The notes below the pieces were generated by a model. The model was given only the letters and a program-made list of their open reading frames with translations, was not told the origin of the DNA and searched no databases. Both the position numbers and the translations under genes were made by a program. A stretch of 63,224 nucleotides of DNA, the filler included, from Guillardia theta CCMP2712 (lineage: Eukaryota > Protista > Cryptophyta): NCBI RefSeq assembly GCF_000315625.1. It is 6 parts of 6 records of this genome, joined end to end, with 100 filler letters (N's around TTAATTAATTAA, not from the genome) between each part and the next. Parts side by side here need not be neighbours in the genome. Positions count along the whole stretch, not along the records: positions 21,953 to 52,456 come from NW_005434490.1; 5 more parts are not named here. One strand, given 5' to 3'. Shown here in pieces: positions 1 to 63,224 of the stretch; the first letter of the stretch is position 1; every line of letters begins with the position of its first letter.

Positions 1-1053
1 GGTTACGTCCATGAGGACGGAGCTCGAGCTTCACTCCGCTGCCCTCGAGCTCATCGCGTCCGGAGATTCACCGGACAGGTACAGCAACGATCTTCTCCTT
101 CTCCTTCATCCATCCATCCTCCTCCTCCTCCTTCTCCTCTTCTATGCTTTCTTCTTTCCCCTCCTCCCTCCTCCCTCCTCCCTCCTTCCGCTCTTTTCTT
201 CATACTTCTCATCGTTGCTGCAGGTCTGCAATGGCCTTGGGAAAATGGTCCTTCCTGCAGGTAACAACCTCCTCTCCTTTTCGTTTCACCCTCAATTTGT
301 TTTGCCTTCCTTTTCTCTCCTCCCCTTTCCTTTCCTCTACAGCCTCCTTCTGTCCCTTCCTCTCCTCCTGCCTCTGACATAGTCGCGCCTTCAGTGCTGC
401 AAGCTTGTCCAGAACGCAGGGGCATGGAAGCAAGTCGTCTCAGCACAGGCACTTCAAGCTCTCACCGTCGAGACTTTAACGCGCAAAATGCTCCTCCCGT
501 CAGTCTTCTTCTCCTCTCTTGTCCTCTTCTCTTCTCTTTCTCACTCGTGCTTCAACAGGTTTCTCAACGAAGTGAAGAAAGTCTCTCAGCAAGAATGTTC
601 CGGTTGACCATTGCTCTACCTCTTCCCTCCCTCCCTCCCTCCTCACTCACTCGCTTGCTCGCTCCCTGTCTCCCTCCCTCCCTCCCCGACATGATCCAGC
701 AGCTCCCTGCATTTCACTTTGACCAGCTACTGCTTCACCAACTTCCCTCTCTCCCTCTGCCCTCCCTGCTCTCCTTTCCTTCCCTGCTCCTCCTCCTCCT
801 CCCTCCCGCCCCTCCTCTCGCGCCTCCTCCTACCCTTCCTTGCTTCTACCCCACTCGCACCTCCTTTGACCTCCTGTCTCCCGTGCCTCCTCCACTCCTC
901 CTCTCCCTCCTCCCGCGCTTCCCGCGCCTCCTCTTGGCTGACTGGCATTCAGAGCTTTCCAACTTGCTCTTCGACTCCTACCCGGTGGAGTGGAGGGGGC
1001 AAATCTTCCTCCTCCCGCTCGTCTCCTTCATGCGGACCCTCAACGATCAGTAG
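1..1053 (+). CDS. 3' part of a multi-exon gene, unknown product
   Basis: Short coding-like segments (MRTELELHSAALELIASGDSPDR; VCNGLGKMVLPA; SELSNLLFDSYPVEWRGQIFLLPLVSFMRTLNDQ*) alternate with CT-rich intron-like DNA bounded by GT/AG; stop at 1051-1053. Confidence 0.4.
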
Positions 1054-1151
1054 AGGAGCAAGAGGAGGAAGCGTCCTGGACCGAGCGCAAGTCGAGAAGG
1101 GGGACAGGAGAGGGAGGGAGGAGGACGACCCACAGCGAAGGAGACACTTGC

Positions 1152-1235
1152 GATGATGATGACGATGATGATGATGATGACGACGATGACGATGATGATG
1201 ATGATGATGATGATGACGATGATGATGATGATGAT
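1152..1235. repeat. (GAT/GAC)n microsatellite
   Basis: Directly visible. Confidence 0.95.
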
Positions 1236-1532
1236 GAGGAGGAGGAGGATCAGAGAAACAAGTTGCCATTCAGTCGAACAAGGTCGTTTTCCTTTCACAA
1301 AGAATAATCTTCTCCTCTCCTCCTCACCCCCTACCAGACATACCAGGGGTTTTTTTTGGGGCTCCCTCTTCAAACTTCCCATCCCACAGCACCCTTCCCC
1401 CNNNNNNNNNNNNNNNNNNNNNNNNNNNNNNNNNNNNNNNNNNNNNNNNNNNNNNNNNNNNNNNNNNNNNNNNNNNNNNNNNNNNNNNNNNNNNNNNNNN
1501 NGAGGAGGAGGGGGGAGGCGGGGGAAGAAAGG

Positions 1533-1909
1533 GAGGGAGAGAAGCTGGAACTGCAGGAGGTGTTGGAGGGGGAGGTAGAGGTGAGACCTCAGCATGAAGA
1601 ACTTTGATCGCCTGGATCTCTTCCTCTCTTGCCTGCAGACATGCAAATTGACCACGTGAAATCATAGAAGAGAGGGAGGGAGGGAGGGAGGAGGGAGGGA
1701 CGGAGGGAGGGAGGGAGGGAGGGACGGAGGGAGGGACGGAGGGAAGGATAGAATCGAGGAGGAGCTCACTCGGACACAGTCATCATCAGTGGGAGGCATC
1801 TGACAGACTTGCAGCTCTGCTCTTGCCATCGCCTGCTCACTCATGAGTCACCTGCTCCTTCCCGCCATTTCCCCCTCTTCCTTCTACTGATCCACCACCA
1901 CCACTACCT

Positions 1910-1963
<54 letters not shown>

Positions 1964-3342
1964 CTCCTCCTCCTCCTCCTGCTGCTGCTGCTGCTCCTCC
2001 ATTACCTTCTTGTATTCCAATGAAAACCCGGCAGGGAGTCTCAGCTCCTGCAGGACAGTCACGAGGAGAAACCTCGCTGTGACCCTCTACCTGACCGACG
2101 GGACGCCAACGAGCGGCATGCTTGTGAGAGCAAAGTCAGGATGGTCGCTGGAGGAGGAGGAAGGAGGAGGAGGAGGAGGAGGAGGAGGAGGAGGAGGAGG
2201 AGGAGGAGGAGGAGGAGGAGGAGGAGGAGGAGGAGGAGGAGGAGGATGAGCAGGTAGCCTCACTTTGTCAAACTCAGTTCGCAAGAGCTCTCTCTCCCGC
2301 TCGATCTGCCATTTTGCAAGTATGGTTCAGGCATGGAGAGAGGAGAGAGGTAAGAGGTAGCACGTGTTCCACAGTCTGATGAAGATTTCGATGGGAGGAG
2401 AAGACCTCCTTGCCGCAGTCATCCTTCCACCCCGATGCTGTTGAGCGGCGACAGTAAGATAGACAAGTGAGAGATGACGAGAGCAAAAGAATTCGTGGAT
2501 GGGGAGGACAAAAGGGGGGGGGGGGGGGAAGGGAGGGAGGGAGGACCTGCGCACTTCTTGGCGACATCCAGCAGGTTCACATCTGGAAGCTTGCTCCTCC
2601 CCAACCTTGCATCGGGTCAACAACAGCTCCCCCTGCTTGAACCTCTCACTGTAGGTATATCTTGCTCACTGCAGATATGAACGGGACCCAGTCCTCCATG
2701 CGGTTCTCGGGCGTCATATCCCCCCCCAGTCGCTGAAAGAAGCGTCTTGACACCTTGAACGAGCCGAGCAGCCATCTCACCTGACACATGCTGTTTGCCG
2801 CCTCCCAGCCCGACGACGCGACCGAGGCGACGATAATGTACAACATGATGAAGAAGCTGAAGCTCCCCACGGCTATGTACAGGTTCCTGCAGTGGATGTT
2901 CAAGAGAGCACACCAGCATCGGGCAAGGGAGGATGGGGAAGCTGGGCAGGAGAACGAAAGAGAGCAGATCCACCACAAAGGACAAGACTGTACGCGTAGA
3001 ACAACACGAGGCGATGTGGGAGGAGCTCAGGACACAAAGGAAGCAAGGACGAGACGTCGACATGGCATGTGCCATGTGAGAGGAGGAGCATCGACTGTCT
3101 TTCTCACCTCCTCCTCTTCGCTCCAGCTCGTAGGCGCCTTCCCGTTCCCCTGCCAACTATTCAGGATCCTGGAGTACCTCTACCACCCCCTCCCACACCA
3201 CCAGCAGTGCGTCCATCAGCATGCTCACATACCTTGACTGCCCTAGCGGTTCGAGCATGGCGCTCTCCTCTACCTCCTCCTCCCCCTCCTCCTCCATGCC
3301 GCCGCCGCGGCGATCGCTCACCCAGGACCTTCTCCCAGCCAT
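1533..3342 (-). CDS. Multi-exon membrane protein, unknown function (boundaries approximate)
   Basis: ATG near 3342 (MAGRRSWVSDRR). Exon-like pieces with TM segments (LVLFYAYSLVLCGG; NLYIAVGSFSFFIMLYIIVASVAS) and Cys-containing segments are separated by low-complexity introns. Confidence 0.45.
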
Positions 3343-3601
3343 GATGATGGGGCAGGGCGCTAGGGTGGTCCTAGGAAATACCCCCAGAGAACTAGGTGGG
3401 TACGAATTATGCTTCCGGACCGAACAACAGGGGTAGATTTCTAGTTCAAAAGGGGGGTGGGGGTGACAAAGTGAAGTAATGGTACATCCCCCCTCAGACC
3501 AGGCGAAATGGACGCGGAAATGGACGCATCACTGGACATGGTTCGGTAGAGAACCTGGTCAGCGGCAAGAGGAAGAAGAAGGAGAGAGAGAGGGAGGGAG
3601 A

Positions 3602-3637
<36 letters not shown>

Positions 3638-3778
3638 GAGAGAGGGAGAGAGAGAGAACGAGAGAAAGAGGGAGAGGAAGGAGAAATCCAGGATTCAGAG
3701 GAGAAGATCGAAGAGGAGGGCTGCACTACAAGCCCAATATCCTCATCTTCACCAGCCAAGAACCTTTCTTCTAGGAGC

Positions 3779-6322
3779 ATGCATCAGAACCGACAAGAGA
3801 GCAAACTCAAGTATGTCGACGAGTTCTTGAAGCTCGAGTGCGCCCCGTCCCTGATTGCCCTGAAGCTGTTCCCCAATGCGAAGGAGATCACTGAGAGCAT
3901 GGCTGTATACACAGCATTCCGACGCCTCCTCTCGGTTCAATGCGCGGATTTCGATTCTTCTGACGCCTACGTCTTTGTTGGAGATGGCACGACGCCTCGC
4001 ACTGCTGCGATCTTCGCTCATCTGACTCGAGCGGGGAGATGCATCGCCATAGATCCCATGCTCAAGCCGAGCTGTGCGGAAACCTTCGCTCCTTCAGACA
4101 GAACGAGAGACTACAAGGACTTTCTCACTGTCAAGGTTGGTGACGACTCTGTCAAGCACCCCTGGACCTCGATAGAGCGCGTGCAGCTGCTACCGTACAG
4201 GATCCAACAAGTTCGACTCAAGGTGAAGAGGATGGTCCTGATCATGGTACACTGCCATTGCTCGCTAGCAGAGGTCAGTGAGCGGTTGGAGGCTCTCTTG
4301 CCTGCGACCTCACATGCGCGCTTGCTGCTGGTTGACAGGTGTTAGAGAGCATCGAGCACTCGGTGAAGGCTATGGCTTGTCGCGTCCCCGTCGCTCACGC
4401 CAAGTTGCACCGCAGGAGCTCGTCGGAGTAGTGACCTCCCCCTGCTGCAAGTGGTTCAAGCATCAAGAGCACATCGAGAATGTCCCTCCCGTGAGGCCTC
4501 TGATCCTTCCCGCCTCCCTCCTCTCACGCTCACATCCCTGCCCTGGCAGGTTGTCTGCCTCAAGGACCCTTGCATGCTCTCCAGCATGAACGACATTCGT
4601 ATCTGGAGGTTCGCAGCGACTTGTCCGTCCTTGCCCTTGACAAGACTCGCTCCAGCTCGGACAGAGCTGGGTGTCTATCGATCATGCAGTCCATGGGGGA
4701 CCAAGAGTTCACCAGGCCTTCGCACCCGCTCCCCTCCGCGCTCTATCAGTTCGAAGAGGTTTCTCCTCCTCTCAACGCTCCTCCACAGCCAGGCAAGCAA
4801 GAGGCCCTAGCGGTCGGCGCCGGCTGACGCACTCCACAGATCCTTCCTCTGCTGGCAACGTTTCAAACACCAGCGACAACGCCGAGACTCGACGCTCAGT
4901 GGAGCTCAGCGACTCGCAGATCGCTCAGCTCGAGCAGGAGTTTGATAGGTGGACGAGAGCGCCGGAGTTGCTCCTCTGATGCCAGCTGGGCAGATGCCCC
5001 CACTTGAACCGCCCGAGAGACCTGGCGGACTTCGCTCAACAGGTCGGAGCTCCGGTCCAGGTGAGCTCGCTGTCCTGCTCGCTCCTTTGAGAGTACTGGC
5101 AAGGTCGTCCGAGTTTGGTTCAAGCACCAACGAAAGCTGCGGCAGGTCATTCTCGGTGATGGAGGAAGGAGGGGAGGGAAGAAGGAGGGGAAGGAGGGAG
5201 GAGGCTGATGCTCGTCTGCCCAGACAAGGACAAAGGGAAGCGAAGGGTGAGTGCGACTCTAGTAGACAAGGAGAACATCAACAAGCGGATCAACCTCCGA
5301 GCCTTCCTGAGGTGCGAGACCGAGGACGAGCTCAGCTCTGTCACGTGCGCGGAGTGCGTCAAGAACTCGCTGTCAGTCGTCGAGTTCCTCAGCTCGTCGG
5401 TCTGCTGGCAGCCTGTTGAGTCGTGCATGCACGCGCTGGCGTCTGCTCTAGAGCAGGTGGACAGGCTGAAGATGAAAGGGAGGTCAGAGTTTTACAACGT
5501 GGACCTGTACAAGAGCGGGTACGATCCTGACGAGGACGATGAGCGACTCATCAGGGAGGGGATGGAGACTGTAAGGAGGATACGGGCTTCTCCCAACCTC
5601 CTCCTGTCGGATCCCTTCCTCCGCGCGTGGACAGTCACGGGCGTCATCTCCTCTTGCCTCTACAAGTCGAAGCGCCTGCCCACCGAGATGATCTTGCAGG
5701 ACTTGTAAGAGACTCTGTGATGCTCGAGCCCGATCGTCTGACGAGGAGCGTTCCCCAGGGACGAGGGAGGAGGAGAAGCTACAAGCTCTCTCAAGGTCAT
5801 CTTCTCAAGGAGGGTAAGGCTTCTCATCCTGCTGCTGCTCCCTCCTCCTCCTCCTCCTCCTCCTCCTCCTCCTCCTCCTCCTCCCGTCACTCTCTGCTCA
5901 CCTCCTCTTCACAGATGCATGAGGACCCTGACCACGACTTCTTCTCTCGTATCTCCTGCTACCGGTCCCCGTCCTCTCCTTCCACTCTGCCCCCTCTTCC
6001 TCTTCCACACTCTATCTCCTCTACCTCCTCTTCCTCTTCCTCACTCTACCTCCTCTACCTCCTCTACCTCTTCCACACTCTACCTCCTCTACATCCTCCG
6101 CGTCCTCTGACCTCCCACAGAGCTGGCGATGTGGTGACGATACAGGGAGCTCCTGTCTGGCAGACGTTCCTCGACCAGCCGAGGTTTGTGATGGGGAGAC
6201 GAGCGTTGCTGTGGCAGACTGGTTGACCTGAATAGAGCAGGTGGTGCATATACGGATGGAAAGTTTGGCTGATCAAGACACGATTGGCCAACACTAGTGT
6301 CTTCGAGTACTCCACTCTCTGA
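3779..6322 (+). CDS. Multi-exon protein with an N-terminal putative SAM-methyltransferase-like domain and a possible C-terminal OB-fold
   Basis: First exon YVDEFLKLECAPSLIALKLFPNAKEITESMA...YVFVGDGTTPRTAAIF...IAIDPMLK has a Rossmann-type Gly motif followed by an acidic strand end. Further GT-AG exons follow, including the 5224-5704 block. Probable stop is TGA 6320-6322. Could be two genes. Confidence 0.55.
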
Positions 6323-6523
6323 TATCCCCTCGTTCTATCTTCCTCTAGTGGTGTTTCGCCCTCCCCTCCCTCCCCTCCCCTCCCTGCTCTGTGCGCTTTC
6401 CCTCCTCCTTGCTCTGAGCCGCAACTTTGATCTGCCTCAACGTTCCTTGAAAGACTTGGGTTCTTGTTTGACACAACCTTCGCTCTGAATGAATGGGAAC
6501 AAGTTAAACATTGATTTCCCTCC

Positions 6524-6609
6524 CCTTCCCTTCCCTTCCCTTCCCTTCCCTTCCCTTCCCTTCCCTTCCCTTCCCTTCCCTTCCCTTCCCTTCCCTTCCC
6601 TTCCCTTCC
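6524..6609. repeat. (CTTCC)n microsatellite
   Basis: Directly visible. Confidence 0.95.
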
Positions 6610-7116
6610 CTCCCTCCCTCCCTCCCTCCCTCCTCTCCCTCTCTTCCTCCCTCGCTCCCTCGCTCCCTCCGCTTCCCCCCACTCCTCCCCACCCTCACGA
6701 CTACAATCGTGGACCCGATGCTGGCAAAGCCGAGGAGGCGCATTTGGTTCTTTGCGCCCCAATGACGGGGATGGCGGGGAGGAAAGGAGGGGGGATGGGA
6801 GAGGAGGGAGGGAGGGAGAGAGGAAGAGAGGGAGAGGAGGAGGAGGAGGAGAGGGGAGGAGGAGAGGGGAGGAGGCGATCAGCGGTTGTTGTGGGCATGC
6901 TCGATGAGATATACATGCCAGATGAGAAGAGGATGGGAGGGGAAGTCAGCGGGGGTGAGGAGAAGCGAGGAAAGCAAGGAAGAAGCTTGAGAAGTCATTG
7001 AGACACCTCAGGGTCCTCATCGTAGCGCATGACAAGTTTTGACCTGCCGTTGGACAGGAACGCAGATCCAGGTCAAGATCGTGAGCAACCGCGTCAGGGT
7101 AGCCAAGAGATGTAAG

Positions 7117-7442
7117 ATGCTGCCTGTTCTGCTCCAGACTCTCCTCGCCATGTGCGCTGTCTCCGCGCTACCATCCATGACGTCGGCGTCCACGGATGGG
7201 AGAGGGTCAGCAGGCATCCAGTCAAGCTTCATCGGCTGCAGACTGACGCGGATCGGAGCTCGTCGTCAACGGGTGACGTGCGCGAGTGAGAAACCTAAAG
7301 TTCTCTTCGACGTGAGCAAGATCAGAGTCGAGCAGTTCGGGATCTTTCCGGATGTGAACTCGACCCTGGACCTCAGCATGGAGAAGACTTGCTTCAGTGG
7401 AGGAGGCGACCTCAGGGCTCTGTACCATCGTTCGTCAAGTGA

Positions 7443-7519
<77 letters not shown>

Positions 7520-8837
7520 CGCTCCTGCTCCTGCTGCTCTTGCTCTTGCTCCCGCTCCCATGAGCAACTTGTCTTGACGGCATGACAGAGCTTGTCGTGG
7601 TCAAGTACTACAAGTCCAAGTGCTCCATGTGCATGGTACTGCAGGTCGTCTCGACACTCTCCCCCTCGATGCCGCGTTGACGCTTGCATCCTAGCCCCTC
7701 CTCGACCAAGTCATCCAGAACTTCCAAGGAAAACTTCACTACGTGGATGTTGAGGTACCCGCTCTCAGTATTTCTCCTTTCCTCCCTGTCCTCCTAGTCC
7801 TTGTGGTACACCCTTTTTCTTTCCTCCCCTCCCTGTTGTCTCTGCCCTCGTTGCTACTTGCCTGTTTTTTTCCTCCCCTCGACGATCTTCCTCTGATCTC
7901 CCTCCTCCTCCTTGCTGTCTTCTGCAGACGCTGATCCAGCACGCACAGGTGATGGAGAACAAGCAGGTCATCAAGCAGGTCGGGCTCTACGGGGTGCCGA
8001 CAGTTCACTTCTTCTACAAGGGCCTCCTCGTCGACCACATGAGCGGCCTACACTCCAAGAGAAGCTTCCGTGAGAGGATCGAGGCAGCGCTGCGTGACTG
8101 GAGCTCTCTGACGGAGGAGGAGGCAGCGGACAGAATGGATCAGCTCCTGCGGGAGGAGGAGCCTGGGATGGTGTATCCTATCAGCAGGCTCTCTGCTCCA
8201 GGGAGGCTCCTGATCCCCGTCCACTGGAGTGATCTCGTTCAGCCATCGAGGAAGCGAGCTGATGTGCAGGAGGGAGTGACGAGCGAGGCTGTTCTCAACT
8301 CCTTCATCGACAGTGACTCCTGCCTCTCCGAAGGGAGGGGGCCCTTCCACCATGTCCTGAGGTCGCTCCTTCTCTCTTCTCTCATCCAAGTTGCTCCCTC
8401 CTCTCCCTCCTCTCCCTCCTCTCCCTCCTCTCCCTCCTCTCCCTCCTCTCCCTCCTCTCCCTCCTCTCCCTCCTCTCCTCTGCCTCACATCAACTTCCAC
8501 TTGTTCCATCCTCCTCTGATCAGTCTCACGTCGCTACTTCTCACGTTGCCGTCCAGCAAGGGGAGCTTCCTGCAAGCGCATGGGGTGCACATGAGCTCAG
8601 AGAAGGGCAGGAAGGAAGTTGTCGGACGGATCACAGACGGGGAGATGAACCTGCAGTACGACAGCTCCAAGATGACTCTCTCCTCACAGCCCAGCATCGG
8701 CGTCGTGGACAGTCAAGGCTACACTCACAAGATCTGTGACAGGTGGGAAGCTTGCGACCTCTTCATGCATGCGCATGATCTTTGACTGGTCTCACCACAG
8801 GACAGGATGTACTCTAGTCTACAACTTTGCTCCCTGA
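7117..8837 (+). CDS. Probably plastid-targeted thioredoxin-domain protein (NTRC-type Trx module, CSMC site), multi-exon
   Basis: Signal peptide MLPVLLQTLLAMCAVSA plus a Ser/Arg-rich transit-like region. Spliced DLRALYHRSS-ELVVVKYYKSKCSMCMVLQ-PLLDQVIQNFQGKLHYVDVE...GLYGVPTVHFFYKG gives a CxxC motif and the cis-Pro loop. Last exon TGCTLVYNFAP*. Confidence 0.75.
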
Positions 8838-8971
8838 GACGAGGGATGTGTGTCAACCTCCGAGTTGAGTGCTCGGGACCTCAAGCTCGCACATCAGACG
8901 CTCTTCGGGTCAAGACTTCGAATCAGCCAAACTTTTAAGAGCAAATTTGAGAAAAATTTCGCTATGTATAA

Positions 8972-10462
8972 CTATTGAGGTGTTGGTGCTCCCCCACGGC
9001 CGCCGAAGCGAGGACCATCACGTCCTGTCGTAGCGTCAGGAACAAGAAGGAGGAGAAAGGAGGGAGAGTGAGAAGTGAGATAAGCATGACGGATTGAGAG
9101 AAATAATTGCAGCTTACCACGCCCGAAGGAAGGGCGGTCACCAAACGAAGAGGGCTCCTTGCCAGGCCCAGAGCGATATCTGCTTGAGAGTCAGCAGCTG
9201 TAGACAGTGGGAGGAGGGGAAAGAGGGACAGGAGGAGGAGGAGGCAAGTCTAACCCTTCTCTGTCGCCACCACGACCACGTCCAAATCCTCCAGGGCGGT
9301 CGCCAGGACCAGATCCAAAACGTCCTCCACCAGGACCACGCTCCTCGCCTGCCGTCAAGATCAGCAAGGAACATTGCCATGGCATACGAGGAGGAGAGAG
9401 GAAGAAGAGGGGAATGGGGGAGGGGGGCAGACCTCCGAGAGGGCGGGAAGCTGTGCGAGTCTGCTGCTTCTTGTGTGTGTTGGGAACGATCATCTCGGGA
9501 AGGTTGAGGTATTCACGGAGATGCTGGATGCCCTCGTTGGTCAAGAACCAGTAGTGGTGCTTCCAGGTGTAGGAGTGGCGAACATACCCGCGGGAACTAA
9601 AGGAACGTCAGCGCCTCTGACTTACAAGTCAACACAAGCACTCACGTCAAGGACTCCATGAGCTTCATGACCTGAAGGTTGGGGACGTCCGACACCTCCA
9701 TGTGAGCGCGAGCGTTCTTGTCATCGGCAGCAACAAGAACTCCCTCTGTCAGATACAGTCAGTAACGACACACAGAGAGTGATGTAGGATAGGAGGTGAT
9801 GACGAGGACATCAACATCGGTTGAGTGACATATGCAGATAATATAAGCTCCAAATGCACATGAATCATGTATCATGCTGATGTTTCAACTACCATCCTGC
9901 CACATAAAAATATGCCTTGCGCATGCTGAGTGACTACGCCCTCAGGCACTCGACAAGAGACATTCATGTGATTGAAGTCCAAGAGATGCTCATGTCAGTG
10001 TGTCTGAAATTCTCTCGTACAATCAAACTGTAAATCTTCACTGCTTCGTATTTTCATAACACTCAACACAGCTACACTGCGTGAATAACGAGCTGTACAA
10101 GAAGCCTGGCAAGGGGAGCAGGTAGACGACACAGTACAACATGATGATAACAGCGATCAAAATCATCTTAGAAAGATGCTATAGCAGATGATAAATATTC
10201 AAACGAGCCCTTTTGATGTGCCAGGCAAACAAAACCGCGCGAGCAACAGCAATCAAGACAGGACAAGGAGGAACCCAGGGGCAAGAGCCGCAGGCACAGA
10301 AAGAAGAGGACATGAGGAGACAGAGAGAGGGAGAGAAAGGAGGAGAACAAGGAGGAGGAGGAGGAGAACAAGTAAAAGCAGGAGGAGGAGGAGGAGGAGG
10401 AGGAGGAGACCTTGGAAGAGGTAGGAGTAGATCTTCACGCGGTTCGCCTTGGGGATGAGCAT
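8972..10462 (-). CDS. RPS10: 40S ribosomal protein S10 (eS10), 6 exons: 10462-10411, 9745-9646, 9596-9433, 9348-9255, 9179-9118, 9024-8972
   Basis: MLIPKANRVKIYSYLFQEGVLVA...[54 protein letters not shown] plus a Gly/Arg-rich tail; all introns are GT-AG and frame-consistent. Confidence 0.97.
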
Positions 10463-10514
10463 CGCGCTGTCTCGCACGCTCACAGCACGAGGAGGTTTTT
10501 TTTTTTGAGAGCCC

Positions 10515-10658
10515 ATCATCCCCCTCATGCCCTCCCGGTATAAGTGATCATCCCCCTCATACTCACAAGGTATAAGTGATCATCCCCCTCATACCCACTG
10601 GAAATAGAAAAAAAACCCCCCCTCGTCCCCGCGATCACCCCATTATCATCCCCCTCAT
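10515..10658 (-). promoter_or_regulatory. Four copies of ATCATCCCCCTCAT upstream of RPS10
   Basis: Exact 14-mers at 10515, 10547, 10579 and 10645; two lie within a longer GGTATAAGTGATCATCCCCCTCATAC duplication. Confidence 0.5.
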
Positions 10659-10771
10659 TCACTGTCAAACCCTCGTCCCCGCTCAATCGCTCAATCCCTC
10701 CATGAGTTCACTGCCATGAGATGTCAAGAGGCGGAACGACGAGCTTGCTCCTCCTCCTCCTCCTCCTCCTC

Positions 10772-10820
<49 letters not shown>

Positions 10821-11129
10821 TGATCATTCTCCTCTCCTCCCTCTTCCATCAACTTCTCCTCCCTTCTTTTTCATACTCTAGGTGTAGCGCTCAACTCTCA
10901 CAAATGTCTGACCTTCCATACAAAGATCCTCCTCTTCCTCAACATGACAACGGTTTTCCCCTTGATGCCTTCTTCCGATTACCCACCGGTTACTTTCTTT
11001 TCTTCCTCACCATTCTACCAACTTTAAATCTTACTCCTATCATCGATTGCTATATGACATTTCTAATTCTCTAACCCTGTCCTTGCCTTGTTTTTTCTCC
11101 TCGCGCACCCATCTTCACATTCACAAGTT

Positions 11130-13253
11130 TAGAATTCCTTTTTCCATGCTTTCCATTCTGTCTTTCTCGCAGCATTCATTCCTTGCATGCTCCATGAGTT
11201 TTCTCGATCTCACTCTGATTGTGTCGGGTTTGCGATTGTCCTGTCCAGGTCTGTAAGGATTGATTTGTTGACTGCAGATTCTAATCAAGGCTGCACGATG
11301 TCTAAGAATCTGCTGGTCAACATCGGTACTTGATTCTGATATTTTTCGCCACATTGTAACATACCCTTTCGCGGCAGTGACGACCTTTACCATGTCACAG
11401 GTCAGTAATAGAGATGATATTGTGTGCAACGATGAGATGAGTGAAAGTCATGCAACGTTCATGACAGATGTCGAGGACAGTCCTGCTCAAGTCCATCTAC
11501 TCTCACACAGCTCCAAAGGTTGCCTTTATGACATGCCCTCCCTTCCCTAACTTGTTCCGTCGATCAGCTGCAAGATTCAAAACTCACTGTTTCCATCGCT
11601 TCTGGAGCAGGCATGATCTCTGAGGGCTCCTTGGAACCAGCGGCCATGGTCACCGTTATGTGCGATCCCACCTTCACCAGTCAGGGCGCATCCGACATGG
11701 TGGTTGGGGTTGCTTCGGCCTTCAGGTCTGAGAGGATGAGGATGAACGGGAGACTGGAGGAAGTGTTTGACGCTGGAGCGTAGGGAAGGGTTTGAAATGG
11801 ACGCTACAAAGATCAAGTTCGCATTTATAGAGCACAAGTTTTCAGTTTGAGTTCCCAAGGTATAGAAAATTCCGAAGAAAGGAGTCAGGATAAAAAGTTT
11901 CAGTGATGGTGGGGTTGTTGTTGAATAGTTCTAGGAGGAGAAGAAGGTTTGATGGCTGTGGGATGGGGAAAGAAGTGGCTGTGAACGAGACGGCTGTTGT
12001 GGATGAGAAAATTATTTGTTGTAGTGAAAGCGATCCTGTTCGAATCCAATATCCTCCACCTGCAGCAACAACAACATTCAACATTACGGCTTGAACTGGG
12101 CAGGATCCTGCTCAAAACGAATATCCATACCTGTTTTTTTAGGTCGACAAACGCTTTGCTCGGAGGCAGGTGAGTATTGATGCTCATGATTGAATCAGCC
12201 TGGCCCGCACATCTCAATTCTTGGGAATTCAAGTCCAGAAGTCAGCCAGTTACCTTGGCATACAGTTTTCCGTTTTTCCTGGGCTGCTGCAGACCAGTAT
12301 GCGCCTACGAGATCTGAGAAGAGGTACAGCCAGCTGCGGCACATCAACCAACCTGCTCTTCCAGAGTCTTGAAGAGATTAACAGTCTCCTTGCTGAACTT
12401 GACGGGCACAACCTGCCAGGAGCGAGCATGCATTCAGCATTGGACACAAGCGGCGATGCACACGAACCTTGGGCTTCTTGTGCTCGTCGATCTTGATCTT
12501 GATCTTCTTCACGGGCTGGCTTCCAATCGAGTCGTCCAGCTGTTTGACATGGAGCAGCACGGTCAGCGGGAAGCGACCTCGAGACGTTGTACAGCAACAA
12601 TCTGCAGCCACAGGACGAACAAGGGCAAACATCTCATGCGCATCCACCTGTGACAGGTGCAGCAAGCTTGTCCCCAGGTCATCCGAGCTGACCCCACAGG
12701 CAGTGTCAGTCTCTACCGTCACTTGAACGTCCATCTCACCTAGCATCCTTGCCAGAGGCTGAAAATCCTGCCAGACGATTGGAGCCGCCCTGGCCGCTGG
12801 TTTGACTCGACGGGGGAGGGAATGATTGTGTCCTACCATGAAAGAGAGCATGAGATTGCCAATCACTGCTGTGTATTGTGCAAAAAATGAGATGAAGAGG
12901 TTTCTCACGTCGATCCAGGAACAGAATACCCAGCAAGCCGGTTCGGAGCATCACGAACATCCAGCGCCACCCTGGCTCGAGCCCTCTTGAAGCCCTGTCA
13001 TGTGCGCGCGTTCAGCACAGACGACTATGGAGCAAACCAGACGCCATACCTTCCAAGCAACCTTCTGCTGATGATCTATCGCACGCTCAGCTTCCTTGTA
13101 TACCTTCATCTGCTCGTCGAGGTTTCCCCTACTTGCCAAAATGCTTCCGGTCCTGCCTTTGATCGCAAGGGCGACCAGAGCCGTCGCAATCCCTACCGAC
13201 ACCATCACCAGCATGACATTCATGTCCTTTCTTCGGGGCATCTTGTTCGACAT
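11130..13253 (-). CDS. Multi-exon type II membrane/secreted protein, unknown function (3' end uncertain)
   Basis: MSNKMPRRKDMNVMLVMVSVGIATALVALAIKG (signal anchor) followed by short GT-AG-bounded exons. Confidence 0.45.
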
Positions 13254-13425
13254 GTCTCGTGTCTCCTCCCCTGTCGTCCTCGCCTTGCCTCCCTTGCCTT
13301 TGCTCAGTCCTTCAATCGCCTTCTCCAAGCGTCAAGCAGCAACTTCACTCAAAATTAAGTGAAAATTACTACTATGTCCGATCTGTGACCCCTCATCCCC
13401 ACCTTCCTCAGTGCAGCTACTAGTA

Positions 13426-13640
13426 CTGATTTTTAACTTAACTTTGAGTAAACCCGTGGTAGTACTGCTACCGGTCAGTGGCGACCGCGGACTGGACCGG
13501 GGCCCGGGGGCCCCGACCGCCGGTGAGCCGGGCCGGGCCGTTTACTGAAAAAAAAGCCTAGACTCGGCGATGCTGATTAAAACATTTTATTCTTTCCAGC
13601 CCATACCCCTTCTTTACTCAAAGTTAAGTTAAAAACTCAG
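13426..13640. mobile_element. MITE (~215 bp) with ~27-bp TIRs and TA target-site duplication (Tc1/mariner-type)
   Basis: Left end CTGATTTTTAACTTAACTTTGAGTAAA; right end TTTACTCAAAGTTAAGTTAAAAACTCAG (one indel). TA at 13424-13425 and 13641-13642; GC-rich interior. Confidence 0.75.
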
Positions 13641-16600
13641 TACGAGGACGACCAACCACCTAGTACCCCACCACCCACCGCATGGCACTGCCGCAGCGGC
13701 TGCGAGTACCCCCTTGACGTGCGGGAGTCCCGGCGTTGAGCGTCTAATGAACTTGATACCGAGGCAGCGCCGTCGCACTTTCCTGAAAGGGCAAGTGTAT
13801 CAAGAACCCTACCCCTGACCCTACCACCTCAACTGAAATTAACATTTTGTACCCCACGTCCACCTATCGCCACTATTCGGTACTGGAGTACCCTACCCTC
13901 TGTCAGCCTTGGTCATTCACCTATCCCTCTCTCAATTTTTCCCGCCTCTTTTAAAAATTTGTTGTAATTTCAAAAATGACACACCCCTTCCAATCACCCT
14001 ACCCTCCTTTTCATCTACAAACACCCACCCTTCCTCCACGGATGAAGGGTCGCAATGCCCCTTGGCCGGGCTTATCCATTTCCAACCCCCTCCACCCCGC
14101 CTCCCCACCCTCCATCCATGACATCTGAGTCCAATTAGCAGTACCCTACACTCGCTGACCCCTCGACATATGTCTCAGGACCCCCCTTTTGTGGGCACCT
14201 CACTCCAACCCCACCCCCCATTTTCGTCCACAATCAGTAACCACAAAGATCCAAGGACACCCACCCCCAGAGCCTACAGCTGGAGATTCTTGCTTGTTCT
14301 TTTGGGTTACACTCTTCATTTTCTCATATGTAGAGCTATAGGAGAAAAGGCCTTACCTCATACCTTCTGAGACATCACCAAAAGTCCGAAACATAAACAC
14401 TCACCCCCGTCCCACCCCACCCGCGATTTCTAGAGGCTTATCAGCAGGGTCACCCAGAACTGCAGGGATGAACTTAACATTGACGAATAACTCCTCTCGA
14501 GTACCCACCCTACAATATCCCATCGATCTCATAACAAATGACCCCCTCCATCAGCATTCGTGAGTCTCTAAAAGTTTGTTTTTCATTCGAATTTAAAATT
14601 ACTTTTGAGAACCACCCACCTTGAGCTCATCAGCCTACCTTCGAGCTCAAGTGGCCGTATAAATGCCAGGGGGTACCCCAGACCACCCACTCAGTGCCTT
14701 GTTTTATTGCAGAAATCAGGGGTGTCTGAATCTTCAGCAGACTGAGCTGGAGGAGGTGGGTATGAGGGGTGGGCACAATCACAGGATGATGCATGGGTAT
14801 CTACGGTAGATCTGGGGGGTGGATAATTGGCACGAGATTGCTCCAGGGGGTAGGGTGCGAGTTTTTGTTTGTCCGAGACCAGCTGAGCTCGTGAAAACAC
14901 GTATGGAAAGGGGTGGGGGTATGGACAACAAAGTACGGGTGGGCTGGAGTTGTTCGTCGGTTGTAGTCATGGGGGTAGTTGCCACAATCTCTGATCGAGA
15001 TGGTAGGGGTCATGTATGAGCTGGGGTGGGTGAGCGGCGACAGGGGCAATTCAAGCCTATAGGGGTAGTACTTATACGCAAGTGCTGATCTGCTAGGGGG
15101 TGGGGAGTTTTGGAGGGGGTGTTGGGAAAGTCAGGGAGAATGGAGGGTAGTAGGAGCTTTCGAGTGGTTGCGGGGTTGGAGAGAGTGCAGGGATGGATAT
15201 ATCGATTAGGTTGACAATTCATTTTTTTATTTCTTTACCCCTCATTTGTATAATTTAAATGTCTCTAAAGGTATGGTAGGTACTTCTTTGTTTGGATTCG
15301 ATCCAACACTTTACTTTGCTGGATGAGGCAACACGCAGGGGTGGGGGTGTTTTAAAATGCCATTGAGCACCAGGTGGGGTACAAGTTTGTAGGGTGGGAG
15401 CTTGATGGTAGGTTTTGAGGGGTTCTATGAAAAGAAGGGGGTGGTGAAAGGAAAGGTGGGGGCGGGATGGAGCAAGGAGGGGTGTAGGCACTTCTAGCAG
15501 GGTGGGGAGACAAGATCAGGGAGTGAAAAACTCTTGAGTAGGGTAGGGGGTGGTTTAGCATTAGCTTTAGTTAGCAAGCTCCTTACGCTTCGAGGGGTGG
15601 TCAGGTGATAGAAAGGGGGTGGGTACCAATGAAGTAAGGGTAGGGGTACACTGGTGTTGTGTCGTGAGGGTGGGGTTTTCCCGTGATCTAGGAAATATAT
15701 CTGTGGGTAAACCTGCAGGTCTTATGAATGTTCGTAGACAAATCAAAACAGGGGGTAGGGGTCATAGTTGAGGTAGCGGAGGGGACCTTAGGTGATTGCG
15801 CACGGTGGGTAGTGAAATTGCACAGGGGTAGGACAGGAGCTGGGGGTGGTCTTTGGTAGGATAGCCGAGGGAGTACCCTTTCAGGGTCCAATCCGTATAC
15901 ATGGTGGGTTCCCGTGAATCAGCTCAGGTAGGGGTGATAACCCCTACCTGAATATCCCATAAATTTTTTATCGATAGGTAGGGTACCATGGTGTTTTCAA
16001 TGTGGTGGGATAGTACCGGTGGGGTTGAACATAGTACCCCCACCCCCTTATTGTCCCTTCCCTCTCGTCCAACCCTCCTCCCCCTCCCCCCCCCCCCTCG
16101 CTCCCTGCCCAGTGCTATGGCAAAGGCTGGCGGACTATATTCTTCCTCTTCCCAAAATCTCCTCTCCTCCTGCTCACTGATTCTCATCTCTCTCTGCTGA
16201 TTTCCCTCGCTTCCTTTTGTTGCACCGTGCTCTTTTGAGTAGGTCGGTGGCCTTCACCCCTTCCCCTCCCTCTCACTTCTTCCTCCCTGATCTCGTGCTG
16301 CCTCTCTACAGCCTCCTCTGCGCACGATTTCGTCTTGAACAGCGCAGTACACGTTTTCCGAGTCCTTAACTTTCCTTTCTGAAGAGATTTGCAGCTGAAT
16401 CTCTCTTCTGGCTATCATTGATTGTTGCTTTCCACCCTTCGTGAGCAGGGTTCAAGCAATTAGTTGAACTTTTCGTGCTTAGTAGCCGCCTTCAGTGCAC
16501 TTGCAGCTGTCTTGGATCGAAAATTCTCTCAGAATTGGAATTGTCCACCTCGCAGCTTGAGCAAGCCCACCTTGGAGAAGACCTCCTTCTCCCTAGTCCT

Positions 16601-16907
16601 CCAACACATCGCTTGCCACTCCACAGAGGATAATGAAGTTCTGCCATTGTGAGTGTATTTGCAAGTCGAACCGCCTGGACGTTCATGCTCAGGAACCTTC
16701 TCTTCCACCAGGGTGAGATCTGTCTTTGTTTCTGCGTGTTAGAGGAGTTACTAACCGCCTTTTCCCAGTTTCTTTCTGAGCGTGAGGAAGTCTTTGGGGA
16801 GATGGGTGTTCAGCTGGCTGGTACCGGGCTGCCTCGATCCCGTTGAAGAGGGCAAGATAGGAAGCTGGCTCGCCACTTTCTACTCTTCTTCGAGCCCCAT
16901 TGAAGAG

Positions 16908-18818
16908 ATGACTGACATTTTCCTGCAACACAAACTGAATGTCAAATCTTTCGTGTCCTCGATTGAGCTTCATCTGGCAAGGAAAGCTAGAATGTTGAGA
17001 CAGCCTGCCTGCCTTCCCCCGGCGAAGCGGAGCAAGCAGACATATGACTTGAAGCTTACAGAGGAAGACTTCGCCGATGATCAGAAGCAGGAAGTTGGAT
17101 CTCCTGATGAACAAGAAGTTTGGTCGCCTTCGTCGCCAGAGACTGATTGCCGATACTCCCCGATTCCTTCTGAGGAGGACCAGCTGAAAACAGTCCTTGC
17201 GAATCGGAATGTAGAGCCTAACACAGGCATTTCTCTTCCCAATGATGAGACAAACAGGTATCTTGAATCGATCCTTGTTCGCACATCACTGACGCTTGGC
17301 TCGAAACGCAGAAAACCAACCAACCGCTCGGTTCCCGAAATGTCATTCTCGAGTGTGATATCATCCCTTTGCCCATCTAGAGCGAATGACTTTGAAGGGG
17401 AGATGGTCCCTTCATGCATGCATGAAGAGTTTCCCATCGCAAATAACTCGGCCGCGCAAAGTTTCAACGGGAGTTCACTCGGCTCGGAAAGCACTGACGA
17501 TACTGAGAGCGCAAAGGTATGGGCCCCTGTGTGATGTTTGACTGCAACTGATGACCTCCTTCAGGCGCACTCCATAAATTCAAGGAGGACCGTAGGCTCC
17601 TGCAGCTCCTCCGAGCCTGCTGAGTCACCGAGGAATCAAAGAAAGGCGCCGAACCTTAACGCGTCGGACTTCAGTGTCAGTCATCCCGAGGGCATGTCGT
17701 TCGATAGCATTTTTGGCACCGGCACTGAGGAAACCGAAGACATCTGGAAAAGCAAGGACGCAAACGATAAAGAGAAATGCTCTCCAAATGACAATGCTCA
17801 GGATTCTGGCGTGGCAGCCAATGGTGAGTCCACTTCCTCCAAGCGCTCCAGGAACAGAGATATAGACAACGTGACATGGCGCCGGCGGATTGCGCAGCTG
17901 ATGGTGTTCAAGCAGAAACATGGACATGTGATGGTATCGCAGAGTCAGAAATCTCCTTTCTTCGACGGCTCGCTCGGTTCCTGGGTCAGCAATCAAAGGG
18001 CTCTCCTGCACAAGGGCGAATTGCCAGAGCACAGGAAGCGCTGTTTGGATCTTCTTGGTTTCTGTTGGGATGCCCGGAAGAAAAATGGACAGCCGCGTGC
18101 CAAGCGTATTTCAAAGATGAACCAGACCAGTGGAGATGTCAAGAACCAAGACCCACCAGAGCCGTATTATGATGGATGCAGAGTGGAAGTGAGGCTGAAA
18201 GACGGCAAATGGTACAAAGGTGCTGTGAGCAGCCTCTGCCGCATGAAGAAGTTTGTCATCCAGATGGACGACGGAGCTGAAGTGTACAAGAAGCTTCCTT
18301 CTGCTGGAGTGCATGTCTTGAAGGACAATGAAGGCCAGAACACGACGAATGAGGAGGAAGGCTCACAACCCCTTGAAGAGGAGAACGAGGGGGACAGACA
18401 TCTGGACGAGGATGACTTTGGAGATGAGAACCTCGATGAGAACGACGAGTTCTCGGATCTTGACGACTGCGACAGTCCCAACTCAACATCCACTCCAGAC
18501 AGTCTGAGCAATGGATCCAGCGTGTTGAACGAGGATTACAAAAGTTTCGATTCTCTTGCTCGACTGGATGAAAACTGTGCCTCCCCAGGCACAGATGATG
18601 AGCATGACATCTGGAATGTCAACCACAAGCTGGGAGAGCAGGAGAGGTGCGAAGACGTGATCGAGGAGCAGGCTCTGCCAAGCTGGAACGTGGAGACGAG
18701 CAAGTGGATGGACATCGATTCGTCGATGCTGCACCCAGTGCACGTTGACGAGATGTTCCCGCCTCAGACTCTAGAGCTGGACACGAAGCTGAAGCTGCTG
18801 GAGAGCTTTGAGATATGA
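16908..18818 (+). CDS. Helicase-associated (HA) domain plus Tudor/Agenet-like domain protein; one 48-nt intron at 17517-17564 (start may be 16992)
   Basis: WRRRIAQLMVFKQKHGHVMV...LGSWVSNQR...LPEHRKRCLDLLGFCWD is a canonical HA domain. GCRVEVRLKDGKWYKGAV...FVIQMDDG is Tudor-like. An acidic tail follows. Confidence 0.8.
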
Positions 18819-18975
18819 AGCGATTCACGAAGGGATTTGGAATATCGGTGAACAATGTGGAGGTGGTAGTTCACTTTAAAAGGCTCTGGGAGCAAGGAGG
18901 ACTCGCCCCGAGTCGGTCATGAGGGGAGTGCTGGTGATGGTTGACGGGCAGCCCCTTGGATCAGTTAAAACAAAC

Positions 18976-19949
18976 TTAGTCAGTTTGTCTAGGTAACATT
19001 GAGTGAGCGTGTGCCAACAGGCTTGTTGTCGTGCTCATGTATTTTTTCTTGTAATTACACAGTGAAGACAAAGATGTCACAGTCGCACTATGTACGCAAG
19101 TCCACTGAGCGCACTGATAATCTGGAGCAACGTGAGGAAACGCAGGAGGGCAGATGAGAGGGGGAAGGGAGGAAGAGCGACTGAGAGCTCGCGAGCACAA
19201 CACAAAAGGTTCAAGGTGGGGCTTCACCAGGAGCGAGGACATGCTGAAGCGCCATAGCAGAGGATACTGGCGGGAAGGGATAGCGTTGTTGAAGAGTACG
19301 CCCAAGACAACGATGACCTGCCGTTGGGTCAGCGTCTTCAAATTTCCCGCCATGCTTACCATGCAGTCGAAGAGGACGGGAAAGAGGATGAAGCCCCAGT
19401 GGAGATTCTTGACGATGCCTCTGCCCTCGTCGTCACAAGACGAGAAGTCAAGAAGAGAGAGGGAAGAAAGAGGAGGTAGGATGAATAACAATGATGAACA
19501 ACAATGATAGATAACAACGTTGGATAACAAGGATGGATAACAATGTTGGATAACAAGGAAAGATAACAAGGACGCAAGAGATAAGAGCGACGGAGAGTCG
19601 GAGGCGGCGGGAGGAGCAAGAGGAAGACGAGAGAATGGTCCACAGACCCCTTGTCTGAAATGTAGACGGTGGCACAAGCGGCAGCGGGAGGATGTGTGTA
19701 GCCTGAAGACACCCCATTAGGGTCGCAGGAGATGCTAAAGGAACGTTCCTGTAGCCGACATGATGGTGATGCCGATGGCAGGGACGATGGCGGTAGCCAA
19801 CCACTGAAGACAAGTAAGAGGGAGGAGGAAGAGAAAGAAGAGGAGGTGAGAAGTCATGGAAAGAGTGAGGACGAGGATTGGAAGGCAGTGGGGGGATGCA
19901 GTCAGTAGGAGGGGAGCAGAGAACGAGGAGGGAGAATGGGAAAGGAAGG

Positions 19950-20031
<82 letters not shown>

Positions 20032-21480
20032 GAGGAGGAAGGAGGAGGACTGTGAGCTTTATCAAGGAGGAGGAGATTTTTCACCTGAGCTCTCGAGCAG
20101 TCGATGTCCCAATAAGGATTCTTGCAGTCACACTCGGGCCCTTTGCCCCTCAGCGGCTCATTGATGCCAGTGGAGCCAGGGTCCTAGAGGAGCGTCAGAC
20201 CTTGAAAGGGATAGCGATGGAGAGCAGAAGCAACAGCGAGACAACTCGGTGACGAGGACTAGCGTGATGGGGTTGAAGGATGAGGAGGATGAAGCAGTGT
20301 TGAATGTCTGGTCTTGTTGGCCAGGCACGGAGGACGAGGGTTGAGATTAACAAGGAGGATCCGTAGACAGGTACCTGTCGAGGGTAGCAGTTTCCTTTCG
20401 CCGAGCAGTTGTTNNNNNNNNNNNNNNNNNNNNNNNNNNNNNNNNNNNNNNNNNNNNNNNNNNNNNNNNNNNNNNNNNNNNNNNNNNNNNNNNNNNNNNN
20501 NNNNNNNNNNNNNNNNNNNNNNNNNNNNNNNNNNNNNNNNNNNNNNNNNNNNNNNNNNNNNNNNNNNNNNNNNNNNNNNNNNNNNNNNNNNNNNNNNNNN
20601 NNNNNNNNNNNNNNNNNNNNNNNNNNNNNNNNNNNNNNNNNNNNNNNNNNNNNNNNNNNNNNNNNNNNNNNNNNNNNNNNNNNNNNNNNNNNNNNNNNNN
20701 NNNNNNNNNNNNNNNNNNNNNNNNNNNNNNNNNNNNNNNNNNNNNNNNNNNNNNNNNNNNNNNNNNNNNNNNNNNNNNNNNNNNNNNNNNNNNNNNNNNN
20801 NNNNNNNNNNNNNNNNNNNNNNNNNNNNNNNNNNNNNNNNNNNNNNNNNNNNNNNNNNNNNNNNNNNNNNNNNNNNNNNNNNNNNNNNNNNNNNNNNNNN
20901 NNNNNNNNNNNNNNNNNNNNNNNNNNNNNNNNNNNNNNNNNNNNNNNNNNNNNNNNNNNNNNNNNNNNNNNNNNNNNNNNNNNNNNNNNNNNNNNNNNNN
21001 NNNNNNNNNNNNNNNNNNNNNNNNNNNNNNNNNNNNNNNNNNNNNNNNNNNNNNNNNNNNNNNNNNNNNNNNNNNNNNNNNNNNNNNNNNNNNNNNNNNN
21101 NNNNNNNNNNNNNNNNNNNNNNNNNNNNNNNNNNNNNNNNNNNNNNNNNNNNNNNNNNNNNNNNNNNNNNNNNNNNNNNNNNNNNNNNNNNNNNNNNNNN
21201 NNNNNNNNNNNNNNNNNNNNNNNNNNNNNNNNNNNNNNNNNNNNNNNNNNNNNNNNNNNNNNNNNNNNNNNNNNNNNNNNNNNNNNNNNNNNNNNNNNNN
21301 NNTCCCCTCCCTCCCTCACCATGATGACTAGCAGGCATAATGAAACTTCCTAAGCCGGAAAAGCTCGTGAACTTCCAGTCGCTTCCTAGCGGCGCCTGGC
21401 CGCTCTGCCCCTTGAACTTGTTCATGTAGAACCGCAGCGCCTCCTTGGCCTTCTCCACTGGATCTTGCTGCCTGCTCGGG
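18976..21480 (-). CDS. Partial multi-exon membrane protein with an EGF-like module (spans an assembly gap)
   Basis: Exon pieces NNCSAKGNCYP and ECDCKNPYWDIDCS (EGF-like), followed by hydrophobic exons (WGFILFPVLFDCMV; VIVVLGVLFNN). Confidence 0.45.
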
Positions 21481-21502
21481 CAGGTCAGGAGGGAACGCAC
21501 GA

Positions 21503-21555
<53 letters not shown>

Positions 21556-21852
21556 TGAGGACGAGGACGAGGACGAGGACGAGGACTATGAGCATGAGGA
21601 AGAGAACGTGAGAGCAGGAACGAAGTTGACAGAAGAGGTTGGAAACTGGAGCAAAATGATGACGTAGGGGAGAAAAGAGAGAACAGGAAGAGAGAACGGA
21701 GATGAAGACGAGGGGTTGAGAGATTAGAGGAGCAGGAGGAGGAGGAGGAGGAGGAGGAGGAGGAGGAGGAGGAGGAGGAGGAGGAGGAGGAGGAGGAGGA
21801 GGAGGAGCGAGGAGGAGGAGGAGGAGGAGGAGGAGGAGGAGACGAGGAGGAG

Positions 21853-21952
21853 NNNNNNNNNNNNNNNNNNNNNNNNNNNNNNNNNNNNNNNNNNNNTTAA
21901 TTAATTAANNNNNNNNNNNNNNNNNNNNNNNNNNNNNNNNNNNNNNNNNNNN
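21853..21952. other. Artificial contig-joining linker (N44-TTAATTAATTAA-N44); same linker at 52457-52556, 54189-54288, 58573-58672, 62033-62132
   Basis: Identical 100-bp structure with six-frame stop codons occurs five times. Confidence 0.97.
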
Positions 21953-24263
21953 CGAAGCACGACCTGGGCGTCGCCATGAGCGAACTGAGCGGTAAGCGTG
22001 GCGGGAATTCGCTGTGTGGTCAATTGGAGCTGTCGCGCAACCTGACGCGAGATCACACTGATCTCAGCACCCGAGTCAAGCAAAGCCAGGATCTCGGAAG
22101 TAGCAGCTGGCACCGGAGAGGTGAGTGGTACAATGGGCAGATAGAGAAGCGATCCTGAAGACGCCCCGTGCTCCTGAGAGCCAAGGGAGTGGAGTGCAAT
22201 CGGATGCAAGTGTACCTCGAGAGCGTCACCGTCCAGAGGCACTTCATCTTCCAGTTCTTCAGCAAAATGCACCTGAGGACGGCGCTTAGGCGTCTTCGAG
22301 CGAGCAGCAATCTTGTTAGCTGCAACGGACGGAGCAGCCTTGCGGTCGTCGGAAGTCTGAACAGCGCCAAGCAGAGGCGGAGAGGAGGAGTCGGACGACT
22401 GCTCACGTTCAGGACTCTGACTGCGGCGGGTACGACGACACTCGGAAGATCGATGTCCGAGTTTGCCACAGTTGTAACAACGGATGGCATTGGTCGATGT
22501 GTTTGGGGACGAGGAGTCTCCCGCACTCTTGGCGTCCGGCCGAGCAGCACGGCGCTCTTTGAAGGCCGAAGCCTTGCCAGAAGGACGACTCTTGCGATCA
22601 TTAGAATTAGAGGAGCGATTGCCCACCTGCACGGAGTAGAGCTGCCGGTGGGGATCTGCTCCCGTCGAATGGTCTTTGGTTCTGGTCTGATTGTCGATCT
22701 TGAGCGCGTACTCCCTGAGCTGACGGAAGTCAACATCATCCGAACGCTGTAGAGTCACCCACTGATTCAAGAGTAGAGCAGTCATATGCGATCGGACACC
22801 ATTAATGAACCGTTTGCAGACCAGTGAGGACGTCGCAAATAATTTACCATCCGGAAGGAGCTGAAGTTGCTCGATTAAGGTCAGGGTTCGGGCAGCATAC
22901 GAAGCAAGAGATTCCTGACGGTCTTGATTCAAATTGTCGAGTTGGTGAATGAGATTCGACAGCAGGTGAGGAGGCAGGAATTTTTCACGAATTTCCTCTG
23001 AAAATGTATCCCACTCCATGCGGCGAAAGGTCTCTGGCGGGTACTTGGCCACGAAGTGTTGGCGCACTGGAGCATCCAGTAAATCGAGGGTATGGACAAC
23101 CCAGTTGGCTCGGGGGATACCATACACAGCAAAGGAGTACTGAATGGTTTGAACCCATGTCAAGACATTGTTGGCGCTAGTTTGGCGGGCAGTATCCAAC
23201 TTGGGGAGATTGCGCAACTTAGCAAGCAATTGCTGATCAGCCAGAGAGACCAGCTGAGGACCGTCACGCGAGGAGATGGGGGGCGGTCCAGGCTTGAGAG
23301 CGGCGGGCGGGACCGCCTCAGAAGAAGCAGGAGCTTCGAGAGCGTTCAACCGCTGCTGAACCTCCAGCAGCGCGGCAGACATGTTTTGGAGCGACCGATC
23401 CTCGGTCGATTCGGGACGAAGATCGTCGTCAATGCCGGCAGCAGATTGCCAGTCATGTTCCAAAGTATCCGTAGCATTCTCGTCCAGCATGCGAGCTGCG
23501 AGTCGAGTATTGTATCCGGACATCTACGCGACGTAAGCGTAGGAAGAAGCAGAAGAACAGTGGAGAAAGGGAGGGGAAGAGAGAAGACTCGATCTCTATC
23601 ACCGAACCAACCTTCGCTACCAATTTTATGTCACACCTCGAAGATTCTCGAGTGGACCTTCAAGCGCAGTTCAATAAGAACTCACGTTGGATTTCTCTAC
23701 TAAGAGGGAAAGCGGTGAAACAGAAGGAGATCTAACTCTCTTTTATTTCTTTCACACACACACACAAAACAAGACAAGACGATACACACAAAGACGTCTC
23801 AACAATCGTGGCACACACACGAAAGGGGAAGAGGACCACCTAGCTCTGACGAGTTTCATCCTTTTATAGCTTCGAGGAATGAGCCAGGGGTGCCGTCTCT
23901 TGGCTACAGAAAGGAGGGGTGTCCTGTTCTTGGAAGTTGACAAGCATCCCTTCTGACCTTCGAGAGGATACCATGCTCTCTCGCAGGGAAGAGAACCCCG
24001 TCCTTGCATGGCAGCAAGCTGCTTCCAACGGGTCGTACTGCACAAGACGCACCCCTTCTGTTTACCTTGTAAGTCCCCCACGGGTACACGGTTGCTGCAA
24101 CAAAGGCCTCCACAGGGGTCCTTTCAGCAGCTTCACACTGGAGTAGAGTATCCTGGGTCATCCAGGAGAAGTCAGCTTCGAACACGAGTACGAGACAGCC
24201 AACTGTCCTTTCATCCTGATAGGCCTTTGTCTGACTCGGGCTCGGTTCCTATGAGCTCTGACA
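21953..24263 (-). mobile_element. Ty3/Gypsy chromovirus copy 1: 5' LTR (23629-24263), PBS, gag and start of protease; truncated by the contig end
   Basis: Matches 41926-44236 (offset 19973) apart from the PBS region. CCHC knuckle CYNCGKLGHRSSEC; protease motif LLDSGA. Confidence 0.95.
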
Positions 24264-24563
24264 GACGTTCGAATTTGACCCCTGAGTTCCTCACTGTCAC
24301 CGATGCGTTCGTCTTGCTGACGCCCAACATGATCCGCCTCTTCGCCATCTGCTGCGCCATCTCTAGTTTCTCCTGCTCCTTTTGATTCCGCGAGGAGCGA
24401 GAGCTGGCCGTAGAAACCTCACAGGGCAAGATGTTGCCGATGCTGCGGCCTGATGAATGCATTTGTTTCTATGCCAGCCCAAAGTCCACAAGCAAGTACT
24501 TCTTATTCCTTCTGTCGTAGAGCCTCCGAGGAAGTTATTCAATTTCACGTCTCGATGTATAAT
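24264..24563 (-). pseudogene. CDC7: CDC7-like kinase pseudogene fragment, interrupted by the LTR
   Basis: IIHRDVKLNNFL-[8-bp insertion]-YDRRNKKYLLVDFGLA* matches the CDC7 signature HRDVKPxNFLYxRxxxxYxLVDFGLA; frameshift and TAG are present. Confidence 0.7.
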
Positions 24564-25245
24564 AAATGTATAATGTATAAGACAGTTCTTGCTCAAGACC
24601 GAGTTTAATGCACACTGTGACACGAAACCACTGAGAATTGAGGCCGCTCAGCACCGTCTGCACATGAGACGTGACTCCCGACTGTCACAGTGGTATGCTA
24701 GAATATGAAACTCAAGCATCATCATGATTGCAACGCCGCCGCTGTTCATCACACGGACGGCCCACTGCCCGGTACCGCCGGGCATTGCCGCCGCGTGGGG
24801 CCGCCGCCTGGCTCGGAACTTGACTCTCACCCGGGTGACCGTTCAACCCGGTGACCGTTCAACGGTTGACTCACCGGTAGCCTTGAAGCCTGGGACCGGT
24901 CCGCCGGAGAGTCCGGCTCGCCCGGCCGCGGCCGTCGGACCTTGAGTTTTCAGTGTTCAATCATAACTGATGGCAGCGGGGCTATCTGATCGGACTGGCC
25001 GCACTGCGGCATGGCTGGCATGCTGATCCCCGGCATTAAGAGTCGGCAGTGCCGACGGTGACCGTGTCACGCGCCGGGCTGCGGCCGCGCCGGACTCGAC
25101 TCGGAGGCTCGGAGCCCGCGTCCGACTCGGAGGCTGGCCTGCCTGGCATTGCCGCGCCCTGAGCCCCGGGCGGCGCTGACTCATGGCATGCCGGAACTTG
25201 GAACACTCAGTGCGCCCGAAATGATTCAGGGCCACAAAAAATATT

Positions 25246-25650
25246 TGGAACAACTTGAAAATTGAGGGGTTGTTCGGCCTGAAATCTTTGTGTGTCACGC
25301 AAGCAAGTCCAACCTACATGGAACAACGTGAAAATTGAGGGTGTTCGGCCTGAAATCTTTGTGTGTCACGCTCCTCCAAGTTTCAAGTTGTTCCATATAG
25401 TTTGGAGCAAGTCCAACCTACATGGAACAACGTGAAAATTGAGGGGGTGTTCGGCCTGAAATCTTTGTGTGTCACGCTCCTCCGGCCTGAAATCTTTGTG
25501 TGTCACGCTCCTCCAAGTTTCAAGTTGTTCCATATAGTTTGGAGCAAGTCCAACCTACATGGAACAACTTGAAAATTGAGGGGATGTTCGGCCTGAAATC
25601 TTTGTGTGTCACGCTCCTCCGGCCTGAAATCTTTGTGTGTCACGCTCCCC
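25246..25650. repeat. Array of direct repeats interleaved with ~32-bp-stem imperfect palindromes
   Basis: Six copies of CGGCCTGAAATCTTTGTGTGTCACGC. Hairpins TTTCAAGTTGTTCCATATAGTTTGGA-gcaag-TCCAACCTACATGGAACAAC(G/T)TGAAA at ~25374-25443 and ~25511-25580. Confidence 0.9.
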
Positions 25651-28283
25651 GGCATCGCAAGTCAGCTTTGATGGCCATTATGGCCTTCACAGGCGTGGCT
25701 GGCCCTCCGAAGCTCAATCATGATGCATCGCCAATACGATATCAAATATCAAAATAAAAATATCAATGTTGAAAGTTTCCCGCCACTGTGAACTCTGCGA
25801 AGCCGTACAGATATGAGGATGTGCAGCGTTTGACAGAGCAAGACAAGTCAGGTGAGCATTTATCTCTTTTTTTTTCATCGAAATTATCACGGGAAGAGAT
25901 CCAAATGACGTGTTCTTGATGCAGGTTGGAATGATTTGCAGCCTTTGGCAACTTGTATGAGATTGATGAACGGGTGAAGACTTTGGCAAGTGCCCAACCA
26001 ATATTACAAACCGGTATCCAGGAGTACGTAGACGTACCAGTAAGCCGCCCAGCATACAAAACTCTCGAGACAATGGCTGCATACGAAGGGGTTTTCGACA
26101 CATCGCAGAACTGTCCCGATGTGAAAAGGTTGTGACATGAAATGGGCACAAACAAAGATAAGTTCAGGACTCGGGAGTCGATCAGGTCTAGGCAAAATAT
26201 TGACATGGTCATCTCACTGCATGGAAGAACATGCAAAACTGAAGGAAAAGCTCAACAGAAAGTTCTAAATGAACATCTACAGCGCATTTTAGCAGTCACG
26301 GTCGGAGCAGGTTGATGCTTGAAACAAAGATGATCCTCAGTACAATCGAATGATGACAAGTAAGTCCCGTGGTTCGTGAAGGATTCTTCATCCAATTCTT
26401 AAGGATGTGTTGGAACGATGAAACATTTTGCAAATCACCAATTTCATCACACTGACTGATGCATCATGTAAATATTACTGGTGTGAACTTGCATCAGATT
26501 CTGTTCATCGGATGAACCGCTACCAAGCAGTTGATGTCACAGCAAACAAGAGAGCCGTTTTGAAGATGCTGATATTCCTGACCGTAGAGCATTCAAGATG
26601 TGGCCACATGTCACATGCTTCTTGGTTAACGCAGATACACCCTCGCCAGGCAAAAGATGGAACGTCTTCAGGATTACAGGGAGGTCGGTTGTGCTTGTAC
26701 CCTGATTGTAACTCTTCTAATAAAGATATGATAACCTGAATGTGCAATTCTGTTTGTTGATTCACAGTGTTTGCGACTCGATTGCAATCATCGAGTGCTT
26801 GCTCTGTTGAACAAGGCACTCCTCTGTAGAGCCATGCGACAAGAACACTACAGTTGCACGGTAGCATTGCGACACCAAGACAGGATTGATCCGATGAACG
26901 TCTCATTTATTGATACGCAAAGGCGTCATCTGCACATTGTTTCATTTCTGACTAGGTTTCTGTGCAATCGAAATCCTTGTGAAAATATCATGAACGAGGA
27001 AAAATTTGAAGCGAAACGGAAAAATCATCGAAATATGATCATGGATATAGTGATTCATGATCAACAACGGTTCTCTACAGTCATCTATGCGGGCAGGAAC
27101 AGTCATCTTCTGTGCAAACGTCTCTTCATGTATCGTTGAACGGTTGAGTGCATGTAAGACTTGCCTCCATAGAAAGGTGAAGTGCATGAATCCTGACTGT
27201 AAGACTAGAAGAATTGAAAGCAAGTGATGACATGAGAACACATATCTAGACAGAAAAGTCGCTCAAGGTACAGCTGGATACAAATTTCTCACAAATCACA
27301 GTCATGCATTTGAGCGCAACGTGCAACCTACGGCAATTTGAATAAAGGGTCAATCAGAGTTGATTCTGTTCAATGGTGTATCGATTATCAATTCCTTACC
27401 TGATCATAAAAATTTCATCTTGTCTTCGAAGAATATTTGCAAGTACACCCGCGGATTGTTTGAACCTAGGGTGCATATTCCATTGCAGGATGGATGATTC
27501 AAAACCTTGGCCCAACCTGTAGAGTTGAGAAAGAAGCTCGATCATCTCTTACAGGTATGATATGAGATCTTCATCTCATTTCTATCTCAGTTGGGTTGGA
27601 TTCGAAGTCTCTCAATATCAAGGTTCATCCTGGTGAGTCAGGAAGGCACCATTTCATCGCTTCTTGCTCGTCCAGGGAGAGGGGGCTTGGGGAATGAGAA
27701 ATGGGGGTTACCCCCACCCCCTATTGTAGAGTTTCAAACTCGTTCAAAGGTGGGTAGTTGAGGGTGCTCCATACCCACCCCACCACCCAAAATGACTCAA
27801 ACGGAGGGGTTCTCGGATCCGAAGGAGTCCCGCCTCCATCACCCCCTCTCATTTGAATTGAATGGTTCAGGCCGACCCCACATACAGGCTTGCAGTTTTC
27901 TTATGTATGCCCATATGATTTGATCGGACAGGCCCCAGGTTCAAGGGATGAAGCAATCACCAGCATGCTTGAAGATTTTTCATGGGAGTGGGGTTATACT
28001 TGTACCGGGTGTGTACAATACATAGGGGAGAAACCCGAATGGTACCAAAAGAGTACCAAAGTCACATGGTTCGGACTGTACTAACTGGTACCAAGAAATT
28101 GTACTCAAGAAGACCCTACCCCTGAAAAAGTCCTGCTTGGCTCTTCGTGATTTGAATTCGGAACACGGTCGGAAGACCCACCCCGCCCCCACATGAGGCG
28201 TGGTATGCGTGGATTTGAATCTGCCACCCTCACCGCGAAACGTTTTAAAGCTACAAGGTCAATTGAGAAAGGCAACGCTATGA

Positions 28284-30584
28284 GTGAGGAAGAATGTCCC
28301 GCTGGTGGTCCTGCAGCATCTCATAACCCATCTGGCCCAGCTGATGACCCTGAGTGGCTTCAGGCTCCTTTTCAACGAGACCACCTGCGTCTCCAAGCAC
28401 ATACTGCACGAGATCAACACCTTCTTCTTTGTGGTCATGGAGCCTTTCCTGAGCTCGGACGTGAACGAGCAGCTAAGGTTTACGAGGAAGCAGGAGGGTC
28501 TGATGTTCTCACTGGGAATCCCTCAGCACATGCAGCTGATCGTGTTGAGAAGGATCATCAGTGAGTTCCAGAACCCGCGCCGCGACAAGGGCGAGTGGTT
28601 CGACTTCGATGTCATCCTGAGGGATTGCATGATGGAGCTCATGTTTGCGGACCTCTCGGTGCAGACTCTGGTCTCCTCGTATGTGAGCAACATCACATAC
28701 GACACGGTCATGTATGTCATGTTCCGGTCTGCGATGCGCCTGTTGCAGGTACCGGATTCGTACTCCCTCCCCTTGTTGGTGAGGGTGGTGAGGGCGGGGG
28801 GTGTGCAGAATGTCCCGGAACTGGATGAGGCGGAGAGGGTCGCCATGATCGAGCTGAGGGAGTGGATCAACGGGAGGCTGAAGTTCCTCGTGATGGCCCG
28901 CGACCTCTACACCTCGAAACCCCGAGACCAGCCCGATGCACAGCCTTACAGCTACCTGGGGATCAACGAGAACTACACGAATTCAGAGGGGAGGACGGTG
29001 TTCATAGCCGACAACTGCCTGTTTGCCGAGGGTGTGGCAGAGGAGGACGATGAGAGCAGCAAGAATATCTGGAACACAATGAGGAACTTTATCGTGATGA
29101 TACCCGAGTTCCAGAACGCATTCTCCAGCTTCCGCATGCACAAGGATGCGATCACGCCCACCCTTTTGAATCAGCTCTTCAACATGAAGAAGATCAATCG
29201 AGAGTGTCTTGACATGCTCTTCGGTATCGACAAGCTGAAGTTCACTCGTATCCTTGAGGCCCTGGGGGTGAACATGTCTCTTGTGCCCCTTTGTTGGAAG
29301 AACATGTCCCTGCATTCTGCCTTGAGGGACGAGGGGAATCGAAATTCCAACGTGTTCAATCTTGTCTATGTGGGGAAGAATTCGTGTGTGTTGACTGTCA
29401 ATATGATCGCCCTGGTGGTGTTGTCTCCCTTCTTCCAACCGGACAACATCAACATCCTACACCAGCTGCAGCAGAGGCATACGACCTGCAAGGCCGTGCA
29501 GATGGCGATGGTCCAGAGGGTGCCGAGGGCGTATTGGCCCATGGGGAGCTTCCCGGTCATGCAGGTCGATCACCACGGCAAGTGGCTGAGGTTTGCCATG
29601 CCCGCCGCGGAGAAGGTGCCATACCATGTGAGCCTGTTCCCTAGGGATGACAGCATCGACTGGTGCCACAAGGTGCCGAAGCTGAATGGGAGCACCTCAC
29701 AGCTCTATCCCTTCTACGAAGAGGAGACGGCTGTGTGTGGGAGCGTGGTAGGCATGGTGAAACGCATGAAGGATGGCATGTCCCTCTCCGATGAGAGCAC
29801 ACACATTGACGACTACTTCGAGGTGATCAGGAATATGGGGGAGGAGGTCACGCATAGCTTCTTCAATCTGGACAGCGATAGCAAGGAGCGCTACATATTC
29901 TACAACGGAGGGCAGTGGATACTGGTCCTGTTGGGCGGCAGTAAAGACGCGACCGTATCTGTCTTTGACGAGGACGAGACGGGGGAGAACCTCATCCTCA
30001 TGGAGGACATAACCACTTCGGTGAGTGGCTTGCATGGGGTGTTGATGGGCCTGCATGCCGTCCCCTTCCCTCGTATATTCACGGAGAGGCTGGTCTACGG
30101 CGGGCAGGGCTACCGCGGTTACTTCAGGGGCTTGCAGGAGTCCGACTGCATCAGCGACTTTGGGGTGGTGAGAAGGAACAGTGAAGGTACGTGGCTGGAC
30201 TCCGAGGGTGTCTATTCAGTCGAGTTCTACGACGCGGTGTCGGGGGGACCACGGATTGCGTCTGTCTCGGTCCTGCATATCGCCAAGGTGCTCGTTGGAG
30301 AGCTGCAGAGGATGGTGGTCTCGTTCGACTCCTTCCCCAAGGGCAAGCTATTCCTTCCAAGCCGTGAGGAAGACGGGCTGCTCTACGTCTATAACTACCC
30401 GTCCATCCGGCCTTCGGTGGCGGTGGGCATGTCCTGCTACTCCAATGGGATCTACGAGGAGGCGCTGGAGACGATGATCTTCCACGTGAGGTACTGGAAC
30501 CTCTTGCACGAGAAGATAGGGACAGAGACGGACGATGTCATCAACGAGTGTGTCGCCTACTCCTCCATTTGGGAGGTGAATTGA
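28284..30584 (+). CDS. Large intronless ORFan (766 aa), putative viral protein, 5' end decayed
   Basis: Long stop-free ORF with G/C-ending codon bias and no low-complexity introns. It begins at GTG directly after an in-frame TGA. Confidence 0.75.
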   Translation: MRKNVPLVVLQHLITHLAQLMTLSGFRLLFNETTCVSKHILHEINTFFFVVMEPFLSSDVNEQLRFTRKQEGLMFSLGIPQHMQLIVLRRIISEFQNPRRDKGEWFDFDVILRDCMMELMFADLSVQTLVSSYVSNITYDTVMYVMFRSAMRLLQVPDSYSLPLLVRVVRAGGVQNVPELDEAERVAMIELREWINGRLKFLVMARDLYTSKPRDQPDAQPYSYLGINENYTNSEGRTVFIADNCLFAEGVAEEDDESSKNIWNTMRNFIVMIPEFQNAFSSFRMHKDAITPTLLNQLFNMKKINRECLDMLFGIDKLKFTRILEALGVNMSLVPLCWKNMSLHSALRDEGNRNSNVFNLVYVGKNSCVLTVNMIALVVLSPFFQPDNINILHQLQQRHTTCKAVQMAMVQRVPRAYWPMGSFPVMQVDHHGKWLRFAMPAAEKVPYHVSLFPRDDSIDWCHKVPKLNGSTSQLYPFYEEETAVCGSVVGMVKRMKDGMSLSDESTHIDDYFEVIRNMGEEVTHSFFNLDSDSKERYIFYNGGQWILVLLGGSKDATVSVFDEDETGENLILMEDITTSVSGLHGVLMGLHAVPFPRIFTERLVYGGQGYRGYFRGLQESDCISDFGVVRRNSEGTWLDSEGVYSVEFYDAVSGGPRIASVSVLHIAKVLVGELQRMVVSFDSFPKGKLFLPSREEDGLLYVYNYPSIRPSVAVGMSCYSNGIYEEALETMIFHVRYWNLLHEKIGTETDDVINECVAYSSIWEVN

Positions 30585-30637
30585 TGGAGCTGTCCATAGA
30601 TAAATATTTATTGTGTCACCTCGGTAGCGTTGAGTAA

Positions 30638-30922
30638 ATGGATAACTGGATCGCCCCGACCTGTGCCCAGGAGAGTGCGTCTCTGATCGAGAAGCCGATG
30701 GGCATGTCACTCAAGGGGGTGGTTGATGCGATGGGTAGCGTGCCCGCATCACTCTTTACGTGGAGGTCGAAGCCCCCGCTCTCGGAAGAGCCGAGCTACA
30801 CATCCCAGCCCTGCATGCAGCAGACAGTGTACGATCTTGAGCAGAACGCCATGGTATCGATGCCATTCTACAGCTCCATCACCTCTTCCGCTGTGATCGG
30901 CCCGGACAACCCGGATTACTGA
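30638..30922 (+). CDS. Small intronless ORFan (94 aa), putative viral protein
   Basis: ATG lies within TAAATG, 53 bp after the previous stop; the stop overlaps the convergent ORF by 7 bp. Confidence 0.6.
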   Translation: MDNWIAPTCAQESASLIEKPMGMSLKGVVDAMGSVPASLFTWRSKPPLSEEPSYTSQPCMQQTVYDLEQNAMVSMPFYSSITSSAVIGPDNPDY

Positions 30923-32424
30923 TTGAACATGAGGGCCTTGAAGAGCTCTGCCTCGTTGATGGGGTTCTGGCTTACGAAGGTCTCCACGGACTGGATCACT
31001 GGGAAGCTGAGCACCGGGAGGATGTGCCTCCAGCAGTCCTTCCAGATGTGCTTGACCTGGTAGGCGCTGACGTACAGCTGCAGGAGGCGGGAGAGGGTCA
31101 TCTCCTTCATGTTCTTCTGCGAGAGGCCGTCGAGGCACTCGTCCTTGAACTTGGCGAGCTCTAGGAATGCGTGGGACCTGAAGTCGATGTTGCTTATGAT
31201 GTTGCATATGACGCTGTACTCTGGATTCACCACCGGGTTGTTCACGATCGTGGTTGCGAGGTCCTTGGTCAGGCAGCGGCTGATCCATTCGTGGTGGTTG
31301 ACCGTCGGCATCGACATGAGGAGATACACGGAGTGCCTCGTCTTCTTGCTGATGGTATTGGGGAATTTCACAAAGTTCATCCATACGTCGAAGGTGTGCA
31401 TGTTCTGCGCGGAGATCCCTACCTTGCTCTCCGCCTTGATGTCCTTGAGGAAGGAGGTGAGCCTGGGCCTCCCCTGGTAGACCTCGATTTCCTTCTGCTT
31501 CATGTGCCTGTCTATCTCCTGCTTGGTAAACATGTAAACCTGGATGTCGCTCTGGAAGGTAGGCGCCACCGTGATGCAGCCGAGTATCGTCACGGCGGCC
31601 TCGTTGTACTCCTCCGTGGTGAAGCGCTGGTCCCCGAGCTTGGCCGTGAACTGCAGGCACCGCGTCCGGATGTTCCCCCCTATGATGTCGTCGAGGTACC
31701 GCTCCATGGCATGGTATCCGGTGAGCCCCACGATGTTCAGGAGGAGGTACACCTTGATGACGTCCGTGACCCATATCTCGTCCGCCCCTACGAATCCCAC
31801 CCCCCGCAGCAGGGAGCGGAAGGTGTTGAAGTAGGCCAGCGCCTCTACCTCCGTCTGCACGTCCTCTGTGAAGTGGATGTTGTGCAGGAACGTCAGCCAG
31901 CAGCTGGTGTCCCCCAGGCTGTTCTGGTTGCACTCGACGATGTTCTCCTTGGCCCAGCCCCAGTCCACAAAGGGGACGTCGATGCGCTTGGACTTGAAGA
32001 TGCGCTCGAACACCTCGCTGTGGGTGATGCCCTTCATGTTGCCGCGTCGGATGATGAAGGCGGTTATGGAGGCTATGTGCTCGTAATCCACCCCGATGTC
32101 CTTGCATGTCTTGATGTACTGCCCTGTTACCTTGTTGCTGATGAACTTGCCGACGGCCTCCTGCGTGGGCTCGGTGGATACAGGGATGTGCGCCCGCCTC
32201 GGGATAGACCCACCTATCCCGACCTTGAGGAGTGCGTTGGACTGAGTGTGGGGTTTCTTGCTGCTCTTGTCGAAGAAGGTGAAGGAGCTCTGCTGTGCAC
32301 CCACGACCTTGAGGTGCTTCATGTCTCTCAGCGCATTCGTGTTGATGTTGTCTATACCCTTGAGGGTAGCCATTCTTGCTGTGTGTGGGTCTGGTGCATT
32401 GTAAATATACAGGTTTTCAATCAT
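30916..32424 (-). CDS. Intronless ORFan (502 aa), putative viral protein
   Basis: Protein-like composition with G/C-ending codon bias; TAAATAC immediately upstream of the ATG. Confidence 0.8.
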   Translation of the reverse strand: MIENLYIYNAPDPHTARMATLKGIDNINTNALRDMKHLKVVGAQQSSFTFFDKSSKKPHTQSNALLKVGIGGSIPRRAHIPVSTEPTQEAVGKFISNKVTGQYIKTCKDIGVDYEHIASITAFIIRRGNMKGITHSEVFERIFKSKRIDVPFVDWGWAKENIVECNQNSLGDTSCWLTFLHNIHFTEDVQTEVEALAYFNTFRSLLRGVGFVGADEIWVTDVIKVYLLLNIVGLTGYHAMERYLDDIIGGNIRTRCLQFTAKLGDQRFTTEEYNEAAVTILGCITVAPTFQSDIQVYMFTKQEIDRHMKQKEIEVYQGRPRLTSFLKDIKAESKVGISAQNMHTFDVWMNFVKFPNTISKKTRHSVYLLMSMPTVNHHEWISRCLTKDLATTIVNNPVVNPEYSVICNIISNIDFRSHAFLELAKFKDECLDGLSQKNMKEMTLSRLLQLYVSAYQVKHIWKDCWRHILPVLSFPVIQSVETFVSQNPINEAELFKALMFNQ

Positions 32425-32436
32425 GGTGTATTTACG

Positions 32437-33204
32437 CTAATGTACAGCCCCGGTATTGTCTGTTTTGGCGGGTTTGACGAATTTCACGGGCTCCCTCCTC
32501 TGCGTGTCGATGTGCAGCACCCGGCACAGGGTCCAGGGGTCGTGGCCCAGGTTGACGATGCACTCCACCTCGTGGGGGACGTTCTTCGTGAACCACTCGA
32601 AGTTCTTTGTCGCGCTCGCCTCGTGCCCTATCCATTGCAGGGACACGAGGCCCTTCATATCCTTGAACATGCCCAGTAGTATCTTGTATCGCTCTAGCGG
32701 GTCGCTGTTTGTGACGCTCTCACCCTTGTACATCGCGATATCATAGATCAGGACCCTGGGCTCCATGCCCCTCTCCGTCCTGTCCTCGACAAAGTGGGAG
32801 AGGATCATCGTTGACTTGGGAACCCGATGCCCCAGCATAACGCACTCGGACGCAAAGAGTATGCGCCCGTTGATTCCAACATAGGTCCTCTTGCTGTCGT
32901 CGACGTAGATCAGAACGGGGACCCTGTGCCTCGGGAGCCAGGTAGCCATCCTCACCTTCCCACACTCATCCGTGCACTCCCTCAGGTTCCGGCACCTCGG
33001 GTTGGTGCAGACAGGGTGCGTCCCCCGGTGGAATGCGTGCAGCTCTACGACCGACTCCCTGGTCATCTCCGTGGGCATGCCGAACACGTCGAAGGACTCG
33101 CAGACGCACAGATGAACCACCGCCTTGGCCACCATGGGGTCGCACTCCCAAGAGGCCATACAGGCCAGGGCGGCGTTGCCAAACAAAACCAAAAAAGTCC
33201 CCAT
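32437..33204 (-). CDS. Divergent covalent nucleotidyltransferase-fold protein (mRNA capping guanylyltransferase / DNA ligase / snurportin-like), putative viral
   Basis: TMILSHFVEDRTERGMEPRVLIYDIAMYKGESVTNSDPLERYKILL resembles motifs III-IIIa and the following helix of capping enzymes. No clear KxDG motif I. Likely start is MGTF at 33204. Confidence 0.6.
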   Translation of the reverse strand: MGTFLVLFGNAALACMASWECDPMVAKAVVHLCVCESFDVFGMPTEMTRESVVELHAFHRGTHPVCTNPRCRNLRECTDECGKVRMATWLPRHRVPVLIYVDDSKRTYVGINGRILFASECVMLGHRVPKSTMILSHFVEDRTERGMEPRVLIYDIAMYKGESVTNSDPLERYKILLGMFKDMKGLVSLQWIGHEASATKNFEWFTKNVPHEVECIVNLGHDPWTLCRVLHIDTQRREPVKFVKPAKTDNTGAVH

Positions 33205-33251
33205 CCTCCCATCTTCGCCCTTTTTATTTTCTGTATTTAAACGATGCATCT

Positions 33252-34517
33252 ATGCCGCCGGGTGAGAACATGAAAGCCTCCTCGCTCATCACTCTCCTGC
33301 CTTACCTCATACAATGGGGTTCGATCTTCTTCCAGTACCGATATATGGACAACTTGCTGACTGATGTCGCGGACGTCGCCGTCAGCGTCAACCTGTTCAT
33401 TTTCAACATGTGCACGGGCAACTACCTCGTGTATGCCAACCATGCGAACCTCGCGCTGGGCGTCTTGAGCATCTCCGTCTGGAGGTCCATGATCTGCGCC
33501 CTGCATTGGATGATCATCCCAAAAGATCCCACCGACGAGCTCTATGTGCCGCTGATGCTGCCCATAGAGGCCATGCCTCTCTTCCGGATCCTGTTCATTC
33601 ACAAGTACCCGGTGTTGACAACCAGCGTGAGCATCGATCTTATACCCCTGTTAGCCCTCATGAGCCTGGAGTTCGTCTCCACTTACCTGACGACCAACGG
33701 TATCTGCCAGTGCCATTGGGGAAAACTGAATCTAAGCATGGTAGTGGCGCCTACATTCTTCACGAGATCCTTCAACGTGATGTACTACCTGAACATCATC
33801 GGCATTTTCCATGTGATGTACGCGCTTCTATCGTTCATGAGCACCATGTATTTACTTATGGAGGCTGACACGTTGAACCTATACAAACACACGGCCAAAC
33901 TGGCCCGATTGCAAAGAGAAATAGTACCGTACGTCAAGACCGACCGTGACATGGCGAGGAAGATACTGGACGAAATAGACTCTGTGTCTATGTCCATCTC
34001 AAAGAGTGATACCACCATACACGTGTTCATGGTCTTGTACACCCTATCGAGTTTATTTTCGGTGCTGCCGAAATTCCACTTTTCGTACTCCGACGGCGAA
34101 AGTTCAACCTGCATGCCGATATACGTAAAAGACAACAGAGTGAATACAAAGACTTTCCACAAGAGGCTGCGCGATGGCTTCAGACCCCTCTTCAAGCTTG
34201 CCGTCGTATGCAATACGGCCGGATACGTCACTTGTGGCGTCATCATCGCGGCCTTCTATGTGGTCACTCGCAACTCTGTTATCGCACTCTCATCTATCTA
34301 CGTACTATGGATGCTCTCTACGCTGCAAACAATGCATATCGGTGACTTCTTCACCTATATCGACCAGCTGTACACGAAGCACCCTGACAAGAATAGGTAT
34401 TTCCATATCAAAACTGCTGTGACAATGCATAACTGTGCGTTCGTCACCCGGATGTGTTTCACATACCTGGTGATGCCACCGACGTTGTACGTTACGTTTG
34501 CCTATTCCTGGTGGTAG
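33252..34517 (+). CDS. Intronless polytopic membrane protein (421 aa), putative viral
   Basis: Many hydrophobic segments in two blocks separated by a charged helical linker; divergent from the 33204 ATG across a 47-bp spacer with an AT-rich core. Confidence 0.75.
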   Translation: MPPGENMKASSLITLLPYLIQWGSIFFQYRYMDNLLTDVADVAVSVNLFIFNMCTGNYLVYANHANLALGVLSISVWRSMICALHWMIIPKDPTDELYVPLMLPIEAMPLFRILFIHKYPVLTTSVSIDLIPLLALMSLEFVSTYLTTNGICQCHWGKLNLSMVVAPTFFTRSFNVMYYLNIIGIFHVMYALLSFMSTMYLLMEADTLNLYKHTAKLARLQREIVPYVKTDRDMARKILDEIDSVSMSISKSDTTIHVFMVLYTLSSLFSVLPKFHFSYSDGESSTCMPIYVKDNRVNTKTFHKRLRDGFRPLFKLAVVCNTAGYVTCGVIIAAFYVVTRNSVIALSSIYVLWMLSTLQTMHIGDFFTYIDQLYTKHPDKNRYFHIKTAVTMHNCAFVTRMCFTYLVMPPTLYVTFAYSWW

Positions 34518-34642
34518 TTGGATTTAAGATTAAACCGCGTATCAAGATAATCCGTGCTCTGATGCTCCTGTGTGTATATATTCCATCCTCCCACTTACCG
34601 CCCTAGATCATCTCGGATACCCTCCGGCTGCCCGCCCTTAGC

Positions 34643-35137
34643 ATGACTGCGGTGCATGCGACGATGCCGTCGGACAACATCTTCTCGGGCATCAAGCCGG
34701 ACGACCGGGTGGTGATCGAGAACGTGATCGCCGTGATGAAGTCACTCAACCGCGACCTCTCCTTCTCTGACTTTGAGGTCCGCAGCACCCAGAATGGCTT
34801 CGTGCTGATCGCCAAGACATCCTCCCATGTCATGGTGGGGATCGACGATCTTCACACCGCCCTTGCACGTCGGGGGTGCATCCCCCCTCAGCTCTGCAAG
34901 CATGAGCTGTCCTACTACCAGGATACCGCTTCGCGAAGTTCTTCACCCTCTCGACGTGGCATGATCTCCGATACAGCAGGTTGCGAACGCTCTCATCATA
35001 CTGTAGTACCATGCTTAGAAAGCTTTTTGAACTATACGAACCTCTTGCTCGCAGCTTCCTCCGGTCCCCTTGCGCTCTCCCTACGCGCCGCAGAGCAGCA
35101 TGCCTCTGTCAGGGGCCCCCTAAACCCTAAACCCTAA
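34643..35137 (+). CDS. Putative viral ORF; probably truncated near 34860 and reading through into foreign/telomeric DNA
   Basis: The N-terminal ~72 aa share the codon style of the block. The C-terminus loses it and ends in PLNPKP* inside the telomeric tract. TATATA upstream at ~34576. Confidence 0.5.
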   Translation: MTAVHATMPSDNIFSGIKPDDRVVIENVIAVMKSLNRDLSFSDFEVRSTQNGFVLIAKTSSHVMVGIDDLHTALARRGCIPPQLCKHELSYYQDTASRSSSPSRRGMISDTAGCERSHHTVVPCLESFLNYTNLLLAASSGPLALSLRAAEQHASVRGPLNPKP

Positions 35138-35166
35138 ACCCTAAACCCTAAACCCTAAACCCTAAA
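35118..35166 (+). repeat. Interstitial telomeric repeat (CCCTAAA)7 = (TTTAGGG)7
   Basis: Seven perfect units; Arabidopsis-type telomere repeat. Confidence 0.97.
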
Positions 35167-37447
35167 GTACCCTCATACAGCATCGGACTTAGGCCGCCGT
35201 TGGGTCCGACGGTCGGTCCAGGGTCGGTCCCGGAGTTGCATAAATCAATGCTCTCACGCACTCAGTGACGACACTGAGTTTCGAGCAAGGGGGAGTGAGA
35301 TTCGAAGATGTGTACGGTAGTACTGGACGTAGACGTACGTACAACACATTGGTATGATGAAAGCATGAGGCTGGTATAAACCGATACACATGTTTACTCA
35401 TTGCTGTACTATCGCTCACGGTTGCTGGACTATACCCGCATCAGCTAAGAACTATTGTTCCTTGCTCATCTCTCGCCTAAGGATCTGTCTAAAGGGGTTC
35501 CCAACCTTGGGAGGTTGGCCCGTTGTCCTATAGGCCCCGTAGGCCTGGTTGCTTCCGTATTAGATGTTTTCAGTGCCCGGCGGCCCGTCCTCCGGGCCGG
35601 TCCGGTCTCATGTCCGATCCCGGTTCCCTTGGCTGGCCCCTATCCCGGGCAGCCGTGCTTCTGCTCTGCTCCCTCCTTTGATCATACTTCAGTGGTCTTC
35701 CCCGGCCTCAGCCAGTGGAGTTTCCTCCGCCGGCCTTGCGGCATGGGTCGTCCGTGCTTTCAAGTTTACTTGTGTTGCTTCCTCGGCCTCGGCACTCAGC
35801 ATAAAGTAACTGTTGAACGGTCACGGTAATTTCCACTACCAGTACCCCCCACCGCCTACTCTTAATCTTGAAGAGGTGGGGTACTCGATGCAACCGCTCG
35901 ATGGGAGGCTGCAGCAAGGGGAGGGGAACGCTTCCAACGCTTCCCGTGGGCCGTTTGGGATGCTTCTTGCATGCTCTGACCCCCATTCGGATGTCTTGAG
36001 ATGGGATTTCGGGGTCAGATGTGACATTTCTGCACGCTAGCCATGTTTTACTAGGTAGTCGCTGATTTTCTGATGAACGCATGCGCACCCAATTTCTGAT
36101 CTCGCGATGCAGGCTCATACGTCACCAGGACGCAAGACCAGCAGAAGCTCGTGGTTTTTTGTGAATCTCATGCGAGTTTTGGATGATTCTTTTCCTATGA
36201 TATCTGAGAGGCTGCGCTGCAGGTTCATATGAATTCATAGGAATTCAAGCCTAGACGGGAGACTGACGGGAGCCAGCCTGGCAAGCAGGAGAGGACGAGA
36301 GACTGACAGGAGCCTGGATGGGAGCCAGTCACTAGTAGGAGGCGAGCGGAGATTCTGTGGAGGAAAGAGGCGGGAAGCGGCTCATAGGTTATCTGCATGC
36401 TTGTATTGATTCTAAAATTGCTGCTTCAAGGGGAGATGATGCACGGCCCCCAAGCCTTAAAATCACTGTGCATCACCTTGCAGCATAGGCATAGGCAGGT
36501 CAACCTAGCTGACTACAACACTACTGACTCCCTGCCGTCGCTTGTCTTAGCTTGCCACCACAGCGTCATGGAATAAGGCTACCTAACTGCCAGCACACTG
36601 CTCCCTACAGTAGCCTGCCACCACTGCAGTGTCAGGTCCTTGAAGCCCACCCACCGGATGTGCTGCGAGAGCCAGCCGGTCCTCTTCCTGCTGTTCATCG
36701 TCACCGTCACATCCTGTGGCTCGTCGGAAGCTGCAGGCCATCTACCCTGGCGCACAAGGTGCCGCTCTAGAGCTATGTCATAGTCCTCCCCGCTGATGTA
36801 ACCGAGGGAGCACTTGTCGTCTAGAGCGTCAAGGGACGTCCAGTCGTCAGGGTTGTCCTTTCTTCCCACGATGAACAGATGACGGAAGGACCTGCGGATG
36901 GACTTGATGCCGAAGGTCCTGTCACCACTCCTGCACGAGGACGACTTCACCTCCAGCGGCTCTCGGCACAGCGGCAGAGGTTCACCCCGACTCGACCCGC
37001 TGACCTGTCTCTGGGGCCCAACTATGATACACCCGTCGCTCTTGCCATGCAGCCCACCTGCCTGTGCAACGTCGATCAGAAGCTGATCGGCAGGGATGCC
37101 GATGCTCAAGGCCTTCAGTGCCAAGGGAAGTTTCCCGATCCGCATCTTCTCCTTCAAGCCCTGGACGTAGCTTGCGTTCCCCACAAGGCGAAGCAGATTC
37201 GAAGACATCAAGGCTCGCAAGATTAACTCGTCAACCTGACCTTCTCCATCTCGACACCGCGGCTCATGATCTGTGTCCAGGCACTGCAAAGCCCCTGCAG
37301 CGCCGTACTGTGAGCTGCCAACAACGTGCACATCCGATGTCATGACATCATCGGCCACTGAATCTGCACCCTCTCCCGCCGCCGGACAAGGCAGGCGAGG
37401 CTCCGAAACATCAGGCCGCTTGGCTACAACAGGCGAGTGTAGCATGG

Positions 37448-37702
37448 ATGTCTCCGCTGCCCCCGTCATCTCCGATGTCTCCGCTGCCCCCGTCATCTCC
37501 GATTTCTCCGCTGCCCCCGTCATCTCCGATGTCTCCGCTGCCCCCGTCATCTCCGATGTCTCCGCTGCCCCCGTCATCTCCGATGTCTCCGCTGCCCCCG
37601 TCATCTCCGATGTCTCCGCTGCCCCCGTCATCTCCGATGTCTCCGCTGCCCCCGTCATCTCCGATGTCTCCGCTGCCCCCGTCATCTCCGATGTCTCCGC
37701 TG
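37448..37702. repeat. 27-bp coding minisatellite (ATGTCTCCGCTGCCCCCGTCATCTCCG), left part; continues at 44237-44385
   Basis: About 9 units left of the element and about 5 right of it. Confidence 0.95.
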
Positions 37703-40700
37703 TGTCACACCTCGAAGATTCTCGAGTGGACCTTCAAGCGCAGTTCAATAAGAACTCACGTTGGATTTCTCTACTAAGAGGGAAAGCGGTGAAACAGAAG
37801 GAGATCTAACTCTCTTTTATTTCTTTCACACACACACACAAAACAAGACAAGACGATACACACAAAGACGTCTCAACAATCGTGGCACACACACGAAAGG
37901 GGAAGAGGACCACCTAGCTCTGACGAGTTTCATCCTTTTATAGCTTCGAGGAATGAGCCAGGGGTGCCGTCTCTTGGCTACAGAAAGGAGGGGTGTCCTG
38001 TTCTTGGAAGTTGACAAGCATCCCTTCTGACCTTCGAGAGGATACCATGCTCTCTCGCAGGGAAGAGAACCCCGTCCTTGCATGGCAGCAAGCTGCTTCC
38101 AACGGGTCGTACTGCACAAGACGCACCCCTTCTGTTTACCTTGTAAGTCCCCCACGGGTACACGGTTGCTGCAACAAAGGCCTCCACAGGGGTCCTTTCA
38201 GCAGCTTCACACTGGAGTAGAGTATCCTGGGTCATCCAGGAGAAGTCAGCTTCGAACACGAGTACGAGACAGCCAACTGTCCTTTCATCCTGATAGGCCT
38301 TTGTCTGACTCGGGCTCGGTTCCTATGAGCTCTGACACGCTCTTCTCTGCGCTTTCTTGGAGTGCTCAGGACTCAGAAAACTTCGCTTTCTCAGCTTGTC
38401 AAATCTGTTTTTCCTCTGACACGCTCCAGGCGCAGCACGTAAAATTCCTAATTGAGAGGCGCACGACGCTGCCGCTGCCGCTGTCCATGAGAAGAAGCAG
38501 AAGCATCTTGACGCGTGCGATGCTGTTCATATTGCTGAAGCAACTGACGGAGCGCCGGTGTACGCGAGAGATGGGCAACAGGTTCCCAAGTGTCGTCGGC
38601 GGAGGAAAATCCCTTCCAACGAACCAGATATTGCTTCGCACCATTACGTTGACGATGATTGATGATGCGAGCCACTTCGTAGAATCCAGGTACAGGTTGG
38701 GAAACCACAGGCTGCTGCAAATGATCTTTCCTGCGCACATGGGGGCGTAGGAACTTGGCATTAAAAACATCTTGATCCATGCGAGGGAAGCGCTGGCGAA
38801 CATCAACTCGATAATTGTTGTTGTTGCAAACCTCGGTGATAGGGAAAGGACCAATGTATCGATCTCGAAATTTGCGAATTTCAAACTGCTGATTGAATAA
38901 ACGCGCGTCGATCCAGACCAAATCACCAACTTGCCATCGAAGCGGGCGGCGAGAAGGAAGTAGACGCGTCTCTGCTCGATTGGCGATCGAGGCCAAGGTA
39001 TCTCGCACAAGGTTTTCACCTGCACGTATGTTGTCGACAGTCGTGCGGGCTTGAGGAAGAACCTGATCAAGGGTCAAATCCATAACTGAGCGCGGATTCT
39101 TGCCATATTCCACTTGAAAGGCAGATAACCCTGTTTCACGACGGGGGGCATGATTGAGGGCAAACTCAATGAATGGAAGATGGACTGTCCATTCAGATGA
39201 ACCCTGAGCGAGTTTAGTGCGGAGCATATCCAGAATGGTGGCATTGATCCGTTCAACGCGACCATTGGCCTGGGGATAGTACTTGGAAGAGTGGCGTACC
39301 TGAACACCTAGCGTCTGAAATACTGTATCCCAAAAATGCGAGGAGACATTTGGCCCATTATCCGAAAGGATTGCAGCAGGAAGACCACGAGTGCGATAGA
39401 AGTATTGGAGAAATAAATCCACAAGTTCCTGGGTCGTAGCAGACTTGTGAGTTGGAGCCAGCGTGACATGTTGCGAGAACGAGTCCAACATGACGAAGAG
39501 AGAATCATGACCTTGGGAGGTAGTCGGAAGTCCGCTGAGGAGATCGACGGAGATGACGTCAAATTTGTCAGCAGGAACGTCATGACTCTTGGGCAAACCG
39601 ATGGGTTTCTGTTTGTAGTTCTTCGCAGCCTGGCAAATGAGGCAGGAATGCACGTAATTTTCGACATCACGCTTCATGTTATTCCAGTAGACTTTGGCAA
39701 CAAGTGAGAGGTAGGTCTTGTCAGAACCAACATGTCCGGCATCATCGTGTGCAAGGCGTAGTACAGCCGCGCGGATAGCGGTAGGAACACAGATCCTCGT
39801 CCTGCCGGTAGAATCAACATAGTAGAGCAAGTCATCCGAAAATTCAAAATGACGACAACCCGGTTGGCCGAGCAATTCGCCGTCTTTGCCCAGTTGGTAT
39901 AAAACCTGAAAGTCAGGACAGGTGGAGTAGTTTTGCATCAGTTGGGAGACGAACGAGGAATCCGTAAGCATCTGAACGGTATGAAGACCAACAAGAAGAT
40001 CCCGAGCAATGTCTTCAGCGCGCATAGCGCGATCATGAGCCTGAGTCAGATCAGCGGGTGATTGGGGAGCGAACGATGGAGCAGGCGAGTCGCCTGAGAT
40101 CCGACTGAGGGCATCAGCAACGACGTTAGTTTCGCCAGGGATGTGGTGGATCTCCATGTCGTACTGAAGGAAGGTAGACAACCAACGAGCCAGGCGGGGA
40201 GAGAGTTCAGACTGGGTGTTCAATCTGATCAAGCTGTGGTGATCGGTACATACACGAAAGCGACGACCAATCAAGTAGTAGGAAAAATGACGGAGACTTT
40301 CCTTGAGAGCAAGAAGCTCACGCTCATAGGTGGAGTAATTGCGTTCGGCGGAGGAGAGTTTCTTGCCATAAAATGCAACGGGATGTTCCTCGTTGTTTTC
40401 ATCGATCTGATGAAGCGCGGCTCCAATGGCCAGGTCGCTAGCGTCTGTGTACAGGATGGTCAGCCGATCAGAACGGAAGTGAGCCAAGACTGGAGCCTGC
40501 GTAAGAGCTGTCTTGAGCGCGGCAAAAGCAGTCTCAGCAGACCGAGTCCACACGAAGCGACGTTGACTGGTTTTCAGCAGATCTGAGAGAGGTGCAGCAT
40601 AGTTGGCAAAATTCTTGATGAAACGCCGATAAAAATTGGCGAGGCCTAAAAATTGGCGAAGTTGTTTCACAGATGCAGGAGGCGGAAAATCTTCGATGGC

Positions 40701-43700
40701 AGCAACTTTGCTAGCCTCGGGTGCAATCCCATGCGCATTCAAAGTATATCCGAGAAAACTGATCTGCGTCTGAAGAAACACACACTTGCTCCGTTTAACG
40801 AAGACCTGGTGGTGGCGGAGGCGCTCCAGTAGGAGACGCACCTGCTGTAGGTGTGAACGAGGATTACCCATGGAAAAGATTAAGAGATCATCGACGTAGA
40901 CTAAGACGTTGTTCATACCTGCGAGGATGCCCTGTGAGAACTTCTGGAAGGCAGCTGTGGCCGTTTTCAGACCAAAGGGCAGAGCGCGGAATTGGTAGGA
41001 TCCTTGTTCAGTAACAAACCCAGTATATTGAGAGCTGTCAGGAGTGAGAGCTAGCTGCCAGAATCCTGAGGCCATATCCAGCTTGCTGAAGTAGAGGGTA
41101 TCCGTACTGGACACAGTACGCTGCGAGAGCACGCGCCCGATACGTTCCATGAGCTCGGTAGGGACGGGAGGCGGAAAACTGTCGTCGAGGAGGTGATTGT
41201 TGACTCCTCGATAATCAATACAAAAACGAAATTGAGGGACTCCTTCAGAGGAAAGACCTTTGCGAACAAAGATGACGGGACTCTGCCACATGACATCATT
41301 GTTTCGCTCGATGATGCCGCGTGCCAACAAGAAGTCGATCGTTTTAGCGAGCTCCTCCTGGAGCGTCGCCGGAAGTCGGTAGGGGCGACGACGAATTGGA
41401 CGAACGTCATCAGGAACCCGAAGGACAACGTCATACTGCCCCCGCGAGACAGGTGGCTGGATTGGTAGTTCGTCCACCAGAACATCGGAAAAATCCTCGA
41501 GTAGCTCCTGCAAGGCCGGAGCTGCGAGCGGCGATGCCGACGAGGCGACCTGAGAGACCAATGAACTGGTAGAAACAGGCGAGGACACGGTCGCCATGAC
41601 CCAGGGCATCATATCCTCAGGTGGAGGAGGCTGAAGCGTGTTCCAGTCCGCATGCCAGGGAAAAATCAAACACTGGGCTTGCCGCATAGCCGCGGAGCCA
41701 GGACCAGGGATGTGAAATGCGAGCGGAAGGCGTTGACGCCCCGCAGTACCATCCTGCGCTGGAATAGTAACGAGCTTGGAATGAAAGTCGATATTCATTT
41801 TCATCTTGGCAATGAACGGTTGGGACAAAATCGCCGGCAGTGACGCTGGAGAGTCCAAAATGAAGAACGTTTCTTGCGTTTCAACATTGGTGCCTGCAAT
41901 GCGAAACGGCAGGAGGCAGGTTTCACGAAGCACGACCTGGGCGTCGCCATGAGCGAACTGAGCGGTAAGCGTGGCGGGAATTCGCTGTGTGGTCAATTGG
42001 AGCTGTCGCGCAACCTGACGCGAGATCACACTGATCTCAGCACCCGAGTCAAGCAAAGCCAGGATCTCGGAAGTAGCAGCTGGCACCGGAGAGGTGAGTG
42101 GTACAATGGGCAGATAGAGAAGCGATCCTGAAGACGCCCCGTGCTCCTGAGAGCCAAGGGAGTGGAGTGCAATCGGATGCAAGTGTACCTCGAGAGCGTC
42201 ACCGTCCAGAGGCACTTCATCTTCCAGTTCTTCAGCAAAATGCACCTGAGGACGGCGCTTAGGCGTCTTCGAGCGAGCAGCAATCTTGTTAGCTGCAACG
42301 GACGGAGCAGCCTTGCGGTCGTCGGAAGTCTGAACAGCGCCAAGCAGAGGCGGAGAGGAGGAGTCGGACGACTGCTCACGTTCAGGACTCTGACTGCGGC
42401 GGGTACGACGACACTCGGAAGATCGATGTCCGAGTTTGCCACAGTTGTAACAACGGATGGCATTGGTCGATGTGTTTGGGGACGAGGAGTCTCCCGCACT
42501 CTTGGCGTCCGGCCGAGCAGCACGGCGCTCTTTGAAGGCCGAAGCCTTGCCAGAAGGACGACTCTTGCGATCATTAGAATTAGAGGAGCGATTGCCCACC
42601 TGCACGGAGTAGAGCTGCCGGTGGGGATCTGCTCCCGTCGAATGGTCTTTGGTTCTGGTCTGATTGTCGATCTTGAGCGCGTACTCCCTGAGCTGACGGA
42701 AGTCAACATCATCCGAACGCTGTAGAGTCACCCACTGATTCAAGAGTAGAGCAGTCATATGCGATCGGACACCATTAATGAACCGTTTGCAGACCAGTGA
42801 GGACGTCGCAAATAATTTACCATCCGGAAGGAGCTGAAGTTGCTCGATTAAGGTCAGGGTTCGGGCAGCATACGAAGCAAGAGATTCCTGACGGTCTTGA
42901 TTCAAATTGTCGAGTTGGTGAATGAGATTCGACAGCAGGTGAGGAGGCAGGAATTTTTCACGAATTTCCTCTGAAAATGTATCCCACTCCATGCGGCGAA
43001 AGGTCTCTGGCGGGTACTTGGCCACGAAGTGTTGGCGCACTGGAGCATCCAGTAAATCGAGGGTATGGACAACCCAGTTGGCTCGGGGGATACCATACAC
43101 AGCAAAGGAGTACTGAATGGTTTGAACCCATGTCAAGACATTGTTGGCGCTAGTTTGGCGGGCAGTATCCAACTTGGGGAGATTGCGCAACTTAGCAAGC
43201 AATTGCTGATCAGCCAGAGAGACCAGCTGAGGACCGTCACGCGAGGAGATGGGGGGCGGTCCAGGCTTGAGAGCGGCGGGCGGGACCGCCTCAGAAGAAG
43301 CAGGAGCTTCGAGAGCGTTCAACCGCTGCTGAACCTCCAGCAGCGCGGCAGACATGTTTTGGAGCGACCGATCCTCGGTCGATTCGGGACGAAGATCGTC
43401 GTCAATGCCGGCAGCAGATTGCCAGTCATGTTCCAAAGTATCCGTAGCATTCTCGTCCAGCATGCGAGCTGCGAGTCGAGTATTGTATCCGGACATCTAC
43501 GCGACGTAAGCGTAGGAAGAAGCAGAAGAACAGTGGAGAAAGGGAGGGGAAGAGAGAAGACTCGATCGCTATCACCGATCACAACCTTGCTACCAATTTT
43601 ATGTCACACCTCGAAGATTCTCGAGTGGACCTTCAAGCGCAGTTCAATAAGAACTCACGTTGGATTTCTCTACTAAGAGGGAAAGCGGTGAAACAGAAGG

Positions 43701-44236
43701 AGATCTAACTCTCTTTTATTTCTTTCACACACACACACAAAACAAGACAAGACGATACACACAAAGACGTCTCAACAATCGTGGCACACACACGAAAGGG
43801 GAAGAGGACCACCTAGCTCTGACGAGTTTCATCCTTTTATAGCTTCGAGGAATGAGCCAGGGGTGCCGTCTCTTGGCTACAGAAAGGAGGGGTGTCCTGT
43901 TCTTGGAAGTTGACAAGCATCCCTTCTGACCTTCGAGAGGATACCATGCTCTCTCGCAGGGAAGAGAACCCCGTCCTTGCATGGCAGCAAGCTGCTTCCA
44001 ACGGGTCGTACTGCACAAGACGCACCCCTTCTGTTTACCTTGTAAGTCCCCCACGGGTACACGGTTGCTGCAACAAAGGCCTCCACAGGGGTCCTTTCAG
44101 CAGCTTCACACTGGAGTAGAGTATCCTGGGTCATCCAGGAGAAGTCAGCTTCGAACACGAGTACGAGACAGCCAACTGTCCTTTCATCCTGATAGGCCTT
44201 TGTCTGACTCGGGCTCGGTTCCTATGAGCTCTGACA
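37703..44236 (-). mobile_element. Full-length Ty3/Gypsy chromovirus LTR retrotransposon (6534 bp)
   Basis: 635-bp LTRs at 37703-38337 and 43602-44236 (TG...CA, no differences seen by eye); 5-bp TSD CGCTG (37698-37702, 44237-44241); PBS at 43576-43595; PPT next to 38338. Confidence 0.98.
38448..43496 (-). CDS. Single-ORF Gag-Pol polyprotein (1682 aa): Gag/CCHC, protease, RT, RNase H, integrase, chromodomain
   Basis: CYNCGKLGH, LLDSGA, LPFGL/YVDD, TDASD/RELLA, H-H-C-C plus DDE integrase, GPF motif, and chromodomain YEVARIINHR...YLVRWKGFSSADDTWEP. Confidence 0.98.
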   Translation of the reverse strand: MSGYNTRLAARMLDENATDTLEHDWQSAAGIDDDLRPESTEDRSLQNMSAALLEVQQRLNALEAPASSEAVPPAALKPGPPPISSRDGPQLVSLADQQLLAKLRNLPKLDTARQTSANNVLTWVQTIQYSFAVYGIPRANWVVHTLDLLDAPVRQHFVAKYPPETFRRMEWDTFSEEIREKFLPPHLLSNLIHQLDNLNQDRQESLASYAARTLTLIEQLQLLPDGKLFATSSLVCKRFINGVRSHMTALLLNQWVTLQRSDDVDFRQLREYALKIDNQTRTKDHSTGADPHRQLYSVQVGNRSSNSNDRKSRPSGKASAFKERRAARPDAKSAGDSSSPNTSTNAIRCYNCGKLGHRSSECRRTRRSQSPEREQSSDSSSPPLLGAVQTSDDRKAAPSVAANKIAARSKTPKRRPQVHFAEELEDEVPLDGDALEVHLHPIALHSLGSQEHGASSGSLLYLPIVPLTSPVPAATSEILALLDSGAEISVISRQVARQLQLTTQRIPATLTAQFAHGDAQVVLRETCLLPFRIAGTNVETQETFFILDSPASLPAILSQPFIAKMKMNIDFHSKLVTIPAQDGTAGRQRLPLAFHIPGPGSAAMRQAQCLIFPWHADWNTLQPPPPEDMMPWVMATVSSPVSTSSLVSQVASSASPLAAPALQELLEDFSDVLVDELPIQPPVSRGQYDVVLRVPDDVRPIRRRPYRLPATLQEELAKTIDFLLARGIIERNNDVMWQSPVIFVRKGLSSEGVPQFRFCIDYRGVNNHLLDDSFPPPVPTELMERIGRVLSQRTVSSTDTLYFSKLDMASGFWQLALTPDSSQYTGFVTEQGSYQFRALPFGLKTATAAFQKFSQGILAGMNNVLVYVDDLLIFSMGNPRSHLQQVRLLLERLRHHQVFVKRSKCVFLQTQISFLGYTLNAHGIAPEASKVAAIEDFPPPASVKQLRQFLGLANFYRRFIKNFANYAAPLSDLLKTSQRRFVWTRSAETAFAALKTALTQAPVLAHFRSDRLTILYTDASDLAIGAALHQIDENNEEHPVAFYGKKLSSAERNYSTYERELLALKESLRHFSYYLIGRRFRVCTDHHSLIRLNTQSELSPRLARWLSTFLQYDMEIHHIPGETNVVADALSRISGDSPAPSFAPQSPADLTQAHDRAMRAEDIARDLLVGLHTVQMLTDSSFVSQLMQNYSTCPDFQVLYQLGKDGELLGQPGCRHFEFSDDLLYYVDSTGRTRICVPTAIRAAVLRLAHDDAGHVGSDKTYLSLVAKVYWNNMKRDVENYVHSCLICQAAKNYKQKPIGLPKSHDVPADKFDVISVDLLSGLPTTSQGHDSLFVMLDSFSQHVTLAPTHKSATTQELVDLFLQYFYRTRGLPAAILSDNGPNVSSHFWDTVFQTLGVQVRHSSKYYPQANGRVERINATILDMLRTKLAQGSSEWTVHLPFIEFALNHAPRRETGLSAFQVEYGKNPRSVMDLTLDQVLPQARTTVDNIRAGENLVRDTLASIANRAETRLLPSRRPLRWQVGDLVWIDARLFNQQFEIRKFRDRYIGPFPITEVCNNNNYRVDVRQRFPRMDQDVFNAKFLRPHVRRKDHLQQPVVSQPVPGFYEVARIINHRQRNGAKQYLVRWKGFSSADDTWEPVAHLSRTPALRQLLQQYEQHRTRQDASASSHGQRQRQRRAPLN

Positions 44237-44526
44237 CGCTGCCCCCGTCATCTCCGATGTCTCCGCTGCCCCCGTCATCTCCGATGTCTCCGCTGCCCCC
44301 GTCATCTCCGATGTCTCCGCTGCCCCCGTCAAATCCGATGTCTCCGCTGCCCCCGTCATCTCCGATGTCTCCGCTGTCTCCGCTGATGGACAGCAAGGCG
44401 GCTGGCAACATCCGCATGATGGACTCGCAGGCCAAACCATCCCAGGGAGCAGGAATGTGTGTGTAGGAAGAAAGTGACCAAGGCATGAGGAAGGAGAGGA
44501 CGAAGAGCCGGGGAAGGAGGAAGGAG

Positions 44527-44822
44527 AGGCATGGCAATGGAAGGAGGAGCCGGGGCAAGAGCAAGAGGAAGAAGGAGCATGGTGATGGAAGGAGGAGCCG
44601 GGGCAAGAGCAAGAGGAAGAAGGAGCATGGCGATGGAAGGAGGAGCCGGGGCAAGAGCAAGAGGAAGAAGGAGCATGGCGATGGAAGGAGGAGCCGGGGC
44701 AAGAGCAAGAGGAAGAAGGAGCATGGCGATGGAAGGAGGACAGGTGTGGGGGGGAGCAGCCGGGACAAGAGGGGGGGGGGCAGCCGGGACAAGAGGGGGG
44801 GAAGCAGCCGGGACAAGAGGAA
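44527..44822. repeat. 48-bp tandem repeat (~4.5 copies) followed by three short GCAGCCGGGACAAGAGG units
   Basis: GGAGCATGGCGATGGAAGGAGGAGCCGGGGCAAGAGCAAGAGGAAGAA repeated. Confidence 0.9.
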
Positions 44823-44984
44823 GGAGGGGGGGGATGGGAGGAAGTTGAAGAGCAGGTTGGGAGACCCAAGGAGCAGGAACAAGACACAACAGGCGCTGAT
44901 ATCGCGTGATTCAAAAGCATTTTCGCTTTCCAGAGTCTTCGAGTTGGCTGGGGCAAGTTAAAATAAACTTCAAAAAAGTGAGGT

Positions 44985-45450
44985 TCAATATCTTCTTCAA
45001 TATACACACCAATCTTTGAAAGATTGATCAATATAATTCAATATCTCCCTTAAGATTGAAAAATTGTCCACCCTACCCGTACGAAAAAAAACCTTCCGTC
45101 GAGTGTGGTGGAGGTTGAGGTGAAGGGGGGGACAAGGAGCTGGTGGGTAGGGGCATATGCGTTTGAGACTAGGAAGAGATATAGAGAATATCGATGATAG
45201 GCTAGTAAAGTCTCCCCTTTACTACTAATTTTAGTGGGGTCGCTTGGGAAAACATGCCGGAACTGCGTTCCTCTCATCCTTGATTTCAAAATCTTCTTCA
45301 ATATACGCACGAATTTTGAAAGATTGATAAATATATTCAATACTTTCCTTAATTGAAAGGTTGTGCACCCTACCCGTGCGAAAAAAACCTTTGTCGAGCC
45401 AGTCGAGATGTCAACATTTAAATGGGGGTGGGTGGTGGAGGTAAAGGTGG
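44985..45450. repeat. Diverged direct duplication (~44985-45130 vs ~45285-45450)
   Basis: Both copies share ATCTTCTTCAATATAC...TTTGAAAGATTGAT...CACCCTACCCGT.CGAAAAAAA. Confidence 0.8.
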
Positions 45451-46049
45451 AGCCCTGGCAAAAAAACCTTTGTCCTTGCTCACCCTACCCGAGCACCTGT
45501 GCAACGTTTGGTTGTACCACCTCAAACACCTTCGCTCTCTCACCCTCGTTGAATGCTACTAGTGTCTCACTTATAAAATCGAATCGTTCTCACCGGCATG
45601 ATTCGAGTCCCCTGCCTCCCTCCTTCATTCGACTACCCCTACCCGCTATTTGCCTACATCCCCAAATCTCCACCTACCCCACCCTCTGTTCTCAACCTCC
45701 GCAATGCCGTACAACTGCCCTAATTGCCAGGCAAGGAGCAGCTGCGATGAGATGCTGTTACCTTGAGTGACATGCTTGATGATGAAGATGTTTCCTTTGC
45801 TCCCCCGCATCTGATCCTTCCATCATTCAACTCCTTTCTTGGCGGCTCCTTCACTTCCTCCTAACACTTTTTTTTGACCTTCTGACTTGTGTGTCTCCAG
45901 ATCGTGGTCGATCCTAATACCAACGACAGCACAAAATGCGTAATTTGAATAGCTTCCAGTAGGCGTCACCTGACTTTGAGTGTTTTACGTTCTGCCGTGA
46001 ATTGCCATGTTGTTATTCGGAAGGCGGTAAGCATCAGTCTGTGCAGCAT

Positions 46050-47072
46050 ATGCTCAGGGGACGATAGGGACTGACATGTGGTTTTGCAATTTTGTGGGTT
46101 TATCATCGGATTGAATACGAATGGGGCTGGATAGGTGGTAAGTAACAATCGTCAAATGTGCGCTCAGGGAACGATTGAATTAACATTCTACAACAGGCTA
46201 CTTTTCAAGCTGGAGCCGAAGGAAAGTGCAAAATCTGCTCGAAGCTTGAAAAAGATCATTATGGATCTTCCAAGTTCTGTTATGTAAGGAACCGCTCATT
46301 CAGGGAACGATTGGCTGACATGTTTTTGAAAATTTATCGCTTGTTGCTTGGATTGACTGTCGATGATGCTGGATAGACGGTAAGTGACGCTCATGAAATA
46401 TGCGCTCAGGGGATGATTGGACTGACATGTATTTTGCAAATTCCTGGTTTTTCCTTGCTTGCATGGATTACATTCGTCTTCGTAGGATGTAAGTGTCATA
46501 TGATATGATGCGGTCAGGGGATGAATGGACTGACAATTTATGTCTTTTTTTGCGGTTTCACATTGTATGGGTTGTCGATTTGTCCGGTCAGCCGGTAAGC
46601 GATGATTATGAAAGATGCGGTCAGTGGATGACTGGGCTGACATTTTGTGTGTTTTGGATTTTTCATCGGATGGGATGTTGATTTGTATGGACAGTCGGTA
46701 AGTGATGATTATGAAAGCTGCGGTCAGGGGATGATTGGACTGACATGTATTTTGAAAATCTTATCGCTTTTTTGCTTGGATGGATGGAATGTTGCTGGAC
46801 AGGTGGTAAGTGACGAATATTCAAGATGCACTCAGGGAATGATTGGACTGACGTTTGCTTTGCAATTCCTGGATTTTCCTTGCTTACATGGATTGAATTC
46901 GTCTTTGTAGCGCGTAAGTGTCATATCATATGATGCGGTCAACGATTGGCTGACATTTATTTTTGCACATTCCTGGTTTTTCCTGCTTGCATGGATTAAA
47001 TTCGTCTTCATAGAATGTAAGTGTCATATCATATGATGCGCTCAGAGAATGATTTGACTGACATGTATTTTG
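46050..47072. repeat. Degenerate ~105-108-bp tandem array (~10 units) directly upstream of the ROCO gene
   Basis: Core TGCG(C/G)TCAGGGGATGATTGGACTGACAT near 46051, 46159, 46298, 46401, 46509, 46616, 46720, 46827, 46934 and 47037. Confidence 0.85.
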
Positions 47073-47173
47073 CCATTCGGGTCTTTGCTGGCATGCTCTG
47101 GGTTGCGGCTGTTTTGTTCTAGTGCTGCGTTTGCTACTTCGACGATGAACCTGAAGATAAAAGGCAAAAACGC

Positions 47174-50100
47174 ATGTGCCAGCACTGCAAGGATCGACGT
47201 TCCTGCGTGCACAACCTTGAGCAAGATCTTGTATCGTCAAGACCCAGTAGGCAGGACGCCATCGCCAAGATCGAGAAGGTCCGCGAGCACGTCAACAACG
47301 TGGGGAAGCCATTTGCCGAGAGACTGGACCTAGTCAAGTGCCACTACATCTTCGGGATACAAGAGATAGATACCTCTGCTGTCGAAGAAGTGAAGCAGCT
47401 CCTGTCGGGCGGGGAGCTCGGGAGCTGCTACAACAGCGAGGAAGGCACGCTCAACATGTCTTTGCGGACAGATAGGGTGAAACGATATGTGATACGAGAT
47501 CTGAGGATGAAGAGCCTGCCTCGCTGGATCTCCAAGCTCGGCGTCGATTTTAAAGTCATCGACGTGTCCGGTAACCCCAGCCTCTCCCGCCTTCCCTTGG
47601 ACGAGCTCTGCAGCATGGAGTCTAGCCTGCAGGAGGTCAAGTGTGAGAGCTGCGTCAGCCTGCAGCTGCCTCCCCCTGAGATCGCCAGTCAGGGAGGGGC
47701 AGCTGCTTTCACGTACCTGCAGAGTGTCAAGAGAGACAGCGAGGCGAACAAGCGGATCAACCTCATCCTCATAGGCAACGGAGAGGCAGGCAAGACGAGC
47801 GTGCTGAGAGCTCTGAGGTCAGACAAGGACAAGGCGGACAAGATCGAGGTAGACAGGAGGACGATCGGGATAGACCTGCACGAGTGGGAGCCTAAGGACG
47901 CTGACGGGCTGACGTTTGACGTGATGGACTTCGGGGGGCAGCAGATCTACGCCAAGACGAACCAGTACTTCATCGTGAGGCGGGCCTTGTACCTGCTGGT
48001 GTGGAGCGTGAGGGTGAAGCGAGAGAAGCAGAGCAACGAGGATGGAGGGGGAGGCATAGAGGAGCTGAAGAAGATGATCTCTACATGGCTGCGAGCTACG
48101 CAAGCGCGAGTGCCGGGAGCGAGCGTGTTACTCGTAGTAACGCACATCGATCTTGCCGGGGAGAGCGAGGTGACGGATCAGTGTGAGGAGGTGAAGGCAT
48201 GTGTGGAAGAGGAGCTGAAGAAGATGGCAGAGGAGGAAGACGAGAACATCCTGCCGTTGCACGTTATCAATGATGGCGAGAGCTTCAGAGTGAACTGCTT
48301 AAAGGGAGACGGAATCAGGGAGCTACGAAACTCTGTGTGCATGGCGGCGAAGAAGCTGCTGTGGTGGAAAGAGAGCATACCTGGACCCTATCTGAGACTG
48401 AGAAAGGCGGTAGAGGAGCAGTCAAAGGGAGTGCCTTATGTGAAGGTAGCGAGGTACCGGGAGATGTTGAAGGAGGCGAGAGTCGATGAGAGAGAAGAGA
48501 AGGTAGTGACCAGCTTCTTGCACGACATGGGAGTGCTCAAGTATTTCGGTCATGGGCTGAGTGCGAATCAAAGCATGGAAGACCAAGACATGTACTCCGT
48601 GGAAGACACGGTCTTCATCGATCCCGTGTGGATGATCGACGTGTTCAAGGGGGTGATGCGACATGACTGGCAGCATCTCCTCGACTTCTTCCAGCAGGAC
48701 CCGACCAAGTCCAAGAAGACGAAGAAGCTGCTCCACCTTGGCATCATAGACGAAGACGTGTTCGAGTACTTGTGGCCCCAGCAAGGCAGCAAGTTCTGGC
48801 TCGAAGAGAAGACAGAGAAGGTGTCAAGATCAGCAGAGGTAGGCTTCATCAAGAGCCATGTGGAGGTGCAGGAGGCGGTGGCTCTGCTGCGAGGCTGCGA
48901 CCTCGCGCACTTCCTGGGCGCGGGGGGAGTGGTTGATACGGCTGACAAGCAGGGCCAGCGGGAGCTGCTGTGTCCCGGCATCATCCCGTCGTTTACACAT
49001 CAGCACAAGCGAGCGGAGACGGACTCGCAGTCTCTGTGCGCGCATCTGGAGCGCGAGTACAACATCTTCCCCGCAGGCTTCATGGACAGGCTGATCGTGC
49101 TGTGCGCTGCTCGACACTTTGAGGTAGACTGCAGCGGTACGATGGCGGTGATGAAGGGCTGGGGCCGGACGCTGCTGGTGAGCTGGAATGGAGAAGCAGA
49201 CACGCACGTGCTGATAGCTAACGCGTCGACGAAGCAGCAGATCAGGAACCTTGAAAAAGATCTGAAGAAACTGGAGACTTTCTTCCCTGGGATGAAGTGT
49301 AGGAGAAGTCAGGAGAAGAGCTCAGGCAAGGAGACAGTGCAGGTAGGGATCTTCACCTATGGACAGAAGTCAAGAGATTGTGCGGAGGACATTCGACGAG
49401 ATATGATGAACAAGTACTCCGCGAAGAAACTTCCTCTAGAACTCACTTGTGAGGTTTGTGGGTGTGACCAGCCAACGACGCTTTCCATGGATGATTGCCT
49501 CGTGAACATCTTGTGTATCTCGACAGAATGTCTTGATGAGCATGAGAAAATGCCTCCAGAAAGTAACTTTTGCAAGCTATGGAACAGTTTGACAGCGAAC
49601 AAAGGAGTTATCATCCCCGTCGTACTCGAGGATTACTATGTTGAGTGTATCGAGAAGCCAAACAAGTTCGATCAATGGTGGCCGCAGGGTGTACAGAAGA
49701 TGGAGCGATACAAGATCTTCCATCAGTACAAGAAGGAGGACGGTTCGAAGCAAACCTTGTACGACAGCATTATCAAGAAGCTTCATCAGGGACGAGGAAG
49801 CTTCCAAGACTTGTTGGACGTTACTAGTCAGAACGAGCTTCTTGTGTGCGAAGCTTGCTTGCATGATAGGTCTGAGTCTCCACCTGCCTCACAAGGTGAT
49901 CGAGCCGTGGGTACGTTTGATCTGTCCGAGATCAAGGTAGCGCTAGATCAAGAAAGCAAGGTTATGACAGACATGCAGCAAGAGCTGGAGCAAGAAGATG
50001 TCATCAAACAAAAGATCATGATCAAAGCAATCACTTGTACAAGGGGTCATCAAACAACCGTGAAGGACGTGCTGGCGTTCAATGGCTCGAGCTCTCCGTG

Positions 50101-51058
50101 TCCGTCTTGCTTGAAGGAGAAGAGAGTCCCGCACTTCTTCAGCCGACCCAAGTGCTTGAGCATGCTCGCTCGCAACCTGATGGCTAAGATTCACTGTGAC
50201 GGATGTCAAAGCGAGGTGGACGTGCTGGACGTCACGCCGCCGCAGGTGTTCTTGAGCTACAACTGGGGGCACGACAACTCAACGCAGAAGATGGTGAGGG
50301 AGGTGAAGCGGCGGATCGAGGAGCAGACGAGCCTGCAGTGCTGGTTCGACGTGGAGGGAGGGATCAACCCCGGGGAAGATCATGTGCAGAAGATGGAGCT
50401 CGGGGTGTCTCGATGCGAGGTGGTTGTGGTCTTTATGAGCGACAAGTACGTCAAGAGCGCCAACTGCAGGAGGGAGTTTGCTCGGGCGTGTAAGACAAAG
50501 AAGTACATCATCCCTGTGCTGGTGCCGGTGCTGTATGAAGCAGGTCAAGACTCAGACAAGTTAGAGTCAGAGTCAGGCTGGAAGGGCGACAAGATGGACG
50601 AGGACTGGTGGAAGAGAATCGAGGGAGTTGAGAAGCAGCCCGGAGGAGCTGCGCATACTGTCAAGGTGGACTGGAGCTATCTGACGTCATTCCCCAAGCC
50701 CTTCAAGCTAGGAAAGGGGCAGCAACAACTCTTGGAAGATGGTTCGGCATTGACCAAGACCGTCGAGCTTCACAAAGTTGAGAGGCTACAGCAGCATCAG
50801 CACCAGGACCAGGAAGGCAAAGAGGAAGCTAGTTCGGTTGTGTCAGCCTCCGGGCTCGAGAAGCTGGTTGCTGCAGTGCAGGCAAGAGTTTACCGGGGAG
50901 GAGTCTTGTTTCACGAGGTTCCCTGCCTCATTGTGATTGACATGGAGTTGACATGCGTGGAGCAGGTGGAGCACCCGTTTCTCAGGTTGTTACACCAGCA
51001 GAGGGATATGCTTGACAGAATACTCGCTCGTATCAAGTTGCTGCAAGAAAAGAAATGA
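47174..51058 (+). CDS. ROCO protein: short LRR, ROC GTPase, COR, degenerate TIR-like region, Zn-ribbon-like motifs and C-terminal TIR; probable single in-frame 48-nt intron 50918-50965
   Basis: LRR cap LPPPEIASQG; P-loop GNGEAGKTS; TIGID; DFGGQ; VTHID; COR FLHDMGVL/VFIDPVW; TIR VFLSYNW...CWFD...FMSDKYVKSANCRRE...IIPV. Confidence 0.93.
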   Translation: MCQHCKDRRSCVHNLEQDLVSSRPSRQDAIAKIEKVREHVNNVGKPFAERLDLVKCHYIFGIQEIDTSAVEEVKQLLSGGELGSCYNSEEGTLNMSLRTDRVKRYVIRDLRMKSLPRWISKLGVDFKVIDVSGNPSLSRLPLDELCSMESSLQEVKCESCVSLQLPPPEIASQGGAAAFTYLQSVKRDSEANKRINLILIGNGEAGKTSVLRALRSDKDKADKIEVDRRTIGIDLHEWEPKDADGLTFDVMDFGGQQIYAKTNQYFIVRRALYLLVWSVRVKREKQSNEDGGGGIEELKKMISTWLRATQARVPGASVLLVVTHIDLAGESEVTDQCEEVKACVEEELKKMAEEEDENILPLHVINDGESFRVNCLKGDGIRELRNSVCMAAKKLLWWKESIPGPYLRLRKAVEEQSKGVPYVKVARYREMLKEARVDEREEKVVTSFLHDMGVLKYFGHGLSANQSMEDQDMYSVEDTVFIDPVWMIDVFKGVMRHDWQHLLDFFQQDPTKSKKTKKLLHLGIIDEDVFEYLWPQQGSKFWLEEKTEKVSRSAEVGFIKSHVEVQEAVALLRGCDLAHFLGAGGVVDTADKQGQRELLCPGIIPSFTHQHKRAETDSQSLCAHLEREYNIFPAGFMDRLIVLCAARHFEVDCSGTMAVMKGWGRTLLVSWNGEADTHVLIANASTKQQIRNLEKDLKKLETFFPGMKCRRSQEKSSGKETVQVGIFTYGQKSRDCAEDIRRDMMNKYSAKKLPLELTCEVCGCDQPTTLSMDDCLVNILCISTECLDEHEKMPPESNFCKLWNSLTANKGVIIPVVLEDYYVECIEKPNKFDQWWPQGVQKMERYKIFHQYKKEDGSKQTLYDSIIKKLHQGRGSFQDLLDVTSQNELLVCEACLHDRSESPPASQGDRAVGTFDLSEIKVALDQESKVMTDMQQELEQEDVIKQKIMIKAITCTRGHQTTVKDVLAFNGSSSPCPSCLKEKRVPHFFSRPKCLSMLARNLMAKIHCDGCQSEVDVLDVTPPQVFLSYNWGHDNSTQKMVREVKRRIEEQTSLQCWFDVEGGINPGEDHVQKMELGVSRCEVVVVFMSDKYVKSANCRREFARACKTKKYIIPVLVPVLYEAGQDSDKLESESGWKGDKMDEDWWKRIEGVEKQPGGAAHTVKVDWSYLTSFPKPFKLGKGQQQLLEDGSALTKTVELHKVERLQQHQHQDQEGKEEASSVVSASGLEKLVAAVQARVYRGGVLFHEVPCLIVIDMELTCVEQVEHPFLRLLHQQRDMLDRILARIKLLQEKK

Positions 51059-51401
51059 TTCGTTGTCATCATGCTTGTGACACAAGAGTGTTGGTGACAA
51101 GACTTGGAAAGATTCTACAAACAATAAGTAGGAACCGAGCCATTCCTTCCTTCCTCACACGACGCTTGTCCTCTTTCCTTTCCTGTGTCCGGTCCTCCCC
51201 TCCCGTCTCATCCGATCCCCTGAAAGATGATTCGATATGAGAACACATTGAGAAAGACGCGTGACCCTTTCTCCACCTAAGTTTCTCTCGATTCGATCTT
51301 CTCTTGCTTTTCCAACTCTTGTTGTGTGAGTTACTCTGACTCTTGTGTTTCTTGGAAACACTGTCCTCGACTTAGCGACTGCGAGGAGCTCTCTAGCGAC
51401 C

Positions 51402-51690
51402 GTGAGTAGTAGATGTTTTCAGAGCTCTCTCGACAGTGAGTAGTAGATGTTTTCAGAGCTCTCTCTCAACAGTGTGTATAGTAGATGTTTTCAGAGCTCT
51501 CTCTCGACAGTGAGTAGTAGATGTTTTCAGAGCTCTCTCTCGACAGTGTGTAGTAGATGTTTTCAGAGCTCTCTCTCGACAGTGTGTAGTAGATGTTTTC
51601 AGAGCTCTCTCTCGACAGCCTGGCAGTGTGTAGTAGATGTTTTCAGAGCTCTCTCTCGACAGCCTGGCAGTGTGTAGTAGATGTTTTCAG
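51402..51690. repeat. Minisatellite of ~34-44-bp units, 8 copies of the GTAGATGTTTTCAG core
   Basis: GTAGTAGATGTTTTCAGAGCTCTCTCTCGACAG plus a short variable linker. Confidence 0.92.
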
Positions 51691-52556
51691 TGTTTTTTGT
51701 CCTCCGGGCCCCCGTCAAGGCAAGTCCGTGAGCCCGGTTCCTCAACCAGTCACGGTACAAATATCTGTTCCAGTTGACTAAAAATAGGTCAGGAAACTCA
51801 ATGCCCCCTAAGCAATTTCGATAGGCAAGAGGCTCTACGTCAGAGTCTCTATTCTCATAGCAATCGCTCTAAGCTCAGACCCCAAGGGTGCTACCTCTAT
51901 CATCACAGATCATCTATGAGCTCATTCGAAGGACAAAAAGGGGGGTAGGGTCATTACTTGAGTAATAAATGATGATTCTTCTTTGGTAGTTGCGCTGTTT
52001 TCCATTGGGGCGGCATTATGAGCGAAGGCATGTGGGGCAAGGCATGCTTGCAATGCCGAAGAAAGGTAACCTATGGCAACAAGCACCACCATCTGCCCAC
52101 CACATGCATATCCACCACATGACATGCTGCCTTCCATTCGCTTTTTGGCGGCTACCACGCTCTGTCTCGTCCTCTCCGCCTCACCCCTCCCCATGCCCCT
52201 GCTCCTGAGTGGACTTCCCTGCAGAAGCGCAAGTGCGACGGCAACGTCCCCTGCAGTCTGTGCATCAATCGAGGTCTGCTGCTCCCATGCTCCCTGGGAG
52301 ACGCTCACGGCGAGCTGACTGCATGCAGGTCAAGCTGCCGCTTGTAATCGGATGGAGCCAAAGGTGCGGGCGAGACCTGCCTCGAGCCCCTGTGTTGGGG
52401 GGGTGGGGGGAGGAGATGAAGGCTCGAGGCTGTGTTGGGGGTGGGGGGAGGTGATGNNNNNNNNNNNNNNNNNNNNNNNNNNNNNNNNNNNNNNNNNNNN
52501 TTAATTAATTAANNNNNNNNNNNNNNNNNNNNNNNNNNNNNNNNNNNNNNNNNNNN

Positions 52557-54188
52557 TTACCTTCTGCCAGTAAATCCATTTACAGCATGCCCAAGGACCG
52601 GCGTAACCCGACCGATGCCGGGGAGGAAGCAGGCGAGCTCGGACCAGCAGCAAGCACCCCAGTGGCCCTGCAGCAAGCACCCCAGTGGTGTCGAGCTCTC
52701 CGGAGGCACCCGACGTCACAGTGAGGTAGTGGATTTACTGGCAGAAGGTAGTGAGTGAGGGAATGAGACGCTTCGCCAGCTCCGCGCCGATCGTCGGCGC
52801 CACTCTGGATGTTTCCCCCATCGGAGTCGGAGACCGCCGTCACGGGCGGCTACCGCTGACTCGGCTACCGCTGACTCGGAGGCTAGCGAGGAGGACTACC
52901 TCGAGCGGTACCGTGTTCCTGTGTCCAGCCTCCCTCCGTCCGCGCGTGACCTGAGCCACTCTCCGATGCGAGTCTCGAGCTACTTCCCCCTCAAGGCCTT
53001 CCCGCACCGCTATGCTCAGATGCTCGACTGCTATCGACTGCTGGTCCACTGGGGTGCGTCTGGGTGCCAGCAGTGCTGGTTCTTTTCGGGCTTGTGTTTT
53101 GTGTGTGATTGTGCAGCTTCTCGCTGTGCGCTGTGTGCCTGGATGTTTAGCTTGTTCCTGCTTTCTTTTGCTTGAGGCACTTTTTNNNNNNNNNNNNNNN
53201 NNNNNNNNNNNNNNNNNNNNNNNNNNNNNNNNNNNNNNNNNNNNNNNNNNNNNNNNNNNNNNNNNNNNNNNNNNNNNNNNNNNNNNNNNNNNNNNNNNNN
53301 NNNNNNNNNNNNNNNNNNNNAGCTCTCCGGAGGCACCCGACGTCACAGTGAGGTAGTGGATTTACTGGCAGAAGGTAGTGAGTGAGGGAATGAGACGCTT
53401 CGCCAGCTCCGCGCCGATCGTCGGCGCCACTCTGGATGTTTCCCCCATCGGAGTCGGAGACCGCCGTCACGGGCGGCTACCGCTGACTCGGCTACCGCTG
53501 ACTCGGAGGCTNNNNNNNNNNNNNNNNNNNNNNNNNNNNNNNNNNNNNNNNNNNNNNNNNNNNNNNNNNNNNNNNNNNNNNNNNNNNNNNNNNNNNNNNN
53601 NNNNNNNNNNNNNNNNNNNNNNNNNNNNNNNNNNNNNNNNNNNNNNNNNNNNNNNNNNNNNNNNNNNNNNNNNNNNNNNNNNNNNNNNNNNNNNNNNNNN
53701 NNNNNNNNNNNNNNNNNNNNNNNNNNNNNNNNNNNNNNNNNNNNNNNNNNNNNNNNNNNNNNNNNNNNNNNNNNNNNNNNNNNNNNNNNNNNNNNNNNNN
53801 NNNNNNNNNNNNNNNNNNNNNNNNNNNNNNNNNNNNNNNNNNNNNNNNNNNNNNNAGTGGGGGATCCTCGTTCTCGACGGCAGGTACCCTCCCATCCTCA
53901 TGGCCGCAAGATGAAGGGCGATATCCACATTCCTGGAATCCGCGATCGAGGGTCCGAGCAGTACGAGGGCTTGATGGCGGACGTGACGTTGGTCCACCCT
54001 TACATTGGTAGCTCTGCCGACCTGACCAAGTGGGGGGAGGTCAACCTCGACGCCCTCCATGCTGCAGCGTCTGAGAAGATTCGCAAACATCGCGCTGCAT
54101 ATGCCATGACTACTCCTCCTCGAGCGTTCATCCCTTTTGCCATCTCGACGGACGGTACCCTGCATCCTGACACCCTCCGCTTCATCTG
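52557..54188 (+). mobile_element. Fragments of a CRE-like (restriction-like endonuclease) non-LTR retrotransposon
   Basis: 53857-54188 encodes KGDIHIP...ADVTLVHP...AASEKIRKH...FIPFAISTDGTLHP (RLE motifs). A 191-bp block is duplicated at 52694-52884 and 53321-53511. Confidence 0.7.
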
Positions 54189-54450
54189 NNNNNNNNNNNN
54201 NNNNNNNNNNNNNNNNNNNNNNNNNNNNNNNNTTAATTAATTAANNNNNNNNNNNNNNNNNNNNNNNNNNNNNNNNNNNNNNNNNNNNCAAGCGTCAGGG
54301 GGGAGAGGAGGAGAAGAACGAGGTCAAGAAGAAGTGCAGAGGAGGGAGAGAGCAAGGGGGGGGGGGGAGAAGAAGGAGGGAAAGGGGAAGCAAGCAGGAG
54401 GAGAAAGAGCAGGAGCAGTAGCAGGAGCAGGAGCAGGAGCAGAGGCTCGG

Positions 54451-54481
<31 letters not shown>

Positions 54482-54499
54482 TAGGAGCAGGAGCAGAGG

Positions 54500-54597
54500 G
54501 TCTGGCAGCCATACCGTTTTCTTCTTGCGGGAAGATGCGAGCTCAATCAGCCTCTTCAACTTTACAGTTGCCTCCTCCTGCAAGGTCTGATCAAAGC

Positions 54598-54637
<40 letters not shown>

Positions 54638-57600
54638 TCAAGAGGGGAGGAGGAGGAGGAGGAGGAGGAGTCAGGAAGAGAGGAGGAGGAGGAGGAGGAG
54701 GAGGAGGAGCAGCAGCAGCAGCAGCAGTAGATATTTCGTACAATCTGCTGAACTCTTCTCTGCTGCGCGGTGACCATCATGTGCTCGGAGGGGGCGCGAC
54801 TGACTCCTCCCTCACCCAGCATGGCGACAACAGACAGGAGCAACTCGTCGCCCTCCTCCTCCTCCTCTGCCGTGAGAGGGTTGGCCTGGAGGTACTCGAG
54901 CATGGTTCGCTCTGCCTGGAGGAGGGAGGCAGAGGCGAAGAGCTCGTATGCGATGTTCCTCTTCTCCATCTCCTCCCGATGCTTCACCATCCCCTTCATC
55001 TGCTTCACCACAGGCACCAGGTGGTTCAGCGAGTTGTCCAGCTCCTTCACCCTCTCCATGAGCACGTGGAACCCCCTCAAGTCCTCCAGAGAGGACCCGT
55101 CCTGCTTGCTCTTGTTGAAGGCGCGTTTGGCGCGGTACTTTCTCAGCTCGACCTGAGCTTGCTTCAGCTTCGGCTTGCAAATCTCTTCCTCCGTCTTGAA
55201 GCTGTTGAACAGCTCCAGGAAGCATCGAGACACGCTCTCAAACTCCTCCTCGTGCCTCATCGTCTCCTCCTGCTTCCTAAGAGCCTCCAACAACGTCTCG
55301 TACTCCTTCCTCCCCTTCGCCTCCTCCTCCTGCAAGGCGTCCCGTGCTCTCCTCGTCCTCATCCCTGACGCTGGGCAGGGAGACACCTCCTCCTCCTCGC
55401 TCAACTCCTCTGAGCCCTCCGGCTCGTTCGCCGGCCGTACTGCCATGTCCGGCTCCCTGCTCCGGGGGGGAGGGAGAGGACGAGGGTCTGGTGCGGAGGC
55501 AGGGAAGGGCTTGAGAGAATCGGGGAGAGGGGAAGGAGGAGGAGAGGAGAAACCGAGTTTGTTGCGGAGCAGATCATCGCGGACTTGCTTCCTCTTCCTC
55601 AGCATCTCCTTCATCCGGCCCAGGGCTGTGCTAGACAACTTGCTCACGAACGAGGCCACGGGAATGCGAAGGTAGTGCAGGCAGCTGGAGGAAGCAACGG
55701 CCGTTTCAGTCGCCTCCTCAGAGCCTCCGTCATGCACGAGGGCGAAGCCTCCCACGACCTCGTGCGAGCTCATCACGCAGGAGGGCGTCTGGCCCTCCCC
55801 CTTCCTCCCCCCTGCTCCTCCTCGAGCTCAGCGTCAGCTCTCCGGCCACAATGACGAAGAGGAAGGGGGAGCTGTCTCCCTGCTGATACAGCGCCTCTCC
55901 CTTACTGAGATGCCGCAGCTCGGACGAGGCAGCGAGCAAGGAGAAGGTCGCGCTGCTCTCCCCCGCCAGCGGCCCCTCCTCCTTCAAGAAGCTCACGATC
56001 GCTGCCTGCAGCTTGTCCTCCTCCTCGTCCAACTGAGCCCGAGCAAGGCGATCGAGAGGAAGCTCGACGATGGTGGCGCTGGGGCTGACGACGATGCAGA
56101 AGAGGCTGAAAGCATCGACGTCGAGCATGCGCGAAGTCTCCTCCTCGCTGCGCAGCATGCTCTCGAGTAACAGCTCGAACTGCTGGAGGGAAAAGGAGCC
56201 CTTGTTCTCGATCTTCGCCCTCTTCGCCGCCTTTCTCACCTCCTCCCTCGTCATGCTCATCCCCAGCCTGCTGAACGCCTGCGCCACCTCCTCCTCATCC
56301 AGACTCTCAGAATTGTCAACGTCGATGGACCTGAAGAGTCTCGACATGCTTCCCTGGTGCCTAGTGGCTATCGCCGCCTTCATCGCCTCTGCCGCCCGCC
56401 GATGCCTCATGCCCTGCACCTGATTCTTGAGCCGCTGAGCTCCCAGCAGGGATCCCTCCTGGACCAGGTGGGGCTGCAGCTGGTCGACAGCTGAGGTCCA
56501 GGTGAGGTGGGAAGAGAGGGAGAGGCCCTCCTGCCGAATGAGCTTGCTCACGACGTGGGAGAGAGGGTTCATCGTCGTCTCGCGCTTCTGCCTCGCGAGC
56601 TGCAGCACGTGCTCGTCCTCGATGCTCTCCTCCTTCACGGCCGCAGGGACGATGAACTCCACCACCTCGCCCTCCAGCAGGAACCCAACTCCCGTCAGCT
56701 GCATCCTGGTCTTCTGCTTGACTGTTTGACAGGACGAGAGCCTGAGGACGTCAGCGAGGCGATGGAAGGAGAGGTGACGGAGGGACGGGAAGTCGAGGAG
56801 GAGGGCGAGCTTAAGACAGTCGTAGCGGAAGCGCGAGGAGGGAGACTTTGCAAGGAGCCGCTTGACCTCGGCGACACGGTCCTGCGGGCTGTGAGCAAGG
56901 TCGTTGAGGACGGAAGACCTCTCCATCTCTAGAGCGCGCCTCTTCTCAGCGATGGCGGCTAGGCCCTCTCCTCCTCCTCCTCCTCCTCCTCCTCCTCTCA
57001 GCCCTGCACTGTAGGCCTGCAATCCTTTCTCCTCGACGACGCTTGCCTTGCGGTAGACGGTCGCTGACAGCTCCTGCTGCTCTCCTCTCTTCCTCCTCAG
57101 CTTGTACAGCACGGGGACATTGCGGGAGTCAAAGATGACAGAGAGCGAGCTCTTCCCCGACAGCGTCTCCACCTGCTTCCCGGCCTCCTGCGGCAGCATG
57201 GACCTCGGCATCTTGTTGGTGAGCAGCACCGGCAGGTAACGATCCTCTTTCTGCTTCAGCTCCTGCGGGGGACCCTGCGGGTCTGACTTGACTTTCCTGA
57301 GGAGAAGGTAAATAAGGGCGAGCGAGGGCGAGAAGTGAACTAGCAGCGGACATAAGGGACGAGGTGGAGGAGAGAAGAGGAGGGAGCGGACGAGGAGAAT
57401 GCGGCAAGAAGGGAGGGAGGGAGAGAGAGAGGGAGGGAGGGAGGGAGAGAGGGAGGGAGGGAGGGAGGGAGGGAGGGAGGGAGGGAGAGGAAGCAGAAGA
57501 GATCGTAGAGGCTGCTGATCTGATTGACGAAGAGATAGGAGGAGTATCAACACACGAGCTGACCTTGCCTTGCCCCTCCCCTCTCTGTTCCTCCCGCTCT

Positions 57601-58080
57601 CTTCCCTCACCATCGTCAGCATGTAACACCAAGAGATCAATCAACTCACCCTCCTCCTGCACCAGCTCCTTCCACTCCTCCGGCGTCCTGCTACGGACGG
57701 CAAGCACACTCTGTGACCTGCGATCGCCTCTCTCCTCGCTCATCACAGGGCTGACAGACGACAGGGCTTCCCGAGCAGGTCGCTCCTTCTTCCTCCTCCT
57801 CATCCCTCTTGCCCGCGGCGTCAGCCCACGGGGCCGATCGATCTCTCTGTCATCATTGCACAGCAGCGCTTGCTTCCTCTTCTCCTCCTCCCCTCGAAGA
57901 CTCTTCCTCTTCCACCCGTACCCCAACGTGAGGGTCACCACCCGGGCTGCTGGCCCAGGCTGCTGGAACGAGCTCCTGCTGCCCCTCAAGGGGAAGTCCG
58001 CAAGTCGCATGTCCATGTTGGGTGCGCTCCTCCTTCAACCAGCCGCCATCGTGTTTGCGAGGAAGGACGCCATACGAAGC
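54500..58080 (-). CDS. Multi-exon protein with an EF-hand pair, cyclic-nucleotide-binding domain and coiled coil (partial; apparent frameshift ~55800)
   Basis: LFRSIDVDNSESLDEEEV (EF-hand); LSKGEALYQQGDSSPFLFVIVAGEL...EVVGGFAL (cNMP-binding). Confidence 0.75.
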
Positions 58081-59422
58081 TAGAGGATCCTGAAGGAGAG
58101 AGGAGGAGAGAGACAGAAGGAGAGGGAAGGGGAGGGAGAGAGGGAGGGAGAGAGAGAGAGAAAGAAAACGTCAATACGAATCAAAACGAAAAGATGACGT
58201 CCAATCCCTCAGGGTTGTGTTGACTTAGACGAGATCCTCTATCATTTGAACCACTCGCCCCTCCATCATCCTTGCCGTCTTGCTACTTCATGTGCTTGAT
58301 CTGGTCTTCTACAATCAGCAACTTCTGCTCCTTGATATTCGTATTTCTCTCTTCCTCTCCTTCTCTTTCCTGCTAGAGCACTGATTCCCATCCTACATCC
58401 AATCATTCCTCTAGCAAGTGTTCCCTTTTCCTCCTCTATCTCCTCCTATGCCCCCTCCTCCTCCTGTTCTCCCTCCTCTCCCTCCTCTCCCTCCTCTCCC
58501 TCCTCTCCCTCCTCCCTCCTCTCCCTCCCTCCTCTTCCTCCTCCCTCCTCTTCCTCCTCCTCCTCCTCCTCCNNNNNNNNNNNNNNNNNNNNNNNNNNNN
58601 NNNNNNNNNNNNNNNNTTAATTAATTAANNNNNNNNNNNNNNNNNNNNNNNNNNNNNNNNNNNNNNNNNNNNTAGTACTAAATCAGAGCTCAATCAAAGC
58701 TTTCGTACGGGGCTTTTATCATTTTAACAGAGTTACAACCAGCTCTCCACCTACCCATTTTCCCTTCCAAACAGGGGTGGCTCGGCTACAACTCCCTAAA
58801 GTACCCCACCCACTTCCTCTAATCAAAGCTAGGGGTGTTGCGTCCGTCTGCTCGCATTTCGTTTCCTCTCGGGCGCAAGCGTTTGCTACACACTCTCACG
58901 TTCAGCCGTCCTCAAACAACGAGTGAAAATCATCATTGACACTTATCACCTCTCATTACCTCCTGCATACTGCTCTCTCACGCCCTTGCCCCTCTCCTAC
59001 AACCACTCCTCTCTTTCCCATCCTGCGTTATCGATCCCTTGGTAAAGCCACAGCACTTTTCCACTTTACGGGCAGAATTTCGACCTGAGCATGCTCCTGA
59101 TGGCATTGTAAATATAACAGTCTGAAAACTGTTTTACATCAATCGGCGACCATCGAGGCGTGATCTCCGGCGCGACTCCTCCCTGTGTCTTCCCCTTCTA
59201 CTTTTTCTTCCTCCTTCTCTTCTCTTTCTATCTCTCACCTTCTACCTCTTTCCCAGCTACCTCTTCTTCCTCCTTCTCTTCTCTTTCTTTCTCTCACCTT
59301 TGTCCTTCGCCTCTCATCCACTTTCATCTGTCTCCTTCCCTGGTTAGAAGCAAAGCGGGAGGCGAGTGCGGAGGAATGGTTGTGAGCACGAGAATACCTC
59401 TATCTGCCTTTCCTGCTTGACT

Positions 59423-60551
59423 ATGGTGTCTGGAGCTGCGACAGACCAGGCCAATGTGAGCCTGCAAGAGCTGAAAGATGCAGAAGCGCGAATCATGGCA
59501 CTCTCAATCGTTTCGACGGCGTTTTTCTTAGCTGCTGGACTTCTTTTTGGCTCAATCCAAACAACAATCTGAGGCCGTCGCAAGGGACAGATGCAGACAA
59601 CAACGGCGAATCTTCCAGTGAGAATATGGTGTGCATAGTGCCGCATAGAACATATCAGCAATCAGTTGACTTGGCGCCCAAGGACTACCTCGTCATCACA
59701 TCTTGGTGCCTGGCTTTGTTCGCCTACACCTTCAAACAGAGGAAATCATTCCATGACATCTACTTGGCGATCTTCTTCACCCTGCTGGCTTTCATCCTCA
59801 TCAAGTCGCCCAAGAGGAGGCGGAAGAAGGGTCTCGGCAGCACTCGTCTCCAGAGGAATCCGAGCTGGCAAGGCAGCGACACCAGCTCCAAGCACAGCAG
59901 AAGCGAATCCGAGATCCAAGAAGACGATGAGTTGGGCCGCGGTTCTTCCAGTGATCTCTTGGCAAGCAGATTGCCGTGGCCAGGTAAGGATGGCAGCAAG
60001 AACAACCTGCTGCGCACTGAGAGCAGCGTTTCTTCGAATGAGTGGAAGTTTGTCTTGGATAGTTTCACACAAGCCCTGGACGAGACGAAGGAGGATATCG
60101 GCTCGAAGTGCAGTGATGTGAAGTGGGCGTATGCTCTATTTTGTACCTTAGTCACCAAGTCCAAGAAGGGGTGAACTCTTTATCCATATGGGTCTTGAAA
60201 GCCAAGCTGGAGGCGGCAAGTTCGGGGAGGGATGCAAGTTTGACTGAGATGCTGAAGACAGAGGAGGTACAGCACGAGATCTCCGATGCAACGATCGTCT
60301 TCGACTTCTGTCAAAGATGGCTGCACCATCTGAATTGGTACCTTGCGGGTCATGAACGGAGGACTCCTTCCTTCGGCGGATCATACCGTACTGGCAGTGG
60401 CTCGAGGTACTGGGCCGATGTTGTCAAGAGAGAGATCGTGAAGAGGGCGTTGAACGATGACATGGTGTGTACGAAGTGCATAGTATCAGCCTACGGCAAC
60501 GAGGGAGAGAGAGAGATGATCAGCTCCTACGCAGAGGACAAGTTGCAGTGA
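59423..60551 (+). CDS. Membrane protein of unknown function (exon structure uncertain)
   Basis: Three consecutive ORF blocks with TM helices; a frame-restoring 44-nt GT-AG intron is possible at 60108-60151. Confidence 0.5.
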
Positions 60552-61093
60552 TGTCTTAACAATAGTTCGTTGAGGTGTATTCAAACTATTGAACCGTCTC
60601 AAAACGATACCACGGGCCGTCAGCTGTCTTCGAACCGTTCATCGTTGCCGCCGACTCCCAGTGCGATATCGCGCCCGGTGGGCCCGGCCGGGCAGTCAGG
60701 CATGATCGTAGCCGCTGCTGTTCAGTGGTGACCGTAGCGTAGTGTGCTTGTTCCGAGTTCGTAGTCAGGTCAGAGTCAAGTTCCAGGTCAAGTTCGTAGT
60801 CGGAGGGTTTCTGGTCTGCCATCTTTCGCGCGGCCCCCCTTTTTCATGGTGCTCCCCTCCTCCTACACCGCTTGATCCCTCGGCTCCCGCTACCAGCCGA
60901 GCTGACCAGCGCCCTCCATACTCCCCACCTGACTCCTCCTCTTCTGCTCTGCGACCTGCTCCTCCGCTACCGCCACCTTCTCTCTCTGACTCCTCCTCTT
61001 CTGCACTGCGACCTGCTCCTCCGCTACCGCCACCTTCTCTCTCTGACTCCTCCTCTGGAGCACACGTCTACCGGCAGCATACCACAGTACCCG

Positions 61094-61958
<865 letters not shown>

Positions 61959-62132
61959 GTGAAGACATGCCTTGTTTGCGCATGTCCCGCCACGTGATGT
62001 TTGACAACAGTGCAGGGGATATGAACTCTGAGNNNNNNNNNNNNNNNNNNNNNNNNNNNNNNNNNNNNNNNNNNNNTTAATTAATTAANNNNNNNNNNNN
62101 NNNNNNNNNNNNNNNNNNNNNNNNNNNNNNNN

Positions 62133-63065
62133 TCTGGAAGCTCTCGAGTCCTGCCAGCCGCTTCCATGACTCGAACTGCTGGGGAAGTCAGAGATGTGGG
62201 GGAGAAGGGAGGGAGGAGGGAGGGAGGAGGGAGGGAGGAGGGAGGGAGGGAGGGAGGGAGGGAGGGAGGAGGGAGGGGGCAGAGGGCAGGAGGGAGGAAA
62301 CAGGTGGAGGGGGCAGAGGGCAGGAGGGAGGAAACAGGTAAGGGGCCCCCCGGGGCGAAGTGGCGTGGAGAAGGAGGTAAAAGAGGGGAAGGGGGAGAGA
62401 TAGGAGGGAAGGAGCTTGAGGGGCAGGTAGAGGAGGGTGGGGGCATAGAGGAGGTAAGGAGGGTAGAGGAGGTAAGAGGGATAGAGGAGGTAAGAGGGAT
62501 AGAGGAGGTAAGGGTGGTGGAGGAGGTAAGGGGGGTAGAGGATGAAGGGTGGTGGAGGAGGTAAGAGGGGTAGAGGAGGTAAGAGGGATAGAGGATGTAA
62601 GAGAGGTAAGGCAGCTGAGGAGGTAAGGAGGGTGAGAGGTAAAGGATGTAGGGGGGGAGGGGTAGAGGCAGCTATGGGAGGGGGTCCGGGCGGAAAGGTG
62701 AGGCCACCTCTTCTTGGAGCTGCTCGAGCGCTTCAGTCTTGTTGTTCAACTTCTTGTTGGCTTGAGAAAGCATCTCCTGCACACATGTGAACAACTGCTG
62801 GTGGTGCTGCTGCTGCTACTGCTGCTTCTTCTGCTGATGCTGCTACTGCTGCTGCTTCTTCTTCTGCTGCTGCTACTGCTTGTTCTTCTTCTTCTTCTTC
62901 TTCTGCTGCTACTGCTGCTGCTGCTACTGCTTGTTCTTCTTCTTCTGCTGCTGCTGGTGCTGCTGCTGCTGCTTCAGACCTCCCCCTTCTGCATCACCTG
63001 AAGGAAATCTCTTTCCCGCATGATCTTCGCAAGCTCTGAATTCTTCGTGTTGTTCTCCTCCACCT
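62133..63065 (-). CDS. Internal exons of a coiled-coil protein (partial)
   Basis: Exons VEENNTKNSELAKIMRERDFLQ and EMLSQANKKLNNKTEALEQLQEE with GT-AG boundaries. Confidence 0.5.
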
Positions 63066-63162
63066 GCAGTGAGTCACGATCATTCCTTGTCTCAACTTCT
63101 CCTCCTCCTCCTCCTCCTCCTCCTCCACCACCACCTATATGTATACCTAGCTATACGTCACC

Positions 63163-63206
<44 letters not shown>

Positions 63207-63224
63207 ATAGATATATATGTAAAT

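What the first reader, a model, noticed from the sequence alone, without database searches (positions are those of the whole stretch)
27660..34860. Endogenous giant-virus-like gene block made almost entirely of ORFans
Seen: six intronless ORFs (766, 94, 502, ~255, 421 and ~72+ aa) packed with gaps of -7, 12, 47, 53 and ~125 bp. They have AT-rich spacers and no microsatellites, unlike the intron-split host genes in this window. One has a capping-enzyme-like fold; I cannot assign the rest. Known: large dsDNA viruses (Nucleocytoviricota, Mirusviricota) leave endogenous segments in protist genomes. Inference: this is a fragment of an uncharacterised large virus of this host. The lack of recognisable NCLDV core genes makes a mirusvirus-like origin a reasonable candidate.
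Basis: partly seen in the sequence, partly recalled or inferred. Interest (0 to 1): 0.88.

Follow-up and report, generated by a model that had tools for sequence, protein, structure and literature searches.

The report
Silent mirusvirus-like relic in algal genome
Six tightly packed, intron-free genes with almost no RNA coverage, cut at both ends by high-copy repeats, are likely a leftover piece of a large DNA virus (probably a mirusvirus, a distant relative of herpesviruses) in the genome of what is likely a cryptophyte alga, a kind of relic already reported from these algae.

Summary
The block is real but runs 28283-34867, not from 27660. Its first four genes are colinear with a metagenome contig (L001) at 83% nucleotide identity, with dN/dS of 0.11-0.20. 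It is a fragment: ORF1 is only residues 988-1752 of a 1,752-aa protein, and high-copy repeats cut both ends. One RNA run shows almost no coverage.

The genes are not all ORFans. ORF3 belongs to a family of 339 clusters with no Pfam name, and ORF1 has six full-length relatives. The nearest named relatives come from cryptophyte data sets.

A low-confidence model of the full-length ORF1 protein matches MCM helicases (top 9 rows, Z 6.5-7.7), but a profile comparison did not confirm this. An MCM-type 'licensing factor' is a published core gene in 52% of mirusviruses and 0% of nucleocytoviruses. Mirusvirus capsid genes are already reported from cryptophyte assemblies. No capsid, portal, terminase or polymerase gene was found in the block or in L001, so membership is inferred.

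Verdict: a silent, truncated relic of a large DNA virus (about 0.9), most likely a mirusvirus (about 0.65). New member of a known kind.

The parts
25200..28282 (.). High-copy repeat DNA that cuts the block on the left (host repeat or mobile element, type not determined; left edge approximate)
   Evidence: Contig depth 1,000-10,700 in run X1 over 25022-28270 against 79 in the block; part of it is read in RNA run X18; internal tandem repeats at 25246-25648
28283..30584 (+). ORF1: C-terminal 766 residues (988-1752) of a 1,700-1,830-aa protein whose middle is predicted to be an MCM-like AAA+ domain; the Walker-A/B-like region is missing here
   Evidence: 85% identity to L001 residues 988-1752, dN/dS 0.11; relatives P0017-P0022 and Hanusia phi P0002/P0003; model and fold search; motif positions 769-920
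30638..30922 (+). ORF2, 94 aa, unknown function
   Evidence: Present in the same place in L001 at 53% identity, dN/dS 0.20; no Pfam hit
30916..32424 (-). ORF3, 502 aa, predicted mostly helical member of a large unnamed family (conserved RPxLR, xFPN and LYxxxYQxxxxWxxxW motifs); likely a conserved viral gene
   Evidence: 339 clusters at E<=0.001, 80 at <=1e-30; no Pfam family matched by more than 1 of 91 members; 90% identical to L001, dN/dS 0.12; named paralogues in Guillardia theta at 43% and 58%
32437..33204 (-). ORF4, 255 aa, stand-alone capping-enzyme/ligase nucleotidyltransferase-like domain without the KxDG catalytic motif; likely inactive as a guanylyltransferase
   Evidence: PF01331 E 0.009 over residues 127-185 and PF01068 E 0.12; no DG pair in the 255-aa sequence (the KxDG motif is recalled); 81% identical to L001, dN/dS 0.15
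33252..34517 (+). ORF5, 421 aa, predicted multi-pass membrane protein of unknown function
   Evidence: Four hydrophobic 19-residue windows scoring >=1.6; no Pfam, NCBIfam or viral-contig hit, PHROGs best E 0.36; no deep homologue search was run on it
34643..34867 (+). ORF6, 5' part (~74 aa) of a gene cut by a repeat
   Evidence: GC3 0.84 up to 34867; contigs of runs X1, X2 and X6 have loose ends at 34868, and depth jumps in the last bin
34868..35166 (+). Very-high-copy repeat ending in seven telomere-type heptamers; cuts the block on the right
   Evidence: Depth 36,000 in X1 in the bin 34769-35100; heptamer array seen

Best explanation
The block is likely a silent, truncated piece of a mirusvirus genome left in the chromosome of a probable cryptophyte alga, with both ends cut by high-copy repeats. 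Shown: four genes in the same order as a metagenome contig, purifying selection since the two diverged, intact internal frames, both terminal genes cut at repeat boundaries, and almost no RNA in one run. Inferred: viral DNA present in the nucleus was captured into a chromosome, probably during break repair (no integrase gene was found in the block), and repeat insertions with deletion then trimmed it to 6.6 kb. In the parent virus, the 1,750-aa ORF1 protein would be an MCM-type replicative helicase, ORF4 a non-catalytic capping-enzyme-fold protein, ORF3 a conserved viral protein of unknown role and ORF5 a membrane protein. The endogenous copy cannot supply the predicted helicase, because the ATP-binding part lies upstream of the break.
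For: Colinearity with L001 over 28286-33159 at 82.7% nt identity, and dN/dS 0.11-0.20 for ORFs 1-4. An ORF1 relative and an ORF3 relative have the same longest-contig length in two more cases (9,901 bp: P0008/P0020; 58,234 bp: P0015/P0021), a hint of conserved linkage that I could not read directly. Model of L001 residues 501-1250: the top 9 of 48,161 chains are MCM subunits (Z 6.5-7.7, rmsd 4.6-5.7, 205-253 aligned), and rows 10-14 are BchI, ComM, MCM8/9, RavA and PfMCM. Gaia et al. list a 'DNA replication licensing factor' cluster in 52% of mirusviruses and 0% of NCLDVs. Medvedeva et al. list OG0000022 in 469 mirusvirus genomes, with no Pfam entry and structural hits to a human replisome chain and SCCmec Cch, and OG0000759, a 627-nt stand-alone guanylyltransferase fold in 51 genomes. 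Kazlauskas et al. found SF3 (D5) helicases in NCLDVs and no SF6 helicase in eukaryotic viruses as of 2016. Zhao et al. report mirusvirus capsid clade E03 from three cryptophyte assemblies, including G. theta. Named relatives come from G. theta, Hanusia phi and Rhodomonas salina. No relatives turned up in GTDB genomes, phages or eight IMG/VR scans. RNA depth is at most 0.11 in all 18 bins from 28271 to 34768.
Against: No HK97 capsid, portal, triplex, terminase, PolB or RNA polymerase gene was found in the block or in L001, so nothing ties these genes directly to a mirusvirus genome. The MCM call is soft: mean pLDDT is 43, and residues 302-483, which hold the Walker-like motifs, are under 50. 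Z is below the level (about 8) that the tool says unrelated models can reach. Foldseek found nothing at E<=0.001 in PDB or BFVD. Profile comparison with 12 archaeal and viral MCMs gave probabilities of 0.1 and 0.2 (low profile depth). The Walker-like motifs are non-canonical, and the protein is about 1,750 aa against 1,030-1,100 aa for OG0000022. None of the 29 clusters looked up carried a virus name. The left junction is bridged by only 30-33 letters of repeat; no bridge of the right junction was among the pieces shown.
Confidence: 0.65

Rival explanations
1. A fragment of an endogenous nucleocytovirus (NCLDV), possibly a reduced, nucleus-dependent lineage.
For: NCLDVs infect a heterotrophic cryptomonad (PMC12747079, passages). 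A G. theta row carries an entry in the VLTF3 column of an NCLDV survey (PMC5294986; other tick marks were lost in the text). Capping-enzyme folds are common in NCLDVs, and the BFVD hit of OG0000759 is a mimivirid protein. NCLDV lineages that lost replication genes exist (bioRxiv 10.64898/2026.08.29.747986, passages).
Against: NCLDVs use D5/SF3 helicases, and the licensing-factor cluster is listed at 0% in NCLDVs. The ORF3 family has no shared Pfam family and no member among 10 motif matches in IMG/VR (the motif is carried by 55 of 150 listed relatives). A scan of 11 cultured strains, cryptophytes among them, found no giant endogenous viral elements (PMC12220804, passage).
Confidence: 0.12
2. 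A fragment of a large dsDNA virus or virus-like element of a group not yet named, with an MCM-like helicase and a wide aquatic distribution.
For: A 339-cluster family with no name in Pfam, NCBIfam or PDB, and no PHROGs hit for the window member. Full-length ORF1 relatives are much longer than the published mirusvirus licensing factors. No hallmark gene was found.
Against: Two of the six genes have published fold-level counterparts in mirusviruses, and cryptophytes are reported to carry divergent mirusviruses (clade E03), which would look just like this. One family cluster holds Tara Oceans proteins.
Confidence: 0.15
3. Cellular or transposon-borne genes of the host, a bacterial operon, or a mis-joined contaminant contig.
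For: The nearest named relatives are in algal genome and transcriptome sets. Block GC (0.50-0.59) is close to the rest of the window. Long-range linkage rests on the assembly alone.
Against: No introns, gaps of -7 to 125 bp, and genes on both strands. No GTDB or phage relative. Hundreds of diverse relatives are called as single ORFs on metagenome contigs. Runs from two studies hold the left junction letter for letter. There is no N gap between 21953 and 52456.
Confidence: 0.05

Closest known systems
Mirusvirus clade E03 signals in cryptophyte assemblies (Zhao et al., PMC10827195)
   Same: Probable host group; viral genes on scaffolds of algal assemblies; divergent from marine reference mirusviruses.
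   Different: E03 is defined by capsid proteins. This block has no capsid or other marker, so it cannot be placed in E03 from these data.
Mirusvirus core 'DNA replication licensing factor' (gu_c_747 in PMC10132985) and OG0000022 (PMC12768974 supplement)
   Same: Large protein with no Pfam entry listed for OG0000022 and an MCM-like fold seen only by structure.
   Different: About 1,750 aa against 1,030-1,100 aa; sequence homology untested; the window copy lacks the ATPase core.
Mirusvirus OG0000759 stand-alone mRNA guanylyltransferase fold (MIRUS_G_0022)
   Same: Short (about 208 against 255 aa) capping-enzyme adenylation fold with no significant Pfam hit.
   Different: Homology untested; ORF4 lacks the KxDG motif, and whether OG0000759 keeps it is unknown to me.
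AurliV-2, integrated mirusvirus of Aurantiochytrium limacinum (PMC12606086)
   Same: Mirusvirus-type DNA within a protist chromosome.
   Different: AurliV-2 is about 300 kb, sub-telomeric and partly expressed. This is 6.6 kb, cut by repeats and silent in the one RNA run laid.
Giant endogenous viral elements of Nucleocytoviricota
   Same: Gene-dense, intron-free, repeat-eroded viral DNA in an algal genome.
   Different: No NCLDV core gene was found here, and the helicase-like protein is predicted MCM-type, not D5-type.

Membership tests
Mirusviricota | HK97-fold major capsid protein, portal, triplex, terminase or maturation protease in the same genome | tested here: inconclusive
   None found in the 6.6-kb block or in the 8.9-kb L001, but both are small fragments, Pfam detects mirusvirus virion proteins poorly, and no whole genome was held.
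Mirusviricota | MCM-type 'licensing factor' core gene (52% of mirusviruses, 0% of NCLDVs) | tested here: inconclusive
   The fold search puts MCM subunits in the top 9 rows at Z 6.5-7.7 on a pLDDT-43 model; profile comparisons and Foldseek were negative.
Mirusviricota | Sequence homology to published mirusvirus gene clusters | not testable with these tools
   No mirusvirus profile library was on hand; short ORF3 motifs were not found in the readable supplements of PMC10132985 and PMC12768974, which may simply hold no protein sequences.
Mirusviricota | PolB / RNA polymerase phylogeny within the phylum | not testable with these tools
   No such gene was found in the block or in L001.
Nucleocytoviricota | Double jelly-roll capsid, A32 ATPase, D5 primase-helicase, VLTF3, PolB | tested here: inconclusive
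   No Pfam hit to any of these among the six ORFs or the five L001 proteins scanned; the fragment is too short for absence to decide.
mRNA guanylyltransferase (PF01331) | Catalytic KxDG motif I (recalled) and a score above the family cutoff | tested here: not met
   16.3 bits against a cutoff of 29.6, profile positions 67-126 only; no KxDG in the 255-aa sequence.
MCM helicases (PF00493) | Sequence match and canonical Walker A/B motifs | tested here: not met
   No Pfam hit for the 1,752-aa protein; hhalign probability 0.1-0.2; the motifs in place are SKRDS[AT]GFNF and F[IV][SP]ED[CS]H. It may work like an MCM without being a member.
Endogenous viral element | Contiguity with host DNA | tested here: inconclusive
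   No N gap across the region. Contigs of X1 (28253-31945) and X2 (28253-28793) cross the left junction with no differences, but with only 30-33 letters on the repeat side. No right-junction bridge was among the 24 pieces shown (843 more not shown). No long reads were laid.
Polinton-like virus | 14-40 kb element with terminal inverted repeats, capsid and packaging ATPase | tested here: inconclusive
   No such genes were found and no long inverted repeat flanks the block among the 25 longest listed, but the original ends are lost.

The most novel reading that the evidence does not exclude
The block marks a large nuclear DNA virus lineage of cryptophytes, either a deep mirusvirus branch or a group not yet named, that replicates with a giant (about 1,750-aa) MCM-like helicase with rewritten Walker motifs and carries a catalytically dead capping-enzyme fold. 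ORF3 would be an unrecognised core gene shared by hundreds of such viruses, usable as a new marker.
Probability: 0.25. Interest if true: 0.75.

Novelty: new member of a known kind. Interest (0 to 1): 0.45.

Why it matters
As a relic it is modest: mirusvirus traces in cryptophyte genomes are published. Its value lies in the leads it gives. First, it ties a 339-cluster protein family with no name to a cultured algal host group and to a probable replication gene, so the family may be one of the ten unassigned mirusvirus core genes (PMC10132985) and a new marker. Second, it offers non-capsid genes for the little-known cryptophyte mirusviruses. Third, MCM-type helicases were reported absent from eukaryotic viruses in 2016 (PMC4889955) and were later listed in mirusviruses; this one is unusually long and divergent. 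Intact frames and an 83%-identical environmental contig suggest that close relatives still circulate.

Tried and rejected
No whole genome was held, so other copies and capsid genes in this assembly could not be searched.

Domain libraries: Pfam, PHROGs and NCBIfam gave nothing but the weak ORF4 hit. PDB sequence searches were empty or chance. The ESM Atlas gave no usable hit.

The ORF3 model (7 sequences, pLDDT 40) was folded before the 339-member family was known and gave no credible fold. Its best BFVD row was Ranid herpesvirus 2 ORF44 at E 0.02, TM 0.08, and its best VIA Z was 6.0 on a helical bundle; neither is used as evidence.

Eight IMG/VR scans found no relative; all 10 motif matches were chance. 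The GTDB scan with A5 and the phage tblastn were empty. Profile comparison with MCMs was negative.

Telomere-targeted integration, as for AurliV-2, was considered because a telomere-type array lies about 250 bp right of the block. I judge it unlikely (about 0.1): the array ends a very-high-copy repeat whose other copies run further 5' than 34868 (loose ends), so it looks like the tail of a truncated repeat.

The microsatellite argument was rejected. Run X6 (freshwater metagenome) holds near-identical pieces of the block but also the flanking repeats at higher depth, so it is not evidence of free virus. Four look-ups of earlier findings returned nothing.

Paper searches listed no paper describing this locus or the ORF3 family, but most subscription papers are not held. 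Three supplementary files of PMC12768974 were too large to read, one had no text and two were cut; they may list these families.

Full report
Observation. The six ORFs and their gaps are as described, with three corrections. ORF1 is 766 codons only from stop to stop; from its first ATG it is 746 aa. The block starts at about 28283, not 27660. The lack of microsatellites is shared by all 16 two-kb bins from 22001 to 54000, so it does not single out the block. Codon-position GC (GC3 0.72-0.87, GC2 0.34-0.48) shows real coding sequence. I did not check the host genes for introns.

A relative in a metagenome. A scan with the ORF3 alignment returned 2 loci from 183 pattern matches. L001 (8,899 bp, GC 0.59) aligns with window 28286-33159 at 82.7% over 4,893 bp and carries ORF4, ORF3, ORF2 and ORF1 in the same order and orientation. 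Amino-acid identities are 85, 53, 90 and 81% for ORFs 1-4, and dN/dS is 0.11, 0.20, 0.12 and 0.15. In L001 the ORF1 gene encodes 1,752 aa; the window holds only residues 988-1752, and no piece of the 5' part was found elsewhere in the window. Five further full-length relatives of 1,702-1,826 aa exist at 38-52% identity. Whether L001 is a free virus or another endogenous copy cannot be told.

Boundaries and expression. I laid 4 of the 24 listed runs on 24300-35100. In X1, contig depth is 79-179 across 28271-34768, 1,000-10,700 across 25022-28270 and 36,000 in the last bin; X2 shows the same shape. The tool warns that these depths are not copy numbers, but the contrast marks repeats on both sides. 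In X6 one record stops matching at 28282 from the left and another from the right, so the junction is seen as a break from both sides. On the right, three runs have loose ends at 34868, where a repeat cuts ORF6; no bridging piece was among the 24 shown. RNA run X18 (about 6% of the run read) gives depth of at most 0.11 in all 18 bins of the block, against 10-36 over parts of the left repeat.

Who has these genes. Close relatives of ORF1 and ORF3 carry names only from cryptophytes: Hanusia phi, two Guillardia theta proteins on 244-kb and 420-kb contigs and, further out, Rhodomonas salina. I infer a cryptophyte host from this. A profile of 12 ORF3 sequences found 339 proteins at E<=0.001, 215 at 1e-10 and 80 at 1e-30 among 1.84 billion cluster representatives. 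I looked up 20 of the 150 listed: they come from Logan, ENA, JGI and Tara contigs, none named as a virus isolate. No Pfam family matched more than 1 of 91 aligned members. GTDB genomes, phage genomes and IMG/VR gave no relative.

What the large protein is. The alignment shows conserved blocks at residues 769, 842, 896 and 915 of the L001 protein, spaced like Walker A, Walker B, sensor 1 and arginine finger but with non-canonical residues (the motif names are recalled). A model of residues 501-1250 has mean pLDDT 43, and the part holding those motifs is under 50. Against 48,161 solved chains, the top 9 rows are MCM subunits (Z 6.5-7.7, rmsd 4.6-5.7, 205-253 residues) and rows 10-14 are BchI, ComM, MCM8/9, RavA and PfMCM, which I recall as one AAA+ clade. 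That clustering is the evidence. The Z values alone are within what the tool says unrelated models reach, Foldseek found nothing, and profile comparison with 12 archaeal and viral MCMs was negative. I rate the MCM-like fold at about 0.7. All four motif blocks lie before residue 988, so the window copy lacks them.

Comparison with the literature. Gaia et al. (PMC10132985; passages and one supplement row) list a 'DNA replication licensing factor' among 35 mirusvirus core clusters, in 52% of mirusviruses and 0% of NCLDVs, and leave ten core clusters unassigned. Medvedeva et al. (PMC12768974; passages, supplement searches, and parts 23 and 36 of file 10) list OG0000022 in 469 genomes with structural hits to a human replisome chain and to SCCmec Cch (that these are MCM-type is recalled), and OG0000759, a 627-nt guanylyltransferase fold in 51 genomes. 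Kazlauskas et al. (PMC4889955; passages) found no SF6 helicase in eukaryotic viruses and D5/SF3 helicases in NCLDVs. Zhao et al. (PMC10827195; passages, part 2 of 5, supplement rows) report capsid clade E03 from three cryptophyte assemblies, and MCP, triplex 2 and maturation protease signals for the G. theta assembly. For the rival, NCLDVs do infect a cryptomonad (PMC12747079; passages) and reduced NCLDVs exist (bioRxiv 10.64898/2026.08.29.747986; passages). PMC5294986, PMC12220804 and PMC12606086 were seen as passages only.

How it most likely arose. Shown: gene order, selection, truncation at repeat edges and silence in one run. Inferred: DNA of a nucleus-replicating virus was captured into a chromosome and then trimmed by repeat insertion and deletion in a repeat-rich zone that also holds an intact LTR retroelement. 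Intact internal frames suggest this was recent. The relic would make no virus and no working helicase.

Verdict. Large-DNA-virus origin about 0.9; mirusvirus 0.65, unnamed group 0.15, NCLDV 0.12, cellular or artefact 0.05. It works like a mirusvirus gene block, but membership is not proven, since no virion hallmark could be tested. New member of a known kind; interest 0.45, mostly for the ORF3 family and the long MCM-like protein.

Noticed in passing
window 37703-44236: Apparently intact Ty3/chromovirus LTR retroelement: 1,682-aa gag-protease-RT-RNase H-integrase-chromodomain ORF (38448-43496, -), identical LTRs of about 635 bp with TG...CA ends and a 5-bp target duplication; very recent.
   Followed up: partly
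window 21953-24263: Second, partial copy of the same retroelement, 99.8% identical over 2,312 bp, next to an assembly gap.
   Followed up: partly
window 36579-37702 and 44237-44961: A minus-strand ORF with 27-bp tandem repeats, apparently split by the LTR element; its C-terminal part has a D...ExK pattern that recalls restriction-like nucleases (from memory; no Pfam hit).
   Followed up: no
window 47174-51058: Single long ORF (1,294 aa) with Roc, COR and TIR domains, an immune-type architecture.
   Followed up: no
window 25200-28282: High-depth repeat region of lower GC (0.45) with tandem and inverted sub-repeats at 25246-25648 and RNA reads on opposite strands either side of about 26830; element type unknown.
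   Followed up: partly
window 31881-34407: Contig depth in X1 rises from 79 to 98-178 and contigs break into short pieces, hinting at a second near-identical copy of the ORF3-ORF5 region elsewhere.
   Followed up: no
window ~32040-32047: ORF3 has two extra codons that all six aligned relatives lack; either a change after integration or an assembly error.
   Followed up: no
L001 8032-8774: Two further small ORFs (136 and 109 aa) upstream of the large gene, absent from the window; only sub-cutoff Pfam hits.
   Followed up: partly
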